DNA of 64,000 nt from NCBI GenBank assembly GCA_017523925.1, contig JAFWVQ010000020.1, forward strand, positions 12,062 through 76,061, given 5' to 3'. The notes beneath the pieces were generated by a model. The model searched no databases. It had not been told where the DNA came from and saw only the letters and a list, made by a program, of their open reading frames with translations. The stretch is from Clostridia bacterium (GTDB lineage Bacteria > Bacillota > Clostridia > Christensenellales > CAG-138). This document shows positions 1 to 64,000 of this stretch, piece by piece. The number at the start of each line of letters is the position of its first letter. Positions within the stretch are counted from its first letter, which is position 1. A program made the translations under genes and the position numbers.

Positions 1-152
1 TATTCCTCGTCGTCCGGCATGCTCGGATTCCTGCCCCATGTGTCCTTGCTCGTTCTTAGAAGCAGGGCTCTGTAAATAAAGAAGGAAACGAACATCGTGG
101 ACAGCACGCCGAAGGCGAGAAGCCCGATTATTATCCATAGTATGAGCGGCAT
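1..152 (-). CDS. N-terminal part of a membrane-anchored protein, probably another alpha/beta-hydrolase of the lipid operon (runs off the window)
   Basis: RBS GAAGGAGG then ATG at 152, 10 nt after the fakA stop. Reads MPLILWIIIGLLAFGVLSTMFVSFFIYRALLLRTSKDTWGRNPSMPDDEE. The hydrophobic N-anchor resembles those of the two hydrolases in the operon. Not in the ORF track; function is inferred. Confidence 0.6.
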   Translation of the reverse strand, partial: MPLILWIIIGLLAFGVLSTMFVSFFIYRALLLRTSKDTWGRNPSMPDDEE

Positions 153-162
153 ATTACCTCCT

Positions 163-1893
163 TCAGCAGATGCCGGCGATCCAGTCGTAAAGAGCCTGGC
201 CGCCGTATTCAAAGGTCACTTCAAGCATAGGGTATTCGCCGGCAATGCGCTCGCTTATCACGGTTTCAAGCGAAGCGTCCGCATTCGCACCGCGCAGCAG
301 GATGCAGGTCTCCTTATCGTGGATATCCTCGATATGCTGCATTCCCTCGACAAGCGCGTCCACAGGATCGGATGAGGTGCAGAGCAGCTCGTCGTTCGAG
401 ACCGCGATGTATTCGTTCTCCCTGCAGCTTTTCCCGTTATGGCTGTAATCCTTTGCGGCCCTTGTTACGAGCAGCGTCTCAACGCTGTCCATCCCAAGCC
501 GCATCTGGCGTATGCGCATTTCAACGTCATCGCTGTCCGAAACGTCCATAGCAAGCGCGAAATAGCCCTGCGGAACAGTCATCGTCGGAAGTATCTCGAC
601 GTTTTTCTTGCCCGAAAGCTCAACGGCCTGCTGCGCGGCGAGCATCATATTCGGTCCGTTCGGAAGTATCACGATGCGGTCGGCACCGATGCGCTTTATC
701 GCTTCAAGGAATTCCTCCGAGGAAGTGTTCATCGTGGCTCCGCCGTCGATCACAAGCTCGCAGCCGAGACTTCGGAATATCCGCGCACAGCCCTCGCCGT
801 TCACAACAGCCACTATGCCAAGCGGTTTATGCGCTGCGGCACCAGAAGCCGAAGGGGAAGGGGAAGGGGTAGTGGAAATTGCGGCAGCGGGAGCTGCATC
901 CGCTTTCGAGCTTCCGGTAAACTCGTTGTGCTGAAGCTGCATGTTTTCGAGCTTAAAGGTGAGGAACTCGCCGAACTGCTGAACGTATTCGATGATCGGC
1001 GCGGGCTTTTTCGTGTGAACATGTACCTTAACGCGCATGCCGTCGCGCACCACTACGAGCGAATCCCCGTACATCTCAAGCATGCTCAGAAGGCGGCTTT
1101 GATCAAAGGCGTTGGAATAGCCGTCCGTCCGCATGAGCTGAAGGATGAACTCCATGCAGTAGCCCTCGTTAAAGACGCTGTTCTCGGTGAATTTCGAAAA
1201 ATCGGGCATTGCGGGAGCAGCGTCCGAATGGGCCACATATGCATCGACAGACGAAGCGTCCGCTTGCATTTCCGGGAGCGCTTCGCCGCTCAAAGCGCGC
1301 AGCATGCCCGAAACTATAGCGATATAGCCCTGTGCGCCGCTGTCCACAACGTTCATCTCGGCAAGTATCGGCAAAAGATTCGGCGTGTTGCCGAGGCTTA
1401 TCTCCATAGCCGCAAGATAGACCGTCAGAAGTGTCTCCGCGTCGCGAAGCCGCTTCTGCTCGCGTATAACGAATTCTATACCCTCGCGGGCAACGGTCAG
1501 TATCGTGCCTTCAACGGGGTTTATGACAGATTCGTATGCCACCTTATAGCCGCGTATGAATGCGTTTCGAAGCATAACGGGGGAGGCAGTCTCGCTTCTT
1601 GAAAGCTCAAGATAGATGCCCTTGAAGATCTGCGAGAGGATAACGCCCGAGTTTCCTCGTGCGCCAAGAAGCATGCCGCCGCTGAGCGCTTTAAGATATT
1701 CGTTTAGCGCATCGCAGGTCACGGCACATCGTATCCCGCCCTCGAGCGTCATTCGCATATTCGTTCCGGTGTCGCCGTCGGCAACGGGAAAAACGTTCAG
1801 CGAGTTGATGCGCTGTTCGTTTCTTTTCAGCTCGCTCAGCCCGGAGCGTATCATTTTTTCAAAAAGTTTTCCGTCGATTCTCTTTGTGCTCAT
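163..1893 (-). CDS. fakA: DAK2-domain fatty acid kinase catalytic subunit (FakA/YloV family)
   Basis: LNVFPVADGDTGTNM, GARGNSGVILSQ, EGTILTV, VVDSGAQG, GYCMEF and KVHVHT motifs. Confidence 0.9.
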   Translation of the reverse strand: MSTKRIDGKLFEKMIRSGLSELKRNEQRINSLNVFPVADGDTGTNMRMTLEGGIRCAVTCDALNEYLKALSGGMLLGARGNSGVILSQIFKGIYLELSRSETASPVMLRNAFIRGYKVAYESVINPVEGTILTVAREGIEFVIREQKRLRDAETLLTVYLAAMEISLGNTPNLLPILAEMNVVDSGAQGYIAIVSGMLRALSGEALPEMQADASSVDAYVAHSDAAPAMPDFSKFTENSVFNEGYCMEFILQLMRTDGYSNAFDQSRLLSMLEMYGDSLVVVRDGMRVKVHVHTKKPAPIIEYVQQFGEFLTFKLENMQLQHNEFTGSSKADAAPAAAISTTPSPSPSASGAAAHKPLGIVAVVNGEGCARIFRSLGCELVIDGGATMNTSSEEFLEAIKRIGADRIVILPNGPNMMLAAQQAVELSGKKNVEILPTMTVPQGYFALAMDVSDSDDVEMRIRQMRLGMDSVETLLVTRAAKDYSHNGKSCRENEYIAVSNDELLCTSSDPVDALVEGMQHIEDIHDKETCILLRGANADASLETVISERIAGEYPMLEVTFEYGGQALYDWIAGIC

Positions 1894-1900
1894 CTTTCGA

Positions 1901-3235
1901 TCACTTGGTCTTCCTGCCCATGTTGATAAGCGATTTCGGCAGAATGAAGGTCAGCGCAAACGCGACCGCGGTCCCTATGGCGCAGATAAGAGTCGTGTAC
2001 GACACCGCCTCAACGCCTGCCTTCTTGAGCGCGGTAAGCACTACGCCTGTTGCAATGCCGCTCGCAACGCCCGCGAAAAGGCCCTGCACGGCAAAATACA
2101 TAGCGGAGTTTGCAACGCCGGATCTCTCCTCTTCCTCGGCAGCAAGCTGCGAGGGGATCGAGTATGCAACAGCAAAGAGCGAGCCGATCGCAAGAGAACT
2201 GATGAGGCCGGTTATAATTGCAAGCACCGTCTTCGCAGAGCCGTCGGCAAGCTTGCCGACGATGAACATCGCCGCCATGCCGAGCGTGTAGGTGATCAGC
2301 GTATAGCGGAAGGCGAAGCCGAAGCCATATCTGCGGATGAATTTATTGTACAGTATCAACGCAAACGGCACCGGCGCAAATGCGGCGATCATTACCAGCA
2401 TCATATTCATACCGACAGCGGCGAAGTATTCGTTGATGCCGCCGAGAAAGAGCTGAACGCCGAAGGTCATAAAAGCGTAAACGATCATCCAAAGGATGAA
2501 GGTGCGGTTCTTTGCGGTGTGCCGGAGGGACTCAAACAGCCCAACGGAGCGCTTCGCGTTGCTTTTATTCCTATCGGATTCAAGTGAGGATTCTTCCTTG
2601 ATCATGAATAGGGGGATCAGCATCGTTGCAACGAGCGGAAGCACGATAAGCGCAACAAGCCGGATATTCATATTGTTGAGCATCATTCGGACCACAACGT
2701 AGCCGAGGATGAAGTAAACGATATCGAAGAATGACTTGGTGTTCGATATCAGGCTGCGTTCCTGCTCGGTCTCAACGATCTCGGTATAGGTGGCGTAGTA
2801 GCTGACCATCGTGAGCGTGTAGAAGCTGTAAAAAATGCAGAGCAGAACGCCGTAATAGATCGTGTTCAGAAGCGTTGCGCCTCCGGGGTTCGGAACGACC
2901 AAAAACAGCAGGTATGCGATTATCATCGGAACGAGACCGATCACTATCGACGGTCTGCGCCGTCCCCATCTTGTTTTGAGCTGATCGGTGAAGGAAGCCA
3001 TCGGCACGTCGATTATGCCGTCGAGTATCCTTGCAACAAGGGAAAACACCGCCCACACGCCGGCGATAACCAGGTCCTTTCCAACGTAGGTCTGAAAAGG
3101 CAGCACCTTCTCGACAAAGCCGCTCGCAATAAGCGCGCTGCAAAGATAGGAGCCCATCATCAGATTAAGCATGTTGACGCCCATGCCCGAAAAGGCATAG
3201 AGCATCAGCTTCGGCTTTCCGCTGATCTTTTGCAT
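1901..3235 (-). CDS. MFS transporter, GPH/MelB (MFS_2) family
   Basis: About 12 hydrophobic segments; ILDGIIDVPMASFTDQLKTRWGRRRP signature. Confidence 0.85.
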   Translation of the reverse strand: MQKISGKPKLMLYAFSGMGVNMLNLMMGSYLCSALIASGFVEKVLPFQTYVGKDLVIAGVWAVFSLVARILDGIIDVPMASFTDQLKTRWGRRRPSIVIGLVPMIIAYLLFLVVPNPGGATLLNTIYYGVLLCIFYSFYTLTMVSYYATYTEIVETEQERSLISNTKSFFDIVYFILGYVVVRMMLNNMNIRLVALIVLPLVATMLIPLFMIKEESSLESDRNKSNAKRSVGLFESLRHTAKNRTFILWMIVYAFMTFGVQLFLGGINEYFAAVGMNMMLVMIAAFAPVPFALILYNKFIRRYGFGFAFRYTLITYTLGMAAMFIVGKLADGSAKTVLAIITGLISSLAIGSLFAVAYSIPSQLAAEEEERSGVANSAMYFAVQGLFAGVASGIATGVVLTALKKAGVEAVSYTTLICAIGTAVAFALTFILPKSLINMGRKTK

Positions 3236-3238
3236 CGC

Positions 3239-4180
3239 TTACTTCCCTCCGTTGGTAAACCTATCGATAATCGCCCTTTCCTCGGAAAGATCGGCGCTGA
3301 TCGGTTTGCCCATATAGTACGCCGCCATAAGGCCGGGACCTATATTGATGCCGCACATCGGAAAAACGTCGTTGATGATAACAGCCTTGGGGCGGATCTC
3401 TTCCTCGATCAGCTTCTTATACGCCTCAGCCTGCGCAAGTCTGCTTGTTTGCGCGATAAAAATGAGCTGATCCTCGGGGTTTTCGATGGTGTTCTTGATA
3501 TAGTCGATCAGCATGGCATAGGCGCTCTTCGCTCCCTTGGCCTTGCCTATAACGGTAGTCAGGCCGTTGTAGTCGAACTCACCGATCGGTTTAACTCCGG
3601 CAAGCGTGCCGAAGAAAGCCTTTGCATGCGTGATGCGGCCCTGCTTGGCAACGAAGGAAAGGTCGTCCAGCCAGCCGGCCTGATGGAAGCGGTTGCGGTT
3701 CTGTTCGATAAAATCGGCAACCTCGTCAAAGCTCTTGCCCTCGGCGCGAAGCATGGAAGCGTGTACCATAATGAGGCCGTGGCCTGGGCCGAAGCGCATG
3801 GAGTCGATGACCCTGATATTGCAGTTTGGGTACTCCTCCACGATCTCCTTGCGCGCGGACAAGGCAAAGTTATACGTGCCGCTCATGCCGCCGGAGATGG
3901 TGACGATAATTATGTCGACGCCGTCTTTTGCATACTTTTCAAACGCATCGTGAAACTCCGCTACGTTCGGCGGTGCGGTTTTGTATCCGGTGGGATCCGC
4001 CTTGAGCTTCGCATAGAATTCCTCCCTCGAGAACTCCTCCCATTTATGGAATGAGGAGAGGCTCCGCCCGTCCGGAAGGCTGATGTGGGACGGCACCACA
4101 ACGATGTCATACTGCTTTTGAAGCTCCTCGCTCAGATCGCAGGTAGCGTCGGCCATGATCACAAAGCTTTTGTTTTCCAT
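3239..4180 (-). CDS. DegV/FakB family fatty-acid-binding protein
   Basis: IMADATCDL, KTAPP, TISGGMSGTY, VIDS, LAKQGRI-like, VKPI and C-terminal INIGPG motifs. Confidence 0.9.
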   Translation of the reverse strand: MENKSFVIMADATCDLSEELQKQYDIVVVPSHISLPDGRSLSSFHKWEEFSREEFYAKLKADPTGYKTAPPNVAEFHDAFEKYAKDGVDIIIVTISGGMSGTYNFALSARKEIVEEYPNCNIRVIDSMRFGPGHGLIMVHASMLRAEGKSFDEVADFIEQNRNRFHQAGWLDDLSFVAKQGRITHAKAFFGTLAGVKPIGEFDYNGLTTVIGKAKGAKSAYAMLIDYIKNTIENPEDQLIFIAQTSRLAQAEAYKKLIEEEIRPKAVIINDVFPMCGINIGPGLMAAYYMGKPISADLSEERAIIDRFTNGGK

Positions 4181-4198
4181 TTTTAACCCTCCAAATAT

Positions 4199-5122
4199 TT
4201 AAGTGTTGATATGTTTTTCAAGAAAGTCAAAGACTCTTTCGCGCTCCTCGTCGCTCGCTTGCGCAAGAGTGAGCGCATGCGGCGCACCCGATATCATCAT
4301 CAGTTCGGACTCGGAGCCGCATTTGCTTCGGCAATCCTCTATGAGACGGACAGGCGACTTCGCGTCTGCACTGCCCCCGATGAAGAGTGCGGGGAGGTGA
4401 GTGTTTTTAAGCGACTCGCGCATATCGCTTCGGATGTTGAGCCCGATGAAGATCCGCGCGAACAGTCCGATGAGGAGTATGACAGGCAGCAGCGTCAACC
4501 GTATCGCCTTGCCGTTTCCGGTCATCTGGCAGTAAGGGCTCGCGATACAGCAATCGAGCACCATCGCTCGAATGCTCTGCGTTTTGATCTTGTCCGACGC
4601 AAAGCCGATCGCGGCAGCGCCCATGGATACGCCGTACAGCACTATCCTTCCCGCCGGCACGCGATGCTCGGTCCACTCGATCCATTTCAGCAGATCGTAC
4701 TGCTCTTTTGAGCCAAGGAAGGTGAAGCGCCCCTCGCTCTTGTTGTGCGCGCGCTGATGAACAAGAAGAAGATTGTATCCGCGTTTCAAAAGTGCGCTTC
4801 CGATCAAAGCGCAGTTGTTCATCGGCGTGGAGCAATACCCGTGCATCAGTATTGCGGTCCTGTTATACCCGCGAAAATAGAACTCCGCCTTGAGAACGGC
4901 GCCGTCCGACTCCGTCTCCACCTCCTCATGCGGTTCGCCGCGCATTGCGGAAATTGCCGAAAGCAGCTCGCTGCGGTAGGGGAGATAGGTGCTCCAATTG
5001 AAATCGGGAGGCACTTGGTCGAAATCGGCGATGCGTTTTCTGCTGAACAGCGTGATCGTCAGCACTGCCGCAGGAAGGATCAGAAAGAGCAGCACAGCGC
5101 CGGCTGCGATGAGTATCGGCAT
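4199..5122 (-). CDS. Membrane-anchored alpha/beta-hydrolase (Hydrolase_4/lysophospholipase-like)
   Basis: Start refined to ATG 5122 after GAGAGGGGG; N-terminal TM; LMHGY, GVSMG nucleophile, GGSAD acid, GAPH histidine. Confidence 0.85.
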   Translation of the reverse strand: MPILIAAGAVLLFLILPAAVLTITLFSRKRIADFDQVPPDFNWSTYLPYRSELLSAISAMRGEPHEEVETESDGAVLKAEFYFRGYNRTAILMHGYCSTPMNNCALIGSALLKRGYNLLLVHQRAHNKSEGRFTFLGSKEQYDLLKWIEWTEHRVPAGRIVLYGVSMGAAAIGFASDKIKTQSIRAMVLDCCIASPYCQMTGNGKAIRLTLLPVILLIGLFARIFIGLNIRSDMRESLKNTHLPALFIGGSADAKSPVRLIEDCRSKCGSESELMMISGAPHALTLAQASDEERERVFDFLEKHINT

Positions 5123-5162
5123 CCAAACACCCCCTCTCGAAACGGCTCCTTCTATCGCAGCA

Positions 5163-5579
5163 TCATTTGGGATGCCTGCTGATGTATTCGTTCCACTGCT
5201 TTTTCGCGTTTTCCTCCTGTTCGCTGCGGTGAACGCCGAACACGCATTCAAACGCGAAATGCTCGCAGTTATTGTGAATAAGATTGTAATTCCCTTCACC
5301 GAACCGTCCGCGAGCGATAGCGGTTGTCTTCTCGGGAGGAATGCGTTTCAGCTTCTCAGTAAGCGAGAGGCGCGCCCGCTCCACGATGCTTCCGCCGGCA
5401 AACTCGTCTATAGTGGTGGAAACTACTCTTACATCGGCGTCGGGCGGCAATGCTTCCCTCGGCGGATAGCCGAACTGTATCACCTCGGCGTCGCTGATAT
5501 AAACACCATAGTGCCATATGCCGCCTATGCGAACGCGGACCATATCCCCTTTATCACATTGTTCGGGCCACCACTTCAA
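5163..5579 (-). CDS. LRAT/PLAAT-family (permuted NlpC/P60) acyltransferase/phospholipase
   Basis: GD...WHYGVY and YNLIHNNCEHFA signature; TTG start overlaps the ACP stop. Confidence 0.85.
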   Translation of the reverse strand: MKWWPEQCDKGDMVRVRIGGIWHYGVYISDAEVIQFGYPPREALPPDADVRVVSTTIDEFAGGSIVERARLSLTEKLKRIPPEKTTAIARGRFGEGNYNLIHNNCEHFAFECVFGVHRSEQEENAKKQWNEYISRHPK

Positions 5580-5827
5580 CGCATTTTCTCCGAAATATAA
5601 TCCACTATGTTTCGAACCGTCGGAAAATCGGACACTCCGACATTGTCGAACCTTATCGAGAACAGCTCCTCTATCGCGATGGCGATATAGAGCATACCGA
5701 TGGAGGAGAGGCCGAGGTCCTGCGCAAGGCGCGTATCCTCGCTCACATCAACACCCTTCTCCATGATCAACGGATCCGCCGAATAGAGGATGTCCTTAAG
5801 CTTTTCGATTATCTCTGTTCTTGTCAT
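5576..5827 (-). CDS. Acyl carrier protein (stand-alone)
   Basis: 83 aa, acidic; DLGLSSIG phosphopantetheine site and IEELFSIRF; TGATG coupling to the upstream ligase. Confidence 0.85.
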   Translation of the reverse strand: MTRTEIIEKLKDILYSADPLIMEKGVDVSEDTRLAQDLGLSSIGMLYIAIAIEELFSIRFDNVGVSDFPTVRNIVDYISEKMR

Positions 5828-7335
5828 CAGCATTTTTTATATCTCAGTATCTTCATGCTCGGGGAGCGTTCAAAATCGGTGTCGCGGATAACGATGCGCG
5901 AAACGCGCTCGGAGGGTATCTGCTCGGCATTCAGCTCCCAAAGCTTTTCCTCCGCAGCCTTCTTCGGTTCATCGCCAAGGGAACCGATCTCTGTCGCTCT
6001 TAAAACCACCTCGAGCGCAAGGAAATGTCTGCCGGCTTCGTCAAAGTCCTCAAACACCTGAGAATCCTGAACGAAGCTGAGTGCATTGAACCGCGCCTCA
6101 AGCTCGGCGGGGGAGACGTTCTCGCCGTTTGAAAGCACGATCACCTCTTTTGTGCGCCCGGTGATATAGAGGAAGCCTTCATCATCGATCCGCGCAAGAT
6201 CGCCGGTATGGAACCAACCGTCGGTCCACGCAGGCTCATCCTCGCCAACGTAGCAGGTGAGCATATTCCTGCCCTTAAGAAGCAGCTCGCCGTCAACAAT
6301 CATAAGCTCCTGATTGGGGAAGGGGAGACCGACGGAATCGGGCTTGCGGAGTGAATCGGGGTTGCCCGAAACGAGGTTTGCGGACTCGGTCAAGCCGTAG
6401 CCGGGGCAGAGCACGATGCCGAGCTTATCATATTCGCTCACAAGATAGGGTGCAACCGCAGCCGCGCCGCAAATGATGTGATGCATAGAGTCGCCGAGCA
6501 TGTTGCGGCCGAGCTTTCTTGAGAGCTGCAGCGCCATTTCGGCAAGCGCGGGAACGGTAACGAGTATTGTCGGGCGGAATACGGCGATATCGCGGAACAT
6601 GTCCTTGTTGTTTTCAACGATGAACAGCGTGCTGCCCGTGTAAAGGGAGGTGAGCAGGTTGCGGATGAGGCCGAAAACGTGCGAGAGCGGGAGCGTCAGA
6701 ATATAGCGCTGAGCGAAAACGCCCTTGTAGCCGTAGCAGCCGTTCATAACGCCCTGCATCACAGCGCCGTGGCTGAGAAGCGCGCCCTTGCTCTTGCCCG
6801 TGGTGCCGCCGGTGAACATGATCATGCAGGGATCATCGCCGGAAACCTCGCAAATGGGAACAAAAGTCTCGGCACTGCTGCTTGTGGTAAGAAATACTGC
6901 GTTTGCCGCCTTTTCCTTGGCAAAGCTTGATTTGCTTTCAAGCGCAGGACTGCTGATAAGCGCCTTTGCGCCGAATTTCATCATGCAGCCGAAAACAGCA
7001 GTTTCATCAAGAAAAGCGGGCAGTATCACGGCGCAGCATCCGGCGGTCACGACCGCGATATACGCCTTAGCAAAATCGTAGGAATTCTCAATAAGAAGCG
7101 CTACCCGATCGCCCTTAACGAGTCCTTTTGCGGCGATGGCCGAGCGAAGTGATGCCGCATCCGAGTCGAGCTCCGAGAAGCTGTGCTTATTGCCTGCGAA
7201 TTCGATCGCGGTGCGCTCGGCATATTCCGCTGCGCAAAATTTCCACATGGCGGCGATGCTGCCGTGGTCGCGGATCGCTTCGTATTCCTCCGCAAGCATA
7301 AACCGTTTGAATTGTTCTGCACTGTTGATTTTCAT
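5827..7335 (-). CDS. Long-chain fatty acyl-CoA/ACP ligase (AMP-binding)
   Basis: Start refined to ATG 7335 after AGGAGG; FTGGTTGKSKG, GYGLTE, FHTGD, GRTKEVIVLSNGENVSP and terminal KILR motifs. Confidence 0.9.
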   Translation of the reverse strand: MKINSAEQFKRFMLAEEYEAIRDHGSIAAMWKFCAAEYAERTAIEFAGNKHSFSELDSDAASLRSAIAAKGLVKGDRVALLIENSYDFAKAYIAVVTAGCCAVILPAFLDETAVFGCMMKFGAKALISSPALESKSSFAKEKAANAVFLTTSSSAETFVPICEVSGDDPCMIMFTGGTTGKSKGALLSHGAVMQGVMNGCYGYKGVFAQRYILTLPLSHVFGLIRNLLTSLYTGSTLFIVENNKDMFRDIAVFRPTILVTVPALAEMALQLSRKLGRNMLGDSMHHIICGAAAVAPYLVSEYDKLGIVLCPGYGLTESANLVSGNPDSLRKPDSVGLPFPNQELMIVDGELLLKGRNMLTCYVGEDEPAWTDGWFHTGDLARIDDEGFLYITGRTKEVIVLSNGENVSPAELEARFNALSFVQDSQVFEDFDEAGRHFLALEVVLRATEIGSLGDEPKKAAEEKLWELNAEQIPSERVSRIVIRDTDFERSPSMKILRYKKC

Positions 7336-7382
7336 TTGGTCCTCCTGTATCATCAAGCGAATGGGATGCAGTTCACCGTCGC

Positions 7383-8027
7383 TCAAAGAGTTTTCAGTTT
7401 TTCTTCCTTATCCTGAAGCAGCTTCGCGGCCTCGCCTATCTGAGCAAGGGTGGGGCGCTCGCCGTACAGAGCGCGAATGTCGACGGGTTCGCCGACGTTT
7501 ATTACGAGCCGATTATAAAAACGCTTCGGTTTTTTGATATACACGGGAACGATCGGGCTTTCGCCCTGCTGTGCAAGCAGGATCATTCCGGATTTGAACG
7601 GTGCAAGAGCTTGCGAGTTTTCGGCATTGACGTGTCCCTCCGGAAACATGCTAACGACCTTGCCCGCTTTCAGAACCTCTGAGACAGCGCGAAGGGAATT
7701 CATGCTGAAATTATCGCGGTCTATCAAGATGCAGTGAAACTGCCTGAAAGCCCACCGAGTGAAGCGATTATGTTCCGCAAGATCCTTGGTGCATACAAAA
7801 TGCTGCCTCCTGAACCAGATCCCCGCGAGCAGGTAAACGGGATCCCAGAAGCTGTTGTGGTTGGCAATAACGAGCGCGCCTCCTCTTTTGAGAGCTTGCT
7901 TCGCCTTATCACTTTCGTAAACGCGCTTCGGTCTGAACCCAAGCATCGCCGGGATGGCCGAGGTCGCGGCGGCAACATCATACCAGAAATAATTTTTTAC
8001 CGGCGCTTTTTCACTGTTTCGGCTCAT
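7383..8027 (-). CDS. PlsC-like lysophospholipid acyltransferase
   Basis: NHNSFWD (HX4D), IDR, FPEG, PFKSG, PIVP motifs. Confidence 0.9.
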   Translation of the reverse strand: MSRNSEKAPVKNYFWYDVAAATSAIPAMLGFRPKRVYESDKAKQALKRGGALVIANHNSFWDPVYLLAGIWFRRQHFVCTKDLAEHNRFTRWAFRQFHCILIDRDNFSMNSLRAVSEVLKAGKVVSMFPEGHVNAENSQALAPFKSGMILLAQQGESPIVPVYIKKPKRFYNRLVINVGEPVDIRALYGERPTLAQIGEAAKLLQDKEEKLKTL

Positions 8028-8643
8028 CTGTAACCTCCCTCAATTCGATTATCTTCGCTCTCATCGCTTCGGTGAGGCGCTCGATATTTTCCTTGTCGGT
8101 ACGGCTGCGGTCGTCAAACAGCGTCGGGTCGATGGGCTTACCTATCACGACCTTTGCACGCTGCTTCGAAAAATACGCTCCGTTTGTATAAACGGGGATC
8201 ACCTTAACGCCGCTTGCAAGCGCAAGATACGCGGCGCCGGGTTTGAATTCGATCGGTGGGGTCTCGCTTTCAAGCGGCAGACGTCCCTCGGGGAAGATCC
8301 CAACAACGCCGCCTTTTTTGAGGATTGACTCGGATTCGCTCATAAACCCGAGATCGGTCGCGTTTCGATTGATATAGATGCCGCCGAGCAGCTTCAAAAA
8401 GGGTCCGAGCAGCTTCTTTTCAAACAACAGCTCGGCCATCTGATAGCGCAGCGTCCTTGTAAAAAACACAAAGAGCATACAGGCATAATCATAAACGGCG
8501 GTATGGTTGCTCACTATTATCGCCGGTCCCTTTATGCGGCGCGACTGCACGGACTTATCCTCGTAATAGTACTTGGTGCGGAACACGATAAGCTGCGCGG
8601 GCCAACCCGTGAGCTTAACAAAAGCATTCATAAACCGTATCAT
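8011..8643 (-). CDS. PlsC-like lysophospholipid acyltransferase (second paralogue)
   Basis: NHTAVYD (HX4D), INR, FPEG, FKPGA, VIPV motifs. Confidence 0.9.
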   Translation of the reverse strand: MIRFMNAFVKLTGWPAQLIVFRTKYYYEDKSVQSRRIKGPAIIVSNHTAVYDYACMLFVFFTRTLRYQMAELLFEKKLLGPFLKLLGGIYINRNATDLGFMSESESILKKGGVVGIFPEGRLPLESETPPIEFKPGAAYLALASGVKVIPVYTNGAYFSKQRAKVVIGKPIDPTLFDDRSRTDKENIERLTEAMRAKIIELREVTDEPKQ

Positions 8644-10655
8644 TGTCTGCCGCCGTTCAGCGTTTCCGTCATAAAAGCCGCGATCTCGGAGGGCGTGCTC
8701 AGGCTGCGCCCGGAGTCCACGGGAAACGCTATATCATAGTCGTGCCGAATCTTTGAAACAACGCCGAAGAAGTCAAGACTGCTTCCGCCGAGATCGAGAA
8801 AAAAGTCCGACTCGGGGGATATCTCGGAAAGCTCCTTGCCGAGCGCGTCTGCAAACAGCTGCATAACGCGGCTCAAAAGCTCGCTTCCCGCGCCTGCGGC
8901 GCTCGATCTTGCCTGCGTGCCTTCATAAGCGGTCAGCTCTCCGCGGTTGATCAGTTCGGCGATCCTTCTGCGATTTAGCTTGAACTCGTTTTCATTCATC
9001 AGCGGTTCGCGAACGATCAATATGCGCGTGATCAGATCCTCAAGCCCGTTTTGAGAAAGGCGCGCTTTAACTTCTTCATATATCCGCCCTGAGCCGTCGG
9101 CGCCTACGAAGGGCTTGAGCGAAAGCACGAGCGTTGGCCGCACGTCACCGCCATCGCCATTACCCTTGAGCGCAACAAGGCAGCATTCGCGCACGCCGTC
9201 CACAAGGAACTTATCCTCGATAAGGCAGGGATTGAGGTTCTCACCGGTGGGGGAGATGACCACGTCGTCGGAGCGGCCGAGGATGTGGTATCGACCGTTT
9301 TTGCACTCGGCAAGATCGCCGGTGTCGTACCAATCGCCGCCGCGTGCGATGATGTTTCCGCCCTCCGTGACCCTTGAAGCCGCCGATCTTGAGCGCACGA
9401 AAAGCCTGCCGTTTTCGATCCTGTATTCGCATGATGCGAACGGCTTGCCTACCGAACCGCTCGAAAGCAGGCTGTATTTCTTCTCGGTTTCAAAAGAAGT
9501 TATGCCGATCTCGGTCATTCCGTAGCCGTTTGCAAGCCTATACCCGATCGCGTTGAAAAAGCCAAGCACTTCGTCGCTTATCTCGCTGCCGCCGCTTATC
9601 ATGAAGCAAATGCTGCTCCCGAACATGCTGCTGCGCACCCTTTTGAATGCGACCTTGGAAAACAGCGGTCCGATGCATGGGATATCCGCTATCTTCCTGT
9701 AAATCGCCATTGCTCTGTTGAAGCGCTTTTTGGTCTTATCGCCAAGCTTATGTATCCCGCTCAAGGCCTCGGAATAAACCTTGTTCCAAAAGAGCGGGAC
9801 CGCAAAAATATGCGTTACCTCGTGTCTGCGGATCGTGTTGAGAACGGTGTCCTTGTCAAGCGAATTGAGAAGAACAAAGCTACGTGAAAAGAACGCGAAC
9901 CAGATATAGACCGAAACAAGGCCGAATATGTGGCTGAACGGAAGAAAAGCGAGCTGCTTGAGCCTGCCCTTATAATGTTTCTTCATCGCGGGGCATTCCC
10001 TGATTATCGAAAGACTGTCGCTGATCATCCAGTAGAAATTCTCGGCGGTGTAGGCGGCGAGCTTTACGTGCTCGCCGGTACCGGAGGACATTATCAGCAC
10101 CTCGTCCGCAAAGCCGTCCGATGGCAGCTCCGAACCGACGCGATCCATAAGCGCTTTGCCTGCAGGGTCTATTTCGTTAAGACCTATCACCTTGAGCGGG
10201 ATGCCGAGATCGAGTTCATCGGTTTCGGCAATGATCAATTCGGCTCCGCATTCAACGGCGGCTCCTGAGAGCGTAGCTTTGTCAAGCCTTTGATTCATCA
10301 AAAAAGGGCGGAAGCCGCAAGCAAGAACGGACCAGAAAACCTCGATCCACTCGCGGCTGTTTCCAAGATAGATCCCAACGGCGGCGCCGCGCGAAATACC
10401 GAAACTTTCAGCGATCGAGCCAAGCAGCGCGCTTCTTTTCAATATGCTTTCGCGGCATTCTCCGTAGGTAGTTTCAACTATGCGGTAACCCTCGCTCTTT
10501 TCGAACATGATGTTTTCCTTCTCGGAAAACATGAAGTCGAAAAGACTGCCGAAGTTCTTTTCGGTGTTTGAAAACCTATTCAGCTTTGAAGCAACGTAAC
10601 CGTCTATATCGCGCAGTGCGCTGTCGGACCTGTTTGCCACAAATGAACTCTCCAT
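8640..10655 (-). CDS. Acyl-adenylate-forming ligase fused to a C-terminal carrier (ACP/PCP) domain
   Basis: MSSGTGEHVK (degenerate A3), LPFSHIFG, GYGMTE, YDTGD, GRSDD...GENLNP; C-terminal DFFLDLGGSSLD carrier motif. Confidence 0.85.
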   Translation of the reverse strand: MESSFVANRSDSALRDIDGYVASKLNRFSNTEKNFGSLFDFMFSEKENIMFEKSEGYRIVETTYGECRESILKRSALLGSIAESFGISRGAAVGIYLGNSREWIEVFWSVLACGFRPFLMNQRLDKATLSGAAVECGAELIIAETDELDLGIPLKVIGLNEIDPAGKALMDRVGSELPSDGFADEVLIMSSGTGEHVKLAAYTAENFYWMISDSLSIIRECPAMKKHYKGRLKQLAFLPFSHIFGLVSVYIWFAFFSRSFVLLNSLDKDTVLNTIRRHEVTHIFAVPLFWNKVYSEALSGIHKLGDKTKKRFNRAMAIYRKIADIPCIGPLFSKVAFKRVRSSMFGSSICFMISGGSEISDEVLGFFNAIGYRLANGYGMTEIGITSFETEKKYSLLSSGSVGKPFASCEYRIENGRLFVRSRSAASRVTEGGNIIARGGDWYDTGDLAECKNGRYHILGRSDDVVISPTGENLNPCLIEDKFLVDGVRECCLVALKGNGDGGDVRPTLVLSLKPFVGADGSGRIYEEVKARLSQNGLEDLITRILIVREPLMNENEFKLNRRRIAELINRGELTAYEGTQARSSAAGAGSELLSRVMQLFADALGKELSEISPESDFFLDLGGSSLDFFGVVSKIRHDYDIAFPVDSGRSLSTPSEIAAFMTETLNGGRQ

Positions 10656-10681
10656 TCAGCTTAATGATATGCCGCGCGGGA

Positions 10682-11656
10682 TCATTCGCCCGAAAACAGC
10701 GGCTGTAAAAATCTATCAACAGCTTCCATCAGCGGAGTATTGAGCGCCCCCTCCTCGGTAAAAAGAATGGAGCCGTGCCCTGCGTGCTCGCTGTTTTCCT
10801 CCAAGTAGAAGCTGATGCCCGAGGATATCTCAGAGCCTTCAAGCGTCTCATAGAGGCTTATCTCCAATGGTATTGTGTCGTCGTTCGCGCCATGCACGAT
10901 AAACGATGGTATCGACGACTTTTGTATGCTGCGCGCGGCAGAGGAGTTGGCCTCCAAACCGAGCGAAGCATATTCGTGCGCGATCAGGAAGGGGGCGTGG
11001 ATATCTCCGAAAATAGAAGCATAGTTATGCGCCCAGAAGCGCATGGTGTCGACCGGCTTATCAAAAGCGGATACGCAGATCACCGCATCAGCGCCGGAGC
11101 GGTCGCCCTCGACTGCCGAAGCATAAGCACCCGCGCTGTGTCCGAAGAGGATGAGCGGGATACCGTTTGAAAGACCGTTTGCCTTAACGAACCCGACCGC
11201 CGCGCGAAGATCGTAGCGCGCCTGCTGAATGCCGATAACGCGCTCGCCGCCGCTTCGGCCGACTGCCGTGCCGTCGAATATCAGCACAGCATAGCCGCGC
11301 TCGGCTAAAAAACGAACCACCGGCTCATAACCGTCCGAGGAGCCGTACATTCCGTGCGCTATAAGCACCAGAGCCTTGGGCTCCGAGCAGGAGATATGAT
11401 AGCCGCACAGCGTGTTTCCGTCGAGCTCAAACTCGATCTCGCTCCATGAAAGCCCTCTGTTTTTCGCCCAACTCTCAAGGGGGAAGGGCTCTGACACGCG
11501 CGGCTTCGAGCGCCCGAACATCACAAGAAAAACGACCTCGGTAGCGATCATGGAAACAGCCACGGCGCCGCCGAGCACGACCGCGGTTCGCTTGATATAC
11601 TTGCGCAGCTTCTGCCTGCGCGGTGATTCCGTAACTCCGCTTTTCTTTTCGTCCAA
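10682..11656 (-). CDS. Membrane-anchored alpha/beta-hydrolase
   Basis: TTG start after AGGAG; N-terminal TM; IAHGM, GHSAG, HGANDDTIP and HAGH motifs. Confidence 0.85.
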   Translation of the reverse strand: MDEKKSGVTESPRRQKLRKYIKRTAVVLGGAVAVSMIATEVVFLVMFGRSKPRVSEPFPLESWAKNRGLSWSEIEFELDGNTLCGYHISCSEPKALVLIAHGMYGSSDGYEPVVRFLAERGYAVLIFDGTAVGRSGGERVIGIQQARYDLRAAVGFVKANGLSNGIPLILFGHSAGAYASAVEGDRSGADAVICVSAFDKPVDTMRFWAHNYASIFGDIHAPFLIAHEYASLGLEANSSAARSIQKSSIPSFIVHGANDDTIPLEISLYETLEGSEISSGISFYLEENSEHAGHGSILFTEEGALNTPLMEAVDRFLQPLFSGE

Positions 11657-11728
11657 TTTCGATAACTCCTAAAGGATGAATGCGTCATCCATGGTCGGGC
11701 ATCGCGGCGCATAGAGCGCCACTAATAC

Positions 11729-11757
11729 ATTATAAAGTATTGCCGTCAAACTGTCAA
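11729..11757 (-). promoter_or_regulatory. Consensus sigmaA promoter of the lipid operon
   Basis: Minus strand TTGACA-gtttgacggcaatactt (17 nt)-TATAAT; overlapped by an imperfect inverted repeat gtcaaactgtc...gacaggttttgac. Confidence 0.8.
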
Positions 11758-11805
11758 CAATTTCGGACAGGTTTTGACATTCAGACGCATCCAATACCAA
11801 GCTTG

Positions 11806-11842
11806 AAGGCGGGAGAGAGCATAGACCGGATCGTCCCGCCTT
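11806..11842 (-). terminator. Hairpin after the M20 peptidase gene
   Basis: aaggcggga...tcccgcctt inverted repeat at the stop codon. Confidence 0.45.
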
Positions 11843-12977
11843 ATTCAAAATGCCCGCCGATCACAAGACGAAGGCCGACCTCGAGCCCGACCTTCAGCGA
11901 AGGGATATCGAGCCACTCCTCCCGAGTATGCGCACCGCCGCCGTTTAACAGCCCGAAGGTCACGGCGGGCACTCCGAGCGAAAGCGGTATGTTTGCGTCG
12001 GTCGACGCCATGTAAAGCTGCGGCGTTTCGCCGGTCACGGCGCATATCGCGTCCGAACAGCGCGAGATCAGAGCGGCAAAGGCCGCTTCATCCACTTCAC
12101 CGCCGCAGGGACGCTCGCCTATCAGCTCCACATCGAACTGCGCCTCGCTGCAATTCGCCTGTGAAAGCAATCTATTTAAGCTTTCGCGCATATATGCGAG
12201 CGATGCGCCATCATTCGAGCGGTATTCATACAGCAGCTCGCAGCTTTGCGCGATCGTGTTCACGCTCGTTCCGCCCGAGATCGTTCCAACGTTATAAGTG
12301 GTTATCGAGCCCTCGCGGTGCGGAAGCACATGCTCGTACAGCCTTGCAACAAGCTTCGCCATATGATGGATGGCGTTTGGATTGCCGAATGCGCCGAACG
12401 AATGTCCGCCGACCGTGCGCGCCGTAACGCGCCAGCGCTCCGAGCCGACAGCTTTAGCGCAGATGCCGCTGCTCAAATTGCAGTCAAACGAAACGACCTG
12501 CTCTATCCTCCCCGAGTGATCCTTCATTATCTGCCGTATCCCTTTAAGGTTTCCAAGCCCCTCCTCACAGGAATTTAGCACGAACATGACGGGCGATCTG
12601 GGTTTGAGCCCCTTTTCGCGTATGTACTCGAGCATCATCAGAATTGCCACAACGTTTGCGGTATCGTCTCCGACGCCCGGCGCATAAAGCCTGCTGCCCT
12701 CCGAACGAACCGGAAGAGGCTCGGTATCGGGAAACACAATATCCGTATGCGCGGTGTAGCAGGTGATGCGATCATCCGCTTCATCGAAGAAGGGTATTAT
12801 AACGTTCTTTGCCTCGTCCACGCGGCACTCAAATCCACGAGCGAGAAGCCATTCGGTTATGAACTCAACGCGCCTGTCCTCATCGCCGGATGGCGCGGGT
12901 ATAAAGGCAAGCGCTTTCAGCAGCTCGAGCTGCTCGTCAAAATGCGATGCGATCCAGTTATTCATATAAGTTTTCAT
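11841..12977 (-). CDS. M20/M25/M40 family metallopeptidase
   Basis: AHTD, GVGDD, CEEGLG, GGHS, GGTSVNTI, STDAN and AHT motifs. Confidence 0.85.
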   Translation of the reverse strand: MKTYMNNWIASHFDEQLELLKALAFIPAPSGDEDRRVEFITEWLLARGFECRVDEAKNVIIPFFDEADDRITCYTAHTDIVFPDTEPLPVRSEGSRLYAPGVGDDTANVVAILMMLEYIREKGLKPRSPVMFVLNSCEEGLGNLKGIRQIMKDHSGRIEQVVSFDCNLSSGICAKAVGSERWRVTARTVGGHSFGAFGNPNAIHHMAKLVARLYEHVLPHREGSITTYNVGTISGGTSVNTIAQSCELLYEYRSNDGASLAYMRESLNRLLSQANCSEAQFDVELIGERPCGGEVDEAAFAALISRCSDAICAVTGETPQLYMASTDANIPLSLGVPAVTFGLLNGGGAHTREEWLDIPSLKVGLEVGLRLVIGGHFE

Positions 12978-13129
12978 GCTCCTTTCAAACTGCATACAAG
13001 CTTTGCTTATGTATTGATTATATCAAATCGCACGAGCTTAAACAACAAGAGATAGCATCATCCGAAAAAGCACCGGCGCGCTTCCGCTGAAACGCACCAA
13101 AGAAAAAACAAAATTTGACAGGATACGCT

Positions 13130-13182
13130 GTTGACTTCGTGTCAGCAAGGTGTTATAATGAGTTTGTTGACACAGAGTCAGC
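13130..13182 (+). promoter_or_regulatory. sigmaA promoter with two GTTGAC-N5-GTCAGC operators upstream of the tetR-family gene
   Basis: TTGACT (13131)-17 nt-TATAAT (13154); palindromes at 13130-13146 and 13166-13182. Confidence 0.7.
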
Positions 13183-13207
13183 ACAAACCCCGCGGAGGAC
13201 AGACTAT

Positions 13208-13819
13208 ATGACCGTAAGAGGATCCGCTCAGATGCGGACGGAGGAAATACTGAACGCCTGCGAGAGACTGTATGCCCGCATGAGCTTCAAGGAGGTTACC
13301 ATCAAGGAGATCGGCGCCGAAACCTCCTTTTCCCGTCCGTCCATCTACAACTATTTCCAGACGAAAGAGGAAATTTTCCTTGCGCTCTTCGAGCGGGAGT
13401 ATCTGTTGTGGGGCGACGATCTCGAAGCCGTGTTAAGTTCGCTTCCCGAGCCGTCGCTGATACCCGCACGGATCGCCGAAACGCTCGATAAGCGCGAGCT
13501 GATGCTCAAGCTCCTTGCCATGAACCTATACGACATGGAGGATAACAGCCGCATTGAGCGCCTCGTTTCCTTCAAACAGGCCTACGGCAGAAGCGTCTCG
13601 ATTTTCGATGCGATAATCAAAGCTGCGTTTCCTGCATTGACAGAGGATGAACGCAGGCGGATGTTGCTTTCCTCGCTCGAATTCATGCACGGAGTGTATC
13701 CTTATGCGCACGCGACCGCAAAACAGCTCGAAGCGATGACCAAAGCAGGCGTTCGGTATGATGCAAAAAGCCTGCACGAGCTTGCGCTCGACGGTCTGCA
13801 AAGAATAATAAAACAATAA
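13208..13819 (+). CDS. TetR/AcrR family transcriptional regulator
   Basis: ATG 13208 after GGAGG; VTIKEIG...SRPSIYNYFQTKEEIF HTH. Confidence 0.9.
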   Translation: MTVRGSAQMRTEEILNACERLYARMSFKEVTIKEIGAETSFSRPSIYNYFQTKEEIFLALFEREYLLWGDDLEAVLSSLPEPSLIPARIAETLDKRELMLKLLAMNLYDMEDNSRIERLVSFKQAYGRSVSIFDAIIKAAFPALTEDERRRMLLSSLEFMHGVYPYAHATAKQLEAMTKAGVRYDAKSLHELALDGLQRIIKQ

Positions 13820-13841
13820 TAATTTATCGGAGGAAATAACC

Positions 13842-15008
13842 ATGCTTGGAAACTTCAGCTACAAGAACGCAACCAAACTCTATTTCGGCGAGGATTCGCT
13901 GAGCTTTTTGAAGGATGAGCTCAATAACTTCGGCAAGAACGTCGTGCTCATCTATGGCGGCGGTTCGATCAAAAAGAACGGCATCTACGACAGCGTTATT
14001 GCCATTTTGAAGGAATGCGGTAAGAATATCGCCGAGGATGCCGGAGTTATGCCCAACCCCACTGCGGAAAAGCTCCGCGAGGGCGTGAAGATCGCGCGCG
14101 AGCATAATGCCGACCTGCTTCTCGCCGTCGGCGGCGGCTCCTGCTGCGACTATGCAAAGGCGGTATCCGTGTCCGTTCACTGCGATGAGGATCCGTGGGA
14201 TAAGTACTTCATCAGGTTCGATGAGCCGACCTGCGAGATAGTACCCGTCGGATGCGTGCTGACTATGGCTGGCACCGGCTCCGAGATGAACGGCGGCTCC
14301 GTCATCACCAACCACGAGACCCATCAGAAGATCGGCCACGTTTTCGGCGACGAGGTAATGCCGAAGTTCTCCATACTCAATCCGCGCTTTACGATGAGCC
14401 TGCCCAAGCGCCAGATGGTCGCCGGTATATACGATATCTTCAATCATATCTGCGAGCAGTATTTTTCTGGCGAGGATGACAACGTGAGCGATTACATTGC
14501 GGAGGGGCTGATGAAATCCGTCATCCGCAACTCCCTTGTGGCGATCGAAGATCCCGAGGATTATGAGGCGCGCTCAAACATCATGTGGGCGGCTACCTGG
14601 GCGCTTAACACGCTTATCGCCTGCGGAAAAGCCACCGATTGGATGGTACATATGCTCGGACAGGCGGCAGGCGGCTACACCGACGCCACTCACGGCATGA
14701 CGCTTTCGGCGGTCTCGCTTCCCTATTACCGCCACATCATGCCCTACGGTTTAGCTAAATTCAAGAGGTTCGCCACCGAGGTTTGGGGTGTTGGTGGAGC
14801 GGGCAAAACCGACAGGCAGATCGCCGAAGAAGGCCTTTCCGCCATGGAAAGCTGGATGAAAACGATCGGCGTTGCGATGAACCTTACCGAGCTTGGCGTA
14901 ACGCCCGATATGATCGAGGCTATCGCGGATGCGACCTTTATCTTCGACGGCGGCTATAAGAAGCTTGAACGCGAAGAAGTTGTTAAAATAATCAAAGAAA
15001 GCCTTTAA
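13842..15008 (+). CDS. Iron-containing alcohol dehydrogenase (BdhA/YqhD-like)
   Basis: YGGGS, AVGGGSCCD, TMAGTGSE, DIFNH, HMLG, HGMTL motifs. Confidence 0.9.
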   Translation: MLGNFSYKNATKLYFGEDSLSFLKDELNNFGKNVVLIYGGGSIKKNGIYDSVIAILKECGKNIAEDAGVMPNPTAEKLREGVKIAREHNADLLLAVGGGSCCDYAKAVSVSVHCDEDPWDKYFIRFDEPTCEIVPVGCVLTMAGTGSEMNGGSVITNHETHQKIGHVFGDEVMPKFSILNPRFTMSLPKRQMVAGIYDIFNHICEQYFSGEDDNVSDYIAEGLMKSVIRNSLVAIEDPEDYEARSNIMWAATWALNTLIACGKATDWMVHMLGQAAGGYTDATHGMTLSAVSLPYYRHIMPYGLAKFKRFATEVWGVGGAGKTDRQIAEEGLSAMESWMKTIGVAMNLTELGVTPDMIEAIADATFIFDGGYKKLEREEVVKIIKESL

Positions 15009-15021
15009 GGAGGAAAAAACA

Positions 15022-15585
15022 ATGAAGATCGAGATCAAAACCACCGAAGCAATTTTCCCCATGCCCGTATTGCTCGTTTCCACCTTCAATGAGGACGGCA
15101 GCGTGGACGTTATGAACGCAGCCTGGGGAACTATGCTCTCCCGCGATATGGTCGCCCTTAATCTTACCGAAACGCACAAAACCGTGCAGAACATCAAGTC
15201 GCGCAAAGGCTTCGTTGTGCATATTGCCGATGCAAAGCACGTTGTGGAGGCGGATTGGTTCGGCGTGATCAGCGCGAAAAACGAACCCGATAAATTCAAA
15301 AAGTCCGGCATGAGTTTTGAAAAGTCATCTCTTGTTGATGCGCCCGTTATCAACGAGCTGCCGATAGCGCTTGAATGCGAGTTTGTCGAGTATCAGAGCG
15401 ATGCGACCGGTCTCGGCGTGATCGGAAAGGTTCTGCGCACTTCTGTCGAAGAAGCGAATATGAAGGACGGCAAGGTAGACGTCGGCTCTCTTGAAGCGAT
15501 CGCCTTCGATCCCTACACCCACGGGTATTACAAGGTCTGCGGCCGCGTCGGCGATGCGTTCAAGGATGGGTTCAAGCTGAAATAA
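15022..15585 (+). CDS. Flavin reductase family protein
   Basis: FPMPVLLVST, MNAAWG, HKTVQNI, APVINELPIALEC motifs. Confidence 0.85.
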   Translation: MKIEIKTTEAIFPMPVLLVSTFNEDGSVDVMNAAWGTMLSRDMVALNLTETHKTVQNIKSRKGFVVHIADAKHVVEADWFGVISAKNEPDKFKKSGMSFEKSSLVDAPVINELPIALECEFVEYQSDATGLGVIGKVLRTSVEEANMKDGKVDVGSLEAIAFDPYTHGYYKVCGRVGDAFKDGFKLK

Positions 15586-15609
15586 TAAAGGAACCGTTAA
15601 GGAGCAAAA

Positions 15610-16080
15610 ATGAAAAGAATACTCGTTGCTTTTTTCTCGGCAAGCGGCGTAACCGCCAAGCTTGCAAGCAGGATGGCCGAAGCCGTCGGCGCGGACTTGT
15701 TCGAGATAGTTCCCAAGCAGCCCTACACAAGGGCCGACCTTGATTGGACGAACAAAAAGAGCCGCAGCACTTTAGAGATGCAGAATCGCGCCTGCCGCCC
15801 GGAGATCGCAGATACGATCGACGCTTCCGCATACGATACGATCCTCGTCGGCTTCCCTGTTTGGTGGTACCGTGAGCCGTCCATAATCGACACCTTTATT
15901 GAAAGCTGCGATCTAACCGGAAAAACGGTCGTTCCGTTCTGCACCTCAGGCGGAAGCGGTATCGGCGACTCGGCCGCCAATATGCAGGCGCTTGCAAAGG
16001 GTGCCAAAGTGCTTGAGGGACGCAGATTCTCGCCCTCAGCGTCGGCTGACGAGCTTAAAAACTGGGTCGAGCAGTTCTAA
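15610..16080 (+). CDS. Flavodoxin (Flavodoxin_4 family)
   Basis: FSASGVT, GFPVWW, PFCTSGGSG motifs. Confidence 0.9.
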   Translation: MKRILVAFFSASGVTAKLASRMAEAVGADLFEIVPKQPYTRADLDWTNKKSRSTLEMQNRACRPEIADTIDASAYDTILVGFPVWWYREPSIIDTFIESCDLTGKTVVPFCTSGGSGIGDSAANMQALAKGAKVLEGRRFSPSASADELKNWVEQF

Positions 16081-16093
16081 ACTGTGTGATCAA

Positions 16094-16834
16094 ATGAAAA
16101 GGATAATTTCGATTATCATTGCGGTTCTGATGCTTGCGCTTATGATGAGCTCATGCGCAGAGCAGCCCGCAACTCAGATCGAGGAAAACACGGCTGCTCC
16201 GAGCGTGACCTCCGCCCCCATTACATCTGCACCCATTACCGCCGCTCCAACCAAGAGCGTACAGCCGGCGCAGAGCGCTCAGGCACCGGAAACAGAGCCG
16301 CCGACGCCGACTGAAAGCGAGCCGCCGACAGAAGCTTCCGAACCTCCGACCCACAAAAGCGGCGTGCTCGTGCTGTATTTTTCGGCCACAGGCAACACAA
16401 AGCTGCTTGCGGATAGGATAGCGAAGCTTGAGAAAGCGGACATTGCTGAGATAGTTCCCGCGCAGCCGTACACCGCGGAGGACCTTAATTATCACGACCC
16501 CAGCACACGCGCCTCCGCCGAGCAGAACGATCCGAGCGCAAGACCGGCAATCGCCGAAGAGATCTCGCTCGAGGGTTATTCCGCCATTTTTCTCGGTTAT
16601 CCGATCTGGTGGGGGAAAGCGCCGCGCATCCTGAATACATTCGTTGAAGCGAATGATCTTACCGGCATAACCGTGATCCCGTTCTGCACCTCCGGCTCGA
16701 GCGACATCGGCGCAAGCGACGATGAGCTTGCCGCGCTTGCGGGCAGCGGAAACTGGCTGCAGGGCAAACGATTTGCTTTGAGCGTCACTAATGAAGAATT
16801 GCTGTCGTGGATCGGCGATTCGCTTGGAGAATGA
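16094..16834 (+). CDS. Lipoprotein flavodoxin with Pro/Thr/Ala-rich linker
   Basis: MKRIISIIIAVLMLALMMSSC lipobox; low-complexity linker; YFSATGNT, GYPIWWG, PFCTSGSS motifs. Confidence 0.8.
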   Translation: MKRIISIIIAVLMLALMMSSCAEQPATQIEENTAAPSVTSAPITSAPITAAPTKSVQPAQSAQAPETEPPTPTESEPPTEASEPPTHKSGVLVLYFSATGNTKLLADRIAKLEKADIAEIVPAQPYTAEDLNYHDPSTRASAEQNDPSARPAIAEEISLEGYSAIFLGYPIWWGKAPRILNTFVEANDLTGITVIPFCTSGSSDIGASDDELAALAGSGNWLQGKRFALSVTNEELLSWIGDSLGE

Positions 16835-16857
16835 ACCGATAAGCTATTTTCAATTGC

Positions 16858-16888
16858 CAAAAGGACCGGGCAGCGGCTCGGTCCTTTA
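16858..16888. terminator. Intrinsic terminator between convergent genes
   Basis: aaaaggaccgggcagcggctcggtcctttt hairpin with A/T tails. Confidence 0.75.
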
Positions 16889-16959
16889 TATTAACTTTTG
16901 AGCAGCACTGTCATAATGCTCGATCCTCGGAAAAAGCAAACCGTATAAAATGTTTGCCG

Positions 16960-17436
16960 TTACGCTTCATTCACGAGCTTTCCGCTAATATGCTCGGGAT
17001 TTATCGCAAAGAGCAGCGTAGCCGGTCCGGAGCGCTCGAGCTCATGCTCGATATAGGCTTCATCGTGTGTGAACTTGTGGCTTAGCTCGGCGGAGATGCG
17101 ATAAACGGTTTCTTTGTCCTCGATGAACTCGACTCTGCCGAAAACGATGACCGAGCTGATATTCAAAGCCCATTCGCCATCGCGAACAAAGCCCTTATCA
17201 TACACGCAGAAAGAAACCTTGTCGTGTTCCTTCATCGCATCGATCTTATGGCCGCGTTTCCCGCCGTGGAAATAGAGCTTGCAGTCATCCTCGCAGTAAT
17301 AATGATTCATCGGCATCCCGTAAGGATACCCGTCATCACCGAGCACCGACAGAACGCCGCGTTTTTCTTCCTTCAGAATGCGGATGCACTCCTCATTCGA
17401 AAGCTGCTGCTTTTTTCTTAGCATTTCTCTAAACAT
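16960..17436 (-). CDS. Pyridoxamine 5'-phosphate oxidase-like / Nim-family flavin-binding protein
   Basis: MFREMLRKKQQL, GVLSVLGDDGYPYG, LYFHG...GHKID, VSFCV, SVIVFG motifs. Confidence 0.85.
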   Translation of the reverse strand: MFREMLRKKQQLSNEECIRILKEEKRGVLSVLGDDGYPYGMPMNHYYCEDDCKLYFHGGKRGHKIDAMKEHDKVSFCVYDKGFVRDGEWALNISSVIVFGRVEFIEDKETVYRISAELSHKFTHDEAYIEHELERSGPATLLFAINPEHISGKLVNEA

Positions 17437-17622
17437 TGTTTTTTCCTCCTCGATCATTATCAAGATGATTATACTGCTATCTCATTAACCGTTCAATTGC
17501 AGTTTTTCTCTAACCTTATCTTTTTCACTTATTATTTCAGCAAGAAGCCACGAATGTTCCGCTTTTGAGCGCAAATGTCGCAGTTTCTGTTAAATATTCT
17601 GAGCGAGTATTCTTTTCGCATT

Positions 17623-18204
17623 TTATTCCTCCGGCTTCAAAGAATTCTCTGTTGCATGATCAGAAGAATTATTTTTAAGTTTGAACTCCACATTGTTTGC
17701 CATAAGTTCATTAAACGTTACCGGCCTAAAACCGTTTATATCCACTCCCGCATTGAGTACGTTTTCACGCGACACAAGAAGTGGCCAGAAATCCAAATCG
17801 GTAGTGTTGTGGATATGCCCGTGGATCATAAACGAGCGCTTCTCATGATTCCAAGAAAGCAGAGGATAGTGGCAAAGCGTTATGGCGTGAGCTCCGTCCG
17901 ACATTTCAATCATTGGATTTACGGATCTGAAGTATTTGTTCATATCCACCTTTTTCATCCAATCGGCATCATGATTGCCAACTATAAGATGCTTCTTTCC
18001 GCGAAGCCTTTTCAGTATGCTCTCGGGCTCTCGGCAGCGGAAGAACATGTCGCCGATGACGTAAACGGAGTCGGTTAATTTTACCCGCTCATTCCAGTTG
18101 GATATGAGCGCCTCATTCATCTCATTAGCGCAAGTAAACGGTCTGCCGCAGGACTTAATTATATTTTCATGCCCGAAATGTGTATCGGCAATAAAATAGA
18201 TCAC
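17623..18204 (-). CDS. Calcineurin-like metallophosphoesterase
   Basis: IADTHFGH, IGDM, GNHD, CHYP, HGHIH, NAGVD motifs; visibly AT-richer than neighbours. Confidence 0.9.
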   Translation of the reverse strand: MIYFIADTHFGHENIIKSCGRPFTCANEMNEALISNWNERVKLTDSVYVIGDMFFRCREPESILKRLRGKKHLIVGNHDADWMKKVDMNKYFRSVNPMIEMSDGAHAITLCHYPLLSWNHEKRSFMIHGHIHNTTDLDFWPLLVSRENVLNAGVDINGFRPVTFNELMANNVEFKLKNNSSDHATENSLKPEE

Positions 18205-18411
18205 GGTTAATCCTCCCTATAAAAACAAAAAGCACAACTTAAGTATTTGCCTTTGGATCATCCTTTTTGCGTCCTCTGCCGTTATTATACCATAACAAAG
18301 CATAAGATTCAGCATTTTCCGCAAAATCATTTACGCCGCATTATAAGGCGGAGCCTCCGCTGTTTGATTGAGTTATGAGTAAAATGGTGAAATACAATTC
18401 TTAAAACAAAC

Positions 18412-18445
18412 AAAAACCCTGAAAAGTTCAATTCTTTTCAGGGTT
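18412..18445 (-). terminator. Intrinsic terminator of tRNA-Arg
   Basis: aaccctgaaaag...cttttcagggtt inverted repeat with U-tract on the minus strand. Confidence 0.75.
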
Positions 18446-18448
18446 ATC

Positions 18449-18525
18449 TGGCACACCATACTGGATTCGAACCAGTGGCCTTCCGCTTAGGAGGCGGACG
18501 CTCTATCCTACTGAGCTAATGGTGC
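18449..18525 (-). tRNA. tRNA-Arg(CCT)
   Basis: GCACCATTAGCTCAGTAGGATAGAGCGTCCGCCTCCTAAGCGGAAGGCCACTGGTTCGAATCCAGTATGGTGTGCCA; cloverleaf, TTCGAA T-loop, encoded CCA. Confidence 0.95.
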
Positions 18526-18605
18526 ATACCGGCATTGAACGCACTTGCTTTTGATGATCTTGCTTGCGTCCATTATAGGCGCAAAAGCTTTAAGATCGTT
18601 TATCA

Positions 18606-18634
18606 ATTATACTCAATAACGTTATGATTGTCAA
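18606..18634 (-). promoter_or_regulatory. sigmaA promoter upstream of tRNA-Arg
   Basis: TTGACA-17 nt-TATAAT on the minus strand. Confidence 0.7.
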
Positions 18635-18834
18635 CCTAATAATCGACTCGAGCCAAATATATCTCGATTCGAAAATCGCAGTATTATACGAATTCGTTTT
18701 GAAATCCTTGAAAAATTCGGTTCTTGTCCATTGAAATATTCACAGCCGTTTATTATAATATAATGGATACGGGGCAGAGTGCAAACAGCTGCGCCTTCCT
18801 CGGCAAATCCGCAAACCTACGAGGTGCTATTAAA

Positions 18835-19800
18835 ATGGAGAATGATTTCGATAGACCGATCGAAAAAGAACAGATCGCGATCGACACCAAGATCGAGCGC
18901 GTTTTCAGCGAAGCCTATTATATCGGCAGGGCTTCGACCGCCAAGGGGACCGTTGCAGCCTACATCCCCGAGCTCGCCAAGGCTGACGCGAGCGCATTCG
19001 GGCTCTACATGATGCATGAAAACGGAGGCAGTCTTTCATTCGGCGATTTTGAAACTCGGTTCTCCATTCAGTCCGTTTCAAAGGTCATCATCCTTGCTGC
19101 TTCGTTGAAGTACAGGGGCTTTAGAGGCACCTTCGATCACGTTATGATGGAGCCTTCGGGGGATGCGTTCAATTCGATCCTAAAGCTTGATACGCGCAGC
19201 AACCTGCCGTTCAATCCAATGATCAACGCCGGCGCGATCCAAACCATCAGCCTGCTTGCGGATATCCTGAGCTTTGAGGACCTTTTGAGCTTTTCAAGGG
19301 AGCTTTGCTGCGATGAGGGGATAACGCTCGATGAGGCCGTTTATAAGAGCGAGTTCGAATCCGGGGACCGCAACCGCGCGATAGTGTATCTTCTGAAAAG
19401 CAAGGGCGTTCTTATGAGCGAGCCACAAAAGACTCTCGATCTGTACTTCAAAATGTGCTCTCTCTCGGTCTCGGCGCGCTCACTCGCTTCCCTCGGACTG
19501 ATCATATCAAACGGCGGTACCGATCCGCTGAGCGGTAAACGACTCATAGACAGCGAGCATGTGCGAACTATCAAAAGCCTGATGTTCACCTGCGGAATGT
19601 ACGATTTTTCCGGCGAATTCGGCGTTCGTGTCGGCGTTCCCGCAAAGAGCGGCGTTGGAGGCGGCCTTGTTTGCGCGGCTCCCGGCATGGGAATAGGTCT
19701 TTACGGTCCATCGCTCGATCCGTTCGGAAACAGCATCGCCGCAGTCAAGGCGATGGAGCATATCTCCGAAAAGCTTGGGCTGCACGTATTTGATTATTGA
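18835..19800 (+). CDS. glsA: Glutaminase A
   Basis: AYIPELA, SIQSVSK (SxxK), EPSGDAFNS, NPMINAGA, TCGMYDFSG, PAKSGVGGG motifs. Confidence 0.93.
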   Translation: MENDFDRPIEKEQIAIDTKIERVFSEAYYIGRASTAKGTVAAYIPELAKADASAFGLYMMHENGGSLSFGDFETRFSIQSVSKVIILAASLKYRGFRGTFDHVMMEPSGDAFNSILKLDTRSNLPFNPMINAGAIQTISLLADILSFEDLLSFSRELCCDEGITLDEAVYKSEFESGDRNRAIVYLLKSKGVLMSEPQKTLDLYFKMCSLSVSARSLASLGLIISNGGTDPLSGKRLIDSEHVRTIKSLMFTCGMYDFSGEFGVRVGVPAKSGVGGGLVCAAPGMGIGLYGPSLDPFGNSIAAVKAMEHISEKLGLHVFDY

Positions 19801-19828
19801 ATTCGATCCGCATATTGAGGAGAAAAGC

Positions 19829-20908
19829 ATGAATAATACTGATCGCATCGCTCTTATATCCGAGCTTTCAACCGCCTTCGGTCCATCCGGCTTCGAGGAT
19901 GAAGTCGTAAGCGTTCTCAAAAAGCATTGCGCTGATCTTGGAAGACTGGAGGAGGACTCGCTCCGCAATCTGTACGTTTACAGAAACGAAAACACCGGCG
20001 ACAAGCCCGTTCTTATGCTCGACGCGCACAGCGACGAGGTCGGCGCAATAGTTCAGGCTGTTCGTCCGAACGGCACGATACGCTTCCTCCTGCTCGGCGG
20101 TTGGGGCAAGTCCGCGCTTCCCTCGAGCAAGGTGCTCGTTCGCAGTCGGACCGGCGAATTAGTTCCCGGAATAGTGGCTGCAAAGCCTGTGCATTTCATG
20201 AGCGCTTCAGAGAAGGCCGGCGCAAGCTTCGAGGTGACCGACCTGAGCATAGATATCGGCGCTGCTTCCAAGGAGGAGGCCGAGAGCGTATTCCATATCG
20301 GTGTCGGCGAGCCCATCGTCCCCGCCGTTGATTTCGAATTTAACGAGGCGCATGGCCTGCTGTTCGGGAAGGCGTTCGACTGCCGCATCGGCTGCGCGGC
20401 GCTCGTGCAGACCCTTCGTGCTTTGAAGGGGAAGGAGCTGCCCTTCGATGTTGTGGGCGTGTTTTCCTCGCAGGAAGAGGTCGGCGAACGCGGCGCACAG
20501 GTCGCAGTAAATCGAGTCAAGCCCGATATCGCGCTATGCTTCGAGGGCGCACCTGCGGACGACACCTTCACCGAGCCCTGGCTCACACAAACCGTACTCG
20601 GCAAAGGCGCAATGCTTCGCTATATGGATCGTTCGATCATATGCAATCCTCGCTATATGCGTCATGCCTGCGACGTGGCGCAGAGCGCAAGTATCCCGAT
20701 CCAGTGCGCGGTGCGCGAGGGGGGAGGGAACAACGGCGCGGTGATCAATCTTGCAGATAAGGGAATACCGGTCATCGTTGTGGGCGTTCCCGTGCGCTAT
20801 ATCCATTCTTCAAACGGCATCGCAAAGCTCGATGATTTCGATTCAACCGTGCGCTTTGCTGCGGCGCTTGCGGAAAGCATGAGCGAAAAGCTGCTTCGTT
20901 CGCTTTGA
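19829..20908 (+). CDS. M42 family (TET) aminopeptidase
   Basis: GPSGFE, DAHSDEVG, GKAFDCR, QEEVGERG, RYIHS motifs. Confidence 0.88.
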   Translation: MNNTDRIALISELSTAFGPSGFEDEVVSVLKKHCADLGRLEEDSLRNLYVYRNENTGDKPVLMLDAHSDEVGAIVQAVRPNGTIRFLLLGGWGKSALPSSKVLVRSRTGELVPGIVAAKPVHFMSASEKAGASFEVTDLSIDIGAASKEEAESVFHIGVGEPIVPAVDFEFNEAHGLLFGKAFDCRIGCAALVQTLRALKGKELPFDVVGVFSSQEEVGERGAQVAVNRVKPDIALCFEGAPADDTFTEPWLTQTVLGKGAMLRYMDRSIICNPRYMRHACDVAQSASIPIQCAVREGGGNNGAVINLADKGIPVIVVGVPVRYIHSSNGIAKLDDFDSTVRFAAALAESMSEKLLRSL

Positions 20909-20956
20909 TCCTTCGTGCACGAGATCGGCTTTTATACTAATTAGGAGGTCAACAGT

Positions 20957-21361
20957 ATGAGTAAACTATTTGATAAGAGCGCGGAGCTTCGCGCGATCGA
21001 GATCCCGCATTATAACTGCGCGCAATCGGTCCTGATCCCGTTTGCAATTGAGGCGGGGATCGACCCCGAGACCGCAAGGCGGATCGCCGCCAATTTCGGC
21101 GGAGGTATGAAGCGCGGTTCGGTCTGCGGCGCTGTAACCGGCGGACTGATGGCGCTTGGTCTGTTTGAAGCGGACGACGCCCAAACCGTCGAAGCCTATC
21201 ATGAAAGATTTCTTTCGAAGCATTCCGGCTGCTTGAACTGCTCGGAGCTGCTTCAAATAAATGAGGAATCCGGAGGTGCGAAGAAGCCCTTCTGTGACGG
21301 CTTGGTCTTTGAATGCGTATCACTTGTTGAGGAAATCTTGAAAGAGAAGGGCAGGATCTAA
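20957..21361 (+). CDS. C-GCAxxG-C-C family putative redox protein
   Basis: YNCAQSV, FGGG, CGAVTG, NCSEL, FCDG motifs. Confidence 0.85.
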   Translation: MSKLFDKSAELRAIEIPHYNCAQSVLIPFAIEAGIDPETARRIAANFGGGMKRGSVCGAVTGGLMALGLFEADDAQTVEAYHERFLSKHSGCLNCSELLQINEESGGAKKPFCDGLVFECVSLVEEILKEKGRI

Positions 21362-21363
21362 GC

Positions 21364-22227
21364 ATGAAGGCCTTCGTGATGGACGCATTCTCCGAAAACT
21401 TGTTTTCGGGCAATCAGGCGGGGGTCGTGCTTGTTGACAGAGAGCTTTCCGATGAAACCATGCTCAAGATCGCGGCCGAATTCAAGCATTCCGAAACAGC
21501 TTTTATTCAGCCCTTCGATCGAGGCGGCAACTCAATAAGGATACGCTATTTTACTCCTGCCGGGGAGGTAGAGCTCTGCGGTCATGCAACCGTGGCGAGC
21601 TTTGCTTTGCTTCGCAAGCTCGAGCTGATCGGCGATGGCGGGTATTTAGCAGACACTGCGGCCGGCAGGCTGAACATCACCGTGAACGATAGGCGTATCT
21701 GGATGGATATGGCGCAGCCGAGGCTCGTAAAGGAGCTCGACGCGGCTGAGATATCCGAGCTGTACTCCGCTTTCGCTCTCTCCGTTTCGGACGGTATCGA
21801 GGGCTGTTTGCCGCAGATAATTACCACCGGGCTCTCGGATATCATTATGCCCGTTCGCAGCAGAGAATTACTGCTTTCAGCCGTTCAGGATACTTCGCGC
21901 GTTTCCGCTCTTTCATATAAGCTTGGATGCGTCGGCGTGCATATGTTTGCGCCGGGCGACGAGAGCTGCACCGCCTACTGCAGCAATTTCGCTCCGCTTT
22001 ACGGCATACCGGAGGAATGCGCCACCGGCACTGCAAACGGAGCGCTGACCTATTATCTGCATCTTAAAGGGCAGATCACCGCCGGACAAGAGAACAGTTT
22101 TATACAGGGCGAGCATATGCATAGGCCGTCGAAGGTGCTGAGCATGCTGATAGAAAACGGGAATAGCGTTCTGATACGCATCGGAGGCACCGCAGTAATG
22201 AGCATGGAATGCGACATCAAGCTATAG
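21364..22227 (+). CDS. PhzF family isomerase/epimerase
   Basis: DAFS...GNQAG, SETAF, RYFTP...ELCGHAT, EECATG, QGEHMHRPS motifs. Confidence 0.9.
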   Translation: MKAFVMDAFSENLFSGNQAGVVLVDRELSDETMLKIAAEFKHSETAFIQPFDRGGNSIRIRYFTPAGEVELCGHATVASFALLRKLELIGDGGYLADTAAGRLNITVNDRRIWMDMAQPRLVKELDAAEISELYSAFALSVSDGIEGCLPQIITTGLSDIIMPVRSRELLLSAVQDTSRVSALSYKLGCVGVHMFAPGDESCTAYCSNFAPLYGIPEECATGTANGALTYYLHLKGQITAGQENSFIQGEHMHRPSKVLSMLIENGNSVLIRIGGTAVMSMECDIKL

Positions 22228-22233
22228 CATTAT

Positions 22234-23361
22234 TCATCCTCGGGCTTCATCCCCGGGGTTCTTTTTTTCTGCGTCCGTTGCCGATAAGATCGCAAGCAGA
22301 TCCGTCTCATATTTATAATGCTCGATCTTCACGCCGGTATAGTAATGCTTGAGTATCGTCTCATAGTCCGCTCCCTCCCCGGCCATTGCGTTTGCACCGA
22401 CCTGGCTCATACCAACGCCATGCCCGAAGCCGAGGCAGGATATGCGCACCTCGCCATCTTCAAATTCAAACTCAACATTCGTGCTTTTCAGCTCCAGCGC
22501 ATTTCGAAGCTGCTGCCCGCTCACGACCGTTCCGCCGAGGCGGATCAGCGCTATGCGGCCGCTGTCGGTGCGCTGCCACACCTCCACATCCTTTGCCGGC
22601 TCCACCATCATCGCGTCCGGAAAAGCGGTGTTTATCTTCTCTGCAAACTCTTTATTTGAGAGGCAGACCGTTGTTTGAAACTCCGGCGAAGCCTCCTCTC
22701 CGCCGCTTTCAACCGAAACGAGGTAGGGAAGCGCCACAGCGAACACCGCCTCACAATTTTCAGTTTTTCCGCCAGAGGAAGAATGATAAAGCGCGGTCAC
22801 AAGCTCGCCTTCGCTCGTCAACACAAGCCCCGAAGTGCCGTCCACCGCCTCGCATATTTTATTATACTTTTCCATGAATCCCTCGCCCCAATTCTTCTTC
22901 ATTCGCTCAATGCTTATGTACGCCTGGCAGCATCTGTGATCCGTGCAAACGGTGTGCCCGCTTTTGCATTTCAGCTCACCTGTCATATGCTTGAGCGTGA
23001 AGGTCCGCGCGGCGACCGCCTGCGCCTTCAGCGCCTCGATGCCGTATCCAGCCGGCATTTCGGCAGCGGTGACGCCGATCAGATAATCCCTCAGCGTCAT
23101 CTTCATCAGCTCCTCTCCGCCGAAAACGCCTATATGCACTCTGCCATCGCTATTGTCTGGGTTTGATCCTTTATCCTGCACATGCCCGGCAACTCCGATT
23201 AGATCGAGCCCCTTGGTGATATTCGGCGTAAGGTCGAGCGAATATGCGTCCTGGACCGCCCGCGAGTTCGTTCCCTTCGGCAAAAAGCACGAAGCAGCCG
23301 CGGCCAGCAGCACGGCAAATGCAAGGATCCTTATTGTAATTTGTGATGACGATCTTTTCAT
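22234..23361 (-). CDS. spoIID: Stage II sporulation protein D (lytic transglycosylase)
   Basis: YLIGVTAAEMP, EALKAQAVAART, CTDHRCCQAY, YLVSVES, GFGHGVGMSQ, ILKHYY motifs. Confidence 0.9.
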   Translation of the reverse strand: MKRSSSQITIRILAFAVLLAAAASCFLPKGTNSRAVQDAYSLDLTPNITKGLDLIGVAGHVQDKGSNPDNSDGRVHIGVFGGEELMKMTLRDYLIGVTAAEMPAGYGIEALKAQAVAARTFTLKHMTGELKCKSGHTVCTDHRCCQAYISIERMKKNWGEGFMEKYNKICEAVDGTSGLVLTSEGELVTALYHSSSGGKTENCEAVFAVALPYLVSVESGGEEASPEFQTTVCLSNKEFAEKINTAFPDAMMVEPAKDVEVWQRTDSGRIALIRLGGTVVSGQQLRNALELKSTNVEFEFEDGEVRISCLGFGHGVGMSQVGANAMAGEGADYETILKHYYTGVKIEHYKYETDLLAILSATDAEKKNPGDEARG

Positions 23362-23489
23362 GCTCAACCCTATGTCAACTTTGTCATAATTATGCCATTA
23401 TCCGTACCGAAAAATCCATTGAATAAGTATGCGGCACAATGTATAATATAACAAAACGGGAGTTATCCCGAATAACAGAGGTGTTAGAA

Positions 23490-24047
23490 ATGCTTTTATT
23501 CAATCTTGCTCAGGCAGCCTCCGTCACTAGCGAAGCGAACTTCTTCTCCGAATGGGCGCAGGGGCTCAACGTCGGCGGCATTATTCTTCTGCTCGTCGGC
23601 ATTGCGCTCATAGTCGTTGAAATGGTTATCCCCGGCTTCGGCATCGCGGGTATATCCGGCGGCGCCGCAGTAGTTGCGGGTCTGATCGTAAGCTCCAGGA
23701 GCTTCGGAGCGGCAATGTTCTCGCTTGCGATCGTTGTGCTGATCCTGTGCTTGGCCGCGCTGATCGTGTTTAAGGTCGTTTTCGGAAAGGGACGGCGAAA
23801 TTCAAAGCTCGTTTTAAACGACAGCATCACGAGCGGTTCGACCGACATCTCCACCCTCGATCCCGCCGAGGTTATCGGCAAGGAGGGTGTAACTCTGACC
23901 GCTCTTCGCCCCTCCGGTATCGCCATGATCGATGGCAAGAGGCTCGACGTGCTTGCCGAGGGCGAGTTTATCGAGAAGGGTGAGACCGTCAAGGTATCCG
24001 CTGTTCAGGGTATCCGTATCAGCGTCATCAAAAAATCAAAGTCATGA
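23490..24047 (+). CDS. Short NfeD-family membrane protein
   Basis: VEMVIPGFGIAG TM domain; GKEGVTLTALRPSG...LDVLAEGEFI OB domain; upstream TTGAAT-17 nt-TATAAT promoter at 23419-23447. Confidence 0.85.
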   Translation: MLLFNLAQAASVTSEANFFSEWAQGLNVGGIILLLVGIALIVVEMVIPGFGIAGISGGAAVVAGLIVSSRSFGAAMFSLAIVVLILCLAALIVFKVVFGKGRRNSKLVLNDSITSGSTDISTLDPAEVIGKEGVTLTALRPSGIAMIDGKRLDVLAEGEFIEKGETVKVSAVQGIRISVIKKSKS

Positions 24048-24331
24048 CAAAAAAGCCGATCCACAAGCCTGTTCGCGGTCAAATCAAAACCGATGCGCCC
24101 GATGAAGCAAAAGGCGCGGAATCCGCTCCGAAGCGGGAAGGCTTGTTTAAAAGCAGCTTCTACAACAGATGCGATATCGACGCGGCTGCCGAGAATGCGT
24201 ATAACAGCGATATCGACGAAGCCGAGCTCAAGAAGCAGCGCAGGCGGGATTGGATCTTCATTCTGATCGGCGTTCCCGCCTTCATCGCCTTCATGTACCT
24301 ATTGGTTATGATCTTCCGAGGGGCGCATTGA
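24044..24331 (+). CDS. Small hypothetical protein with C-terminal TM helix
   Basis: ATGA overlap with nfeD; single C-terminal hydrophobic segment. Confidence 0.65.
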   Translation: MTKKPIHKPVRGQIKTDAPDEAKGAESAPKREGLFKSSFYNRCDIDAAAENAYNSDIDEAELKKQRRRDWIFILIGVPAFIAFMYLLVMIFRGAH

Positions 24332-24421
24332 ACGCCGCATACTCATGCGTCCATGCCCTCTTTGGAGGTTCAGAATAAAAACTCAATTAAAACAAAGAAC
24401 ATTTTTCGGAAAGGAAAAACC

Positions 24422-25405
24422 ATGCCAGAACCAGTCGTAATCATCGGAATCATCATTGCAGCGATCATCTTCCTGATCTTTTTCTTCACCTTCGTCCCCG
24501 TTGGACTTGCCATCAAGGCCAAGGCCTCCGGCGTAAAGGTAGGTCTTTTCCAGCTTATAGGTATGCGTATCCGCAAGGTCAACCCGCATAAGATCCTCGA
24601 GCCCCTCATCAAGGCTACCAAGGCGGGTCTCGACCTCAACGTAAACAAGATGGAAGCGCACTACATGGCGGGCGGTAATCTCGACCGCGTTGTAAACGCT
24701 CTCATCGCCGCTCAGCGCGCGGGGATCCCGCTCGATTTCGAAAGCTCCAGCGCCATCGATCTTGCGGGCCGCGACGTTCTGACCGCAGTTCAGATGAGCG
24801 TCAGCCCCAAAGTAATCGAAACTCCTATCATTGCCGCTATCGCTAAGGACGGTATCGAGCTTCGCGCCAAGGCGAAGGTCACCGTTCGCGTGAATGTTGA
24901 TCGTCTCGTCGGCGGTGCAGGCGAGGAGACCATCATCGCCCGTGTCGGCGAAGGTATCGTTACCACCATCGGTTCCTCTCAGAGCCACAAGGACGTGCTC
25001 GAGAACCCCGATTCCATCTCCCAGACCGTTCTCGGCAAGGGCCTTGACAGTGGCACCGCGTTTGAAATCCTCTCCATCGATATTGCGGACGTCGACGTCG
25101 GCGTGAACGTTGGCGCTAAGCTGCAGATCGACCAGGCCGAGGCCGATAAGCGCATCGCACAGGCGAAGGCCGAGGAGCGCCGTGCAATGGCAGTTGCTCA
25201 GGAGCAGGAAAACAAGGCCGAGGTCCAGGGCATGCGCGCCCGCGTTATCGAAGCCGAGGCTCAGGTTCCTCTTGCAATGGCGGAGGCCTTCAGAAACGGC
25301 AATCTCGGCATCATGGACTATTATCGCATGAAGAATATGATGGCCGACACCGAGATGCGCGAGTCCATCGGCAAGACCACCGGCGCAGACCCTGACAACA
25401 AGTAA
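24422..25405 (+). CDS. floA: Flotillin-like protein FloA (YqfA)
   Basis: [46 protein letters not shown] motifs. Confidence 0.93.
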
Positions 25406-25439
25406 TGCCATCTGCATCACAGTATTTGTTTGAAAGGGG

Positions 25440-26102
25440 GTGCCGCCTTTGGGAGGTTTTGAAGGCATTATCGTATTGTTCGTGATCGTTTCCGTCGTTT
25501 CCTCTATCATCAGAGCGGCGAAGAACTCTCAGCAAAGCGGCGGTTCGTCCGGCGCGAATGATCCTTCCGGAACGATCAGGCCCATGCAGCGCTCTGCTCC
25601 TTCGCAGAGGCCTGCCGCTGCCGGCTCGTACACAGGTTCTATTACGAGCGCTCAACGCGAACGGCTCGAGCAGCTTCGCAGGCTTCAGCAGGAGCGCAGC
25701 GATCGCATGCCCTCAGCGAATCCTTCGGGAACAAGCGCCGCCAAACCGGCCGACAGACCCGTGTATCCGCATTCCGGCGAGGACTGCACCGGCGGCAGCC
25801 TTCATGACGGCTATCATGAAGGCACCATCCGTCCGCCGGCAAGACCCGCGAACATCGAAGGCTCAACGGGCAAGCAGGGCGTATCGGCAACGGAGGAAAG
25901 CAGGTTGGATCGACCGTTGGCCGCTGCAAGCGCAGCTGCAGCCGCCTCAAGAACTGCGGATGCCGCATACGATTCTTCTTCTTCACAAGCAAAGCAGTCG
26001 ACCGGCGCTGATAAGCTTGCAAAAGCTATTGCAGCAAAGCCTGCGATCGTTCAGGGCATGATTTGGTCCGAGGTGCTCGGCAAACCGCTTTCCGACGGCT
26101 GA
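25440..26102 (+). CDS. Hypothetical membrane protein (YqfB-like position)
   Basis: N-terminal TM, disordered body, C-terminal IVQGMIWSEVLGKP motif. Confidence 0.7.
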   Translation: MPPLGGFEGIIVLFVIVSVVSSIIRAAKNSQQSGGSSGANDPSGTIRPMQRSAPSQRPAAAGSYTGSITSAQRERLEQLRRLQQERSDRMPSANPSGTSAAKPADRPVYPHSGEDCTGGSLHDGYHEGTIRPPARPANIEGSTGKQGVSATEESRLDRPLAAASAAAAASRTADAAYDSSSSQAKQSTGADKLAKAIAAKPAIVQGMIWSEVLGKPLSDG

Positions 26103-26163
26103 GCTTCACGGATTCAACAACGTACAGCTTACATTCGATAAGTCGAATAAGTCTAATGAGTCG

Positions 26164-26203
26164 AAAGAGTCGGCCTGTGCAGTGCGCACGAGCCGGCTCT
26201 TTT
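26164..26203 (+). terminator. Terminator of the nfeD-floA operon
   Basis: aaagagtcggc...gccggctctttt. Confidence 0.65.
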
Positions 26204-26523
26204 GCTTACAAAATCAATCGAAAGCCTGTATCAACAAGCCTCTGAACGAACCGCTCTTACGTATCCGAACACATAACTCAACGCATACAAAGCCGCCTGC
26301 TGAACTTGCCGGATGATCGTATTCTGCGCTGCTATTGCCAAGTTGTCGATCTTGGCAGGCACAAGCATTTGCAACCGTGCATTTGACGATTTATCGTTCT
26401 ATTCTACGTTATCCTATTCTTTGCACTAATGCTCGTTTCGCCGCACAGCGCTTGAAGCGGAGTTCATTCACTCCGTACAAATATACATAACATCAAGATA
26501 AACATCATTGTTATCCGCAAAAT

Positions 26524-26550
26524 AAAGGAGCCGTCGCAAGGACGGCTCCG
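26524..26550 (-). terminator. Terminator of the serpin gene
   Basis: ggagccgtc-gcaag-gacggctcc with U-rich tail on the minus strand. Confidence 0.7.
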
Positions 26551-26587
26551 CATTGATCTTTGGAATACTGCTTATATGTTTAGCGGC

Positions 26588-27967
26588 TTACTTATATTCG
26601 CCTGCGGGGATCTCGTTTACGGTGGAGGCGAAGAGCACTGCGCCGGTCTCGGCATGGACGATCGCCATTGCGTAGGGGCGGTTGCATACGACCCTGTAAA
26701 CGGGTTCGGAGGGTGCGCTCTTGCTGCCGGAAGCACCGCTTGCCGCGCCTGCTTCGGTCCCGCTCTCGGTAACTCTGAGGGTGGCGGCATGCACGAACTG
26801 ATCGAGCCTGATGCTGCCTTCTTCAACGATTCCGGGGAACTGCATGCTGCCGTTTGCGATGTCGCCAAGGCCAAGCCTATCGAGCACGGAGGAGCCGATA
26901 GCGTCGAAGCTCGTGCTGAGCTCGATCGCGGGCATCGCCAGATACGCGGGTGCGCTCACGCACTCGGAGAACCTGCCGATGGTATCCGCGAGCGCCGCAC
27001 TCGGTGCTTTGCCGTCACGGGGGAGTATCACGGCCATGTAGTATTCTTCGTCCGCATAGGGAACGAGCACAACCTGGTCGCCGTCAAACTCGCCGCAGAG
27101 ATAATTTGCGGTCGCGGTAAGCATGCTGATGGGCTGTTCGCCGTTCACACCGTTGAACATGCTGATCTCGGAACCCCTGGTGTCCGGATCGCCCCTGAAG
27201 GTCACAAACGGGGTCTTCCAGGTGCCGTTGAAGTACAGGGCGTTAAGCAAAACCATCGCGGTATCGGGATAGATCTGATCGAAAAGCTCGGGGATAAGTC
27301 CGTTGGTATGCTCGTTCACCCAGCCGTTGATGGTCGCAAGCGCCTTTTCGGTGTCGTTAAAGTCAATGTTACCGATAGAAGCCTTGAAATGATCCGCAAG
27401 CGTCTTTTCAAAGTTTGCGGTGAAGCTGTCGCTGTCGCTGACGATGATCGCGCTGTTCAGATTGAATTTCGAGGGCGTGCCGGGCTGCTTTGCAGTCGTG
27501 TCGGCGGGGGCGGTGAGCACCGAGATGAGTCGGGCGGCGTTTTCGTTGGTAGCATCAAGACCGAGCTCGCTGAGCATCGCCTTGATGATCGCAACGCTCT
27601 GATCGGCGTCCGCACCGTTTGCAAGCATCTCAAGCAGAATGCCGAAGGAAACGGGGGAGACCACTCCGGTCCAGTTCTCGCCCATCGCGTTAACGAGCGC
27701 AGCGGCAAAGGCGTTGGATGCGTCGATATAGCCCTTCTCGGGGAGACCTTCCGCATATGCGCCGGTGCCGTTTGCGGGACGGATGCCGGTAAGCCTGATC
27801 GTGCTGTTATTCGGCACGGCGGTCGGTTCGGAAGCGGATTGAGTCGGGCTTGAGATCGGTTCATGCGTGGGATCGCCCGAGGGCGGGGTATTGACGCAGC
27901 CGGAAAGCGCGGCCGCGGATAGGATAAAGGCGAGAATGAGTGAGATAAGTTTGGTGGACTTTTTCAT
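26588..27967 (-). CDS. Serpin-family lipoprotein
   Basis: ATG 27967 after AAGGAG; LSGC lipobox; VVSPVS, INGWVNEHTNGLI, LLNALYFNGTW, TESGTEAGAAS hinge, NRPY motifs. Confidence 0.88.
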   Translation of the reverse strand: MKKSTKLISLILAFILSAAALSGCVNTPPSGDPTHEPISSPTQSASEPTAVPNNSTIRLTGIRPANGTGAYAEGLPEKGYIDASNAFAAALVNAMGENWTGVVSPVSFGILLEMLANGADADQSVAIIKAMLSELGLDATNENAARLISVLTAPADTTAKQPGTPSKFNLNSAIIVSDSDSFTANFEKTLADHFKASIGNIDFNDTEKALATINGWVNEHTNGLIPELFDQIYPDTAMVLLNALYFNGTWKTPFVTFRGDPDTRGSEISMFNGVNGEQPISMLTATANYLCGEFDGDQVVLVPYADEEYYMAVILPRDGKAPSAALADTIGRFSECVSAPAYLAMPAIELSTSFDAIGSSVLDRLGLGDIANGSMQFPGIVEEGSIRLDQFVHAATLRVTESGTEAGAASGASGSKSAPSEPVYRVVCNRPYAMAIVHAETGAVLFASTVNEIPAGEYK

Positions 27968-28142
27968 AATAAACACTCCTTTTCTGTGGTTATTGCGAGG
28001 TTTTATCTTCTCAGAATGGCCGGCGAGCGGCTCAGCAGGCATAGCCGGCTTCGCCGCTCGCACTCCTTTCTTCATTAATTATAACGCATAATCTCGGAAA
28101 ACGGTTCACTTTTCATAAAAAAAATATTATAATAGAGGGGCG

Positions 28143-30008
28143 ATGAACGATAGGATAGAGGAAAAACTCAAGCTGCTCCCCGACAAACCCGGCGTTTATA
28201 AAATGTACGACGCTAAGGGCGAGCTTATCTATGTCGGCAAGGCGGTGAATCTCAAGAACCGCGTGCGGCAGTATTTCCGTTCGCAAAAAAACCATCCCGA
28301 GAAGGTGCGGGCTATGGTTGCGAATATCGCCGATTTCGATTTCGTTATCGTTACAAACGAGACCGAGGCGCTGAACCTTGAATGCAACCTTATTAAGCAG
28401 AACCGCCCGTACTACAACATACTGCTCAAGGACGATAAGCATTTTCCCTATATCCGCATCGATCTTCGCCTTGATTTCCCGCGCGTTGAGATAGTGCGCA
28501 GATTCAAACGTGACGGCGCAAGGTACTTCGGCCCATATCTCAGCAGCTACGAGCTGCGGGAGTCTATAACCGCCGTTCGTGAAAACTTTCCCATCCGTCA
28601 ATGCAAGCACGATATTTCAAGGATGATCGCTCGCGGTGAGCGGCCGTGCCTGATGCATCATATCGGCAAATGCTGCGCGCCCTGCTCCGGCAAGGTGACG
28701 CGCGAAGAATACCACGAGCTTATCGCCGAGGTGATCGCGCTGTTTTCGGGAAACGGCAAGGCATACATAAAAAAGCTTACCGAGCAGATGCTCGAAGCAT
28801 CCGACAAGCTCGATTTCGAGCGTGCGGCGCAGCTTCGCGACAGAATACGGGCTATAAAGGGCATCTCCGAAAAGCAGAGCGCATCGCTTGCAAGCGATTC
28901 AAGCTACGACGTGTTCGCGCTTGCGCGTGATGAGCTCGGCACGCTTGCATACGGCTTGTTTGTCAGAAACGGCAGCGTCGTCAGCGCAGAAGGCTTCAGG
29001 ATCGAATCCTCGGACGAGCCCTTTTCGGAGGTTATCTCGCAGTTTCTTCTGCAGTTCTACGTCGATTCCGGCGAATTGCCGCGCGAAATAGTCGTTATGG
29101 ACGAGCCGGAGGATACTTCCGCAATAGAAGCGCTCCTATCCGAGCAGTGCGCCCACAGCGTTCATATCCACGTTCCAAAGCGCGGAGAGAAGCTCAAGCA
29201 GGGCGAGCTTGCGAGGCTGAACGCCGCTCAAACGCTTGCAAGAAGCCGAGAGCTGACCCATCGCGAATGGGAGAGGGGAGTGGGTGCGCTCAACGCGCTG
29301 TGCTCCGCGATCGGGCTTGAGGAAGGCGCCCACCGGATGGAATGCTTCGATAACTCGCATACCCAGGGCCGCGATACGGTGGGCTCGATGGTCGTTTTCA
29401 TCGACGGTAAAGCGGATAAGAGCCTGTACCGTAGGTTCCGAACACGAACGGACACCGGCGGCGACGACTATCTTGCCATGCGGGAGCATCTGACGAGGCG
29501 GTTTGAGCGAACGCTCGCAGGCGATGAAAAATTCGCCGATCTGCCCGATCTTCTGATAGTCGACGGAGGGCGCGGTCAGCTCAACGTTGCGCTCGAGGTG
29601 CTCGAAAGCTTCGGCCTCACTCATATTCCCGCCATCGGACTTGCAGAGCGAAACGAGGAGATCATCCTTCCCGATAGGGATGAACCGCTCGTTCTTAAAA
29701 GGAGCGACCCCGCACTGCAGCTTCTGCAGCGAATACGCGACGAGGCGCACCGCTTTGCGATCACGTATCACAGAAGCATCCGCGCCAAGTCTTCGCTCTA
29801 TTCGCGGCTCGATGAGATCAAGGGCATCGGCGATAAGCGCAGGCGCGCACTCTATGAGAAATTCCTTACGATCGAGGCGATAAGCGCCGCAAGCGAAGCC
29901 GAGCTTCGTTCGGTCCCCGGGATGGACAGCCGCGCCGCAAGAAGCGTGTACGCCTATTTTCACGATCAGGAAGGCGAAGAAGAAAACGCTTCCGCAAAGA
30001 ACGAATAG
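28143..30008 (+). CDS. uvrC: Excinuclease ABC subunit C
   Basis: LPDKPGVY, YVGKAVNL, ECFDNSH, PDLLIVDGGRGQL, RDEAHRFAI, HhH motifs. Confidence 0.97.
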   Translation: MNDRIEEKLKLLPDKPGVYKMYDAKGELIYVGKAVNLKNRVRQYFRSQKNHPEKVRAMVANIADFDFVIVTNETEALNLECNLIKQNRPYYNILLKDDKHFPYIRIDLRLDFPRVEIVRRFKRDGARYFGPYLSSYELRESITAVRENFPIRQCKHDISRMIARGERPCLMHHIGKCCAPCSGKVTREEYHELIAEVIALFSGNGKAYIKKLTEQMLEASDKLDFERAAQLRDRIRAIKGISEKQSASLASDSSYDVFALARDELGTLAYGLFVRNGSVVSAEGFRIESSDEPFSEVISQFLLQFYVDSGELPREIVVMDEPEDTSAIEALLSEQCAHSVHIHVPKRGEKLKQGELARLNAAQTLARSRELTHREWERGVGALNALCSAIGLEEGAHRMECFDNSHTQGRDTVGSMVVFIDGKADKSLYRRFRTRTDTGGDDYLAMREHLTRRFERTLAGDEKFADLPDLLIVDGGRGQLNVALEVLESFGLTHIPAIGLAERNEEIILPDRDEPLVLKRSDPALQLLQRIRDEAHRFAITYHRSIRAKSSLYSRLDEIKGIGDKRRRALYEKFLTIEAISAASEAELRSVPGMDSRAARSVYAYFHDQEGEEENASAKNE

Positions 30009-30068
30009 CGGCAGTATGCTGAAAAAATGTATGATTCATGCAAAATAACCAATGATAAGAAGGATAAT

Positions 30069-30914
30069 ATGAAAACAGAATTCAAGCTTAAGAACAGTAT
30101 AAGGCTTCTTGCTCTCGATATTGACGATACGCTCGTGTATAAAGCAGGCAAGGTCTCTGAAAGAAACCTTGCCGCGATCGCGGCAGCGCGCAAAGCGGGC
30201 GTTTACGTTACGCTCGCCACCGGCCGCGGATTCTTCGGGTCTTCCCGAGTTGTAAAGCAGCTCAATTTGGATACCCTGGTCGTGAACTACGGCGGAGCGA
30301 TGATAAACGACGCGAAAACGGGGCTTCCGGTTTTTACGACCGAGCTCGATAACGAATACGTTCAAGAGATAATCGCCATGGCCGACAAAATGGGTCTGCA
30401 TGCGCATCTCTATCAGGGAGACTGCGTTGTTTGTGCAAAGCCGCATCCATACGTGAATCAATACGTTTCGGTGCTCGATCTGCCGTTTGAACTCGACAGC
30501 GAGCTTCCGAATAAGGTGTGGCACAATGTTCCGAAGGTGCTCATCATCACCGAACCGGAGCGCGTTGACGGTATTCTGCCGATCTTTGAGAGCCATTTTT
30601 ATGGAAGAGTCTGCGTTTCCGCATCCAGCCCCGGTTTCATTGAATTCAACAGGCTTGGAGCAAACAAAGGTACTGCGCTTGCCTGGATCGCTGACAGGCT
30701 CGGCATAGATCGAAGCGAGGTCGCCGCCATGGGCGACAATACGCTCGACCTTGAGATGATCGAGTATGCCGGCGTCGGAGCGGCCGTTGCGAACGCAAGC
30801 GAGATCATAAGGTCCGCCGCTGACTTGATCGTTCCATCCTGCACCGAGGACGGCGTGGCGTATTTTATAGAAAACTACATCCTTAACGATGCAGGATCGG
30901 CTCGGGAGGAATAA
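30069..30914 (+). CDS. Cof-type HAD-IIB hydrolase
   Basis: ALDIDDTL, LATGR, NKG, MGDNTLDLEM, DGVA motifs. Confidence 0.9.
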   Translation: MKTEFKLKNSIRLLALDIDDTLVYKAGKVSERNLAAIAAARKAGVYVTLATGRGFFGSSRVVKQLNLDTLVVNYGGAMINDAKTGLPVFTTELDNEYVQEIIAMADKMGLHAHLYQGDCVVCAKPHPYVNQYVSVLDLPFELDSELPNKVWHNVPKVLIITEPERVDGILPIFESHFYGRVCVSASSPGFIEFNRLGANKGTALAWIADRLGIDRSEVAAMGDNTLDLEMIEYAGVGAAVANASEIIRSAADLIVPSCTEDGVAYFIENYILNDAGSAREE

Positions 30915-30918
30915 GCTG

Positions 30919-31848
30919 ATGTTCGGATCCAAAAGCTGCTTCCTCGGCTTTGATATCGGGGGCACCAAGATCGCTTGCGGTCTCTTGAATGAAGAATATG
31001 CCGTGATGGACAAGCTCAGCTGCGCTTTTGAGCCGCTCGGCGAGGGCGGCATCGCACAAAGCATGCTTGAACTTGCTAAAAAGCTTTGTTCAAAAGCCGG
31101 GATCGGCATGGAAAGCATCCGCGCCGTCGGAGTATGCATCCCCGGCAGCGTGGATACCGAGCGAGGCATCGTGATCGACGCATACAATCTTTCGCTCCAT
31201 GACTCGAATTTTCGCGAGACCGTTGAAAAGCGCTTCCATATAAAGACGGCGCTGCTCAACGATGCCGACGCCGCAGCGCTTGCGGAAGCAAGGATAGGCG
31301 CACTAAGCGCGGTGAAAAACTCCATGCTCGTTACGATCGGCACCGGCATTGGCGTGGGGATCATCCTCGGCGGAAATCTCTTTCACGGAGGGCGCGGTCT
31401 TGGCGTTGAAGCAGGGCATGCGGTTATGGATATTCACGGCGATGAATGCACCTGCGGCAGATTCGGCTGTGTTGAAACGCTTTGCTCCGCGTCTTGGCTG
31501 CAAAGTAAGGCAAAAGCGGCGCTTGGGCAGGATGCGTCCATCCCGATGCTCGTAAAGCTTGCCAAGGCCGGTGACCCCGTCTGCGCCGCTATTTGGAACG
31601 AATTTGCCTTCAACCTCGGAAACGCGCTCGCCTCTTATGTGAATATTCTCGATCCCGAGATGATAGCGCTCGGCGGCGGAGTTTCGGGCGTGGGCGAATT
31701 CCTGCTGAGCTCCATTCGCGATCACGTGGACAAGGGCTCTTTTTTCAGGCCTCAAACGCCCGTCGTTATCGCTTCGCTCGGCAACGACGCGGGGCTTGCC
31801 GGCGCGTGCATCTATGCTGATGAACAGCAGCGGAATTGCGAACAATGA
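30919..31848 (+). CDS. ROK family sugar kinase
   Basis: DIGGTK, NDADAAALAE, GTGIG, EAGH, CTCGRFGCVE, GGGVS motifs. Confidence 0.9.
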   Translation: MFGSKSCFLGFDIGGTKIACGLLNEEYAVMDKLSCAFEPLGEGGIAQSMLELAKKLCSKAGIGMESIRAVGVCIPGSVDTERGIVIDAYNLSLHDSNFRETVEKRFHIKTALLNDADAAALAEARIGALSAVKNSMLVTIGTGIGVGIILGGNLFHGGRGLGVEAGHAVMDIHGDECTCGRFGCVETLCSASWLQSKAKAALGQDASIPMLVKLAKAGDPVCAAIWNEFAFNLGNALASYVNILDPEMIALGGGVSGVGEFLLSSIRDHVDKGSFFRPQTPVVIASLGNDAGLAGACIYADEQQRNCEQ

Positions 31849-31905
31849 TGAATAATCAATGAACATTAAACGATCAACAACAATCACGCTAAGGAGGAAA
31901 AACAA

Positions 31906-32631
31906 ATGTCAATAATGTGTGCGGTCTTTGTGCCGGACGGTATCGTGATGGCGGCCGACAGCCGACAAACAGTCGGGATAACGCCTGTGGCGCGGCCTCA
32001 GCAGAGCGCGCAGTCGGGAGAGCCAACCGTGCTCAACCGAATGAATTCTCCCAATCAGACGCCTGTGCAGATGCTTGCGCAGAGCGATAACGCGCAGAAG
32101 ATCATGCTTCTCAGCAAGGTCAAGGTAGGCATCTCGGCCTGCGGGATCGGCATTCTGAAAGGGAAGACCGTTTCGGACTTCATACGCTCCTTCGAGATCG
32201 AGTGCGTTCGAGCAGGCGACACCGTTACGGACGTTGCAAACAAGCTCCAGACCTATGCCATGGAGTTCTTCCCGCAGGTCAATTTCTTCGTTTGCGGCTA
32301 CGAGGAGGATGAGGCCTTCGTTTACAGCGTAAACAAGCAGATCAAGCGAAACAACGTTGAAAACGGCAAGCCGCGCTATGCTTCCGTTTGGTCGGGCGAA
32401 CAGGCGGCGATCACCAAGCTTTTGAACGGGAACCCGCCCATGCTCGTGAATCACGTGCTGATGCCACTTAAGGACGCAGTTGATTTTTCTGAGTTTCTTA
32501 TCGACCTAACCATAAAGGCTCAGCGCTTTGAGATGAAGGTCGCAACCTGCGGCGGCGATATAGATCTGCTTGTGCTCACCAAGGACGAGAGCTTTTGGTA
32601 TCGTCATAAGATCTTCAAACCCGGAAGATAA
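31906..32631 (+). CDS. Stand-alone proteasome-beta-like Ntn-hydrolase
   Basis: (M)SIMCAVFVPDGIVMAADSR, QKI, ACG, FFVCGY, WSG, TCGGDID pattern; RBS AAGGAGG. Confidence 0.7.
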   Translation: MSIMCAVFVPDGIVMAADSRQTVGITPVARPQQSAQSGEPTVLNRMNSPNQTPVQMLAQSDNAQKIMLLSKVKVGISACGIGILKGKTVSDFIRSFEIECVRAGDTVTDVANKLQTYAMEFFPQVNFFVCGYEEDEAFVYSVNKQIKRNNVENGKPRYASVWSGEQAAITKLLNGNPPMLVNHVLMPLKDAVDFSEFLIDLTIKAQRFEMKVATCGGDIDLLVLTKDESFWYRHKIFKPGR

Positions 32632-32663
32632 CGGGCAGCAGCTAAAAATCCCGTCATAAAACA

Positions 32664-32702
32664 GCCTTTCATGCGTAAACTGTTGCATGAAAGGTTTTTT
32701 TA
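32664..32702 (+). terminator. Intrinsic terminator
   Basis: gcctttcatgc...gcatgaaaggttttttt. Confidence 0.75.
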
Positions 32703-32761
32703 TCGGAAAATCGAAGGATCCTCTCAACGCAGCCAACGCAAGGTACGGCGCACGCTTTTCT

Positions 32762-34144
32762 ATGCGTAACGGCGCAAAGAAGCGCGTGCTTATTCTCTCA
32801 AGCTCAAATCTAACTTTGCAGCTCCTCGGCTTTGTTTATCGAATGATGCTTTCGCGCCTTGCGGGCAGCGAAGCGCTCGGTCTGCAGTCGCTCGTTATGC
32901 AGATCTATTCGATAATAGTTTCAGTATGCATTTCCGGGCTCAACGTAGCCGTGATGACGCTTGCGGCAAGGCTCATGGGGAACTCGATAAGAATAAGAAC
33001 GCTCACGCGCTCGGCGCTCATGCTGTTCGCATTGCTTTTCACCGCAGCTTCACTCCCGATATTCGTTTTTCGAGCTCAAGTTGCCGCAAAGCTTATCGGC
33101 GACCCGGAGGCGCAGACGGCAGTGGTGCTCGTGCTTGCCTGCATACTGCTCACCGGCATTGAGAACGTGCTGAAATCGGTGCATCTCGGCAGCGGGTTGG
33201 TCAAGCGACCGGCCATTTCGGAGCTTATCGAGCAGAGCATAAGGTATCTGTTCGTTTTTCTCCTTTTAAAAACGGTTTCGGACGGCAGCGATCACCGCAT
33301 AGCGGCGCTGATCATGCTCGGGATGCTGATGAGCGAATTCTTCAGCGTTTCGTTTCTTTCGATCTCGTTCAAAAAAAGCTTTCCATTGATTAAAAAACAC
33401 GATATAGTTTTCGCCCCAAACAGCGAGAGCAGGCATGCGATCGGCGAGCTGATCGGGATACTCCTTCCTGCCGGACTGACGAGCGTTGCCGGAACGGTAT
33501 TTGCCTCCGCCGCATCCCTGATGCTCCCTTCTCGATTGATGCTAGCCGGCTACTCGAGGCAGCAGGCGCTTTCCGCGATCGGCACTCTCGGCACCGTAGC
33601 CGTTCCGCTCGTTTTTCTTCCCATAGCGTTCGCGGGCGCGGTTTCGACCGTGGCGCTTCCTGCCGTTTCAGAGGCATACTCTCGCGGCGATACATCTCGC
33701 GTTCGAAGCATCGCAATAAGGAGCATCGGTGCCGCCGCTGCGGCGTTCGTGCTGTTCGATCTGCCCATGCTGCCCTTCTTCGGAAAGCTTTGCGCCGTGC
33801 TGTTTGGAAAAGTTCCAACTGCGCTCTGCTTCGTGCTTCTCAGCATAAAGGCCGGCGTCATCTTCATGCAAATGGCAGCTTCCGCCGTGCTGAACGGCAT
33901 GATGAAGCAGAAGAGCGTGCTGTATCTTGCGATTTTCGGCGAGATCAGCCAGCTTGTGATGATCTATACGCTCGCAGCACTGCCGCAGCTTCATATCTAC
34001 GGCTATCTGATATCCATGGCAATAGGAGAAGGTGCAAGGCTTATCGCTTCGCTAGTTTATCTCCACGGCTGCATGCGCTCTTCCACAGGTCGCAAACTGC
34101 TTCCTTCAAATACAAAACAGAGCCCGAACTGCGAGCTCTGCTGA
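32762..34144 (+). CDS. SpoVB/MurJ-like MOP-family flippase
   Basis: LLGFVYRMMLSRLAGSEALGL, PAISELIEQ, LPAVSE motifs; many TMs; start uncertain. Confidence 0.75.
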   Translation: MRNGAKKRVLILSSSNLTLQLLGFVYRMMLSRLAGSEALGLQSLVMQIYSIIVSVCISGLNVAVMTLAARLMGNSIRIRTLTRSALMLFALLFTAASLPIFVFRAQVAAKLIGDPEAQTAVVLVLACILLTGIENVLKSVHLGSGLVKRPAISELIEQSIRYLFVFLLLKTVSDGSDHRIAALIMLGMLMSEFFSVSFLSISFKKSFPLIKKHDIVFAPNSESRHAIGELIGILLPAGLTSVAGTVFASAASLMLPSRLMLAGYSRQQALSAIGTLGTVAVPLVFLPIAFAGAVSTVALPAVSEAYSRGDTSRVRSIAIRSIGAAAAAFVLFDLPMLPFFGKLCAVLFGKVPTALCFVLLSIKAGVIFMQMAASAVLNGMMKQKSVLYLAIFGEISQLVMIYTLAALPQLHIYGYLISMAIGEGARLIASLVYLHGCMRSSTGRKLLPSNTKQSPNCELC

Positions 34145-34165
34145 AAACCTTTATGCTGCTGTGAC

Positions 34166-34210
34166 AAGGTCAGGTTAATGGTCAAGTAAAGGGTCAGGTC
34201 AAGGGTCATG
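34166..34210. repeat. Short 12-bp-period GGTCA repeat between convergent genes
   Basis: GGTCA at 34168, 34180, 34192 and 34204, plus an extra copy at 34197. Confidence 0.5.
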
Positions 34211-35432
34211 TGTCGGACGATTGCCGGAGGATGTCTCCGGGCTTAAGAGGCTCACCGCAGCCGATGAACAGCCTCTCGCAGGGATGCGGAGCGCCAGTCA
34301 CGACTTCGCCTTCTTCGTTTCGGATGCCGCGTACGGTGAAGCTTCTCGAAACGTCGCCGGGGGAGAGGATGGATAGCACGTCGCCGTCAAAGAAGCGGTT
34401 GCGCTGCTCGATATGCGCGATCTTCGTTTCCGCGTTATAATCAAGCACAACGGCGGAGATTCGGTAGTCCTGAATATAGCCGCCGGAATCCTCGGCCATA
34501 AGCTCTGCACCGTCATCGAGCATGAAGCCTGTGGTGTAGGGGCGGTGGCTGATGCGGTTCAGCTCATCAAGAACTATGCCCATGTCCGCTCCGTCGAGCG
34601 CCATGCGATAGGCGTTCACAACGGTCGCAACATAGAGGATGGACTTCATCCTTCCCTCGATCTTTAGACTGATTATACCCGAGTCGATCAGCTCATTCAG
34701 ATGCTCCGCCATGCACATATCGCGCGAATTCATGATGAAGCTGCCTTCCTTTTCGGAGATCAGCGTGAAATACTCGCCGTTCGAGCCAAGCTCGCGCACC
34801 TCGTAGCTCCATCGGCAGGGCTGAACGCATTCACCCCTGTTGCTGTCGCGTCCGGCGATATAGTTGCTGAGAAGACAGCGGCCCGAATAGCTGACGCACA
34901 TTGCGCCGTGAACGAAAGCCTCAAGCTCAAGGGAAGCGGGAAGCTTTTCGCGCATGGTCCTTATCTCGGACAGGGTCAGCTCCCTTGCAAGAACGATCCT
35001 TTCGATGCCCTGTTCATGCCAGAATAGAGCGGCCTCGGAGTTAAGCGTGTTTGCCTGAGTGCTGAGATGCAGCGCAAGCTTCGGCGCAACTCGCTTTGCT
35101 ATGCGCACAACGGAGGGATCGTTGATGATAAGAGCATCCACGCCGGCATCCTCGAGCGCTTTGAGCGTTTCGGGGAGCGATTCAAGCTCGCTGTCACGCA
35201 TGAAGGCGTTGACCGTTACGTAGATCTTTACGCCGCGTTCATGCGCGTATGAAACGGCTTCGCGCACCTCGTCGAGCGTGAAGTTATCGGCCATATTCCG
35301 CAGCGAAAAAGCGGTCGTACCAAGGTAGACCGCATCAGCTCCGAAATGGATCGCGGTGATGAGCCTTTCCATATTGCCGGCGGGGGCAAGCAGCTCAACG
35401 CGTTTATTCGATTTAACTTTCGGATCAGACAT
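34206..35432 (-). CDS. Peptidase U32 family protein (tRNA hydroxylation TrhP-like)
   Basis: ELLAPAG, GADAVY, HLSTQ, HGAMCVSYSGRC, NRGECVQPCRW, LKIEGRMK motifs. Confidence 0.92.
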   Translation of the reverse strand: MSDPKVKSNKRVELLAPAGNMERLITAIHFGADAVYLGTTAFSLRNMADNFTLDEVREAVSYAHERGVKIYVTVNAFMRDSELESLPETLKALEDAGVDALIINDPSVVRIAKRVAPKLALHLSTQANTLNSEAALFWHEQGIERIVLARELTLSEIRTMREKLPASLELEAFVHGAMCVSYSGRCLLSNYIAGRDSNRGECVQPCRWSYEVRELGSNGEYFTLISEKEGSFIMNSRDMCMAEHLNELIDSGIISLKIEGRMKSILYVATVVNAYRMALDGADMGIVLDELNRISHRPYTTGFMLDDGAELMAEDSGGYIQDYRISAVVLDYNAETKIAHIEQRNRFFDGDVLSILSPGDVSRSFTVRGIRNEEGEVVTGAPHPCERLFIGCGEPLKPGDILRQSSDT

Positions 35433-35446
35433 AGTCCTTCAAAGCA

Positions 35447-35971
35447 TCAGAGCAGATTTATCTGGCAGCTAGCAAGCGTTTTGAGCGCGGCTTCATGCAG
35501 CTCCGGCGTAACTCCCGCACAGCAGGCGGGATCCACGCTTATCTCGGCTTCGGGGAAGAAGGTCTTAAGAAGCAGTGCGTTTGAAACCACGCAGATATCG
35601 GTGCAGAGCCCGATCAGCTCGATCGAGAGCGCTTCGCCGCGAGCGGCCTGTGCTATATCTATCGCAAGCTGAATCGATCCAAACGAGGGCTTTCTAATCG
35701 AAACATACTGTCTGCCCTTAAGCGCGTCGGCGATCCGTTCATCGAGCTGCCAGCCGTCCGAATCCACAATGCAGTGAGGGACCGGAAGCTTCTTGCCCTC
35801 CGCAGTTTCAAGATAATTACCGTAATGAGTGTCGAAGGTAACGAAGATATCGCCTTCGAAGCACTCTATCTTTTTCACAGCCGCAGGAATGATGGAAACG
35901 GCCTCGGCAGTGCCGAGCGCGCCGTCCACAAAATCCTTCTGCATATCCACGACCACAAGAATCTTTTTCAT
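35447..35971 (-). CDS. Isochorismatase/nicotinamidase-family cysteine hydrolase
   Basis: VVDMQKDF, DTH, HC, K, GLCTDICV motifs. Confidence 0.88.
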   Translation of the reverse strand: MKKILVVVDMQKDFVDGALGTAEAVSIIPAAVKKIECFEGDIFVTFDTHYGNYLETAEGKKLPVPHCIVDSDGWQLDERIADALKGRQYVSIRKPSFGSIQLAIDIAQAARGEALSIELIGLCTDICVVSNALLLKTFFPEAEISVDPACCAGVTPELHEAALKTLASCQINLL

Positions 35972-36024
35972 ATTGCCTCCATTATAAGTCGTTTTCACTT
36001 TTCACTTTTCAGCTCTCGGTCTAT

Positions 36025-36726
36025 TCAGTTTTCCTCGTTCGTTTCGGAAACGGTGCTCTGCACGGAGCGAATAAGCTCGTACATCGGCTTCATCAGCTTC
36101 ATCTCGGCCTTGAGCCTTGCAAGGATATCCGATGGTTCGATCAGATCCATAACGCCCGAAAAGCGCTTGCCCCAACCGAAATATTTTACGTTTAGGTATG
36201 GCTTCAGCTCCTCCGGCACGTCGGGAAAGCGGTCACGCTTATAGCGCTCTGCATCGAGGAAATAACCCTGCTTTTCAAGCTTGCGTGCAAGCTTCAAAAA
36301 ACCCTGCGGATCAGATAAAACGCGCTTTCTGTATGCGTTCATGAACTCGCTCGATGAGGAATAGAGCCCAAAGCCATACGAATAGCCCTCCGGTGTGATC
36401 TCGAAATAGATCATGCTGCTTTCGCTGATGCGCGTCTTGGGGTAGCGAAAGCCGATCCACATATGGTTTCTAAAGGGTGATTTATCGTAGGTGAAGCGCG
36501 TGTCGCGCCGGATCCTCGAAACGCTCGTGTTTATATTGGGATTGAAATTCGGATCTACCGCAAGCGCATCCTCCATAAGCTCCGAAGCAAGAAGGCGCAT
36601 GGGGTCGCGGACGAAGCGCTCGTAGCGACCCCTGTTTTCATTGAACCATTCAACGTTGTTGTTGAAGGCGATCTCAAACAGAAACTCAAAGGTTTCCCTG
36701 TAAAACCCGTTAAAACTCATATCCAC
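36025..36726 (-). CDS. DUF2461 family protein
   Basis: NNNVEWFNENR, RIRRDTRF...DKSPF motifs. Confidence 0.8.
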   Translation of the reverse strand: MDMSFNGFYRETFEFLFEIAFNNNVEWFNENRGRYERFVRDPMRLLASELMEDALAVDPNFNPNINTSVSRIRRDTRFTYDKSPFRNHMWIGFRYPKTRISESSMIYFEITPEGYSYGFGLYSSSSEFMNAYRKRVLSDPQGFLKLARKLEKQGYFLDAERYKRDRFPDVPEELKPYLNVKYFGWGKRFSGVMDLIEPSDILARLKAEMKLMKPMYELIRSVQSTVSETNEEN

Positions 36727-36738
36727 GAACTATTCAGA

Positions 36739-38397
36739 TCACCACAGCGGACTGTACATTGCAACGTTTGCAAGATGCTCCTCAAGGGTCTTTGCAAACA
36801 CGAGCTCGCCGGTCTGAGGATCCTTAAGGCAGAAGTAGAGGAAGGCATCCTGAACGAATTCTTCATCGGGATAGAGCACGGCGCTCAGCGCGCTGTCTCC
36901 GGGGTTGGAAACGGGGCCTATCGGCAAGCCGTAGTTGATATGGGTGTTGTACCCGGACGGCGTGGCAAGCTGCTCCTCGGTCAGATGAAGCGAGCCGGTC
37001 TTGAGTACGTATTCGATGGTCGCATCCGATTCAAGCATCATGTCGCGCTCCATACGGTTTTTGAAAACTGCGGAAACGCGGGAGAAATCGCGCTTGATGC
37101 GCGCTTCCTTCTCAACGGTGGAAGCAAGGGTCACGACCTCATACATCGAAAGGCCGATAGTCTTTGCGCGTGCCGTGTAGATTGGTCCCCAGATCTGGCC
37201 GAAACGGGAAAGCATCTTGTCGATTATGGTCTCCTCGGTCGCGTCAACGTAGATCTCATAGGTAGCGGGGAAGAGGAAGCCCTCAAGTTTGTACTTCCTT
37301 TCGCCGGTCTCGTCGTCCGGTATGTCCTTGATGAATGGGTGATCGGCAACAAATGCTTCGCCGGTCACGCAGAGCTCAAGGAAACGATCGGGGCTTGAAA
37401 GAATGCCGTCCGCAACGAGCTTTGCCGCCATCGCTTCGATGGTCATACCCTCGGCAACCTGGAGGTTTCTCACCTCGCGCGGAGGCATGCCTCGGCAGAT
37501 GGTGTCCACGATATCGGGAATGCTCATATTCTTAGAAAGCACGTAGGTGCCGGCCTGAAGCCTGCTCGATTTGCCGATAAAGTCAACGTACACCTTGAAA
37601 ACGGCCTTGTTTGATATCAGACCCTCCTCGCCCTCACCGCAAGCCTCATAGAGCACCTTTGCGATAGCGGAGGCGCCGCTGCCCGGCTCGATGTTTATCA
37701 CGATGGGCGTTGGGTCGTTGGGATCCACCGGCATGATATACTTCTGATAAAGCTTGTTTCCGACCTTTGTAACAAGGGTGTAAACTATTAATATCGAAGC
37801 CGCAAGAATGATCGGTATGCGCAGGATCGACCATACCTTCCAGAAGATGCGAACACCCTTCTGCAGATTCTCCTTCGCATCGGCCCTTTCGCGTATCTCG
37901 GCCTCGGTTTTGAAATACCTGTGGCCGTGCAGATCGTCGAACTCAGGGTCATCTGGGTCGATGATCTCGGTGGAGGAAGTCTTCTTGCGCGAATACAGCT
38001 TTTTCGCCGAAACAGGCTTCTTGCTGCGCGCAGAAAAGATGCTGCTCTCCTTTTCCGAGGAAAGCTTGCCGTCAAAATACTCGTTCATATCGGCATAGAT
38101 ATCATCCTCGGGCTCCAATGCACCGGCATCCGATTCAATGGAATGCGCGGAAGAAGCAAGCTCCCTGTGCGCTTCGTGGGAAGGCGGCAGCTCCTTGCTG
38201 TCCGAGTTTTCGCTTGACGTTTTGCGCCCTAGCGCACCGCCGAAGAAGTCGTTCACGCGGCCGCGAATGCTCTGCAAGCTGCTGTCGCCGACAGCGGCAG
38301 GTTCCGCAGGCTCGACAGCCGCATTATTCTTATAACTCGCGGGCTGCAGCTTCTGCACTGCAAGACGCATTTTCTCAAGAATCTCGTTAAATTTCAT
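36739..38397 (-). CDS. mltG: Endolytic transglycosylase MltG with long N-terminal cytoplasmic extension
   Basis: LQAGTY, LEGFLFPATY, LASTVEKE, VFKNR, YNTH...GLPIGPVSNPG motifs. Confidence 0.9.
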   Translation of the reverse strand: MKFNEILEKMRLAVQKLQPASYKNNAAVEPAEPAAVGDSSLQSIRGRVNDFFGGALGRKTSSENSDSKELPPSHEAHRELASSAHSIESDAGALEPEDDIYADMNEYFDGKLSSEKESSIFSARSKKPVSAKKLYSRKKTSSTEIIDPDDPEFDDLHGHRYFKTEAEIRERADAKENLQKGVRIFWKVWSILRIPIILAASILIVYTLVTKVGNKLYQKYIMPVDPNDPTPIVINIEPGSGASAIAKVLYEACGEGEEGLISNKAVFKVYVDFIGKSSRLQAGTYVLSKNMSIPDIVDTICRGMPPREVRNLQVAEGMTIEAMAAKLVADGILSSPDRFLELCVTGEAFVADHPFIKDIPDDETGERKYKLEGFLFPATYEIYVDATEETIIDKMLSRFGQIWGPIYTARAKTIGLSMYEVVTLASTVEKEARIKRDFSRVSAVFKNRMERDMMLESDATIEYVLKTGSLHLTEEQLATPSGYNTHINYGLPIGPVSNPGDSALSAVLYPDEEFVQDAFLYFCLKDPQTGELVFAKTLEEHLANVAMYSPLW

Positions 38398-38475
38398 AGT
38401 TCCCCCTTTGGGACGGGCATTGAAACTCAAAAGCCCTTGTTATTTATGTTCAAATCTCGCTTCGTGAATGCTCGA

Positions 38476-38853
38476 TCAGTCATCAAGCAGTCCAAGGTCC
38501 GCATCCACAGCCAATGCAAGCCTTTTATAGATCGCGGCAAGCATGTTGTTCAGACGATACTGGGCGAACAGGTATTCGCTCGCGGCAGGATCGAGCTGCA
38601 AAAGCTCTCCGAGACGCTGCAGCTTGAACAGCTCCGCCTCGTCCGCGCTTCCAGATACCGATGCAGCCTGAAGCCTCGTTTGAAGCGTGCGGTATTCGTT
38701 AAGAAGGATCCTTGTGGATTCCTTAGCAAAGGCGGCTTCGCGCGCTCTTGAAAACTCGGCATATTCCTCGCTTGCCTTCAATAGCGCAGCAAGCTCCTCA
38801 GATTTTTCGGAAATAGGTTTACTTAGCTCCTTATCCATACATATAACGGCCAT
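38476..38853 (-). CDS. YlbF/YmcA family regulator
   Basis: Helical; ELAALLKASEEY...F pattern, YLFAQYRL. Confidence 0.75.
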   Translation of the reverse strand: MAVICMDKELSKPISEKSEELAALLKASEEYAEFSRAREAAFAKESTRILLNEYRTLQTRLQAASVSGSADEAELFKLQRLGELLQLDPAASEYLFAQYRLNNMLAAIYKRLALAVDADLGLLDD

Positions 38854-38874
38854 ATCGCCGTAAAGGTTTATCGA

Positions 38875-40548
38875 TCAGATGTCGATATCGAAAACTACGG
38901 GGATGATTATCGGGGTTCTGCGGGTCCTCTCCATCAGAAGCTGCTTGACGGCAGATTTGACAGCCGCAATGAGCTCTGCGTGCTCCTCACCCTTCTGCCT
39001 GACTATCCGCTCCGATGCAATGCTGAACACAAGCTGCTTTACTTCGTCGATCAGCTCATGCGAATCATTCAGATAGATGAAGCCCTTGGTCACTATCTCC
39101 GGCATGCCCGCAAGCTCGCCGGTCGAGCTTCTGAGCGGTATCATGACCGAGAACAGGCCGGACTGCGAAAGCAGCCTTCTCTCTCTCAACACCGCTGCGC
39201 CGACGTCGCCAACGCCGAGGCCGTCCACAAGGAGGGAGCCGGAGGAAACGCCGCCGCTGATCTTCGCGTCCTTCGCGGTGATCTCAAGCACGTTGCCATT
39301 GTATAGAACGAAGATATTGTTCTCACCGATGCCCATCTGCTCGGCAAGCCCCGCATGGCGGTAGAGGTGGCGCGTTTCGCCATGGACCGGTATGAAGTAC
39401 TTGGGCTTCAGCAGGTTGAACATCATTCTAAGCTCCTGCCGCCTGGCGTGACCAGAAACGTGAACGTCCGCAAGGCGGTCATAGATCATGTTTGCGCCGC
39501 GCTGAAAAAGGCGGTTGATGACCCTGCCTACGCTGCGCTCGTTGCCCGGTATGGCAGAAGCTGATATGATGACCGTGTCGCCCTTGCCCACGCTGAGCTT
39601 ATGGTTGGCGTTCGCCATGCGGAACAAGCCGCTCATGGACTCTCCCTGGCTGCCCGTAGTAAGCACGCAAACCTTGCTGTTCTCGTAATTTTTGAGCTGC
39701 TCAAGCTCCACAACGCAGTTTTCGGGCAGGTTCAGATAGCCGAGCTCCGAGGCGATACGGGCAATATTGACCATCGAACGCCCCTGGAAGCAAATAACGC
39801 GCTTATGCCGTATCGCTGTGTCCACGACCTGCTGGATACGGTAGACGTTTGATGCAAACGATGCAACTATTATTCGCCCTTCGGCTTCTGAAAACACCTT
39901 TTCAAAGGTTTTTCCGATCTCCCTTTCAGATGGAGTGGAGCCCTCATGCTCGGCATTGGTGCTGTCCATCAGAAGTGCGAGCACGCCGTTTGCGCCGTAT
40001 GCGGCAAAGCGGTTAACGTCGATAGGCTCGTCGTCCACCGGCGTATAGTCGACCTTAAAGTCGCCTGTGTGGATGACCACGCCGAGCGGAGTGGTAATTG
40101 CAAGAGCAACGGCGCCGGCAATGGAATGATTGACCTTGATAAACTCGATCTTGAAGCAGCCGAGCTCGAAGCTTTCGCCGGGTGTTGTGCAGATAAGATC
40201 CGCGTTGACGATGCCGTATTCTTCAAGCTTATGCTCTATGAGCGCAAGCGTGAAGCGTGTTCCATATATGGGCACGCGCACCTTCTGAAGCGCGTAGGGG
40301 AGGGAACCGATATGGTCCTCGTGCCCGTGAGTGATGATGAAAGCGCGAAGCTTTTCCTTATTGGCCTCGATATAGGTCATGTCGGGTATGACCATGTCCA
40401 CGCCGAGCATGTCCTCATCGGGGAAGGCAAGTCCGCAGTCGATAACGATCATGTCATTGCCGTACTCGATCACGGTCATATTCTTCCCTATCTCACCAAG
40501 ACCGCCGAGGGGGATTATCCTCAGCTTCGCGGTCTGTTTGACTGTCAA
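38875..40548 (-). CDS. rnj: Ribonuclease J
   Basis: PLGGLGEIGKNM, THGHEDHIG, HTGDFK, HVSGH, PVHGE motifs. Confidence 0.96.
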   Translation of the reverse strand: MTVKQTAKLRIIPLGGLGEIGKNMTVIEYGNDMIVIDCGLAFPDEDMLGVDMVIPDMTYIEANKEKLRAFIITHGHEDHIGSLPYALQKVRVPIYGTRFTLALIEHKLEEYGIVNADLICTTPGESFELGCFKIEFIKVNHSIAGAVALAITTPLGVVIHTGDFKVDYTPVDDEPIDVNRFAAYGANGVLALLMDSTNAEHEGSTPSEREIGKTFEKVFSEAEGRIIVASFASNVYRIQQVVDTAIRHKRVICFQGRSMVNIARIASELGYLNLPENCVVELEQLKNYENSKVCVLTTGSQGESMSGLFRMANANHKLSVGKGDTVIISASAIPGNERSVGRVINRLFQRGANMIYDRLADVHVSGHARRQELRMMFNLLKPKYFIPVHGETRHLYRHAGLAEQMGIGENNIFVLYNGNVLEITAKDAKISGGVSSGSLLVDGLGVGDVGAAVLRERRLLSQSGLFSVMIPLRSSTGELAGMPEIVTKGFIYLNDSHELIDEVKQLVFSIASERIVRQKGEEHAELIAAVKSAVKQLLMERTRRTPIIIPVVFDIDI

Positions 40549-40627
40549 AATATACTCCTTTCGAATTTCCGCACGCCATAGCGCCGCGGAAAAAACGTCT
40601 TATTCGTTGATCCAAGGAATGATAAGC

Positions 40628-42559
40628 TCATTCCTCCGAGAGCGAAGCGAGCCTTTCGGCGGCCTCCTCCCATTTTTTATATAGTGCGTCGAGCGCGCCG
40701 GAGAGCCTTTCGGCCTTCTCGGACAGCTCGCCCGCTTTTTTATAATCCGATGCAACTGCGGGGGACGCAAGCTCGTCATTAAGTGCGGCAAGCTCCGCTT
40801 CCGCATTTGCGATCGCCTTTTCGCAGCGCTCAAGCTCGCCCTTTGCACGGTTTACCGCGCTTTGGCGTTCCTTGCGCTCGCGGTAATCCATGGCGTTCTT
40901 CGAAACAGGCTTTTCGGCGCCAGTTTCTTCCTTCTGCTTGGCGGATACCGCCTCAAGATAGTCGTCGTAGCCACCGATGTATTCCTCAAGACCGTTCGGC
41001 GTCATGCGCAGGATACGGTCGGCAAGGCGGTTCACAAGATAGCGATCGTGCGTCACGATCAGCATCGTGCCGTTGTATTCATCCAAAGCAATTTCAAGCG
41101 CCTCGCGGGAAGCGATGTCGAGATGGTTGGTCGGCTCGTCAAGCAGCAGAAGATTTGCCTTGGTGAGCATCAGCTTCAAGAGCTGGACCCTTGCAAGCTC
41201 TCCTCCCGAAAGCGTTCCGAGGGGCTTGTTCACGTCGTCACCCCTAAACAGAAAGGCCGCAAGCGCGTTGCAGATATCCTTGTGGGAGATCGTGGTATAG
41301 TATTTGTCCCAAACCTCGCGAAGAACCGTGTTGTTCGGATCGAACTGCGTGAGGGTCTGCTCATAATACGCGCTTTCAACATGCGCGCCGAGATAGAAGC
41401 TGCCCTCGCTTGCTCTGAGCCTTCCCGCGATTATGTTTAAAAGAGTGGTCTTTCCGCAGCCGTTGTCGCCGAGCAAAAATACCTTTTCGCCCTTTTTTAT
41501 CAGCATATCCACGCCCGAAAAGATGCGCTTGCCGTCAAACGCCTTGCCTAGTGAACGGGCAACGAGAACGTCGTTTCCACCGGTTTCCTTGGCTTCGAAA
41601 TGGAAGTGGATGGATGCGCTGTCCCTCTCGGGCGCAACAAGCGTTTCCTTTAATCTGTCAGCCTGCTTCTGCTTGGATGCGGCCGTTATGAAATTATGCG
41701 CCTGTCCCCAGCGCCGCTGCTGCTCAACGATGCCTTCGATGCGCCTGATCTCTTTTTGTGTGCGCAGATAACGGCGCATCTCCAGCTCGCGAGCGGTGCT
41801 GCGAAGCTCGAGATGGCGGGAATAGTTGCCCTGCGAGATATAAAGCCGCAGATCCTTCAGCTCGATGGTCCTGTTCGTAACGCGGTCGAGGAAGTAGCGG
41901 TCGTGCGAGATAACGATGAACGATCCGCGATATGCGCTCAAAAAGCCTTCAAGCCATTCGATCGAGGAAACGTCGAGATGGTTGGTCGGTTCGTCAAGCA
42001 GCAAAAGATTCGCATCCGAAAGCAGCAGCCGAGCAAGCTGCGCCTTGTTTTTCTGCCCGCCGCTGAAGGAGCCGATGCTCCGTTCGAGTTCAGCTTCGGT
42101 AAAGCCGAGGCCGAGCAGGGTGGAGCGAGTGCGTGCGCGATAGGTCGCGCCGTCCCTGTCATAGTAGCGGTCGTGCAGCCTCTGCTGACGCGCAAGCGTT
42201 TTTTCATCCGCCTTGCCGCTTGAAGCGATCTCCTCAGCGATACGCTCAAGCTCTGCTTCGATATCCATCAGCTCTGAGAAAACAGAAAGTGTGTATTCGT
42301 ACAGCGAGCAGCTTTCATTAGAAACCTTCTGCTCCATGCTGCCGATCTTCGTTGTGGCAGGCGCATAGATGCTGCCCTCGTCATAGCTCTCTAGCCCGAG
42401 AAGTATGCGGAACAATGTGGATTTGCCGCAGCCGTTGACTCCGACAAAGCCAATATGGTCGCCTTCGTTCACTTCAAATGAGATGTCCTCAAACAGAACT
42501 CTGGTGACGTATGATTTTTTTAGCTCACGAACACCCAGTAAAGGCATGTTATTCTCCAA
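40628..42559 (-). CDS. ABC-F family ATP-binding protein
   Basis: Two ABC domains (GVNGCGKS, GDNGCGKT; LLDEPTNHLD twice), no TM, C-terminal coiled coil. Confidence 0.92.
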   Translation of the reverse strand: MENNMPLLGVRELKKSYVTRVLFEDISFEVNEGDHIGFVGVNGCGKSTLFRILLGLESYDEGSIYAPATTKIGSMEQKVSNESCSLYEYTLSVFSELMDIEAELERIAEEIASSGKADEKTLARQQRLHDRYYDRDGATYRARTRSTLLGLGFTEAELERSIGSFSGGQKNKAQLARLLLSDANLLLLDEPTNHLDVSSIEWLEGFLSAYRGSFIVISHDRYFLDRVTNRTIELKDLRLYISQGNYSRHLELRSTARELEMRRYLRTQKEIRRIEGIVEQQRRWGQAHNFITAASKQKQADRLKETLVAPERDSASIHFHFEAKETGGNDVLVARSLGKAFDGKRIFSGVDMLIKKGEKVFLLGDNGCGKTTLLNIIAGRLRASEGSFYLGAHVESAYYEQTLTQFDPNNTVLREVWDKYYTTISHKDICNALAAFLFRGDDVNKPLGTLSGGELARVQLLKLMLTKANLLLLDEPTNHLDIASREALEIALDEYNGTMLIVTHDRYLVNRLADRILRMTPNGLEEYIGGYDDYLEAVSAKQKEETGAEKPVSKNAMDYRERKERQSAVNRAKGELERCEKAIANAEAELAALNDELASPAVASDYKKAGELSEKAERLSGALDALYKKWEEAAERLASLSEE

Positions 42560-42610
42560 GTAAAGCGGATAATCCGGCGGAATACTCCGGCTAAGATCCC
42601 TGTTCGGGCG

Positions 42611-43324
42611 TCAAAGGCCCATTTCGGTGTAGCGCTCCCAATCGCGGTGCATATAGCGCGAAATGGGTCTTATGGTCCCTATGTATGCAGGATCGAGCCC
42701 CTCGGACTCGGCATACTCGCGAAACTCTGATATGATGGGCTCGCAGCCGATGGTGTATTTGACCGGCAGACCCGTCGCCTCGCTCACGCGCTTCACCATA
42801 TCGTAGCCGTCGATAAGCTCGATCAGCGCGGTCTCCTGCGATAGATTGGTATTGTTCACGATCGCGGATATGGCAATCCTGCCCGCCTCTGTTACCTTGC
42901 CGATCATATCGAGATTGAGCTCGAGCTCACAAGAGAACGGACGGCGCGCGTTAATTACGTACAGCACTTCGATATTATCAACGTCCTTAAAGAAACGCTT
43001 GTACTGCCCGAGCGCTATCGCACCCGCAGCATCGCCGCCAACGTCGAAAATAACGACGTCGCTGTCGTTGGAAAACACGGAGTAGATCTCCGCAGGAAGG
43101 CTCGGGATCTCCACGCCGAGCATTGCATAGGTGGGGGAGAAAAGCTTTATTCCCGCCGCCTCAAGCTCGCTGCTTCGCTCGGTGGAGCGAAAATACGGAT
43201 TGATTATGTCTAGGTCAACGAGCGTGACCTTGCTTCCTTTTTCTGCGGCCTCGAAGGCAAGGTTCAGCGAAAGTTCGGTCTTGCCTGAGCCGAAATTACC
43301 TATCACCACAATGTATTTTTTCAT
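42611..43324 (-). CDS. P-loop ATP-binding protein (MinD/CobQ-like)
   Basis: GNFGSGKTE, DLDIINPYFRS, FDVGGD motifs. Confidence 0.8.
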   Translation of the reverse strand: MKKYIVVIGNFGSGKTELSLNLAFEAAEKGSKVTLVDLDIINPYFRSTERSSELEAAGIKLFSPTYAMLGVEIPSLPAEIYSVFSNDSDVVIFDVGGDAAGAIALGQYKRFFKDVDNIEVLYVINARRPFSCELELNLDMIGKVTEAGRIAISAIVNNTNLSQETALIELIDGYDMVKRVSEATGLPVKYTIGCEPIISEFREYAESEGLDPAYIGTIRPISRYMHRDWERYTEMGL

Positions 43325-43352
43325 TGTATTATCCTGCATATTCAACTTTGCT

Positions 43353-44960
43353 TCACTTTGTGGGCTTTATAACGCCCATTATCCTTTCGGCGGCACGCAT
43401 TCCATCCACTGCCGCGCTGACGATGCCGCCCGCGTAACCCGCGCCTTCGCCGACGGGGTAGAGCCCCTTGAGGCGAGTGGCTTCACCGTTTTCATCGCGC
43501 ATGATGCGAACGGGTGCACTCGAGCGGCTTTCAACAGCGGTCAGCACCGCATCGTACATATCGAATCCGCGTATCATTCTTGAGAAGGCGCGAATGCCGT
43601 CCCTTATGCCGTTTGCGATCGTGGGCGGCATGCACTCGGAGATATCCTTGTTCACAACGTTCGGACGATACGTCGGCTTGATCGCGCCAAAGCCGGAGGG
43701 CACCCGTTCGAGCAGAAAATCGCCAACGCGCATAGCAGGCGCGGAGAAATCGCCTCCGCCGAGCAGGAAAGCCTTTTTCTCAAGCTTTTCCTGGAAAATT
43801 AGGCCGCCGAGCGGATCGCTGCCGAAATCAGATGGGTTCACCTGAACGATGATCGCGGAGTTGGCGTATTCGCCGTTTCTTGCGTGATAGCTCATGCCGT
43901 TTGTGACAACCTGTTCCTTATCGGAGGAAGAGCCCACCACAACGCCGCCCGGGCACATACAGAAGGTATAAACGCCGCGATCGCCGCTCTTGCCGGTTTT
44001 GCCCGTGAGCCTGTATTCAGCCGCTCCAAGGCGCGGATGCCCGGCAAATTTGCCGTACTGCGATCTGTCGATAAAGCTCTGAGGATGCTCGATGCGCGCG
44101 CCAACGGCGAAGGGCTTCGCCTTAATCTCCAGGCCGCTTGAATAGAGCATGCGATAGGTGTCCCTGGCGGCCTGACCGACTGCAAGCACTACGGCGGAGC
44201 AGGGGAGCTTCTCACTGCCGTTCACGGTCACGGAAGCGATCCTTCCGTCCTTTTCTTCAAAGCCCGTGAAGATCGCTCCAAAGCGCACCGAAACGCCCAT
44301 GCTTTCAAGCTCCCTGCGCATATTCAACACGACCCTTGAAAGCACGTCGGTACCGATATGCGGCTTGGCTTCGGCAGCGATATCATCGCTTGCGCCGAAA
44401 CGGATCAGCGTTTCAAGCACTTCCTTCGAACGCACGTCCTTGATCCTGGTCGTAAGCTTGCCGTCGGAGAAGGTACCGGCGCCGCCCTCGCCGAACATAA
44501 TATTGCTGTTCGGATCGAGCTCTGCTTTTGCAAAGAATCTGTCTACGTCCTTTTTGCGCTCGTCTATCGCTCTGCCGCGCTCGAGCACAACAACTTCGTA
44601 TCCATAGCGTGCAAGCTCGTAGGCCGCGAAAAGCCCTGCGGGGCCGAGGCCGACCACCACAACAGGCGCATCCTGCGGCTTATCGCCGAACACGGGCTCG
44701 GAGTTCTCGCGAACAGGAGCCCTGCCGATATTCTTTCTTTCAAGCGACGCTATACGCTTGGCGTTCTCTGCGGAAACCTCGAAGCACACCGAATAGATGC
44801 TCCTGATGTCGTTCTTGTCCCTCGCGTCGAGCGAATGCCGAACTATGCGGATATTTTCGATCTCGGAAACGCTGAGGCGTATGTGAGCCGAAAGCAGCAG
44901 CGCAAGCGCGCTTTCATCGGCGTTAAAGGGAAGATCGAGGTTGGTTGCTATAAGTTCCAT
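43353..44960 (-). CDS. FAD-dependent oxidoreductase
   Basis: VGLGPAG, GEGGAGTFSDGKL, FCMCPGG, GEGAGYAGGIVSAA motifs. Confidence 0.88.
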   Translation of the reverse strand: MELIATNLDLPFNADESALALLLSAHIRLSVSEIENIRIVRHSLDARDKNDIRSIYSVCFEVSAENAKRIASLERKNIGRAPVRENSEPVFGDKPQDAPVVVVGLGPAGLFAAYELARYGYEVVVLERGRAIDERKKDVDRFFAKAELDPNSNIMFGEGGAGTFSDGKLTTRIKDVRSKEVLETLIRFGASDDIAAEAKPHIGTDVLSRVVLNMRRELESMGVSVRFGAIFTGFEEKDGRIASVTVNGSEKLPCSAVVLAVGQAARDTYRMLYSSGLEIKAKPFAVGARIEHPQSFIDRSQYGKFAGHPRLGAAEYRLTGKTGKSGDRGVYTFCMCPGGVVVGSSSDKEQVVTNGMSYHARNGEYANSAIIVQVNPSDFGSDPLGGLIFQEKLEKKAFLLGGGDFSAPAMRVGDFLLERVPSGFGAIKPTYRPNVVNKDISECMPPTIANGIRDGIRAFSRMIRGFDMYDAVLTAVESRSSAPVRIMRDENGEATRLKGLYPVGEGAGYAGGIVSAAVDGMRAAERIMGVIKPTK

Positions 44961-45017
44961 TATCGGGTAAATCTCCTAAGATCGATGATCGCTGTTTTCA
45001 ACATTTATGCCTTATCA

Positions 45018-46547
45018 TCAGCCGCCCGTAGCAGTCGTGATGGTGCAGAAGGATTTTTGCACGCTTATGCTGACGCTTCCGTCGGTAAGCCAGCTCGGCT
45101 CCCCGTCGACCGTCATCTTCGGCGTGATCTCATGAGTGCCCCTTGCAAAGCCCGAAACGTCGAGCAACAGATGGATATTGCTCTGCGCAAGATCGTTCAC
45201 GATCCTTGCGGGTCCGAGGAGCTGAACTGTGAAGGTGCGAGTTCCGTACAGGTAATTGAACAGCTCGGTATTCTCGCCCGTGATCTCAACATCGCTGATC
45301 GGGATCGTGAAGGCGCGCTGAACGGTCTTGTCCGCAACCTCGATGGTGACGAAGAAATTGTTGTCGCTGAGCAGCACTGCATCACCCGTGATACCCATTA
45401 TATTAACGCGCTGAGTATGCGTTCCCGGGTAGAGGTTTGAAACGTTTATCGGCTCAAGATAAACGGAATCCGCAACGGATTCAAGCGCATCCTGCGGCGC
45501 GGCGATACTGAAGGTGGGCGGATTAACGAAAATGGAGGTGAGCTCATAATTCTCGTTGATCTCGCCTGAGAGCAGCAGATAGTTCTGCAATTCAAGCTCA
45601 ACGTAGGGACGAATGCTCATTCGCACCGTGACGGCGGGAATAGCGCCGATAACGCCTTTCTTATCGAGCACGTTCTGATCCTCATCCAACAGCTCCGGTA
45701 CGAAGGATTCGTTTATATCGGTCATGCGCTCGCTGAGATCGATCACGCAGTTTGCCTTTACGATACTGCTGATCTTTTCTTCTGCGCCCGAGATATTGAT
45801 ATTGCCGTTGACCCCCGCATTCGTGGTGAGGGTCGGGTCGTTGTGCCAGTAACCGTCCGGCAAGCTGTTCACAAACGAATACGTTATGGGAACCGAGCGC
45901 GTAACGTAGTTATCAACCGTTATTGTAATGGTGGAGGGCTCGATCGATATCGGCGTGCCGATGGTCGAGGTCGCGGAGATGGGCAGCTCGTAAACGCCGG
46001 GGCTCCTGATGTCGTTCAGATTGATCGAGGCGGAGACGATCTCGCCAAGCGCGCTGTTGAATCTGGGAAGATCGTTCAGCGTAGTGCGGATGTTTACGGC
46101 AACGCTCGGAAGCGAGCTTGTGATCTCGTCGCTAATGATAAGGTTTCTCGAGCGAAGACCGGCTTCACTTCCGCCATCCACGGAAAGATGAACGTTCTCG
46201 ATGCGCTTCGTTCGGACCGGGTTCTCCGTCATGAGCACATAACCCCAGATCGTGACAGCGATCAGCAGCGCCGCAAGCGCATAGCCGATCTTGCGGAAGA
46301 ACGCATGCTTATACCACGGCACGCGCACGTCCGATTGAGCTTCCGCAGCTTTCTCGGAAGACGCTGACGGAAGAATTTCGCCTCTTGAAACGGCGTGGGC
46401 CGATTGGGTGTCGCCTGCTGCGGAAACGCGTTCACTCGGCGGCAGCGCCGAAGCTTCGCGCTCCGAATTTGCCTCGTGCGAAGCGGGCGGCTCAGATACG
46501 GACTTATCCGTATTTTCGAGTATCGGATTATCGTTTGCTGTTGTCAT
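45018..46547 (-). CDS. cdaR: CdaR/YbbR family regulator of diadenylate cyclase
   Basis: Overlaps cdaA; single TM (AVTIWGYV) followed by beta-rich YbbR-like repeats. Confidence 0.75.
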   Translation of the reverse strand: MTTANDNPILENTDKSVSEPPASHEANSEREASALPPSERVSAAGDTQSAHAVSRGEILPSASSEKAAEAQSDVRVPWYKHAFFRKIGYALAALLIAVTIWGYVLMTENPVRTKRIENVHLSVDGGSEAGLRSRNLIISDEITSSLPSVAVNIRTTLNDLPRFNSALGEIVSASINLNDIRSPGVYELPISATSTIGTPISIEPSTITITVDNYVTRSVPITYSFVNSLPDGYWHNDPTLTTNAGVNGNINISGAEEKISSIVKANCVIDLSERMTDINESFVPELLDEDQNVLDKKGVIGAIPAVTVRMSIRPYVELELQNYLLLSGEINENYELTSIFVNPPTFSIAAPQDALESVADSVYLEPINVSNLYPGTHTQRVNIMGITGDAVLLSDNNFFVTIEVADKTVQRAFTIPISDVEITGENTELFNYLYGTRTFTVQLLGPARIVNDLAQSNIHLLLDVSGFARGTHEITPKMTVDGEPSWLTDGSVSISVQKSFCTITTATGG

Positions 46548-47376
46548 TTTTGAAAAACCTCTTGGTGATAAGAGTCAGCGGCCTCTCGGGCTCGGTCTGA
46601 ATGAAAACGCCCTCAAGCAGTTCGGTCAGTGCAGCCTTGTCCACGTAGCGGGTGAGCTTGCCGTTTTCCGCATACGATATAACGCCGGTTTCCTCTGAAA
46701 CAACGAGCGTAAGGCAGTCGGATACGGACGAGATCCCAAGAGCGGCACGATGCCTCGTTCCGAGCTCGCGCGATATGTTCGGATCGTTGAAAAGAGGAAG
46801 CACGCAGGCGGCATAATGAACGCGTCCGTCACGGATGATGACAGCGCCGTCGTGCAGGGGAGTGTTGGGCTCGAAAATGTTTTCAAGCAGCGCGCCGGTG
46901 ATATGCGCATCCACGTTCGTACCCGTAGGCAGGAATTCATCGAGCTTCGTGTCGCGCTCGATAACGATCAGTGCGCCGACCTTGCGCTTTGAGAGCCTTA
47001 TCAGCACGTTCGTCATCTCGCGAACGATGTCTGCGCCATCCGCCTCGGTCCTGCCGGCGATATTGAGCTTGAATCTGCCGAGATGAGCAAGACCGCGCCG
47101 GATCTCTGGCTGAAACAGCACGATAACGATCACAATACCGGAAACAAGCAGCGTGTTCAAAAGATAGTTGACTGTGTAGAGATTGAAAACAGCGCTCAAA
47201 AGCATTATGACCAGCAGCACAACAAGCCCCTTCAACAGCTGAAAGGCACGAGTGTTGACCGAGACGTCGATTATTTTATATACGATAAAGGCGATGATAA
47301 GTATGTCCAACAGATCCTGAAAACGGAACTCCGCAAGACCGTTGCCTATCGCGCTCATTATTTCATCAAAATGCAT
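46528..47376 (-). CDS. cdaA: Diadenylate cyclase CdaA
   Basis: Three TMs; FQPEIR, NTPLHDGA, LGTRHRA, VVSEETG motifs. Confidence 0.95.
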   Translation of the reverse strand: MHFDEIMSAIGNGLAEFRFQDLLDILIIAFIVYKIIDVSVNTRAFQLLKGLVVLLVIMLLSAVFNLYTVNYLLNTLLVSGIVIVIVLFQPEIRRGLAHLGRFKLNIAGRTEADGADIVREMTNVLIRLSKRKVGALIVIERDTKLDEFLPTGTNVDAHITGALLENIFEPNTPLHDGAVIIRDGRVHYAACVLPLFNDPNISRELGTRHRAALGISSVSDCLTLVVSEETGVISYAENGKLTRYVDKAALTELLEGVFIQTEPERPLTLITKRFFKNDNSKR

Positions 47377-47691
47377 TCTGCCCTCCCGGATCGCGCTCAG
47401 GACCGCTCAAGAGCGCAAAAACCAGAAAAATATAATGAAAATCAGGGTATATTGGCTTGCAAAGCCAACACTTTTCCATGCTACCCATTAACTCTACTAT
47501 ATCATAACACAAATCGAATGAAAATTGTAGTCGCTTTTGTTAACTTTTTATGTTTTTTTCATAAGTCGAGCTATATAATCTTTGAAAATAATGAATTATT
47601 CCGAATTCAGAAAACAGTGTTGCAAAAATTGAATAATTGTGCTATAATAGAATGAGTTAATTCTGGAGTGTTATTCAGGCGGTCTTTTATC

Positions 47692-48828
47692 ATGAATGTA
47701 AAAATGATTAGAGAGCCATTTCTTTTGTATGAAACATTGGGAATGGTCGGCAAGTATTATTCGAAGAGTTCCTTCGTTAAAACTGCCGAAGTGCTTATAG
47801 GTAAATACGGAAGTCTATTGACTCCGAGCCAGATCAGTGATCTGAACAGCAACGCTATGCTTGCAGAACAGTTCACTAACGTTGTTTGCGCCGATCTCGA
47901 TTTGGACTCGCCCGACGTCAAATTCTTCTTCAAGCCCTTCGATACCGGAAGGCCAAACGAGCTCAACAACGTTGCGCGCGTTCTGTTGCTCTCGCTTTTG
48001 GGTTTGACGCATACCGATTTCGATGAGCAGATCGAGGAGACCAAAAGGCGCTGGCACAGGTTCCAGGAAGAGGGCGTGGAGATAGTCGAGTTCACAAACG
48101 CGGGCATCTCTCTTATGAGTGCGCATGGCAGGCCGATGCCCACTCTTTTTGAGCAGCTCTATGCGCTTCAGTATCCCCACGAAGCAAAGATGGACGCATT
48201 CAGGGTGCTTGATAATTTCGATTATTATATCGACAAGCTTGCCGATCTGCTTCGTCCGTATTCCATGAGGCTCAAAGAGGGCATGTCGAGGCTTGCGCCC
48301 ATCTACTCGATGACGGCCGATTATTGGGAGCACAGCTTCAAGAGCATGAATCGCGATCAGTTCCTCGAGCTTGTGCGCGTCGATCCCGAAAACGAGAAGT
48401 TCCTCGAAACGAGCGTTGCCGTCAGTCTTTTCTTCTTCAACGAGATCGGTTACGGTTACGACATCGTCAACGGCTCGGATGATGAGATCACCACCATCTT
48501 CATCGGCGCGGCGGTTTATCCCGAGTTCACCAAGGGCTATTCCGAGCGCAGGGCCGATCGTCTTGCCGACATTATGAAGTCCTTCTCCGATCCCATCAAG
48601 CTTGAGATTCTTGCAAAGCTTTCCAAGGGGCCGGACTATTGCCTCAACCTTGCGCAGCAGATGAAGCTCAACGCTGGCAACGTGTCAAGGCATCTTACCT
48701 CTCTCTACGACTGCGGTCTTCTTCTGAAGGAAAGGCATATCGGCAGAACCTACTACAATACCGATATAGAGGCCGTTCGGCACGCTTTTGAGGATGTTGA
48801 GGCGTATATCCTCGGCTCCAACCGTTAA
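47692..48828 (+). CDS. Transcriptional regulator with C-terminal ArsR-type winged helix
   Basis: FSDPIKLEIL...NVSRHLTSLYDCGLL...GRTYY. Confidence 0.75.
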   Translation: MNVKMIREPFLLYETLGMVGKYYSKSSFVKTAEVLIGKYGSLLTPSQISDLNSNAMLAEQFTNVVCADLDLDSPDVKFFFKPFDTGRPNELNNVARVLLLSLLGLTHTDFDEQIEETKRRWHRFQEEGVEIVEFTNAGISLMSAHGRPMPTLFEQLYALQYPHEAKMDAFRVLDNFDYYIDKLADLLRPYSMRLKEGMSRLAPIYSMTADYWEHSFKSMNRDQFLELVRVDPENEKFLETSVAVSLFFFNEIGYGYDIVNGSDDEITTIFIGAAVYPEFTKGYSERRADRLADIMKSFSDPIKLEILAKLSKGPDYCLNLAQQMKLNAGNVSRHLTSLYDCGLLLKERHIGRTYYNTDIEAVRHAFEDVEAYILGSNR

Positions 48829-48887
48829 ACACTGTGCGTGCGGAGTGGACTAGCTATCCTCTCTGCGGAACCGGCGCACGTTGTTTT

Positions 48888-48921
48888 GGCTTCACAAGAC
48901 TCGTTTTTGTGAAGCCGTTTT
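48888..48921 (+). terminator. Intrinsic terminator
   Basis: ggcttcacaa...ttgtgaagccgtttt. Confidence 0.7.
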
Positions 48922-48986
48922 AGTTTATATGCCATCTTTTACCGCAGCTTTTTTCTTCTTTAGCCTGCTTCGCCGTCTTTCTGCCA

Positions 48987-49015
48987 TTGACATAGATTCC
49001 ATTATCGCTTATACT
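48987..49015 (+). promoter_or_regulatory. sigmaA promoter for the NUDIX-radical SAM pair
   Basis: TTGACA-17 nt-TATACT. Confidence 0.7.
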
Positions 49016-49087
49016 TTCATGGGGTTGGAGCGTGATACGAACGGCTATCAGCCACAATTCACTCCTTTCACGTCGGAGGTTCTTAAT

Positions 49088-49510
49088 ATGATTCGCGAAA
49101 AGAGCTGCGGAGCAGTTGTATATACGGAAATAAACGGGGTAACGCATTATCTCATCGTCAGAATGCGCAAGGGTCACTTCGGCATGGCCAAGGGTCACGT
49201 TGAAGAAGGCGAGACCGAGGCGCAGACCGCCGAGCGCGAGATACGCGAGGAGACCGGCCTCACCGTCAAGGTGGACACCGGGTTCCGCAGAAGCATTATG
49301 TATCGTCCCTATCCCGGCTGCCTGAAGGACGTTATCTTCTTCGTTGCGCATTCTTCCAGCACTGACACCGTGCCTCAGCAGGAGGAGATAAGCTCGATCC
49401 GCTGGGCTGCTTACGATGACGCAATGAACATCCTGACCTATGAAAACGATAAGGACGTTTTAAAGCACGCTCGCGAATATCTTGTCAGAACCGGAGCTAT
49501 TAAAAAATGA
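49088..49510 (+). CDS. NUDIX hydrolase (Ap4A hydrolase-like)
   Basis: ATG 49088 after GGAGG; EKSCGAVV, KGHVEEGETEAQTAEREIREETG Nudix box. Confidence 0.9.
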   Translation: MIREKSCGAVVYTEINGVTHYLIVRMRKGHFGMAKGHVEEGETEAQTAEREIREETGLTVKVDTGFRRSIMYRPYPGCLKDVIFFVAHSSSTDTVPQQEEISSIRWAAYDDAMNILTYENDKDVLKHAREYLVRTGAIKK

Positions 49511-50538
49511 CCGGAACCGTGAATAAGCCCATAACGCGCGCAATAATGCTGCAAACGCTCTGCGCTCCGTGCTTTAATTACTGCCGATACTGCCTGCTCT
49601 CGTGGAATGGGCGGATCATTGGCGCACCTTGGGACAGGAGCGCGGCGTATGCAAATCGCTTTTACGATTGGGTTCGCGAAACTCGCCCTGAATTGAAATT
49701 CGATTTTTCCTTCGGCAGCTCCATGGAGCACCCAGAGCTGATCGAAGCGATCGATTTTATGAACTCGATAGACTCGGTAATGGGAAAGTTTCTCCAGCTC
49801 GACGGTATGAAAATGCGAACGGACGATGAACTGGAAGCGCTCTATTCATCGCTTGCAGCGCATGGCGTGCAGAGCGTGGATTTCACCTTCTACGGCACAG
49901 AGGCTTATCACGACCGCTTTGCAGCGCGCAAGGGCGATTACGACCTTATGATAAGGAGCATCCGTTTTGCGCTTGCCGCAGGGATAGCCGTTATTGCGGA
50001 TATCCCGTTGACTGGAGATAACATCGGCATGGTCGAAGCGCTCATTGAAGAATTGCGCGGCGCCGGCTGCACGGATATCCGCTTCCGCATCCCGCACGGC
50101 GAGGGCAGGGGAGTACTGATCGAGCCGATAAGGCTGAAAAAGCATGACTTCGATGCGCTTTCGGACGAACTGAAGACTCATTTAAACCGCAGCGCTTTCA
50201 GAACCGAAGGCGAATGGCTCGCTCTTGCGGAAAGCGGCGAGCTGAAAACGGAGGAAAACCGAACCCTTCTGATCTCGCTGACCGAAAAAAACATCGAGCG
50301 TATTGAGAAGATGCCGTTTGAGGAGCTTATATCGGAGACCGAGGCTTTGGATGAAACCCATTATAATGCGTTCCCGAGCTTTGCGGAGCTTCTGAAAACC
50401 TATGGCGATAGGAACGGTGAAAGGCTGTTTTCCTACCGCGATCTGTTTCATTTTTACAGGAAAAGATACGCGCTCGAGCACGGCGTTAAAGTGTACGATG
50501 TGACCGATGAGCGGCAAAGCGGCTCAAGGAGATATTAA
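49507..50538 (+). CDS. Radical SAM protein
   Basis: CFNYCRYC (CxxxCxxC); FYG...HDRF...G motif; ATGA overlap with the NUDIX gene. Confidence 0.8.
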   Translation: MTGTVNKPITRAIMLQTLCAPCFNYCRYCLLSWNGRIIGAPWDRSAAYANRFYDWVRETRPELKFDFSFGSSMEHPELIEAIDFMNSIDSVMGKFLQLDGMKMRTDDELEALYSSLAAHGVQSVDFTFYGTEAYHDRFAARKGDYDLMIRSIRFALAAGIAVIADIPLTGDNIGMVEALIEELRGAGCTDIRFRIPHGEGRGVLIEPIRLKKHDFDALSDELKTHLNRSAFRTEGEWLALAESGELKTEENRTLLISLTEKNIERIEKMPFEELISETEALDETHYNAFPSFAELLKTYGDRNGERLFSYRDLFHFYRKRYALEHGVKVYDVTDERQSGSRRY

Positions 50539-50565
50539 GAATGTTGAATAACGCAAAATAAAGAG

Positions 50566-50598
50566 TGATCCGAGAATACGCGCGGTATCCTCGGATCT
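50566..50598. terminator. Hairpin between convergent genes
   Basis: gatccgagaatac-gcgcg-gtatcctcggatc. Confidence 0.6.
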
Positions 50599-50627
50599 TT
50601 CATTTGTTGACCGTGTTTTCCCGAAAG

Positions 50628-51362
50628 CTATTTTTTGAGATAGGCGCGGATCGCGGAGCGTGCGAACTGCGCCGTGCCTTCGCCGCAGCGACGATCGATA
50701 TTCGCCTTGAAGCGCTCATCATGAACGTACATTTCGCCAAGCCCGGATAAGATCTCATCGGTGCAGTTATAGAAGTTCGCGCTTATATAGCGTTGAAGCG
50801 ATCCTGCTGCGGCCAGTGCTTTTTCGCCGCATTCCGACTCGCCTTGCCTTAAAAGCTCGCCAAAGCCGTCAAATATCCGCATAAGCCCATCTGCCGCATC
50901 TGCGCACTCTGCTGCGTTTCCTGTGCCGTTCTTCTGCTCAAATTCGCGATATGCCTCGGTTCCGCCCCAGCGTTTTCTCGCTTCCTCGGCGTATTTCTCC
51001 ATTTCTCCTCTGTCAAAGACCGAAAAATCCATAGTTTCATCTCCTCTCAATTGTTTTTCAATATGCTCGATCAGCCTGTTGAGCCGCTGTGCCTTGAGTT
51101 TAAGCAGCTCACACTGATCCCTTAACGCCGCCTTTTCATTGAAGGATGGCGAATCAAGCAGCGCTTTGATCTGAGAAAGCGGCATCTCAAGCTCGCGAAA
51201 CAGCATTATGGTTTCAAGCCGTTTCAGCGTCGCATCATCATACAGCCTGTAACCCGCTTCGGTGAGCTTGGCAGGCGGCAAAAGCCCTATCGCATCATAA
51301 TGATGAAGCGCCCGAACGCTTATCCCCGTCAGCTTGCTGACCTGCTTTACTGTTTTCATCAT
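50628..51362 (-). CDS. MerR family regulator with TipAS-like domain (Mta/TipA-like)
   Basis: VSKLTGISVRALHHYDAIGLL...GYRLY; C-terminal GLGEMYVHDERF...G.AQF. Confidence 0.92.
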   Translation of the reverse strand: MMKTVKQVSKLTGISVRALHHYDAIGLLPPAKLTEAGYRLYDDATLKRLETIMLFRELEMPLSQIKALLDSPSFNEKAALRDQCELLKLKAQRLNRLIEHIEKQLRGDETMDFSVFDRGEMEKYAEEARKRWGGTEAYREFEQKNGTGNAAECADAADGLMRIFDGFGELLRQGESECGEKALAAAGSLQRYISANFYNCTDEILSGLGEMYVHDERFKANIDRRCGEGTAQFARSAIRAYLKK

Positions 51363-51384
51363 GTTTTCCGCCTCCTTTCCCAAT

Positions 51385-51415
51385 ATTATAAACTATAACG
51401 CTGCGTGAGTGTCAA
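51385..51415 (-). promoter_or_regulatory. MerR-type promoter with 19-bp spacer and operator dyad
   Basis: TTGACA-ctcacgcagcgttatagtt (19 nt)-TATAAT. Confidence 0.8.
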
Positions 51416-51487
51416 GATGTTATCTGAAAGAAAACCAAAACTGCGTCTGATATCGAGCAGCAATTAAGTAAAGTTCTTTTGCAAACA

Positions 51488-51520
51488 AAAAAAATCGGAG
51501 CCGAGATCGGTTCCGATTTC
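51488..51520 (-). terminator. rpmE terminator
   Basis: aaatcggagccg-agat-cggttccgattt with U-tract on the minus strand. Confidence 0.75.
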
Positions 51521-51536
51521 TTTATAGCTTGGTGTT

Positions 51537-51737
51537 TTAGTTCATGCCGTAGCGCTTCTTGAACTTATCAACGCGTCCGCCGCTGTCGACCAGCTTCTGA
51601 CGGCCGGTGTAGAAGGGGTGGCACTTGGAGCAGATTTCGACCTTGAGCTCGCCCTTGACGGAACCGCTCTTGAAGGTCTCACCGCAGGCACAGCGAACGA
51701 TGCTCTCGCCGTAGGAAGGATGGATGTCCTTTTTCAT
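51537..51737 (-). CDS. rpmE: 50S ribosomal protein L31 (zinc-binding form)
   Basis: [27 protein letters not shown] motifs. Confidence 0.97.
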
Positions 51738-51915
51738 TGCTTTCTCCTAATTTTTGGACAGAGGTCGGATGTTTGCTCTGTCTCTAAACTCTTGACGATG
51801 TAACAGCATCATCAAGGCAAAACTTATTATATCACGCAGCATAAGCAAAACGCAATACGATATTCGATAAAAACGCAATATATTTTAACATTTTTCTATA
51901 CATTGCGTTCACCCT

Positions 51916-52734
51916 CTATCTGAACACGCCATGCTTTAGTTTGATCCTTCCAAGCTTATTGAGCAGCGGCTTTGTGAGGATGAGCAGGAAGAACACGGTC
52001 GCCGCCGCAAAGATAAGGTTCATCGGAAGACCCGATGCGTATGCGGCAAGAAACATCTCCCACGTCACGTTTTGGGCTGCGGAGAAAACGTACTGGGTGT
52101 CCATTATCTGCCCGTAGATGCCGACGGTCGCAAAAGCGCCGAATGCACAGAGCAGGAAGAGCTTCCATTTTGATTTGATCTGATCGTTGAAAAGGATGCC
52201 GGAAAGAAAGCCGATCAGCCCGAGCGCGAACATCTGCCAGGGCGTCCAAGGACCCTGACCGAAGAAGAGGTTTGAAACGAAAGCAGTCAGCGCGCCGGTG
52301 ATGAAGCCGGCCTCGCTTCCAAGGGAAACGCCGGTGATTATGACTATCGCCGCGATGGGTTTGAACTGGGGAAGCATCGCAAAAGCGGCCCTGCCGGCAA
52401 CGCCCAAGGCGACCATGACCGCGATAAGCGTCAGCTCCCGCGCTCTCGGGCGGCGCTTTTCAAACACAAAGAAGAACGGCACCATCGAAAACAGGATTAT
52501 CAGCATCGAAACGATATAATACTGCCGATCATGCCATTCGAGCATGCCCACAAGCACAACGCTCGGCACAAAAACGAGTATCAGCACCGCCGAAACTATG
52601 CGCCGTATCAGCCTGCGCTTTTTCTCGTCCGCCTCCATACGCGCGCGAAGCCGCTCGGCTGCAAGAATGCGCTCGTCCGTGCCGCCGCCCGTCATATCAT
52701 GCATGTTCTGTTTTTCATGCGCTGCTTCGTTCAT
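51916..52734 (-). CDS. ECF transporter S component (CbrT-like, probably cobalamin)
   Basis: RELTLIA...GRAAF..LPQFKP, VSNLFFGQGPWTPWQM motifs; lies in a B12-riboswitch operon. Confidence 0.85.
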   Translation of the reverse strand: MNEAAHEKQNMHDMTGGGTDERILAAERLRARMEADEKKRRLIRRIVSAVLILVFVPSVVLVGMLEWHDRQYYIVSMLIILFSMVPFFFVFEKRRPRARELTLIAVMVALGVAGRAAFAMLPQFKPIAAIVIITGVSLGSEAGFITGALTAFVSNLFFGQGPWTPWQMFALGLIGFLSGILFNDQIKSKWKLFLLCAFGAFATVGIYGQIMDTQYVFSAAQNVTWEMFLAAYASGLPMNLIFAAATVFFLLILTKPLLNKLGRIKLKHGVFR

Positions 52735-54476
52735 TGTTCGATCTGTATTCCGCCTTCCGCTGCTTTTACCTTGTCTATCAGCTCCGAGGCCGTTACCGCG
52801 CCGTCCAGTATGCCGTTTGCGATGCGCGCAGCGACCGTGGTGTAAAAATTATTCCCGGAAAGCACAGCTTTCGGCGTTCCGTCCGCGATAACTCCGCCAT
52901 CGAAGAACATTGCAATGCGGTCGGCGAATTCGGCGCAAAATTCGATATCGTGCGAAACAAGGACTATCGCGGTGCCGCGCGAAGTAAGCCGTCTAAGCAG
53001 AACGCCGAATTTTTCCTTGAAAAATGCGTCCATGCCCTTTGTGGCTTCATCAAGAAACAGCACGGATGGCTCGAGCAGCAAAAGCTTTGCGATCGCAGCA
53101 CGCTGCAGCTCACCGCCGCTGATGTCGTATGGGTTTCTGTCGATGATCGAGCCGATCTCCATTAGCGAAACGATCTCATCCAGCTTGCTCGGCTCGAGCT
53201 TATTTCTGTTAACAACGGCTTCAAGCTCCTCGCGCACGCTGTCATGAACGAAGCTCAGTATCGGGTTTTGCAGCAAAACGCCAACGCGCTTGCCGAAAAG
53301 CTCGCCGTCTGAGTATTTGCCTATCGGCTTGCCCTCAAGGAGCACCTTTCCGCGATAGGGCTTATACATGCCGGACGCCGTCATGATGGCTGTGGTTTTG
53401 CCCGCACCGTTTCCGCCGATGATGCAAACAAGCTCTCCCAAACGAACGTCGAAAGAAGCACCCTTGAGAATATCATCGGAGTTGCGTTCGTAGCGGTACC
53501 AGACCTCACGCATCGAAAGCACCGGCTTTTCATCGAAGCCTGCCTTGGAAGCGACCGGTTTCCTGCCTGAATCGAGCGCCGTGGCTTTCCGAACTTTCCC
53601 GCCCGTTTCAGCGGTTTTCTCAAATGATGCCCCATTTTCAGAAAGCGCGGCTTTAAGGTACTGCCTTCCCTCGCGAACCGTCAGCGGGGCGGGGAAATCC
53701 TTCATGCTCTCGGGGCGGGTCCTTGCAAAAAGTGTCATCGCTGTCGGAAGGACGGAGTATAGCTCCGAATCGCCTTCCAATAATTCCGCGCAGCTTCGCG
53801 GACTGCCTGAGTAGTATATGCCGCCGTTTCGCATGAAAACGACCTTGTCGGCAAGCGGAAAAAGCCCCTCGACACGATGCTCGGTTATCACGATCGTTGT
53901 GCCGAGCTCGCTGTTTATACGATGGAGTGTATCGAAAAAATCCGCAGCCGCGATCGGATCGAGCTGGCTCGTGGGCTCATCGAGGATCAAAAGCTTGGGC
54001 TGCATCACCATTACCGAAGCAAGGCAGAGAAGCTGCTTCTGACCGCCGGAAAGCTCGGAAACGGGGGAGTTGAACCACTTCTGTATCCCAAAGAAATTTG
54101 CCATCTCGGCCACGCGCACGCGCATCGTCGCCTGATCCGTGCCGAGGCTCTCAAGCCCGAAGGCGAGCTCATGCCAAACCTTGTCCGTTGCGATCTGCAT
54201 CTCGGGATCCTGCATAACGAACCCGATCTCGGCTGTCTGCCTGCGCAGATCGAGCGCTTCGATCGGCTCGCCATTGAAGATGACAGCTCCGCTCACCTCG
54301 CCGTAAGCGCTCAAAGCGGGCTTCATTCGGCGAAGCAGCGTGGATTTTCCGCAGCCCGAAGGCCCCGCGATCAGCACGAATTCACCTTCGTTGATAGTGA
54401 GGTCAATATTTGAGAGCGCGGCGGCTTCCGCGCCGGGATATAGGAAGCTCAGAGCTTTGATCTCGACAAGTGCCAT
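52731..54476 (-). CDS. ECF transporter duplicated ATPase
   Basis: GPSGCGKS/LSGGQKQ/DEPT and GGNGAGKT/ISGGE/DEAT. Confidence 0.9.
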   Translation of the reverse strand: MALVEIKALSFLYPGAEAAALSNIDLTINEGEFVLIAGPSGCGKSTLLRRMKPALSAYGEVSGAVIFNGEPIEALDLRRQTAEIGFVMQDPEMQIATDKVWHELAFGLESLGTDQATMRVRVAEMANFFGIQKWFNSPVSELSGGQKQLLCLASVMVMQPKLLILDEPTSQLDPIAAADFFDTLHRINSELGTTIVITEHRVEGLFPLADKVVFMRNGGIYYSGSPRSCAELLEGDSELYSVLPTAMTLFARTRPESMKDFPAPLTVREGRQYLKAALSENGASFEKTAETGGKVRKATALDSGRKPVASKAGFDEKPVLSMREVWYRYERNSDDILKGASFDVRLGELVCIIGGNGAGKTTAIMTASGMYKPYRGKVLLEGKPIGKYSDGELFGKRVGVLLQNPILSFVHDSVREELEAVVNRNKLEPSKLDEIVSLMEIGSIIDRNPYDISGGELQRAAIAKLLLLEPSVLFLDEATKGMDAFFKEKFGVLLRRLTSRGTAIVLVSHDIEFCAEFADRIAMFFDGGVIADGTPKAVLSGNNFYTTVAARIANGILDGAVTASELIDKVKAAEGGIQIEQ

Positions 54477-55336
54477 CTGTATGCCTCGATAGAATTCATA
54501 ATTACTGGAATCAAAAGCGTTATCGCGTATATGGCGCAGAACGCAATAAACAACGGAGTGACTTCATTGATCTTAAAGGATGGGAAGAAACGTATGCTGA
54601 TAAGCTTGAAGCCGGATGCGAGCGCAGAGCAGAGCATGCCAAGCGCCAGCAAGCCGCCGATCAGCGCATCCCTGCCGTCGAAGCGGTAGTTTGCAAAGCT
54701 CCTTCTCGGGTGCAGCCCGTAGCCCCTTGCGCGCATGGAATCAGCAGTGGTCACGGAGGTCTCAAGCCCCCAAGTGATCAGCGATGATAGTATGCTGAGG
54801 CCGCTCCTTGCACGCTTTATGACGCTGCCGCCGCCCGTTCCCATGCCCGCGCCGCGCTGCGCATAGGATATTCGCTTGGCCTGGCGTGAAAAGAGCGGAA
54901 CAAAGCGAAGCGCCATCGAGACCACTAGCGATATCGAGGGCGCAAACCTGCCGAGCAGATAAACTATCTTGTCGCTGGTAAATATTTGATTAAAGCATGC
55001 AAACCACAGCACGACCGAAGCGAGCATGGCAGCCGAAGAAGCGCCGTACACGATCGATTCGAGAGTAACGGGATTGTGTCTGAGGTAGAAAAGGGTCGTG
55101 ATGCCGGCATGGTTGAACAGCGGGTTCAGTATCGCCGTAAGAAGCATTATCGGAAGTACGAATTTGAGTATATAACCAATTGCCTTACGGCCGCGCAGCA
55201 TGAAAAGCCATATGAGCGCACAAACAAGAGATATGCCCAAAAGAACCGGATGCATAACAAGCATCGGCATGATAAGAGCGAACGCAAAGAATACGAACGC
55301 AACGATCGGATTTACAGTATCAAACGCATCGCGCAT
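54449..55336 (-). CDS. ECF transporter T component
   Basis: ILNPLFNH, ALRFVP, ADSMRARGYG motifs. Confidence 0.88.
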   Translation of the reverse strand: MRDAFDTVNPIVAFVFFAFALIMPMLVMHPVLLGISLVCALIWLFMLRGRKAIGYILKFVLPIMLLTAILNPLFNHAGITTLFYLRHNPVTLESIVYGASSAAMLASVVLWFACFNQIFTSDKIVYLLGRFAPSISLVVSMALRFVPLFSRQAKRISYAQRGAGMGTGGGSVIKRARSGLSILSSLITWGLETSVTTADSMRARGYGLHPRRSFANYRFDGRDALIGGLLALGMLCSALASGFKLISIRFFPSFKINEVTPLFIAFCAIYAITLLIPVIMNSIEAYRWHLSRSKL

Positions 55337-55352
55337 CTGAAAGGCAACCTCA

Positions 55353-55967
55353 TCAATTTACGGGTGTCGGTGTGGCGTCCGCGTCGAAAATGCAGCCGAC
55401 GTCAACGCCGAAATCGCAGGTGTAGTGCCATTCAACAACATCCCCGTTATTGAGGTTGTATTTGCTGCAGCCGTAGTTCGGGAATTTGCCGTTGACGGAA
55501 TAGGTCCAGCCGCTTCCCTCGCCGCAGTCAAACTCATAAAGATTGTTTATGCCCTTTATATATGCGCTGTCGTAAACGGGTGTATAGGATGCATCCATAT
55601 GGATCTTTCGAGCCATAAGCTCGCGCACCAAAACATCGTAAACGCTATCGCCCTCGTTGAAGATGATCGTGCACTTTTCAAGTATGATGCCGTTCTCGGG
55701 GAGCACCTCAAGTTTGTCCTTGTTGAACTTTTCCATATTGTTCAGAATAGTGGTGCACTCGATATAGAACGTACAGCAAAGCGCTTCCGTATCCTCACCG
55801 GAAGTCGGGGAAGGGGAGGCGCTTTCGGATGAAGCCGGTGAAGCGGGGCCGTTCTCACGATTCGCGCAGGCAGGCGCAAAAGCAATTATGAGCGCGAGCA
55901 AAAAAGCAATGACCTGCAAGGGAAAGGGAAACCCGGCGATTTTATTAAAATTGCAATATGATTTCAT
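55353..55967 (-). CDS. DUF4430 (transcobalamin beta-domain-like) lipoprotein
   Basis: APAC putative lipobox; YIKGINNLYEFDCGEGSGWTYSVNG.FP.YG...WHYTCD. Confidence 0.85.
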   Translation of the reverse strand: MKSYCNFNKIAGFPFPLQVIAFLLALIIAFAPACANRENGPASPASSESASPSPTSGEDTEALCCTFYIECTTILNNMEKFNKDKLEVLPENGIILEKCTIIFNEGDSVYDVLVRELMARKIHMDASYTPVYDSAYIKGINNLYEFDCGEGSGWTYSVNGKFPNYGCSKYNLNNGDVVEWHYTCDFGVDVGCIFDADATPTPVN

Positions 55968-56036
55968 AGTATTTTGATTAAAGCAAAATATGCAATGAAC
56001 GGGCACGGCGGCCCATTCATTGCTTAAAGTTAAAGC

Positions 56037-57734
56037 TTATTGTCTCTTTCGTGATGCGATAAAGAGGAATATGCCCGCCACGGCTACAATGCCGCCGATG
56101 CCGGCCGGAATGATCCACTTGAGGCTCTCGCGCCTCTTGCTGTTATGACCGTTCCAATCTCCGCCGGTAATGTTGATGGGATCAAACGTAAGCTCGGGGA
56201 TCGCGGTGGGGTCGGACGTATCAGCAGGAGTGGGTTCCGCAGGCGGAACAGTTGCGGTCGCCTCAGGCTCGGGCGTCTGAGAAGCTTCCGGCGTATCGGA
56301 GGGCTCTGCCGATTCCTCGGGATCGCCGCTGCTGTCGGGCTGATCAGTGTCTATCGGCTCATCGGAAGCATCCGGCAGATCGGTAGGTTCTTCCGAAGCA
56401 AACGGTGTTTCGTTCGGATCGACGGGAACATCCGAAGGCACATCGGTGGGGATCGAAGTCGGGGTCGAAGTCGGAGTCGGAGAAGGCGCATAATACGGCG
56501 TCGGCGAAGGCGTGGGGGTGTTTGTCGGCCGCGGCGTCGGCGTATTTGTGGGTCTCGGAGTCGGGCTCGGACTTGGTGTGGGCGAGTTAGTCGGCCTCGG
56601 CGTAGGCGTATTTGTGGGCCTTGGAGTCGGAGTTGGGCTCGGACTGGGCGTGGGAGTTGGACTCGGACTCGGAGTGGGAGTCACGGGCTCGACCGGAGTA
56701 ATCGTTATAGGCGGAATGACGGCCCCCGGAGAATACAGGGGAACATCGTTCATATTGAAGAGCGCATAAGCACCGCGCCTGTATCTGTCATAGGCGCAGA
56801 GCGAATACGCCGCCTGCTCGGTTGCCATGCCGTTGATCTCACCGCCGATCGTGTGCGAAAAGCCGGGGGATACGAAGAACGAAAGAAGCGCGTCCACTAC
56901 TGATTTGCCGTGCTTAACAAAGCGAGCGTCGCTGCCCGCATCGATATTCAGCGTGCTTAGAGCAACTATCACCCAGGCGCAGCTCTCGGCATTGGGGCTG
57001 CCATAGCTGGAAAAGCTTCCATTTGAATTCTGCATGGAGGAGAGCTTACTCACGCCTCTATTGATAGCTGCTCGCGCGGATGAATAAGGCGCAAGAGCAG
57101 TCATAGCCATTGCGGTGATGTCCGGATCGGCGTTGCTGCCGAACATTGCCCAGCCTCCTCCTGAGATCTCGCGCTCGAGAATGTAGTCCACACAGCGATT
57201 CTTGATAGAATTCATGCCGTACATGCTCTTGCTGCTGAGCGCGAGCAAGGTGAAGATAGCGCCGTTGATCCCCTGATGAACGTCAAAATCGAAGTTGCTC
57301 AGCGGGGCGGTGAGGTCATAGTCACCGACTTCACGCGCATCGCGCCCGATCGAAGTCAACGCGATGATAACTCTGGAGTTGTCGGTGGAAACGGAGCCGA
57401 GCGTCGGGCTGCCGTTGGTTCGAACGATCCTATCGATCTGAGAATAGTAGGTGTCAAAATAGCTGCTGTCCGCCTGAAGCCGTCCGCTTCTTGCAAGAGC
57501 CAAAACCTTCCATTCGCCGCCGATGCTGCCATACGCCGGGGCGCCCGTTGAATAGAGGTAGTCCAAAACGGTGTTGTACTGAACTGTGTAGGATACCGCA
57601 ACTGACCCATGTCCGGAATCGGCCGTGACCGCAGAGAATATCGGTGCAGCAGAGAACAAAACAGCAAGCACCACTGACAATGTGCGGGCGAAGATCAACC
57701 CCGTTTTAGTAAAATAGCTTTTCAATACAGCCAC
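56037..57734 (-). CDS. Surface protein with prenyltransferase/squalene-oxidase-like alpha-barrel, Pro/Thr stalk and C-terminal TM anchor
   Basis: Signal peptide; EWKVLALAR, QGINGAIFTL, DITAMAMTALAPY, LSSMQNSNGSF, NAES, MATEQA motifs; PT repeats; TM followed by RKRQ. Confidence 0.8.
   Translation of the reverse strand: MAVLKSYFTKTGLIFARTLSVVLAVLFSAAPIFSAVTADSGHGSVAVSYTVQYNTVLDYLYSTGAPAYGSIGGEWKVLALARSGRLQADSSYFDTYYSQIDRIVRTNGSPTLGSVSTDNSRVIIALTSIGRDAREVGDYDLTAPLSNFDFDVHQGINGAIFTLLALSSKSMYGMNSIKNRCVDYILEREISGGGWAMFGSNADPDITAMAMTALAPYSSARAAINRGVSKLSSMQNSNGSFSSYGSPNAESCAWVIVALSTLNIDAGSDARFVKHGKSVVDALLSFFVSPGFSHTIGGEINGMATEQAAYSLCAYDRYRRGAYALFNMNDVPLYSPGAVIPPITITPVEPVTPTPSPSPTPTPSPSPTPTPRPTNTPTPRPTNSPTPSPSPTPRPTNTPTPRPTNTPTPSPTPYYAPSPTPTSTPTSIPTDVPSDVPVDPNETPFASEEPTDLPDASDEPIDTDQPDSSGDPEESAEPSDTPEASQTPEPEATATVPPAEPTPADTSDPTAIPELTFDPINITGGDWNGHNSKRRESLKWIIPAGIGGIVAVAGIFLFIASRKRQ
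56460..56690 (-). repeat. Pro/Thr-rich coding tandem repeats (TPSPSP / TPRPTN)
   Basis: TPTPSPSPTPTPSPSPTPTPRPTNTPTPRPTNSPTPSPSPTPRPTNTPTPRPTNTPTPSPTP. Confidence 0.85.
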
Positions 57735-57806
57735 CTCAAGAACAAAAGAATTTTTCGGCAGAAAGAGCTTTCCGAGAATACTATTAAAGCTCCTTGCCGA
57801 TCCCCT

Positions 57807-57835
57807 CGGGACGGCGTTTATCCAGCCGTCCCGAA
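57807..57835 (-). terminator. Intra-operon hairpin downstream of the dockerin gene
   Basis: tcgggacggc-gtttatcca-gccgtcccga. Confidence 0.5.
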
Positions 57836-57881
57836 GAAATTATATCAGAAAATAATCTGTGAAAGTATCGATCCGATCGGA

Positions 57882-58895
57882 TCAGGAAATATTGAGCGCG
57901 GCGCGAAGCGCGGTGAGCGCGTCGAGCGTGGTGATGCTGCCGTTGCCGTCAACATCCGCAGCGCCGACGAATTCATCGTCGATCTGAGCAACACCCATCG
58001 CATGGCGAAGGATCATGAGCGCATCCGCAACGGAAACAGCGCCGCTGCCGTCAACATCGCCGGGAAGAACGCCGCCCGCAAGCGCAGCCTCAAGCGCGGC
58101 AAGCGCGGCATCGATCGCGTCCTGACCGTTGTCAAGATCGGTGAGGGTCTCAACGAAAGCAACGTATTCATCGTAGGCCTGTCCGCCCTCGGCTACCATA
58201 GCCGCAAGCTCGGGATCGGCAGCGATCTCGGCATAAAGTGCGCACGCAGCGTCGCGGTCAACGAGGTAGGAAGGATTCTCGAAGGGAGCGAACATGCCCC
58301 AGCCGTCGTTGATGCCCACGTCCATACCCCAGCCGTAGATGGAGTACATCCAGCGGTAAACAACACCGTTCTCAACGGTAACGCCGTCCGCGCCAACGTC
58401 GGGCGAAGCATTGCCGGCAACGTTCATCCAGCCGGAATAATAGGTGTATTCCATCTGGGAGAGGATGCCGTCGCCGTTTTCGGGATTGTACCAATCGCCG
58501 GTATCATCGTCGTAGCAGCCGAAGTTATTCTCAAGCTCGGGAGCGAGATACTCGGGAACAACGATCTCTTCGCCGTTTGCAAGCTGTTCGCAGGCAACGC
58601 CGGTGAGATAGAAGCCGTACTGAGAAAGCTGATAATCGCCATCAACACCGGCAGTTTCGAGCAAACGAACGGTAACGTCCGCAAGGCTCTCACCCTCATG
58701 ATAGGGAACGAGAGTGGGCTCGATGATGAAGCCCCAGCCGAGAACGAAGACCTCGAAATCTACAACGACGTAGCCGTCATAGCCATCGGGAACTTCGGGC
58801 ATGGTGCGCACCTCGGCGGAAACTGCGCCGAATGCAAGGGTGAGGAGAAGCGCCGCAGCAACAGCAGCGGCAAGAAGCTTTTTGTAGATTTTCAT
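57882..58895 (-). CDS. Secreted DUF4430-like protein with C-terminal type I dockerin
   Basis: Signal peptide; FIIEP, SGWM, YRWMYSIYGWG; duplicated Ca-binding GDVDGSGAVSVADALMILR / ADVDGNGSITTLDALTALR. Confidence 0.8.
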   Translation of the reverse strand: MKIYKKLLAAAVAAALLLTLAFGAVSAEVRTMPEVPDGYDGYVVVDFEVFVLGWGFIIEPTLVPYHEGESLADVTVRLLETAGVDGDYQLSQYGFYLTGVACEQLANGEEIVVPEYLAPELENNFGCYDDDTGDWYNPENGDGILSQMEYTYYSGWMNVAGNASPDVGADGVTVENGVVYRWMYSIYGWGMDVGINDGWGMFAPFENPSYLVDRDAACALYAEIAADPELAAMVAEGGQAYDEYVAFVETLTDLDNGQDAIDAALAALEAALAGGVLPGDVDGSGAVSVADALMILRHAMGVAQIDDEFVGAADVDGNGSITTLDALTALRAALNIS

Positions 58896-59033
58896 ATTAC
58901 AATACCTCCGTGTATTATTTTTTTAGGGGTCTACAATCCCCGCGCGGCGGCGAAAGCGGAAAGCTCATGAGCCCGAGATCGCGAAGATCCCGAGCATCAC
59001 AGCAGCACGCATCGGCAGCCGCATTGAAAGGTA

Positions 59034-59248
59034 GTACACGGCAGGTCTCCTGGCTTCCGGATAAGCCTACTTGCCCCGCCTTCCCAAGCTAAGCGCTAAG
59101 TGGCGGTATGGGGCTTTCGTGGCCGGTTACAGTAGCGGGGTCTGCTGCGGCATTGCACCGCATTCCCTTTTAACCGCGATGCTTTAAACGCAAAAAGCAT
59201 GCCAATCGACTAATTGCGATCAGCAAAAGCACCGTTCGGACCGTATCT
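59034..59248 (-). ncRNA. Cobalamin riboswitch
   Basis: Minus strand GGTGC...TTAAAAGGGAATGCGGTGCAATGCCGCAGCAGACCCCGCTACTGTAA...CCAC...GGGAAGG...GAAGCCAGGAGACCTGCC (B12 box). Confidence 0.92.
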
Positions 59249-59266
59249 GCCTGTTCAATTGAGCTC

Positions 59267-59295
59267 AGTATATCAAACTCCGTGCGCTTTGTCAA
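59267..59295 (-). promoter_or_regulatory. sigmaA promoter upstream of the riboswitch
   Basis: TTGACA-17 nt-TATACT with extended TG. Confidence 0.75.
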
Positions 59296-59415
59296 CATTT
59301 ACGGAAAATACAGTAAGGCGCGCTGTATATTAAAAACAAAAGCGCGGCCAACACTTTTTGTGGATGACCGCGCTAAAGCAACAATTATTGTAGAATCGTA
59401 TCGAATATCGAATCA

Positions 59416-60624
59416 CTAAAACAGCAGTGAAACGAGCTTGAACAGCCAGTTTGCGGCAAAGCCCGCCGCAAGACCGCCGACAGTGTGGCTGATTATCGCC
59501 TTGCCGGTCATTTCGGGACGGCGAAGCGCCTGCATCATGGAGGCATGGGTGGAAAGGTAGCCGCTCCAGCACATGCACATCGCGGTGAAAACGGCGATAT
59601 CGTGTGCGTTCACGAGACCCGCTGCGGAGAGCTCCTTGACGATGCCCGTTGCGGCGCCGGCGGAACCGAGCGCGGTTATAGGCACTGCGACGGATTCACT
59701 TGAAGCGAAGCCGAATATGGGCTGAAGGATGAAATTGATCTTTTCGGCGATAAGCGGAAGAAGCCTGATTCCCTCGAAAGCCGCGCCGGTGTAGCTCCCG
59801 TCCGGAGATGGCCCTTTGGTAAGAAGCATGACAACTGTGCAAACGACCACAACGCCGGGAATGATCGCAAGTCCTATGTCAACGCCGTTCTTTCCGCCGT
59901 TGAGCGCGGCGTTGAGAACGCGCATGCCGATGCCCACCTTCTTGCTGTCGCCGGTGGATGCGGAGCCCGCGATGACGGGCACGTTGTCCTCGTATTCCTC
60001 GGTACCAAACGCTTTCTTAGTCTGCATGAGCATGAGCCTTGTGCTGACGATACTGCCGATAACTGCGCCGATGTTTCCTATAAGAACGGCGATAACGACG
60101 TTTCCGCCTGCTACGTTCAAGCCGAGCATGAAGGTCGAAACGATCACGCCCATGCCGAACGCGGTGCCGAGATTGGTCAGCGCATAGAACTGATACTTCT
60201 TAAAATACTTACGGAAGCCCGAGTCCTCCGCAAGCGAAAGGATGGCGGGGTTATCCGAAAGATACGTCGTAACGATGCCGAGCGCCGCAGCGCCGGGAAG
60301 CCCGTAGAGCGGCTTCATAAGCGGGTTGAGCAGGTTGTTCAAAAGCGCAACTACGCCGAACTCGGTCAGAAGCGCCGCAACTGCGCCCATTATGACGGCG
60401 ATCGCCATTATGTACAAACAGGTATCAACAAGCAGCGCAAACGCCGTGTTCATAATGGTACTCAGCGCATTGGAAAGCCCCATCGGGATAGCAAACAGAA
60501 GCATCAGTCCGATGAAGATCACGAGAAAAATAAGGGGAGACAGCCAGAATTTCAGCTTCGATACGCGAGCGGGGGATGCGCCCTCCGTATTCCTTTTAAG
60601 CTTAGCTTTCATAACCTTAAGCAA
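59416..60624 (-). CDS. Polytopic membrane protein (nucleoside-recognition gate-like, CD0519/CD1768-type)
   Basis: About 10 TMs; TTYLSDNPAI, NLGTAFGMG, CMCWSGYLSTH motifs. Confidence 0.65.
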   Translation of the reverse strand: MLKVMKAKLKRNTEGASPARVSKLKFWLSPLIFLVIFIGLMLLFAIPMGLSNALSTIMNTAFALLVDTCLYIMAIAVIMGAVAALLTEFGVVALLNNLLNPLMKPLYGLPGAAALGIVTTYLSDNPAILSLAEDSGFRKYFKKYQFYALTNLGTAFGMGVIVSTFMLGLNVAGGNVVIAVLIGNIGAVIGSIVSTRLMLMQTKKAFGTEEYEDNVPVIAGSASTGDSKKVGIGMRVLNAALNGGKNGVDIGLAIIPGVVVVCTVVMLLTKGPSPDGSYTGAAFEGIRLLPLIAEKINFILQPIFGFASSESVAVPITALGSAGAATGIVKELSAAGLVNAHDIAVFTAMCMCWSGYLSTHASMMQALRRPEMTGKAIISHTVGGLAAGFAANWLFKLVSLLF

Positions 60625-60879
60625 CGCCCTTCCTATTGTTCTTTGGTGTTATTTGACTTTTGTAAGCATGCACACCGGCACTGGCAGGTGGCTCGCTTTT
60701 ACAACAATTGCACTATACATTAAATCTGGTTGCAAAAAAAGCAAATGTTTGTTATACTTAACATGAAAATTTTTAATGGATCGTTGTTCAACGCCCTGTT
60801 TGTGCCGCACCATGGTCGAGCGAGCTGTCTGTTGAACGGATTTTATTCATCACCTCAACGGCGAACCGGAGGATTAACC

Positions 60880-61764
60880 ATGAATATCGAGTATTGTCGC
60901 CTTTTTCTGAAAACGGTGAGGCTCGGCAGCTTCACCGCCGCAGCCGAGCAAAGCGGCTACACGCAATCCGCGCTCAGCCATATCATCTCAAGCATGGAGC
61001 ATGAATTCGGTTTCGCGCTTTTCACCAGGAGCAAGGCCGGCGTCGCGCTCACACAGGAGGGCGAGCGAATGCTGCCATTCATCCGCGATGCTGTGAACAG
61101 AGTAGATATCGCACTTCAGGCTGCCGATGAAGTAAAGGGGCTCAAGTCGGGCAAAGTGAGGATCGGCGCTTTTTCGAGCGTCGCCATATGCCGCCTTCCC
61201 GCCATCATAGAGGAATTCGGGAGCGTTTATCCGAATATCGAGCTCGATGTGCGCGTGGACACTTACAAGGTGATCGAGGATTGGCTTGTGAACGATATGA
61301 TCGACTGCGGATTCTTGAGCGGCGCTTCCTCCAAGGGAATGACGTTCTTTCCGCTGATGGAGGACAGACTGCTCGCAGTCCTTCCCGACGCACACCCGCT
61401 TTCTGTCGGATCAACGCTCGCCGCAAATAGCATTGAAGAGATGGATTTCATCGTTCCCGGTGAAGGCAGCAACTACGATATCGGCAGGCTATTCCGATCC
61501 GAGGGTATCATGCCCAAGGTACGTTTTGCGGTAAGCGATGACTACGCCGCAGCCGCAATGGTAAAGCAGGGACTCGGCATGACGATACTTCCGGAGCTCA
61601 CCCTTGAGGGCATCGGCGGAACTTTCAACACGCTCGAGCTTGAGCCGGAATGTATCAGAACCATCGGTATCGCCGCGAAGAAGAGCGCTGCTGCTTCGCC
61701 CGCGTGCAAGGCGTTTATGGATTTTGTTAAAGCAAGTTTCAATAAGGCCGCAAATTTGAAATGA
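60880..61764 (+). CDS. LysR family transcriptional regulator
   Basis: GSFTAAAEQSGYTQSALSH...LFTR...LTQEG; MVKQGLGMTILP. Confidence 0.93.
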   Translation: MNIEYCRLFLKTVRLGSFTAAAEQSGYTQSALSHIISSMEHEFGFALFTRSKAGVALTQEGERMLPFIRDAVNRVDIALQAADEVKGLKSGKVRIGAFSSVAICRLPAIIEEFGSVYPNIELDVRVDTYKVIEDWLVNDMIDCGFLSGASSKGMTFFPLMEDRLLAVLPDAHPLSVGSTLAANSIEEMDFIVPGEGSNYDIGRLFRSEGIMPKVRFAVSDDYAAAAMVKQGLGMTILPELTLEGIGGTFNTLELEPECIRTIGIAAKKSAAASPACKAFMDFVKASFNKAANLK

Positions 61765-61881
61765 TAGCTTTCGATCGAACACAATAAGCGCAGCTCAAAT
61801 ATATTTGCCTGAGCGAACAGAAAAACGTATAATAAAATATTGCAAAATCGAACAGCAAACAGCCTAAGGCGGGAAAATGCT

Positions 61882-62712
61882 ATGATAAGAACGAACAATA
61901 TTGAATACAGCTATGACGGCGCGGAAAGAAAAGCGCTGGATGGAGTCAGTCTCGAGATCCGTGAAGGGGAATTCGTTGCGATAGTCGGGCACAATGGCAG
62001 CGGCAAATCCACTCTCGCCAAGATGCTCAACGCGCTGCTTCTGCCCGATGCCGGTGTCGTGAGCGTTTTCGGGATGGACACCTCGGACGAGGAGCTGACG
62101 CTCGACATTCGCAAGAAGGTCGGCATTGTGTTTCAAAACCCCGATAATCAGATCGTTACCACCGTTGTTGAAGAGGACGTAGGCTTCGGACCCGAGAATC
62201 TCGGCGTACCGACGCAGGAGATCGTCGAGCGTGTCCACAGTGCGCTCGAGGCTGTCGGGATGCTCGATTACGCGAAGCATGCGCCGCATATGCTCTCGGG
62301 CGGTCAAAAGCAGCGCATAGCCATTGCCGGAGTGCTTGCGATCGACCCGGACGTGCTCGTTTTCGATGAGGCGACCGCGATGCTCGATCCGCTCGGCAGA
62401 AGAGCCGTAATTGATATAGCATCACGGCTAAATAAGGAGAAGGGCAAGACCGTGGTTATGATAACCCAGTATATGGAGGAGGTCACCGCCGCAGACCGCG
62501 TTATCGTGATGAGCGGCGGAAAGATCGCCATGACCGGAACGCCCGAGGAGATCTTTAGGCGCGGCGATGAGCTGAGAGCCCTGCGGCTCGACGTGCCCGT
62601 GATGGTGGAGCTGCGCGAAATGCTTGAGAAGGACGGGATCATTCCCGTGACCGATGCGCTTGAAGTTGAGGAGATGGCGGAGGTAATATGCCCATTGTTG
62701 TTGAAAAACTGA
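61882..62712 (+). CDS. ecfA1: Energy-coupling factor ATPase EcfA1
   Basis: GHNGSGKS, FQNPDNQ, LSGGQKQR, DEATAMLDP motifs. Confidence 0.92.
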   Translation: MIRTNNIEYSYDGAERKALDGVSLEIREGEFVAIVGHNGSGKSTLAKMLNALLLPDAGVVSVFGMDTSDEELTLDIRKKVGIVFQNPDNQIVTTVVEEDVGFGPENLGVPTQEIVERVHSALEAVGMLDYAKHAPHMLSGGQKQRIAIAGVLAIDPDVLVFDEATAMLDPLGRRAVIDIASRLNKEKGKTVVMITQYMEEVTAADRVIVMSGGKIAMTGTPEEIFRRGDELRALRLDVPVMVELREMLEKDGIIPVTDALEVEEMAEVICPLLLKN

Positions 62713-63539
62713 CGCATACTTATATGCCCAATACCGATAACGAGTTCGTTGCCGTCGAGGATATAACGCTGACCATCAACGAGGGCGAGTTCTTCGGCAT
62801 AATCGGGCATACCGGCAGCGGCAAGTCCACCTTCATCCAGCACCTCAACGGGCTCATGCAGCCTACGAGCGGCAGCGTTACCGTGGACGGCTTCGACATG
62901 AGCGATAAGAAGCAGCGCGCAAAAGGCAGAGCCCGCGTCGGCATGGTGTTCCAGTACCCGGATTATCAGCTCTTCGACAGCACCGTTCTGGACGACGTTT
63001 CCTTCGGTCCGAAGAATATGGGCTTCGCTGCCGACGAGGTCAAGCAGCGTTCGCTCGAAGCCATGCGAATGGTCGGTCTCGACCCCGAGGTATTCGCCGA
63101 AAAATCGCCCTTCGAGCTCTCGGGAGGCGAAAAGCGCAGAGCAGCGCTCGCGGGCATAATCGCGATGCGCCCCAAATACCTCGTGCTCGACGAGCCTATG
63201 GCGGGCCTCGATCCCTCCGGCAGACGCGAGATACTCGCTACGATAAACTCGCTTCGCGACGAGCTCAAATGCACCGTTATCATGGTCAGCCACTCCATGG
63301 AGGACGTGGCGCACTCCGCTGAGCGCATAGCGGTGATGAACGACGGCAAGCTCTACGCGCTCGGCACGCCGGACGAGATATTCTCAAAAACCAACGAGCT
63401 GATCTCACTCGGGCTCGATGCGCCCAGGACCGCGCGCCTTGCACAATTGCTTCGCGAACGCGGCTGCGACGTGCCCGAGGATATCTATACGAACGAGCGC
63501 TTCGTTGAATGGCTGAAGAGGAGGATGAAAAATGCTTAA
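62688..63539 (+). CDS. ecfA2: Energy-coupling factor ATPase EcfA2
   Basis: GHTGSGKS, FQYPDYQLF, SPFELSGG, DEPMAGLDP motifs. Confidence 0.92.
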   Translation: MPIVVEKLTHTYMPNTDNEFVAVEDITLTINEGEFFGIIGHTGSGKSTFIQHLNGLMQPTSGSVTVDGFDMSDKKQRAKGRARVGMVFQYPDYQLFDSTVLDDVSFGPKNMGFAADEVKQRSLEAMRMVGLDPEVFAEKSPFELSGGEKRRAALAGIIAMRPKYLVLDEPMAGLDPSGRREILATINSLRDELKCTVIMVSHSMEDVAHSAERIAVMNDGKLYALGTPDEIFSKTNELISLGLDAPRTARLAQLLRERGCDVPEDIYTNERFVEWLKRRMKNA

Positions 63540-64000
63540 GGATATCACCCTCGGTCAGTACGTTCCGGGAGATTCCGTGCTGCACAGGCTCGATCCGCGC
63601 ACGAAGATACTGCTGATGGTTGCCTATATCGTGGCGGTGTTTCTCGTTAAAAGGATAGAGGTCTTCCCGATCATCATAATCTTCACCATAGCCGTGACCC
63701 TGCTTTCGCGCGTTCGGCTATCATACATCTTTAAGGCGCTCAAGCCCATGAAGCTGATACTGCCGCTGATGTTTCTGATGAACCTCTTTCTCATCAAAAC
63801 CGGCGATCTGCTCGTTGAATGGTGGATCTTCCGTATTTATAAGGACGGTCTTATCAACGCCGTTTTCATCGTGCTGCGCCTTGCGACCCTCGTGACCGGC
63901 ACGAGCCTTCTTACTCTCACCACCACTCCGATCGCACTCACGGACGGCCTTGAAAAGCTGCTGACACCGCTGAAGATCATCAAATTCCCGGCGCATGAGC
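63532..64000 (+). CDS. ecfT: Energy-coupling factor T component (partial, runs off the window)
   Basis: MLKDITLGQYVPGDSVLHRLDPRTK...LLTLTTTP...GLEKLL.PLK; not in the ORF track because no stop lies in the window. Confidence 0.9.
   Translation, partial: MLKDITLGQYVPGDSVLHRLDPRTKILLMVAYIVAVFLVKRIEVFPIIIIFTIAVTLLSRVRLSYIFKALKPMKLILPLMFLMNLFLIKTGDLLVEWWIFRIYKDGLINAVFIVLRLATLVTGTSLLTLTTTPIALTDGLEKLLTPLKIIKFPAHE

Follow-up and report, generated by a model that had tools for sequence, protein, structure and literature searches.

The window analysed here, a stretch of 64,000 nt from the genome of a Clostridia bacterium, carries at its left edge a 13-gene operon that we tentatively read, with a probability of roughly 0.45, as an accessory system for the salvage and reacylation of exogenous lipids in gut and rumen Clostridia mostly lacking fatty acid synthesis. 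No published description of such an operon was found in the literature. The genes fall into a putative harvest module (hydA, hydB, DegV, an optional MFS_2 transporter, FakA, hydC and a zinc-ribbon protein) and a putative acylation module (ligACP, plsC1, plsC2, lig2, ACP and LRAT), for which we infer all substrates and the product, as well as the membrane topology and the direction in which LRAT transfers acyl groups. Acyl composition would thereby come under a control of the Lands-cycle type in a cell unable to tune its own fatty acids.

Structure and conservation of the operon

Open reading frames together with Pfam and NCBIfam profile searches gave 13 genes, all on the minus strand, and matched the gene content and order listed in a first-pass annotation of the same DNA; the total is 13 because the operon continues for about 1.3 kb outside the window, beyond its left edge, where the complete hydC and a gene for a zinc-ribbon membrane protein were added. 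The "further anchored protein" of that annotation lies at the window edge (3-212), and is actually the N-terminus of the 337-aa hydC, a third alpha/beta hydrolase. The close packing it described, with overlapping starts and stops and gaps below 50 nt, was recovered on recomputation: neighbouring genes overlap by 4, 17, 4, 7 and 4 nt or are separated by 26, 18, 3 and 7 nt. The promoter ahead of hydA, which it had called perfect, is a sigma-70-type TTGACA-17-TATAAT (11729..11757, minus strand) agreeing with the consensus at 12 of 12 positions and lying in the 184-nt gap behind an upstream M20 peptidase gene, while a terminator-like hairpin is found past the 13th gene, at contig C1:10751-10726 (C1 being the contig that holds the window). 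These genes form a genuine, closely packed operon behind one consensus promoter, with a terminator after gene 13; the locus was found in no RNA run.

LRAT genes were detected in 321 species genomes, and the best 80 of the 321 were examined. The core ligACP-plsC1-plsC2-lig2-ACP-LRAT was present in 60 of the 63 loci with enough upstream DNA, only lig2 being missing from the other three, and hydB-DegV-(MFS_2)-FakA-hydC in 55 of the 57 with enough downstream DNA; gene order is conserved in other genomes, as the earlier reading presupposed. Two loci (L025 and L027) hold the core alone, as ligACP-plsC-plsC-(lig2)-ACP-LRAT without harvest genes, and in two more (L028 and L029) it is accompanied by MFS_2 only. 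No recurrent family was detected among the genes flanking the loci, apart from the zinc-ribbon/DUF4190 membrane protein (129 aa, two TM helices; contig C1:10831-11220, minus strand, downstream of hydC and outside the window), whose family was found again in at least 33 further loci.

Since dozens of species share this gene order, the arrangement is far beyond chance. Next to no weight is therefore left to a chance or purely regulatory juxtaposition of housekeeping lipid genes with no joint function, which the synteny and the paralogue data contradict: although every family involved is a common family of lipid metabolism, many species share the order, at the 60/63 and 55/57 uncut loci given above, start codons overlap with stop codons, and separate, divergent housekeeping copies are present.

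Housekeeping copies and fatty acid synthesis

The cluster is not housekeeping, since the genome carries divergent second copies at other places. A second FakA is encoded on contig C51 (36% identity to the cluster FakA), and plsX-acpP, plsY, four further DegV genes and a third PlsC gene that neighbours cmk were likewise located outside the cluster, in line with the earlier supposition that the operon would not hold the sole fakA, plsC and acp. The first-pass annotation had also noted that no fatty acid synthase genes were visible, and this was extended to the whole assembly (94.8% complete), where no FASII genes were found: PF00109 gave 0 matches, AccA, AccD, FabZ, FabF, FabD and FabK queries from the same genus returned nothing, and the lone FabH-like match proved to be a thiolase, not FabH.

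The carriers are many uncultured gut and rumen Clostridia, mostly unable to make their own fatty acids. Full FabF was found in 0 of 12 LRAT-positive genomes vs. 40/151 overall in the family sample, in 0/10 vs. 106/301 in the order sample, and FabF in one of five further cluster genomes, which makes 1 of 24 distinct cluster-bearing genomes in total; two FabF genes occur in one carrier that is cultured, Ruminococcus sp. JL13D9. The association of the cluster with FASII loss is only suggestive, because related genomes are not independent. Fatty-acid auxotrophy does not need the cluster, since 99 of the 111 FabF-less genomes of the family sample are also without it.

Genes of the proposed lipid harvest

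HydA (10682..11656, minus strand, as are all genes below) is a membrane-anchored serine alpha/beta hydrolase (Hydrolase_4, 66 bits) with the serine of G-H-S-x-G kept in 42/42 homologues, and among solved sequences it is closest to an esterase and to monoglyceride lipases (E-values of 2.6e-8 to 1e-6), a likeness consistent with the salvage reading. Nine K/R residues precede its single TM helix, which by the positive-inside rule probably places the catalytic domain outside the cell, a charge-count heuristic being the sole basis of all membrane topologies given here. As a surface-exposed lipase, it would remove acyl chains from external or imported lipids. In the case of hydB, a second membrane-anchored serine alpha/beta hydrolase identified by Pfam, the long ORF (4199-5299) overlaps LRAT by 137 nt; the start was moved from 5299 to 5122 (4199..5122), the ATG at 5122, preceded by the ribosome-binding site GAGAGGGGG, being the likely start and leaving a 40-nt gap behind LRAT. 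The serine of G-x-S-M-G was conserved in 51/51 homologues, and its short, uncharged N-terminus, which leads into a TM helix with SRKR behind it, suggests that the domain is probably on the cytoplasmic face. HydC (1..212, continuing to contig C1:11260) is an alpha/beta-fold enzyme with a cysteine nucleophile (G-[IV]-C-I-G in 55/55 homologues), whose AF2 model (pLDDT 94.7) has the Pyrococcus esterase Pf2001 as its nearest fold. Presumably tethered to the inner membrane face, hydB and hydC would also remove acyl chains.

The MFS_2 (GPH-family) transporter (1901..3235; PF13347, 120 bits) is a candidate lysolipid importer or flippase that, where present, would carry lysolipids across the membrane. 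Its profile matched only MFSD2A (4.6e-6 to 5.5e-4) and SUC1 among PDB sequences, and the three best Foldseek hits of its AF2 model (pLDDT 84.6) were MFSD2A, followed by MelB, with a small lead (8.6e-10 vs. 1.6e-8). The nearest solved relatives by both profile and fold are thus MFSD2A, sodium-dependent lysophosphatidylcholine symporters that also belong to Pfam MFS_2, and this supports the salvage reading; the identity is only 13-16%, however, and MelB sugar symporters score almost equally. The gene was present in 31 of 57 uncut loci and missing from 26.

The DegV/FakB-type fatty-acid-binding protein (3239..4180; above cut-off on PF02645, with 205 bits, and on TIGR00762, with 213 bits) is one of five encoded in the genome, with 25-32% identity to the other four, and FakA (163..1893) is a second copy of the fatty acid kinase with Dak2, FakA-like_M and FakA-like_C domains (TIGR03599, 487 bits, cut-off 396). 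In Firmicutes, FakA/FakB convert external fatty acid to acyl-phosphate, as outlined in PMC10146087 and PMC12594616, and the cluster pair would do the same with free fatty acid. Like the FakA/FakB-PlsX-PlsY-PlsC pathway, the cluster has a FakA complete in its three domains along with a DegV/FakB protein, but its copies are divergent (36% for FakA, 25-32% for DegV) and share an operon with carrier-dependent enzymes, whereas the housekeeping pathway of the host is encoded elsewhere in the genome.

Ligases, carriers and acyltransferases

The catalytic motifs are intact and conserved in the three acyltransferase candidates, the two ligases, the two carriers and the three hydrolases. LigACP (8640..10655) combines an adenylating acid ligase with a carrier domain in one fused protein (AMP-binding and PP-binding in Pfam), with a variant P-loop SSGT..K and the carrier GGxS serine 626 kept in 64 homologues. 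Lig2 (5827..7386; AMP-binding, 203 bits) is a FadD-like acyl ligase, probably an acyl-ACP synthetase, with a canonical P-loop and FadD13 as its closest solved sequence (2.6e-33); its stop overlaps the start of ACP (median -4 nt, 76 loci). Both are AMP-binding enzymes, as the first-pass annotation had stated in naming two acyl ligases, yet ligACP is nearer to aryl/acyl-CoA ligases than to fatty-acid ligases: by profile, its closest solved relatives are MenE (2.2e-27), 4-chlorobenzoate-CoA ligase, Cfl and FadD13, the match to MenE and 4-chlorobenzoate ligase spanning only its C-terminal half. One of the acids activated may therefore not be a fatty acid. The two ligases would load acids onto two dedicated carriers, the second being the stand-alone ACP (5576..5833; PP-binding in Pfam), in which Ser44 is invariant over 80 sequences and which gave no tblastn match to the housekeeping AcpP.

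PlsC1 (8011..8643; PF01553, 78 bits) and plsC2 (7383..8027; PF01553, 85 bits) are divergent acyltransferases of the AGPAT/PlsC family, joined in a single frame at loci L028 and L029. The HX4D and FPEG motifs of plsC1, which scored 62 bits against TIGR00530, under the cut-off of 103, were kept in 74 homologues, and the motifs of plsC2 in 69. Together with LRAT, they would transfer acyl groups to lysolipid or other lipid acceptors. In the LplT/Aas system of Gram-negative bacteria, as outlined in PMC11416262, an MFS protein imports lysolipid and a PlsC-type domain reacylates it from ACP loaded by an AMP-forming ligase. The cluster likewise combines PlsC-type enzymes and an MFS protein with ligases and carriers; its parts, however, are separate and doubled genes, its carriers are dedicated rather than AcpP, its transporter is of the MFS_2/GPH family with no LplT family match in the profile search, it adds FakA/DegV, three hydrolases and LRAT, and its hosts are Gram-positive-type Clostridia. 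A specifically Aas-like nature of the PlsC pair was rejected, the housekeeping PlsC outscoring both on the Aas/LplT-fusion model (87 bits vs. 68 and 55).

Predicted association of LRAT with the carrier protein

The LRAT/PLAAT-family enzyme (5163..5579; PF04970, 64 bits vs. cut-off 24.3) aligns with human PLAAT2/3 structures, and its His23, Cys105 and NCEHF motif are invariant over 80 sequences. Its gene always adjoins that of ACP (median gap 2 nt, 79 loci). A C-terminal extension was present in 51 of the 80 loci and recognised as PF01648 in 31 of those 51, as well as in 48 of 103 longer database relatives, so that in many genomes LRAT is fused to an Sfp-type phosphopantetheinyl transferase. 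Modelling of the LRAT-ACP complex gave an ipSAE of 0.78 (range 0.74-0.80) vs. 0.00 for the best of three controls, a value that expresses the confidence of the model, from alignments built for this analysis, rather than a measurement; partner pLDDT was at least 85 and contacts coincided between runs to at least 97%. Among solved complexes 58 of 80 attained the pass mark, and among mismatched pairs 2 of 110. In the modelled interface, ACP residues 41-49 around Ser44 face the parts of LRAT that border His23 and Cys105 (residues 19-22 and 96-104). Given gene adjacency, the PPTase fusions and the complex model, LRAT seems to work together with ACP, and it would dock on the free-standing carrier during transfer.

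To our knowledge, the acyl donors of the known PLAAT/LRAT and LnsA enzymes are phospholipids, not carrier thioesters. Animal PLAAT/LRAT enzymes and LnsA pass acyl groups through a cysteine thioester to amines, hydroxyls or water, as summarised in PMC11989323, PMC12169743 and PMC13559823. The cluster enzyme shares with them the permuted papain-like fold and the His...NCEHF-Cys catalytic pair, but it is predicted to be soluble, no TM helix or signal peptide being found, most sequences have Gln at the third position of the triad, and its gene adjoins ACP, with frequent PPTase fusion and modelled docking on the carrier. This family background also allows LRAT to be read in the harvest direction, phospholipid acyl passing by way of the cysteine to the thiol of holo-ACP, so that acyl-ACP would form without ATP, be used by the PlsC-type enzymes and shuttle acyl chains between lipids. 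The use of phospholipid sn-1 acyl groups by PLAAT/LRAT enzymes and LnsA via a cysteine thioester, described in PMC13559823 and in abstracts of other papers, is consistent with this, and so are the model, which sets Ser44 of ACP next to the LRAT active site, and the three lig2-less loci of 63, together with L025 and L027, where ACP and LRAT stay together with no dedicated ligase beside ACP. We nevertheless consider it improbable: the transfer from oxyester to thioester is uphill, lig2 directly upstream of ACP in 60/63 loci would make the route redundant, soluble acyl-ACP fits an enzyme lacking the membrane anchor of its animal relatives better than a bilayer donor, and the docking model gives no direction.

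Possible products

The first-pass annotation had proposed the release of fatty acids, their activation by parallel routes and the building or remodelling of a lipid, which fits these results and which we likewise infer. Some new support for it comes from the tie between LRAT and ACP, from the MFSD2A-like transporter and from the association with FASII loss; the description of the system in that annotation as "self-contained" was too strong, because the cluster is without PlsY or a head-group enzyme. Three activation routes and three acyl-transfer enzymes exceed the needs of simple reacylation, and on that point a dedicated pathway for one specialised, multiply acylated lipid is favoured over salvage, the harvest genes merely supplying building blocks. 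The PlsC pair would then add two O-acyl chains and the LRAT cysteine would move a third from ACP to an amine or hydroxyl, giving an N-acylated or tri-acylated glycerolipid (N-acyl-phosphatidylethanolamine, acyl-phosphatidylglycerol) or a lipo-amino compound. According to reports from the 1970s, N-acyl-phosphatidylethanolamine was present in a rumen Butyrivibrio that requires fatty acids. The two dedicated carriers divergent from AcpP, the predicted docking of LRAT on ACP, the loci holding the core without harvest genes (L025, L027) or with MFS_2 only (L028, L029), and a patchy spread typical of accessory products (LRAT-positive genomes were 10/301 in the order sample and 4/398 elsewhere in the class) all argue in this direction, as do the N- and O-transacylase activities of animal PLAATs (abstracts of PMC11989323 and PMC12169743) and the N-acylation of lipoproteins by the LRAT-like staphylococcal LnsA (PMC13559823). 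Such a pathway is still rather unlikely, for head-group and amino-acid-activating enzymes are absent from the cluster, neither ligase resembles an amino-acid adenylation domain (TIGR01733, 33 and 105 bits vs. cut-off 317), and both the FASII-loss association and the presence of lipase and FakAB genes suggest a bulk supply for the membrane instead of a minor product.

In gut Clostridia, NRPS-like fatty acid amide clusters use an adenylating enzyme and a carrier to acylate an acceptor. The present operon differs from them in its PlsC, FakA/DegV and lipase genes, in ligases that are not amino-acid adenylation domains, and in having no condensation domain, none being found in Pfam scans of the cluster ORFs, as had been noted earlier. 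Papain-like acyltransferases acting on carrier-bound acyl groups include AdmF of andrimid synthesis. BtrH of butirosin synthesis, a papain-like ACP:aminoglycoside acyltransferase in the account of PMC10318531, is likewise a Cys-His enzyme that passes a carrier-bound acyl group to an acceptor, but BtrH and AdmF belong to other papain-like families (BtrH_N and transglutaminase-like) and to antibiotic pathways, not lipid operons. A secondary-metabolite-like cluster, in which LRAT would replace the condensation domain and MFS_2 would export a small, diffusible acylated compound such as an N-acyl amide, aryl-acyl ester or comparable signal, is consistent with BtrH, with the A-T didomain of ligACP, its PCP-like GGxS motif and aryl-acid ligase relatives, and with the Sfp-type PPTase that belongs to the cluster in many genomes. 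It is nonetheless very improbable, since the PlsC pair, FakA/DegV and three lipase-like proteins are lipid genes unusual in small-molecule clusters, tailoring enzymes are missing from the cluster and MFS_2 from 26/57 loci, and the order is extremely conserved over many species, with invariant accessory genes.

As a minor observation, an 18-bp near-palindrome (11724..11741) overlaps the -10 box of the operon promoter and may, as a weak lead, be an operator; it matched once within the window vs. 0.02 expected, and its half-site pattern occurs six times genome-wide, once just upstream of the housekeeping plsC.

Organization and gene content of the operon

The gene list of the first-pass annotation was recovered in full by ORF listing and Pfam/NCBIfam scans, with all genes on the minus strand. 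They encode an alpha/beta hydrolase (hydA, 10682-11656), a protein carrying AMP-binding and PP-binding domains (ligACP, 8640-10655), two PF01553 acyltransferases (plsC1, 8011-8643; plsC2, 7383-8027), a second AMP-binding acyl ligase (lig2, 5827-7386), a stand-alone acyl carrier protein (ACP, 5576-5833), an LRAT protein (PF04970, 5163-5579), a second alpha/beta hydrolase (hydB), a DegV protein (PF02645, 3239-4180), an MFS_2 transporter (1901-3235) and FakA, with its Dak2, middle and C-terminal domains (163-1893). The most likely start of hydB is the ATG at 5122, preceded by a good ribosome-binding site, rather than 5299. Neighbouring genes overlapped by 4-17 nt or were separated by 3-26 nt, and the promoter described as perfect matched the consensus at 12 of 12 positions (TTGACA-17-TATAAT, 11757-11729). 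A further protein had been proposed at the window edge; the gene exists, and what the window holds of it is the N-terminal start of a third alpha/beta-fold protein of 337 aa (hydC), the operon continuing past the edge. In the adjoining part of the contig (C1:1-12300; C numbers denote contigs of the assembly, C1 being JAFWVQ010000020.1, on which the window spans 12062-76061), the gene after hydC encodes a zinc-ribbon/DUF4190 protein of 129 aa and two TM helices; a terminator-like hairpin comes next and, past the hairpin, convergent hydrogenase genes. With hydC and the zinc-ribbon gene, the predicted operon thus comprises 13 genes. A search of sequencing runs for the locus listed 12 DNA runs and no RNA run. 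The assembly spans 2.59 Mb in 67 contigs and is 94.8% complete.

Both PlsC proteins matched PF01553 well above the cut-off of 23 (78 and 85 bits) and retained conserved HX4D and FPEG motifs. Against TIGR00530 (1-acylglycerol-3-phosphate acyltransferase) they scored 62 and 79 bits, under the cut-off of 103, with 108 bits for the housekeeping copy on C65. An assignment of the cluster proteins as specifically Aas-like was rejected, since the Aas/LplT-fusion model scored the housekeeping PlsC higher. Canonical adenylation motifs were found in lig2, with FadD13 as the nearest solved sequence. The ligACP protein showed a conserved variant P-loop and a carrier serine in a PCP-like GGxS motif; its nearest solved relatives in a profile search, which aligned over the C-terminal half only, were MenE, 4-chlorobenzoate-CoA ligase, Cfl and FadD13, and it was therefore taken as an acid ligase and not an amino-acid one. 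Judging from these relatives, its acid may be something other than a plain fatty acid. Neither ligase reached the cut-off of the amino-acid adenylation model TIGR01733 (33 and 105 bits vs. 317), and the reported absence of a C domain was confirmed by the Pfam scan of the cluster ORFs, which returned no condensation family. The cluster thus differs from NRPS systems in lacking both condensation and amino-acid adenylation domains. A small molecule as the product of the cluster is a possible, if improbable, reading.

FakA exceeded the cut-off of TIGR03599 (YloV subfamily; 486.9 vs. 396.1 bits) and scored 383 bits against the S. aureus-type equivalog NF038248, below its threshold of 975. Similarly, DegV matched PF02645 (205 bits) and TIGR00762 (213 bits, cut-off 99.7), and reached 127 bits against the FakB1 equivalog, below 350. 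Serine nucleophiles were invariant in hydA and hydB, while the residue at the nucleophile elbow of hydC was a cysteine in all 55 sequences, and the predicted hydC model (pLDDT 94.7) most closely resembled the Pyrococcus esterase Pf2001. From the positive-inside rule, we infer that hydA faces outwards and that hydB and hydC lie on the cytoplasmic face. The transporter as a single sequence gave no match in the PDB; as a profile against solved sequences it matched MFSD2A lysolipid symporters and, weakly, SUC1, and nothing else. In the fold search with its predicted model, MFSD2A occupied the top three places with MelB close behind, so that MFSD2A ranked first by sequence and by fold, at an identity of just 13-16% and with MelB near. 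NCBIfam matches were to GPH-family members throughout, with no LplT model among them.

Conservation and distribution of the cluster

When the LRAT protein was used as a probe on the family sample, a real match was obtained in 12 of 151 genomes, or 13 with a 29-residue partial match included. Conservation of the gene order, one of the points at issue in the first-pass annotation, was borne out in the 11 family neighbourhoods retrieved: the full gene set was present at five loci (L019-L021, L023, L024), the order was kept at L022, where the contig ends inside ligACP, and at L026, where hydA is relocated to the tail, and reduced cores were found at L025, L027, L028 and L029. In the distant relatives L028 (12020-13933) and L029 (11982-13304) the plsC pair forms one frame with two PF01553 domains, and the MFS_2 gene is inserted into the core, with ligACP on one side and the fused plsC frame on the other.

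In a scan with each species represented by a single genome, 321 LRAT relatives were obtained, of which the best 80 loci were examined. All came from uncultured Clostridia of the gut or rumen, the one exception being the complete genome of Ruminococcus sp. JL13D9, a cultured strain whose cluster lacks MFS_2. Among these best 80, the core ligACP-plsC1-plsC2-lig2-ACP-LRAT occurred in order at 60 of the 63 loci with enough upstream DNA, the remaining three missing only lig2, and hydB-DegV-(MFS_2)-FakA-hydC at 55 of the 57 with enough downstream DNA, MFS_2 being present at 31 of the 57. The sole other recurring neighbour was the zinc-ribbon membrane protein (33 further loci, 32% identity to the copy of this operon). 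A chance juxtaposition of the genes is excluded. The distribution is patchy: LRAT profile matches were detected in 10 of 301 order genomes, spread over 7 of 42 families, and in 4 of 398 genomes elsewhere in the class.

The logic of the cluster resembles that of LplT/Aas and FakAB together, yet it is a member of neither. In Aas/LplT, the PlsC-type and AMP-ligase domains are fused in one protein and the MFS transporter is of the LplT family, whereas here the two activities are encoded by separate genes at all 80 of the best loci, and the transporter of this operon gave no LplT-family match. The fusions seen across loci were ligase-carrier, PlsC-PlsC and LRAT-PPTase, with no others.

Housekeeping lipid genes and loss of fatty acid synthesis

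The cluster copies are not the sole fakA, plsC and acp genes, as separate membrane-lipid genes were found elsewhere in the genome. These comprise a second FakA on C51 (36% identity to the cluster FakA), a third PlsC on C65 beside cmk (the sole copy above the TIGR00530 cut-off), plsX with an adjoining acpP on C45, plsY on C19, four further DegV genes and one PPTase-family gene. No match between the cluster ACP and AcpP was obtained by tblastn. Two unusual frames were also noted: a 974-aa open frame on C33 (L039, 5492-8671) that combines a PP-binding domain with a region resembling AMP ligases (24% identity to lig2) and may be NRPS-like or carboxylic-acid-reductase-like, and a DegV gene on C17 (L036, 99647-100501) within a 574-aa frame of twice the usual length, which could represent two DegV units in tandem or a fusion.

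The reported absence of fab genes held across the assembly, in which no ketoacyl synthase was found; the sole FabH-like match was a thiolase. In a same-genus genome, AccA, AccD, FabZ, FabF, FabG, FabD and FabK lie together on one contig, and its AccA, AccD, FabZ, FabF, FabD and FabK used as queries gave no match in the assembly, from which approximately 5% of the genome is missing. With no FASII in the assembly, the source organism therefore appears to depend on exogenous fatty acids, with the caveat of that missing 5%. Among eight other genomes of the genus, one (G085) retains a complete acc-fab cluster.

Many genomes of this group have lost FASII. Full-length FabF (match at E below 1e-30) was detected in 40 of 151 family and 106 of 301 order genomes, leaving 111 and 195, respectively, without it. 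None of the LRAT-positive genomes had a full FabF (0/12 in the family and 0/10 in the order sample, three genomes being common to both), and of five additional cluster genomes one, JL13D9, carried FabF, in two genes. Overall, FabF was thus present in 1 of 24 distinct cluster-bearing genomes, a clear trend for the cluster to track FASII loss, though the genomes, being related, do not count as independent cases. Auxotrophy does not require the cluster, which is absent from 99 of the 111 FabF-less family genomes.

The LRAT enzyme and the carrier protein

The 138-aa LRAT protein matched PF04970 with 64.1 bits (cut-off 24.3), as did 51 of 51 long homologues. His23 and Cys105, the latter within an NCEHF motif, were invariant in the best 80 of the 321 sequences and aligned with the equivalent catalytic positions of human PLAAT2/3. 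Unlike the animal LRAT/PLAAT enzymes, which have a membrane anchoring helix, the cluster protein showed no hydrophobic segment in a hydropathy scan. Database names of its relatives were "lecithin retinol acyltransferase family protein" or "hypothetical protein" and nothing else, and an ESM Atlas search returned generic LRAT clusters only.

The LRAT gene lies 3' of the ACP gene, from which it is separated by a median of 2 nt (79 loci). Its frame exceeded 250 aa in 51 of the best 80 loci, and PF01648, the family of Sfp-type phosphopantetheinyl transferases, was recognised in 31 of these 51 long ORFs. It was also present in 48 of 103 longer relatives from a large collection of proteins, among which LRAT was fused to nothing else, ACP included. 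PF01648 is absent from the 138-aa protein of the window, whose genus has lost the extension. A shorter class of extended frames (265-299 aa; L065, L067, L088, L091-L094, L096, L100, L107-L109, L112, L113, L117 and others) gave no PF01648 match. Extensions with an internal deletion (L024) and an altered motif (L023) were also observed. The short extensions, including the 280-aa forms, resemble PPTase domains in decay, as do two aligned examples.

A complex of LRAT and ACP was predicted in three runs, each partner being supplied as an 80-row alignment. The ipSAE was 0.78 (0.74-0.80 between runs) against 0.00 for the best of three controls, with partner pLDDT ≥85 and contact agreement between runs ≥97%; in the calibration of the tool, which holds only roughly for user-supplied alignments, 58 of 80 solved complexes had attained the pass mark, as had 2 of 110 mismatched pairs. 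The modelled interface joined ACP residues 41-49, around Ser44, to LRAT residues beside His23 and Cys105. We know of no solved LRAT-ACP complex, and the predictor is therefore unlikely to have reproduced one. The model supports binding of LRAT to ACP and, together with the gene context, points to ACP, rather than a phospholipid, as the acyl donor. In a possible variant, a shuttle, LRAT would load ACP from phospholipid without ATP.

Lipid-derived donors are known for a related protein: according to PMC13559823, the LRAT-like staphylococcal LnsA N-acylates lipoproteins using the sn-1 chain of phosphatidylglycerol. Acyl transfer from ACP is described for BtrH, a papain-like ACP:aminoglycoside acyltransferase of a family different from LRAT (PMC10318531). 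In a full-text literature search confined to main texts outside subscription journals, no description of an LRAT-family enzyme working with ACP was found, nor any account of this gene set, in agreement with the first-pass annotation, to which no described pathway with these genes was known. Likewise, no description of the cluster emerged from the literature on N-acyl-PE in Butyrivibrio, fatty-acid auxotrophy in the gut, bacterial homologues of PLAAT or MFSD2A, NlpC proteins with ACP, or FabF in Oscillospiraceae. LRAT, PLAAT and lysophospholipid go unmentioned in the main text of a 2026 survey of lipid genes in the gut. It is quite possible that the LRAT-ACP chemistry is novel.

Proposed function

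The reading preferred here, with a probability of about 0.45, is an accessory system of two modules through which outside lipids would be salvaged and reacylated, its substrates, direction of transfer and product all being inferred. A harvest module would consist of the lipases, FakA/DegV and sometimes the MFSD2A-like importer, and an acylation module of two ligase-carrier pairs, two PlsC-type enzymes and the ACP-docking LRAT enzyme; together they would let a fatty-acid-dependent cell govern which chains go where. The main alternative, which we consider less likely, is that the same genes produce one specialised multiply acylated or N-acylated lipid; in its favour, activation and transfer enzymes each occur in triplicate, and the core stands alone in some genomes. 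A more specific proposal, which we hold as less likely than not, is that the LRAT enzyme acts on a carrier-protein thioester, a first for the LRAT/PLAAT family, docking a dedicated ACP and often being fused to the PPTase that activates it. It would then serve as a third acyltransferase, beside two PlsC-type enzymes, in a pathway not yet described. With the help of these two and of a cysteine-nucleophile alpha/beta-fold enzyme, scavenged acids would go into making or remodelling a membrane lipid with multiple acyl chains, possibly N-acylated, in anaerobes of the gut and rumen that have lost fatty acid synthesis.

The control of membrane composition from dietary and host lipids in FASII-less gut and rumen Clostridia is poorly understood, and under the salvage and reacylation reading the operon is a compact, widely conserved candidate for this role, and at least one strain in culture carries it. 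A genuine LRAT-ACP pairing would tie the animal retinoid/N-acyl-lipid family to bacterial carrier-protein chemistry and represent a new type of acyltransferase. The product lipid could bear on host-microbe signalling and rumen lipid turnover.

Genomic surroundings of the operon

Directly upstream of the operon (window 11841-15008) lie a minus-strand M20/DapE-ArgE-type deacylase, a divergent TetR regulator and a Fe-alcohol dehydrogenase, with a second strong promoter-like site at 13131-13159 (11/12, with TG extension). None of these genes is kept beside the cluster in other genomes, and they were rejected as operon members, with an M20 match in 0 of 91 related loci. A 114-aa ORF past the terminator was likewise discarded, with no family assigned and no relatives in those 91 loci. 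No Rfam family was matched in window 1-13500.

At the operon promoter, an 18-bp near-palindrome (11724-11741) overlaps the -10 box. The genome contains six occurrences of its half-site pattern, including C65:6896 and C51:3478; one copy lies just 5' of the housekeeping plsC, behind a promoter-like site, while another adjoins no lipid gene. In relatives, no match to the palindrome was found upstream of the cluster at 126 of 128 loci. It is a candidate operator for a shared lipid regulator, as a weak lead.

The G+C content of window 17001-19000 was approximately 0.44, vs. 0.54 in the flanking DNA, and this stretch may be foreign or non-coding. Past the operon, on the opposite strand (L006, C1:1-10200), genes were found for an AdhE-type aldehyde/alcohol dehydrogenase, a kinase-like protein, two [FeFe]-hydrogenase-like proteins, one of them with a PAS domain, and a SpoIIE-type phosphatase, a group that looks like a sensory hydrogenase set.

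Follow-up and report, generated by a model that had tools for sequence, protein, structure and literature searches.

Transcobalamin-like SLBB (DUF4430) domains together with toroid domains have previously been reported from bacterial CbiO/CbiQ operons (Burroughs, Balaji, Iyer and Aravind 2007, Biol Direct 2:4, PMC1796856), and the accessible parts of that paper propose B12 scavenging by such operons in hosts without B12 synthesis. Like the operon described here, which lies in a window of 64,000 nucleotides from a Clostridia bacterium, these systems pair a toroid with an exported beta-grasp domain from the transcobalamin clade, fusions of the two being present in both orders in other species, and they also share a second paralogous SLBB gene, a CbiO-like ATPase and CbiQ-like membrane neighbours. 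They differ in their anchors, for which the accessible text of 2007 names a Gram-positive sorting motif and Ig, FIVAR, fasciclin or propeller domains, whereas the three exported proteins here carry a dockerin, a membrane helix behind a long Pro/Thr stalk, and a lipobox. The word "dockerin" has no occurrence in the main text of PMC1796856.

A second relative is the "ECF-like" system Lsa1836-1840 of Lactobacillus sakei (Verplaetse et al. 2019, bioRxiv 10.1101/864751), in which, as here, an S component, a fused A-A', a T component and exported beta-like and alpha-like proteins are encoded by separate genes. According to the accessible part of the preprint, these genes form one transcription unit, an alpha-beta heterodimer was proposed to pass the ligand to the S component, and a deletion mutant was made, the system being taken to import haem. 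Its single beta protein contrasts with two here, and it has neither a dockerin nor a stalk; mention of a cobalamin riboswitch was not found in the same part of the preprint. On the transporter side, ECF-CbrT of Lactobacillus delbrueckii (6FNP), which transports B12 (Santos et al. 2018, eLife 7:e35828, PMC5997447), has a homologous S component and the same ECF architecture. In the accessible sections of that paper, CbrT is described as a group II S component with a shared, general ECF module, and no mention of surface helper proteins was found; the present S component, in contrast, has two extra helices, its own T and fused A-A' partners and three accompanying surface proteins.

The beta fold of animal transcobalamin, intrinsic factor and haptocorrin (2bb5, 2pmv, 3kq4, 4kki) matches that of the first gene product, g1 (Z 10.8-12.2), and their alpha domain shares the alpha6/alpha6 toroid fold class with g2, but the animal carriers are one soluble chain with alpha followed by beta, whereas here the parts are separate anchored proteins (g2; g1 and g3). 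In the portion of the literature accessible to us, no measurement of corrinoid binding by bacterial members of these families was found. The Isd haem relay of Staphylococcus aureus is built from NEAT domains, sortase anchoring and a canonical ABC importer, and its transfer steps have been measured. None of these three components is a feature of the present operon, and any likeness would be one of idea, namely that binding proteins placed at several depths in a Gram-positive envelope supply an importer in the membrane.

The combination of split alpha and beta halves with their own ECF transporter, which the first-pass annotation had proposed, was already predicted in 2007 (PMC1796856) and described for L. 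sakei in 2019 (bioRxiv 10.1101/864751), as far as the accessible text of both sources goes. New here are a beta domain predicted to dock to the cellulosome and an anchoring at three levels, the cellulosome anchor being the unusual part. The locus is likely to be an operon for corrinoid acquisition, repressed by B12, in a bacterium that bears cellulosomes.

Layout of the operon and its leader

All elements named by the first-pass annotation were recovered at 51916..59295 on the minus strand, with six co-oriented genes (g1-g6) behind one promoter and one cobalamin riboswitch:

59267..59295, minus strand: sigma-70-type promoter, TTGACA / 17 bases / TATACT with extended -10 TG (11/12 match)
59023..59216, minus strand: cobalamin riboswitch aptamer, RF00174 (114 bits, E 8e-28)
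58896..59022, minus strand: expression platform, in which the ribosome-binding site is predicted to base-pair with the 3' part of the aptamer
57882..58895, minus strand: g1, 337 aa, signal peptide, beta domain, helical linker and type I dockerin
56037..57734, minus strand: g2, 565 aa, signal peptide, toroid, stalk and membrane helix
55992..56023, minus strand: stem-loop of 13 pairs and then a weak T tract, between g2 and g3
55353..56006, minus strand: g3, 217 aa as listed, signal peptide, Ser/Pro linker and DUF4430
54449..55336, minus strand: g4, 295 aa, ECF T component of the CbiQ family (PF02361, 32.5 bits, cut-off 25)
52731..54476, minus strand: g5, 581 aa, fused EcfA-EcfA' (two ABC_tran stretches, 192 bits)
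51916..52734, minus strand: g6, 272 aa, CbrT-like ECF S component (PF07155, 46 bits)

The promoter is the best among eight promoter-like sites, a count that by itself is not significant because shuffled sequences gave a mean of 5.8. The proposed riboswitch upstream of the operon is borne out by a match that scores far above the gathering score of 31.5, spans the full model (positions 1-189 of 189) and is the only RF00174 match in the 2.59-Mb genome. A ribosome-binding site, GGAGG, is located about 10 bases ahead of the g1 ATG, the leader folds with a minimum free energy of -63.9 kcal/mol (z -2.96; none of 200 shuffles folds equally well), and the expression platform contains no T-run terminator. 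From the predicted fold we infer translational control, in which low intracellular adenosyl- or methyl-cobalamin would cause the riboswitch to free the ribosome-binding site.

The g2-g3 stem-loop could act as a partial terminator or mark a processing site; its support is weak because 14 terminator-like sites were found against a shuffle mean of 10.2. If it has such a role, then the true start of g3 is probably the ATG 13 codons inside the listed open reading frame. A general ECF ATPase gene is found about 2.5 kb from the operon, at 61840..62712.

Exported proteins and their anchors

Two of the exported proteins carry a beta domain of the type with which transcobalamin, intrinsic factor and haptocorrin clamp B12. 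For g3, the proposal of a DUF4430 lipoprotein is well founded, since DUF4430 (PF14478) matches residues 119-196 with 72.6 bits (cut-off 23.8) and the signal peptide ends in a cysteine (...APAC, lipobox-like); DUF4430 was matched by all 29 family members, and the signal peptides of close relatives end in SAC, FAC, SGC, PGC or TAC. The case of g1, which had been called a DUF4430-dockerin protein, is less direct: the dockerin and the homology stand, whereas a direct Pfam match does not, as PF14478 was not found in g1 itself even at E values up to 1. The family was matched by 13 of 21 g1 relatives (best 6.6e-9), and hhalign of the g1 family profile against the DUF4430 family of g3 gave a probability of 97.6% (E 3.3e-12). 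The transcobalamin-type beta domain comprises approximately residues 37-196, about 45 of them forming an insert, and in the AF2 model (pLDDT 80) it resembles the beta domains of haptocorrin (Z 12.2, rmsd 1.9 over 102 residues), intrinsic factor (Z 11.4) and transcobalamin (Z 10.8), as well as 3u7z (Z 9.9), more closely than generic beta-grasp proteins (Z 6.8 or less). By profile comparison and modelled fold, the g1 beta domain belongs with the DUF4430/transcobalamin type.

Behind this domain, g1 continues with a helical linker (residues 215-272) and a type I dockerin (278-337), in which Dockerin_1 (PF00404) matches residues 278-327 (39.3 bits, cut-off 22.9). The dockerin holds two calcium-binding repeats, DVDGSG... 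and DVDGNG..., and its fold agrees with solved type I dockerins (Z about 11; 2ccl_B with Z 11.2, rmsd 1.2). Both g1 and the toroid gene g2 are of a type present in single copy in the genome. The g2 protein has hydrophobic segments at residues 18-36 and 541-559, between which a toroid (approximately 46-335, model pLDDT 90) is followed by a Pro/Thr-rich stalk of about 190 residues (approximately 345-535); the second segment is a C-terminal membrane helix with a basic tail after it, and an LPXTG motif is absent from the protein. The three proposed anchors, i.e., dockerin, stalk with membrane helix and lipobox, are therefore real as sequence features, and the alpha and beta halves are indeed separate exported polypeptides, two with a beta domain and one with a toroid.

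The barrel, stalk and membrane helix of g2 had been read correctly, but its barrel does not appear to be specifically transcobalamin-like. In VIA-align, squalene-hopene cyclase (Z 24.5) and drimenyl diphosphate synthase (Z 24) rank first, the matches listed are terpene cyclases, sugar epimerases and glycosidases (Z 19-24.5), and none of the best 50 is transcobalamin or another carrier chain. The Foldseek comparison with transcobalamin suggested at the outset put intrinsic factor in third place (E 1.6e-4) and transcobalamin 14th, amid prenyltransferases. At the sequence level, the toroid had no match to animal transcobalamin, intrinsic factor or haptocorrin. A Pfam scan of 33 toroid family members found SQHop_cyclase_C in 28 and Prenyltrans in 22, and Cobalamin_bind, which we take to be PF01122, was not among the 25 families listed of 43. 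On its model, g2 appears to be a generic alpha6/alpha6 toroid, nearest to class II terpene cyclases.

Class II terpene cyclases possess a catalytic DxDD acid motif. The structural and Pfam matches to such enzymes could be taken to mean that the toroid is itself an extracellular enzyme, terpene-cyclase-like, prenyltransferase-like or glycan-active, that modifies a surface or substrate molecule or remodels corrinoids ahead of uptake, and at what we presume to be the place of the acid motif g2 reads ADPDITA, with the conserved family pattern [DE][PA]D[IVM]TA. The fourth and last position of the motif, an Asp, is however replaced by Ile, Val or Met throughout the family, so g2 was rejected as a DxDD class II cyclase. 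Moreover, g2 is exported, away from isoprenoid diphosphates, and it is conserved together with beta domains and a vitamin importer rather than with enzymes, which makes an enzymatic toroid the most improbable of the alternatives.

The conserved partners became apparent in a sample of 75 related loci, each encoding a g2 relative. A beta open reading frame is present in 69 of them, and in 35 beta and toroid form a single natural fusion, a classic sign that the two work together; Pfam confirmed the fusion in five of seven homologues scanned. The g2 toroid thus belongs to a family whose members are, in many other bacteria, joined to such beta domains in one protein, and across the loci both orders of toroid and beta as well as tandem arrays occur. 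The invariant polar residues of the toroid family include E45, W46, R53, Q125, D176, Q206 and E221, and further invariant residues are D240, R242, K245, H265, Q278 and R288.

It is conceivable that the beta proteins bind corrinoid alone and that the toroid is a wall-spanning spacer, a receptor or a binder of another part of the ligand pool, the fusions then reflecting co-localisation only. A solved structure of the isolated human transcobalamin beta domain with cyanocobalamin (5np4) speaks for this, as do the greater structural proximity of the toroid to terpene cyclases than to transcobalamin and two loci (L017 and L043) that hold surface genes without a neighbouring transporter. Against it stand the co-occurrence and fusion frequencies given above, with toroid and beta neighbouring each other or fused in most loci, the two gene orders and tandem arrays, which fit a two-part binding unit, and the many invariant polar residues, as expected of a conserved ligand site. 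We consider binding by the beta proteins alone unlikely and favour a joint function of toroid and beta domains.

Transporter and ligand

The last three genes are consecutive and overlap, g4 and g5 by 28 bases and g5 and g6 by 4 bases, and together with PF02361, the two ABC_tran stretches and PF07155 this agrees with the T, AA and S components that had been assigned to them. The T component has six hydrophobic segments, and g5 is hit by the NCBIfam models TIGR04520 (311 bits) and TIGR04521 (290 bits). The only significant solved relative of g6 is 6fnp_A (182 aa, E 5.8e-11; next match E 0.29), which aligns with its residues 4-177 to query residues 93-269 and was identified as CbrT from its chain length of 182 residues and the accessible text of PMC5997447. 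The aligned part is preceded by two additional membrane helices at the N-terminus (residues 46-64 and 73-91), and this pair is kept in 42 of 42 related S matches. Judged from their sequences, g4-g6 are a dedicated ECF transporter of the group I type with a CbrT-related S component.

Among the 75 related loci, T, A and S are all encoded in 41, and the gene order toroid, beta, T, A is kept in 32, of which 22 have a cobalamin riboswitch. In the whole sample, the riboswitch was detected in 42 loci, 40 times upstream on the operon strand; at the Rfam gathering score it was found in 23 of the 56 loci so tested, and the remaining 19, examined by an nhmmer profile only, were all positive. It was not detected in the other 33 loci, including the complete operons L022, L023, L030 and L037, and control by B12 is therefore frequent, not universal. 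In L017 and L043, which have the same three surface genes, no T, A or S was found within about 8 kb downstream; a dedicated ECF module is therefore not an obligatory companion of the surface proteins.

These data also bear on the ligand, which might be haem or another tetrapyrrole rather than a corrinoid, as claimed for lsa1836-1840: the L. sakei operon with the same five-part layout was named an effective actor of haem uptake in the accessible part of its preprint (bioRxiv 10.1101/864751), and more than two fifths of the related loci gave no riboswitch signal. The present operon and the majority of related loci nonetheless have a cobalamin riboswitch, the only solved relative of the S component is the B12-specific CbrT, and the host has proteins with B12-binding domains and no detected CbiC, so that import of haem appears improbable, if somewhat less so than an enzymatic role of the toroid. 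We favour a corrinoid as the ligand.

Host genome and proposed route of the corrinoid

The genome (2.59 Mb, 94.8% complete) yielded one CobS match and three matches to B12-binding domains; CbiC had no match at this level of completeness. It contains 83 dockerin matches and 21 cohesin matches, 11 of the latter in one open frame of 2036 aa, and the scaffold to which g1 was supposed to be docked is accordingly represented. Docking of g1 to host cohesins is possible on the basis of these domains.

In the proposed mechanism, g1 would be placed on a scaffoldin outside the wall via its dockerin, g2 would be held at the membrane through its C-terminal helix, with a flexible stalk of sufficient length to cross the wall, and g3 would reside lipid-anchored at the membrane. 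With this geometry, the stalked toroid could meet either beta protein. The beta domains, probably with the toroid, would hold a corrinoid between them like the two domains of transcobalamin, and the bound corrinoid would then be passed to the CbrT-like S component, with EcfT and EcfA-A' powering its import. An ordered relay among the surface proteins is the weakest step of this scheme.

More tentatively, and with rather low confidence, the cellulosome might be a platform for vitamin capture in addition to its role as enzyme scaffold. A beta domain that binds corrinoids and is docked on scaffoldins would be exposed on the outside of the cell, which lives on plant fibre in the company of B12 producers, the stalked toroid would shuttle the corrinoid from the docked to the lipid-anchored beta domain, and successive alpha-beta clamps would hand it inward to the CbrT-type ECF importer. 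The nearest relatives of the operon are from rumen and gut Clostridia. If the shuttle is real, fibre degraders of the rumen would use it commonly, as a dockerin is also present in 34 of the best 120 toroid homologues listed.

Riboswitch and gene layout

The riboswitch, the gene order, the domain identities and the anchors of the operon are established. The whole operon occupies 51916..59295, entirely on the minus strand, with six co-oriented ORFs (g1 to g6) downstream of the riboswitch. The elements listed by the first-pass annotation, i.e., promoter, cobalamin riboswitch, three exported proteins, and the T, fused A-A' and S components of an ECF transporter, were all confirmed to be present by sequence, fold and profile evidence.

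Elements of the operon
59295..59267, minus strand: sigma-70-type promoter (TTGACA, 17-base spacer, TATACT, TG ahead of the -10; 11 of 12 positions match)
59216..59023, minus strand: full-length cobalamin riboswitch aptamer (RF00174, 114 bits versus a gathering score of 31.5, E 8e-28)
58895..57882, minus strand: g1, ORF of the beta-dockerin protein
57734..56037, minus strand: g2, ORF of the stalked toroid protein
56006..55353, minus strand: g3, ORF of the DUF4430 lipoprotein candidate
55336..54449, minus strand: g4, ORF of EcfT, 28-base overlap with g5
54476..52731, minus strand: g5, ORF of the fused EcfA-A', 4-base overlap with g6
52734..51916, minus strand: g6, ORF of the S component

The promoter is the top of eight promoter-like sites within 51400..59600, a number that is not above chance (shuffle mean 5.8). 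Translational control would be the likelier mode of the riboswitch, because no intrinsic (T-run) terminator was found downstream of the aptamer and when 59060..58880 is folded in silico, the GGAGG ahead of the start codon pairs with the aptamer's 3' portion (-63.9 kcal/mol, z -2.96, with 0 of 200 shuffles folding equally well). A 13-pair stem-loop at 55992..56023 (minus strand), between the toroid gene g2 and the lipoprotein gene g3, may keep the dose of g1 and g2 higher than that of the transporter genes.

The upstream flank (59416..60624, minus strand) encodes a membrane protein of the CD0519/CD1768 family (533 bits), and the downstream flank (50628..51383, minus strand) a MerR-type regulator, past a small ORF (51537..51737) that resembles ribosomal protein L31; neither flanking gene has an evident link to B12.

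The exported beta and toroid proteins

The label "DUF4430-dockerin" given to g1 in the first-pass annotation is right, on the basis of fold and profile evidence and not of Pfam. Its type I dockerin (residues 278-327) scores 39.3 bits versus 22.9, and no Pfam DUF4430 match was obtained in g1 itself, even at E values up to 1. However, g1 belongs to a small family of 21 proteins, 13 of which match DUF4430 (best 6.6e-9). Its family profile also aligns with that of g3 (97.6% probability, E 3.3e-12), where g1 carries some 45 inserted residues. The beta domain of human transcobalamin (5no0) is the top Foldseek match (E 1.2e-4, TM 0.71 by target) of the g1 AlphaFold model (mean pLDDT 80). VIA-align placed haptocorrin (Z 12.2, rmsd 1.9 over 102 residues), intrinsic factor (Z 11.4) and transcobalamin (Z 10.8) ahead of the DUF4430 structure 3u7z from Ruminococcus gnavus (Z 9.9), versus Z values of at most 6.8 for generic beta-grasp proteins.

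The second beta protein, g3, matches DUF4430 directly (72.6 bits versus a cut-off of 23.8), as do 29 of 29 aligned relatives. Its sequence fits a lipoprotein, since the signal peptide terminates in ...APAC and those of close relatives in SAC, FAC, SGC, PGC or TAC; in more distant relatives, the N-terminus is instead a helix that looks uncleaved. Cysteines in the contexts C-T...I-x-C, FDCG, YGCS and YTCD are conserved in most members of the g3-family alignment (g3 residues 76-205), and C197 is kept in at least 90% of them; these residues may form disulfides or ligate cobalt.

The alpha-type protein g2 consists of four parts: behind the signal peptide come a helical toroid (model pLDDT 90), some 190 residues of low-complexity sequence rich in Pro and Thr, and, at the C-terminus, a hydrophobic helix (541-559) bearing a basic tail. 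The helix and tail are common to relatives of 440-570 residues, and beyond them no LPXTG sorting signal was seen in g2 or its relatives. Sequence searches of solved structures retrieved no cobalamin carrier for any of the three exported proteins: g1 was matched only in its dockerin and EF-hand-like repeats, g2 only in its Pro/Thr stalk, and g3 at best by a DUF3289 protein (E 0.011).

The first-pass annotation had likened the alpha barrel to that of transcobalamin. This holds for the fold class, as Foldseek ranked intrinsic factor third (E 1.6e-4), behind a diterpene cyclase in first place, and transcobalamin 14th, amid prenyltransferase beta subunits; a special likeness, however, was not borne out. 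VIA-align gave squalene-hopene cyclase (Z 24.5) and drimenyl diphosphate synthase (Z 24) as top matches, and no cobalamin carrier chain was among the best 50, all with Z of at least 19. Family sequences match SQHop_cyclase_C in 28 of 33 and Prenyltrans in 22 of 33 cases, and share the stretch [DE][PA]D[IVM]TA (ADPDITA in g2), which resembles the class II cyclase acid motif without the final Asp. The toroid thus appears transcobalamin-like at the fold level only, so the case for its binding of corrinoids rests on context. Complex prediction of the toroid (residues 17-306 in the g2-family alignment) with the g3 beta domain (76-217 in the g3-family alignment), run without a corrinoid and without controls, scored 0.01 and 0.00 versus a mark of 0.32, which says nothing for or against binding.

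Transporter, host genome and proposed uptake route

The transporter genes comprise g4, a CbiQ/EcfT match (32.5 bits versus a cut-off of 25), g5 with two ABC_tran stretches that score near threshold to both ECF ATPase equivalogs, and g6, which matches ECF S-component families. A comparison of g6 with all solved structures returned one significant match, to a chain of 182 residues in 6FNP (E 5.8e-11, query 93-269; next-best match E 0.29). This entry is ECF-CbrT of Lactobacillus delbrueckii, for which vitamin B12 transport has been demonstrated (PMC5997447). N-terminal of the CbrT-like core, g6 carries two extra hydrophobic helices (residues 46-64 and 73-91), and in the related loci all 42 S-component matches begin to align at about query residue 18-50, so that the extra helices are included.

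A gene for a general ECF ATPase (TIGR04520, 376 bits versus a cut-off of 315) lies about 2.5 kb from the operon, within 61840..64000 (plus strand) of the window, and is followed by two co-oriented ORFs (62688..63539 and 63532..end) resembling the remainder of a shared ECF module. On this reading, the genome has a shared ECF module next to the dedicated one.

The host assembly (2.59 Mb, 67 contigs, 94.8% complete) contains a single cobalamin riboswitch, that of the operon; its toroid and g1-type genes are likewise unique, and DUF4430 is matched twice by Pfam. The second DUF4430 gene (L002:1174-1713, plus strand, contig C8) is solitary and encodes a lipoprotein-like protein of 179 aa whose signal peptide ends in ...FAAC; no toroid or ECF gene was present beside it in 3.2 kb. 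The genome gave no match to CbiC, one to CobS and three to B12-binding domains, which fits a corrinoid user and salvager that would be unable to make the ring, although an absence from an incomplete genome is not proof. The genome further holds 83 dockerin and 21 cohesin matches, 11 of the latter in a single open frame of 2036 aa, so the dockerin of g1 has candidate partners.

The interpretation of the first-pass annotation, a split surface transcobalamin that feeds a dedicated ECF transporter by a relay like that of Isd for haem, is partly supported. At low B12, the operon would be translated, and corrinoids would be bound extracellularly by the beta domains, with the toroid as the probable second jaw. 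From there, the CbrT-like S component would take over the corrinoid for import by the dedicated ECF module. With g1 placed on a scaffoldin, g2 on a long flexible membrane tether and g3 at the membrane, these anchor positions suggest that one toroid could reach both beta proteins. An ordered relay of the Isd type is conceivable, as the weakest step of this scheme.

Related loci and known systems

B12 uptake is far less understood on the Gram-positive side than for the Gram-negative BtuB, BtuFCD and BtuG. The operon family is very large, with 2,693 toroid proteins at E <= 0.001 among 7,999 candidates scored. Precomputed matches among the best 120 toroid homologues include a dockerin in 34 and DUF4430 in 4, and a Pfam scan confirmed DUF4430 in five of seven homologues. 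In the collection of species genomes, a toroid relative is encoded by 521 of the 605 matched stretches; 75 related loci taken from the best 80 of these stretches, with hosts including Clostridia, Paenibacillus, Bacillus, Tissierella and Ureibacillus, were compared by mapping the six window proteins onto all their ORFs with phmmer.

Gene content of the 75 related loci
At least one beta-type ORF: 69 of 75
Beta-toroid fusion within a single ORF (both orders and tandem arrays occur): 35 of 75
T, A and S all present: 41 of 75
Order toroid, beta, T, A kept: 32 of 75
ATPase fused to the S component: 9 of 75

Eleven loci (L010-L018, L029 and L043) share the window layout, a g1-type beta-dockerin followed by the toroid; all come from uncultured Clostridia of the rumen or gut, and six of them hold the whole six-gene set. 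L017 and L043 have the three surface genes (beta-dockerin, toroid and beta-lipoprotein), with no T, A or S gene within about 8 kb downstream.

Bacterial transcobalamin-type beta-grasp proteins with signal peptides were described by Burroughs et al. 2007 (PMC1796856), who report alpha/alpha toroids fused to them in either order, a second paralogue in the operon, genes for CbiO and CbiQ nearby, and hosts that lack B12 synthesis. B12 scavenging is put forward there as the role, and the operon family as the ancestor of animal carriers, which would be of bacterial origin. Verplaetse et al. 2019 (bioRxiv 10.1101/864751) describe separate exported beta-like and alpha-like proteins with S, A-A' and T components in L. 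sakei, modelled as an alpha/beta heterodimer that passes its ligand to the S component. This system has the same separate alpha/beta plus ECF layout as the window operon, but it is ascribed to haem. The kind of operon is therefore already known, as a putative ligand-capture system; new here are the cellulosome anchor and the anchoring at three levels. No report of a dockerin linked to a transcobalamin-type or toroid protein was found among the papers listed, as judged mainly by title and opening of the abstract, and the papers searched give no measured ligand for any protein of the operon family. The window operon offers small, separable domains for ligand testing, and ties cellulosomes to micronutrient competition in the rumen.

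The nine loci with an ATPase-S fusion (L031, L033, L047, L055, L058, L065, L067, L078 and L082) encode the fused EcfA-A' and the CbrT-like S component as one ORF of about 750-940 aa. Joining motor and S component covalently in this way is unexpected for an ECF-type transporter, in which the S component is proposed to topple and then detach.

RF00174 reached the Rfam gathering score in 23 of 56 loci (batches of 7, 6, 0, 2, 3 and 5), and the remaining 19 loci were all positive by an nhmmer profile alone, which had been built from 14 aptamers. A cobalamin riboswitch is thus present in 42 of the 75 loci (40 upstream and on the operon strand), including 22 of the 32 loci with strict gene order and 10 of the 11 with the window layout, where L017 is the one in which none was found. 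Among the 33 loci in which the search found no riboswitch, some end short upstream, and L022, L023, L030 and L037 are complete; B12 control is thus frequent in the family without being universal. In two Lachnospiraceae-type loci, the toroid and beta genes flank a strong riboswitch that runs in the opposite direction (L024:3177-3430, 83 bits, and L045:6024-6216, 89 bits, both on the minus strand).
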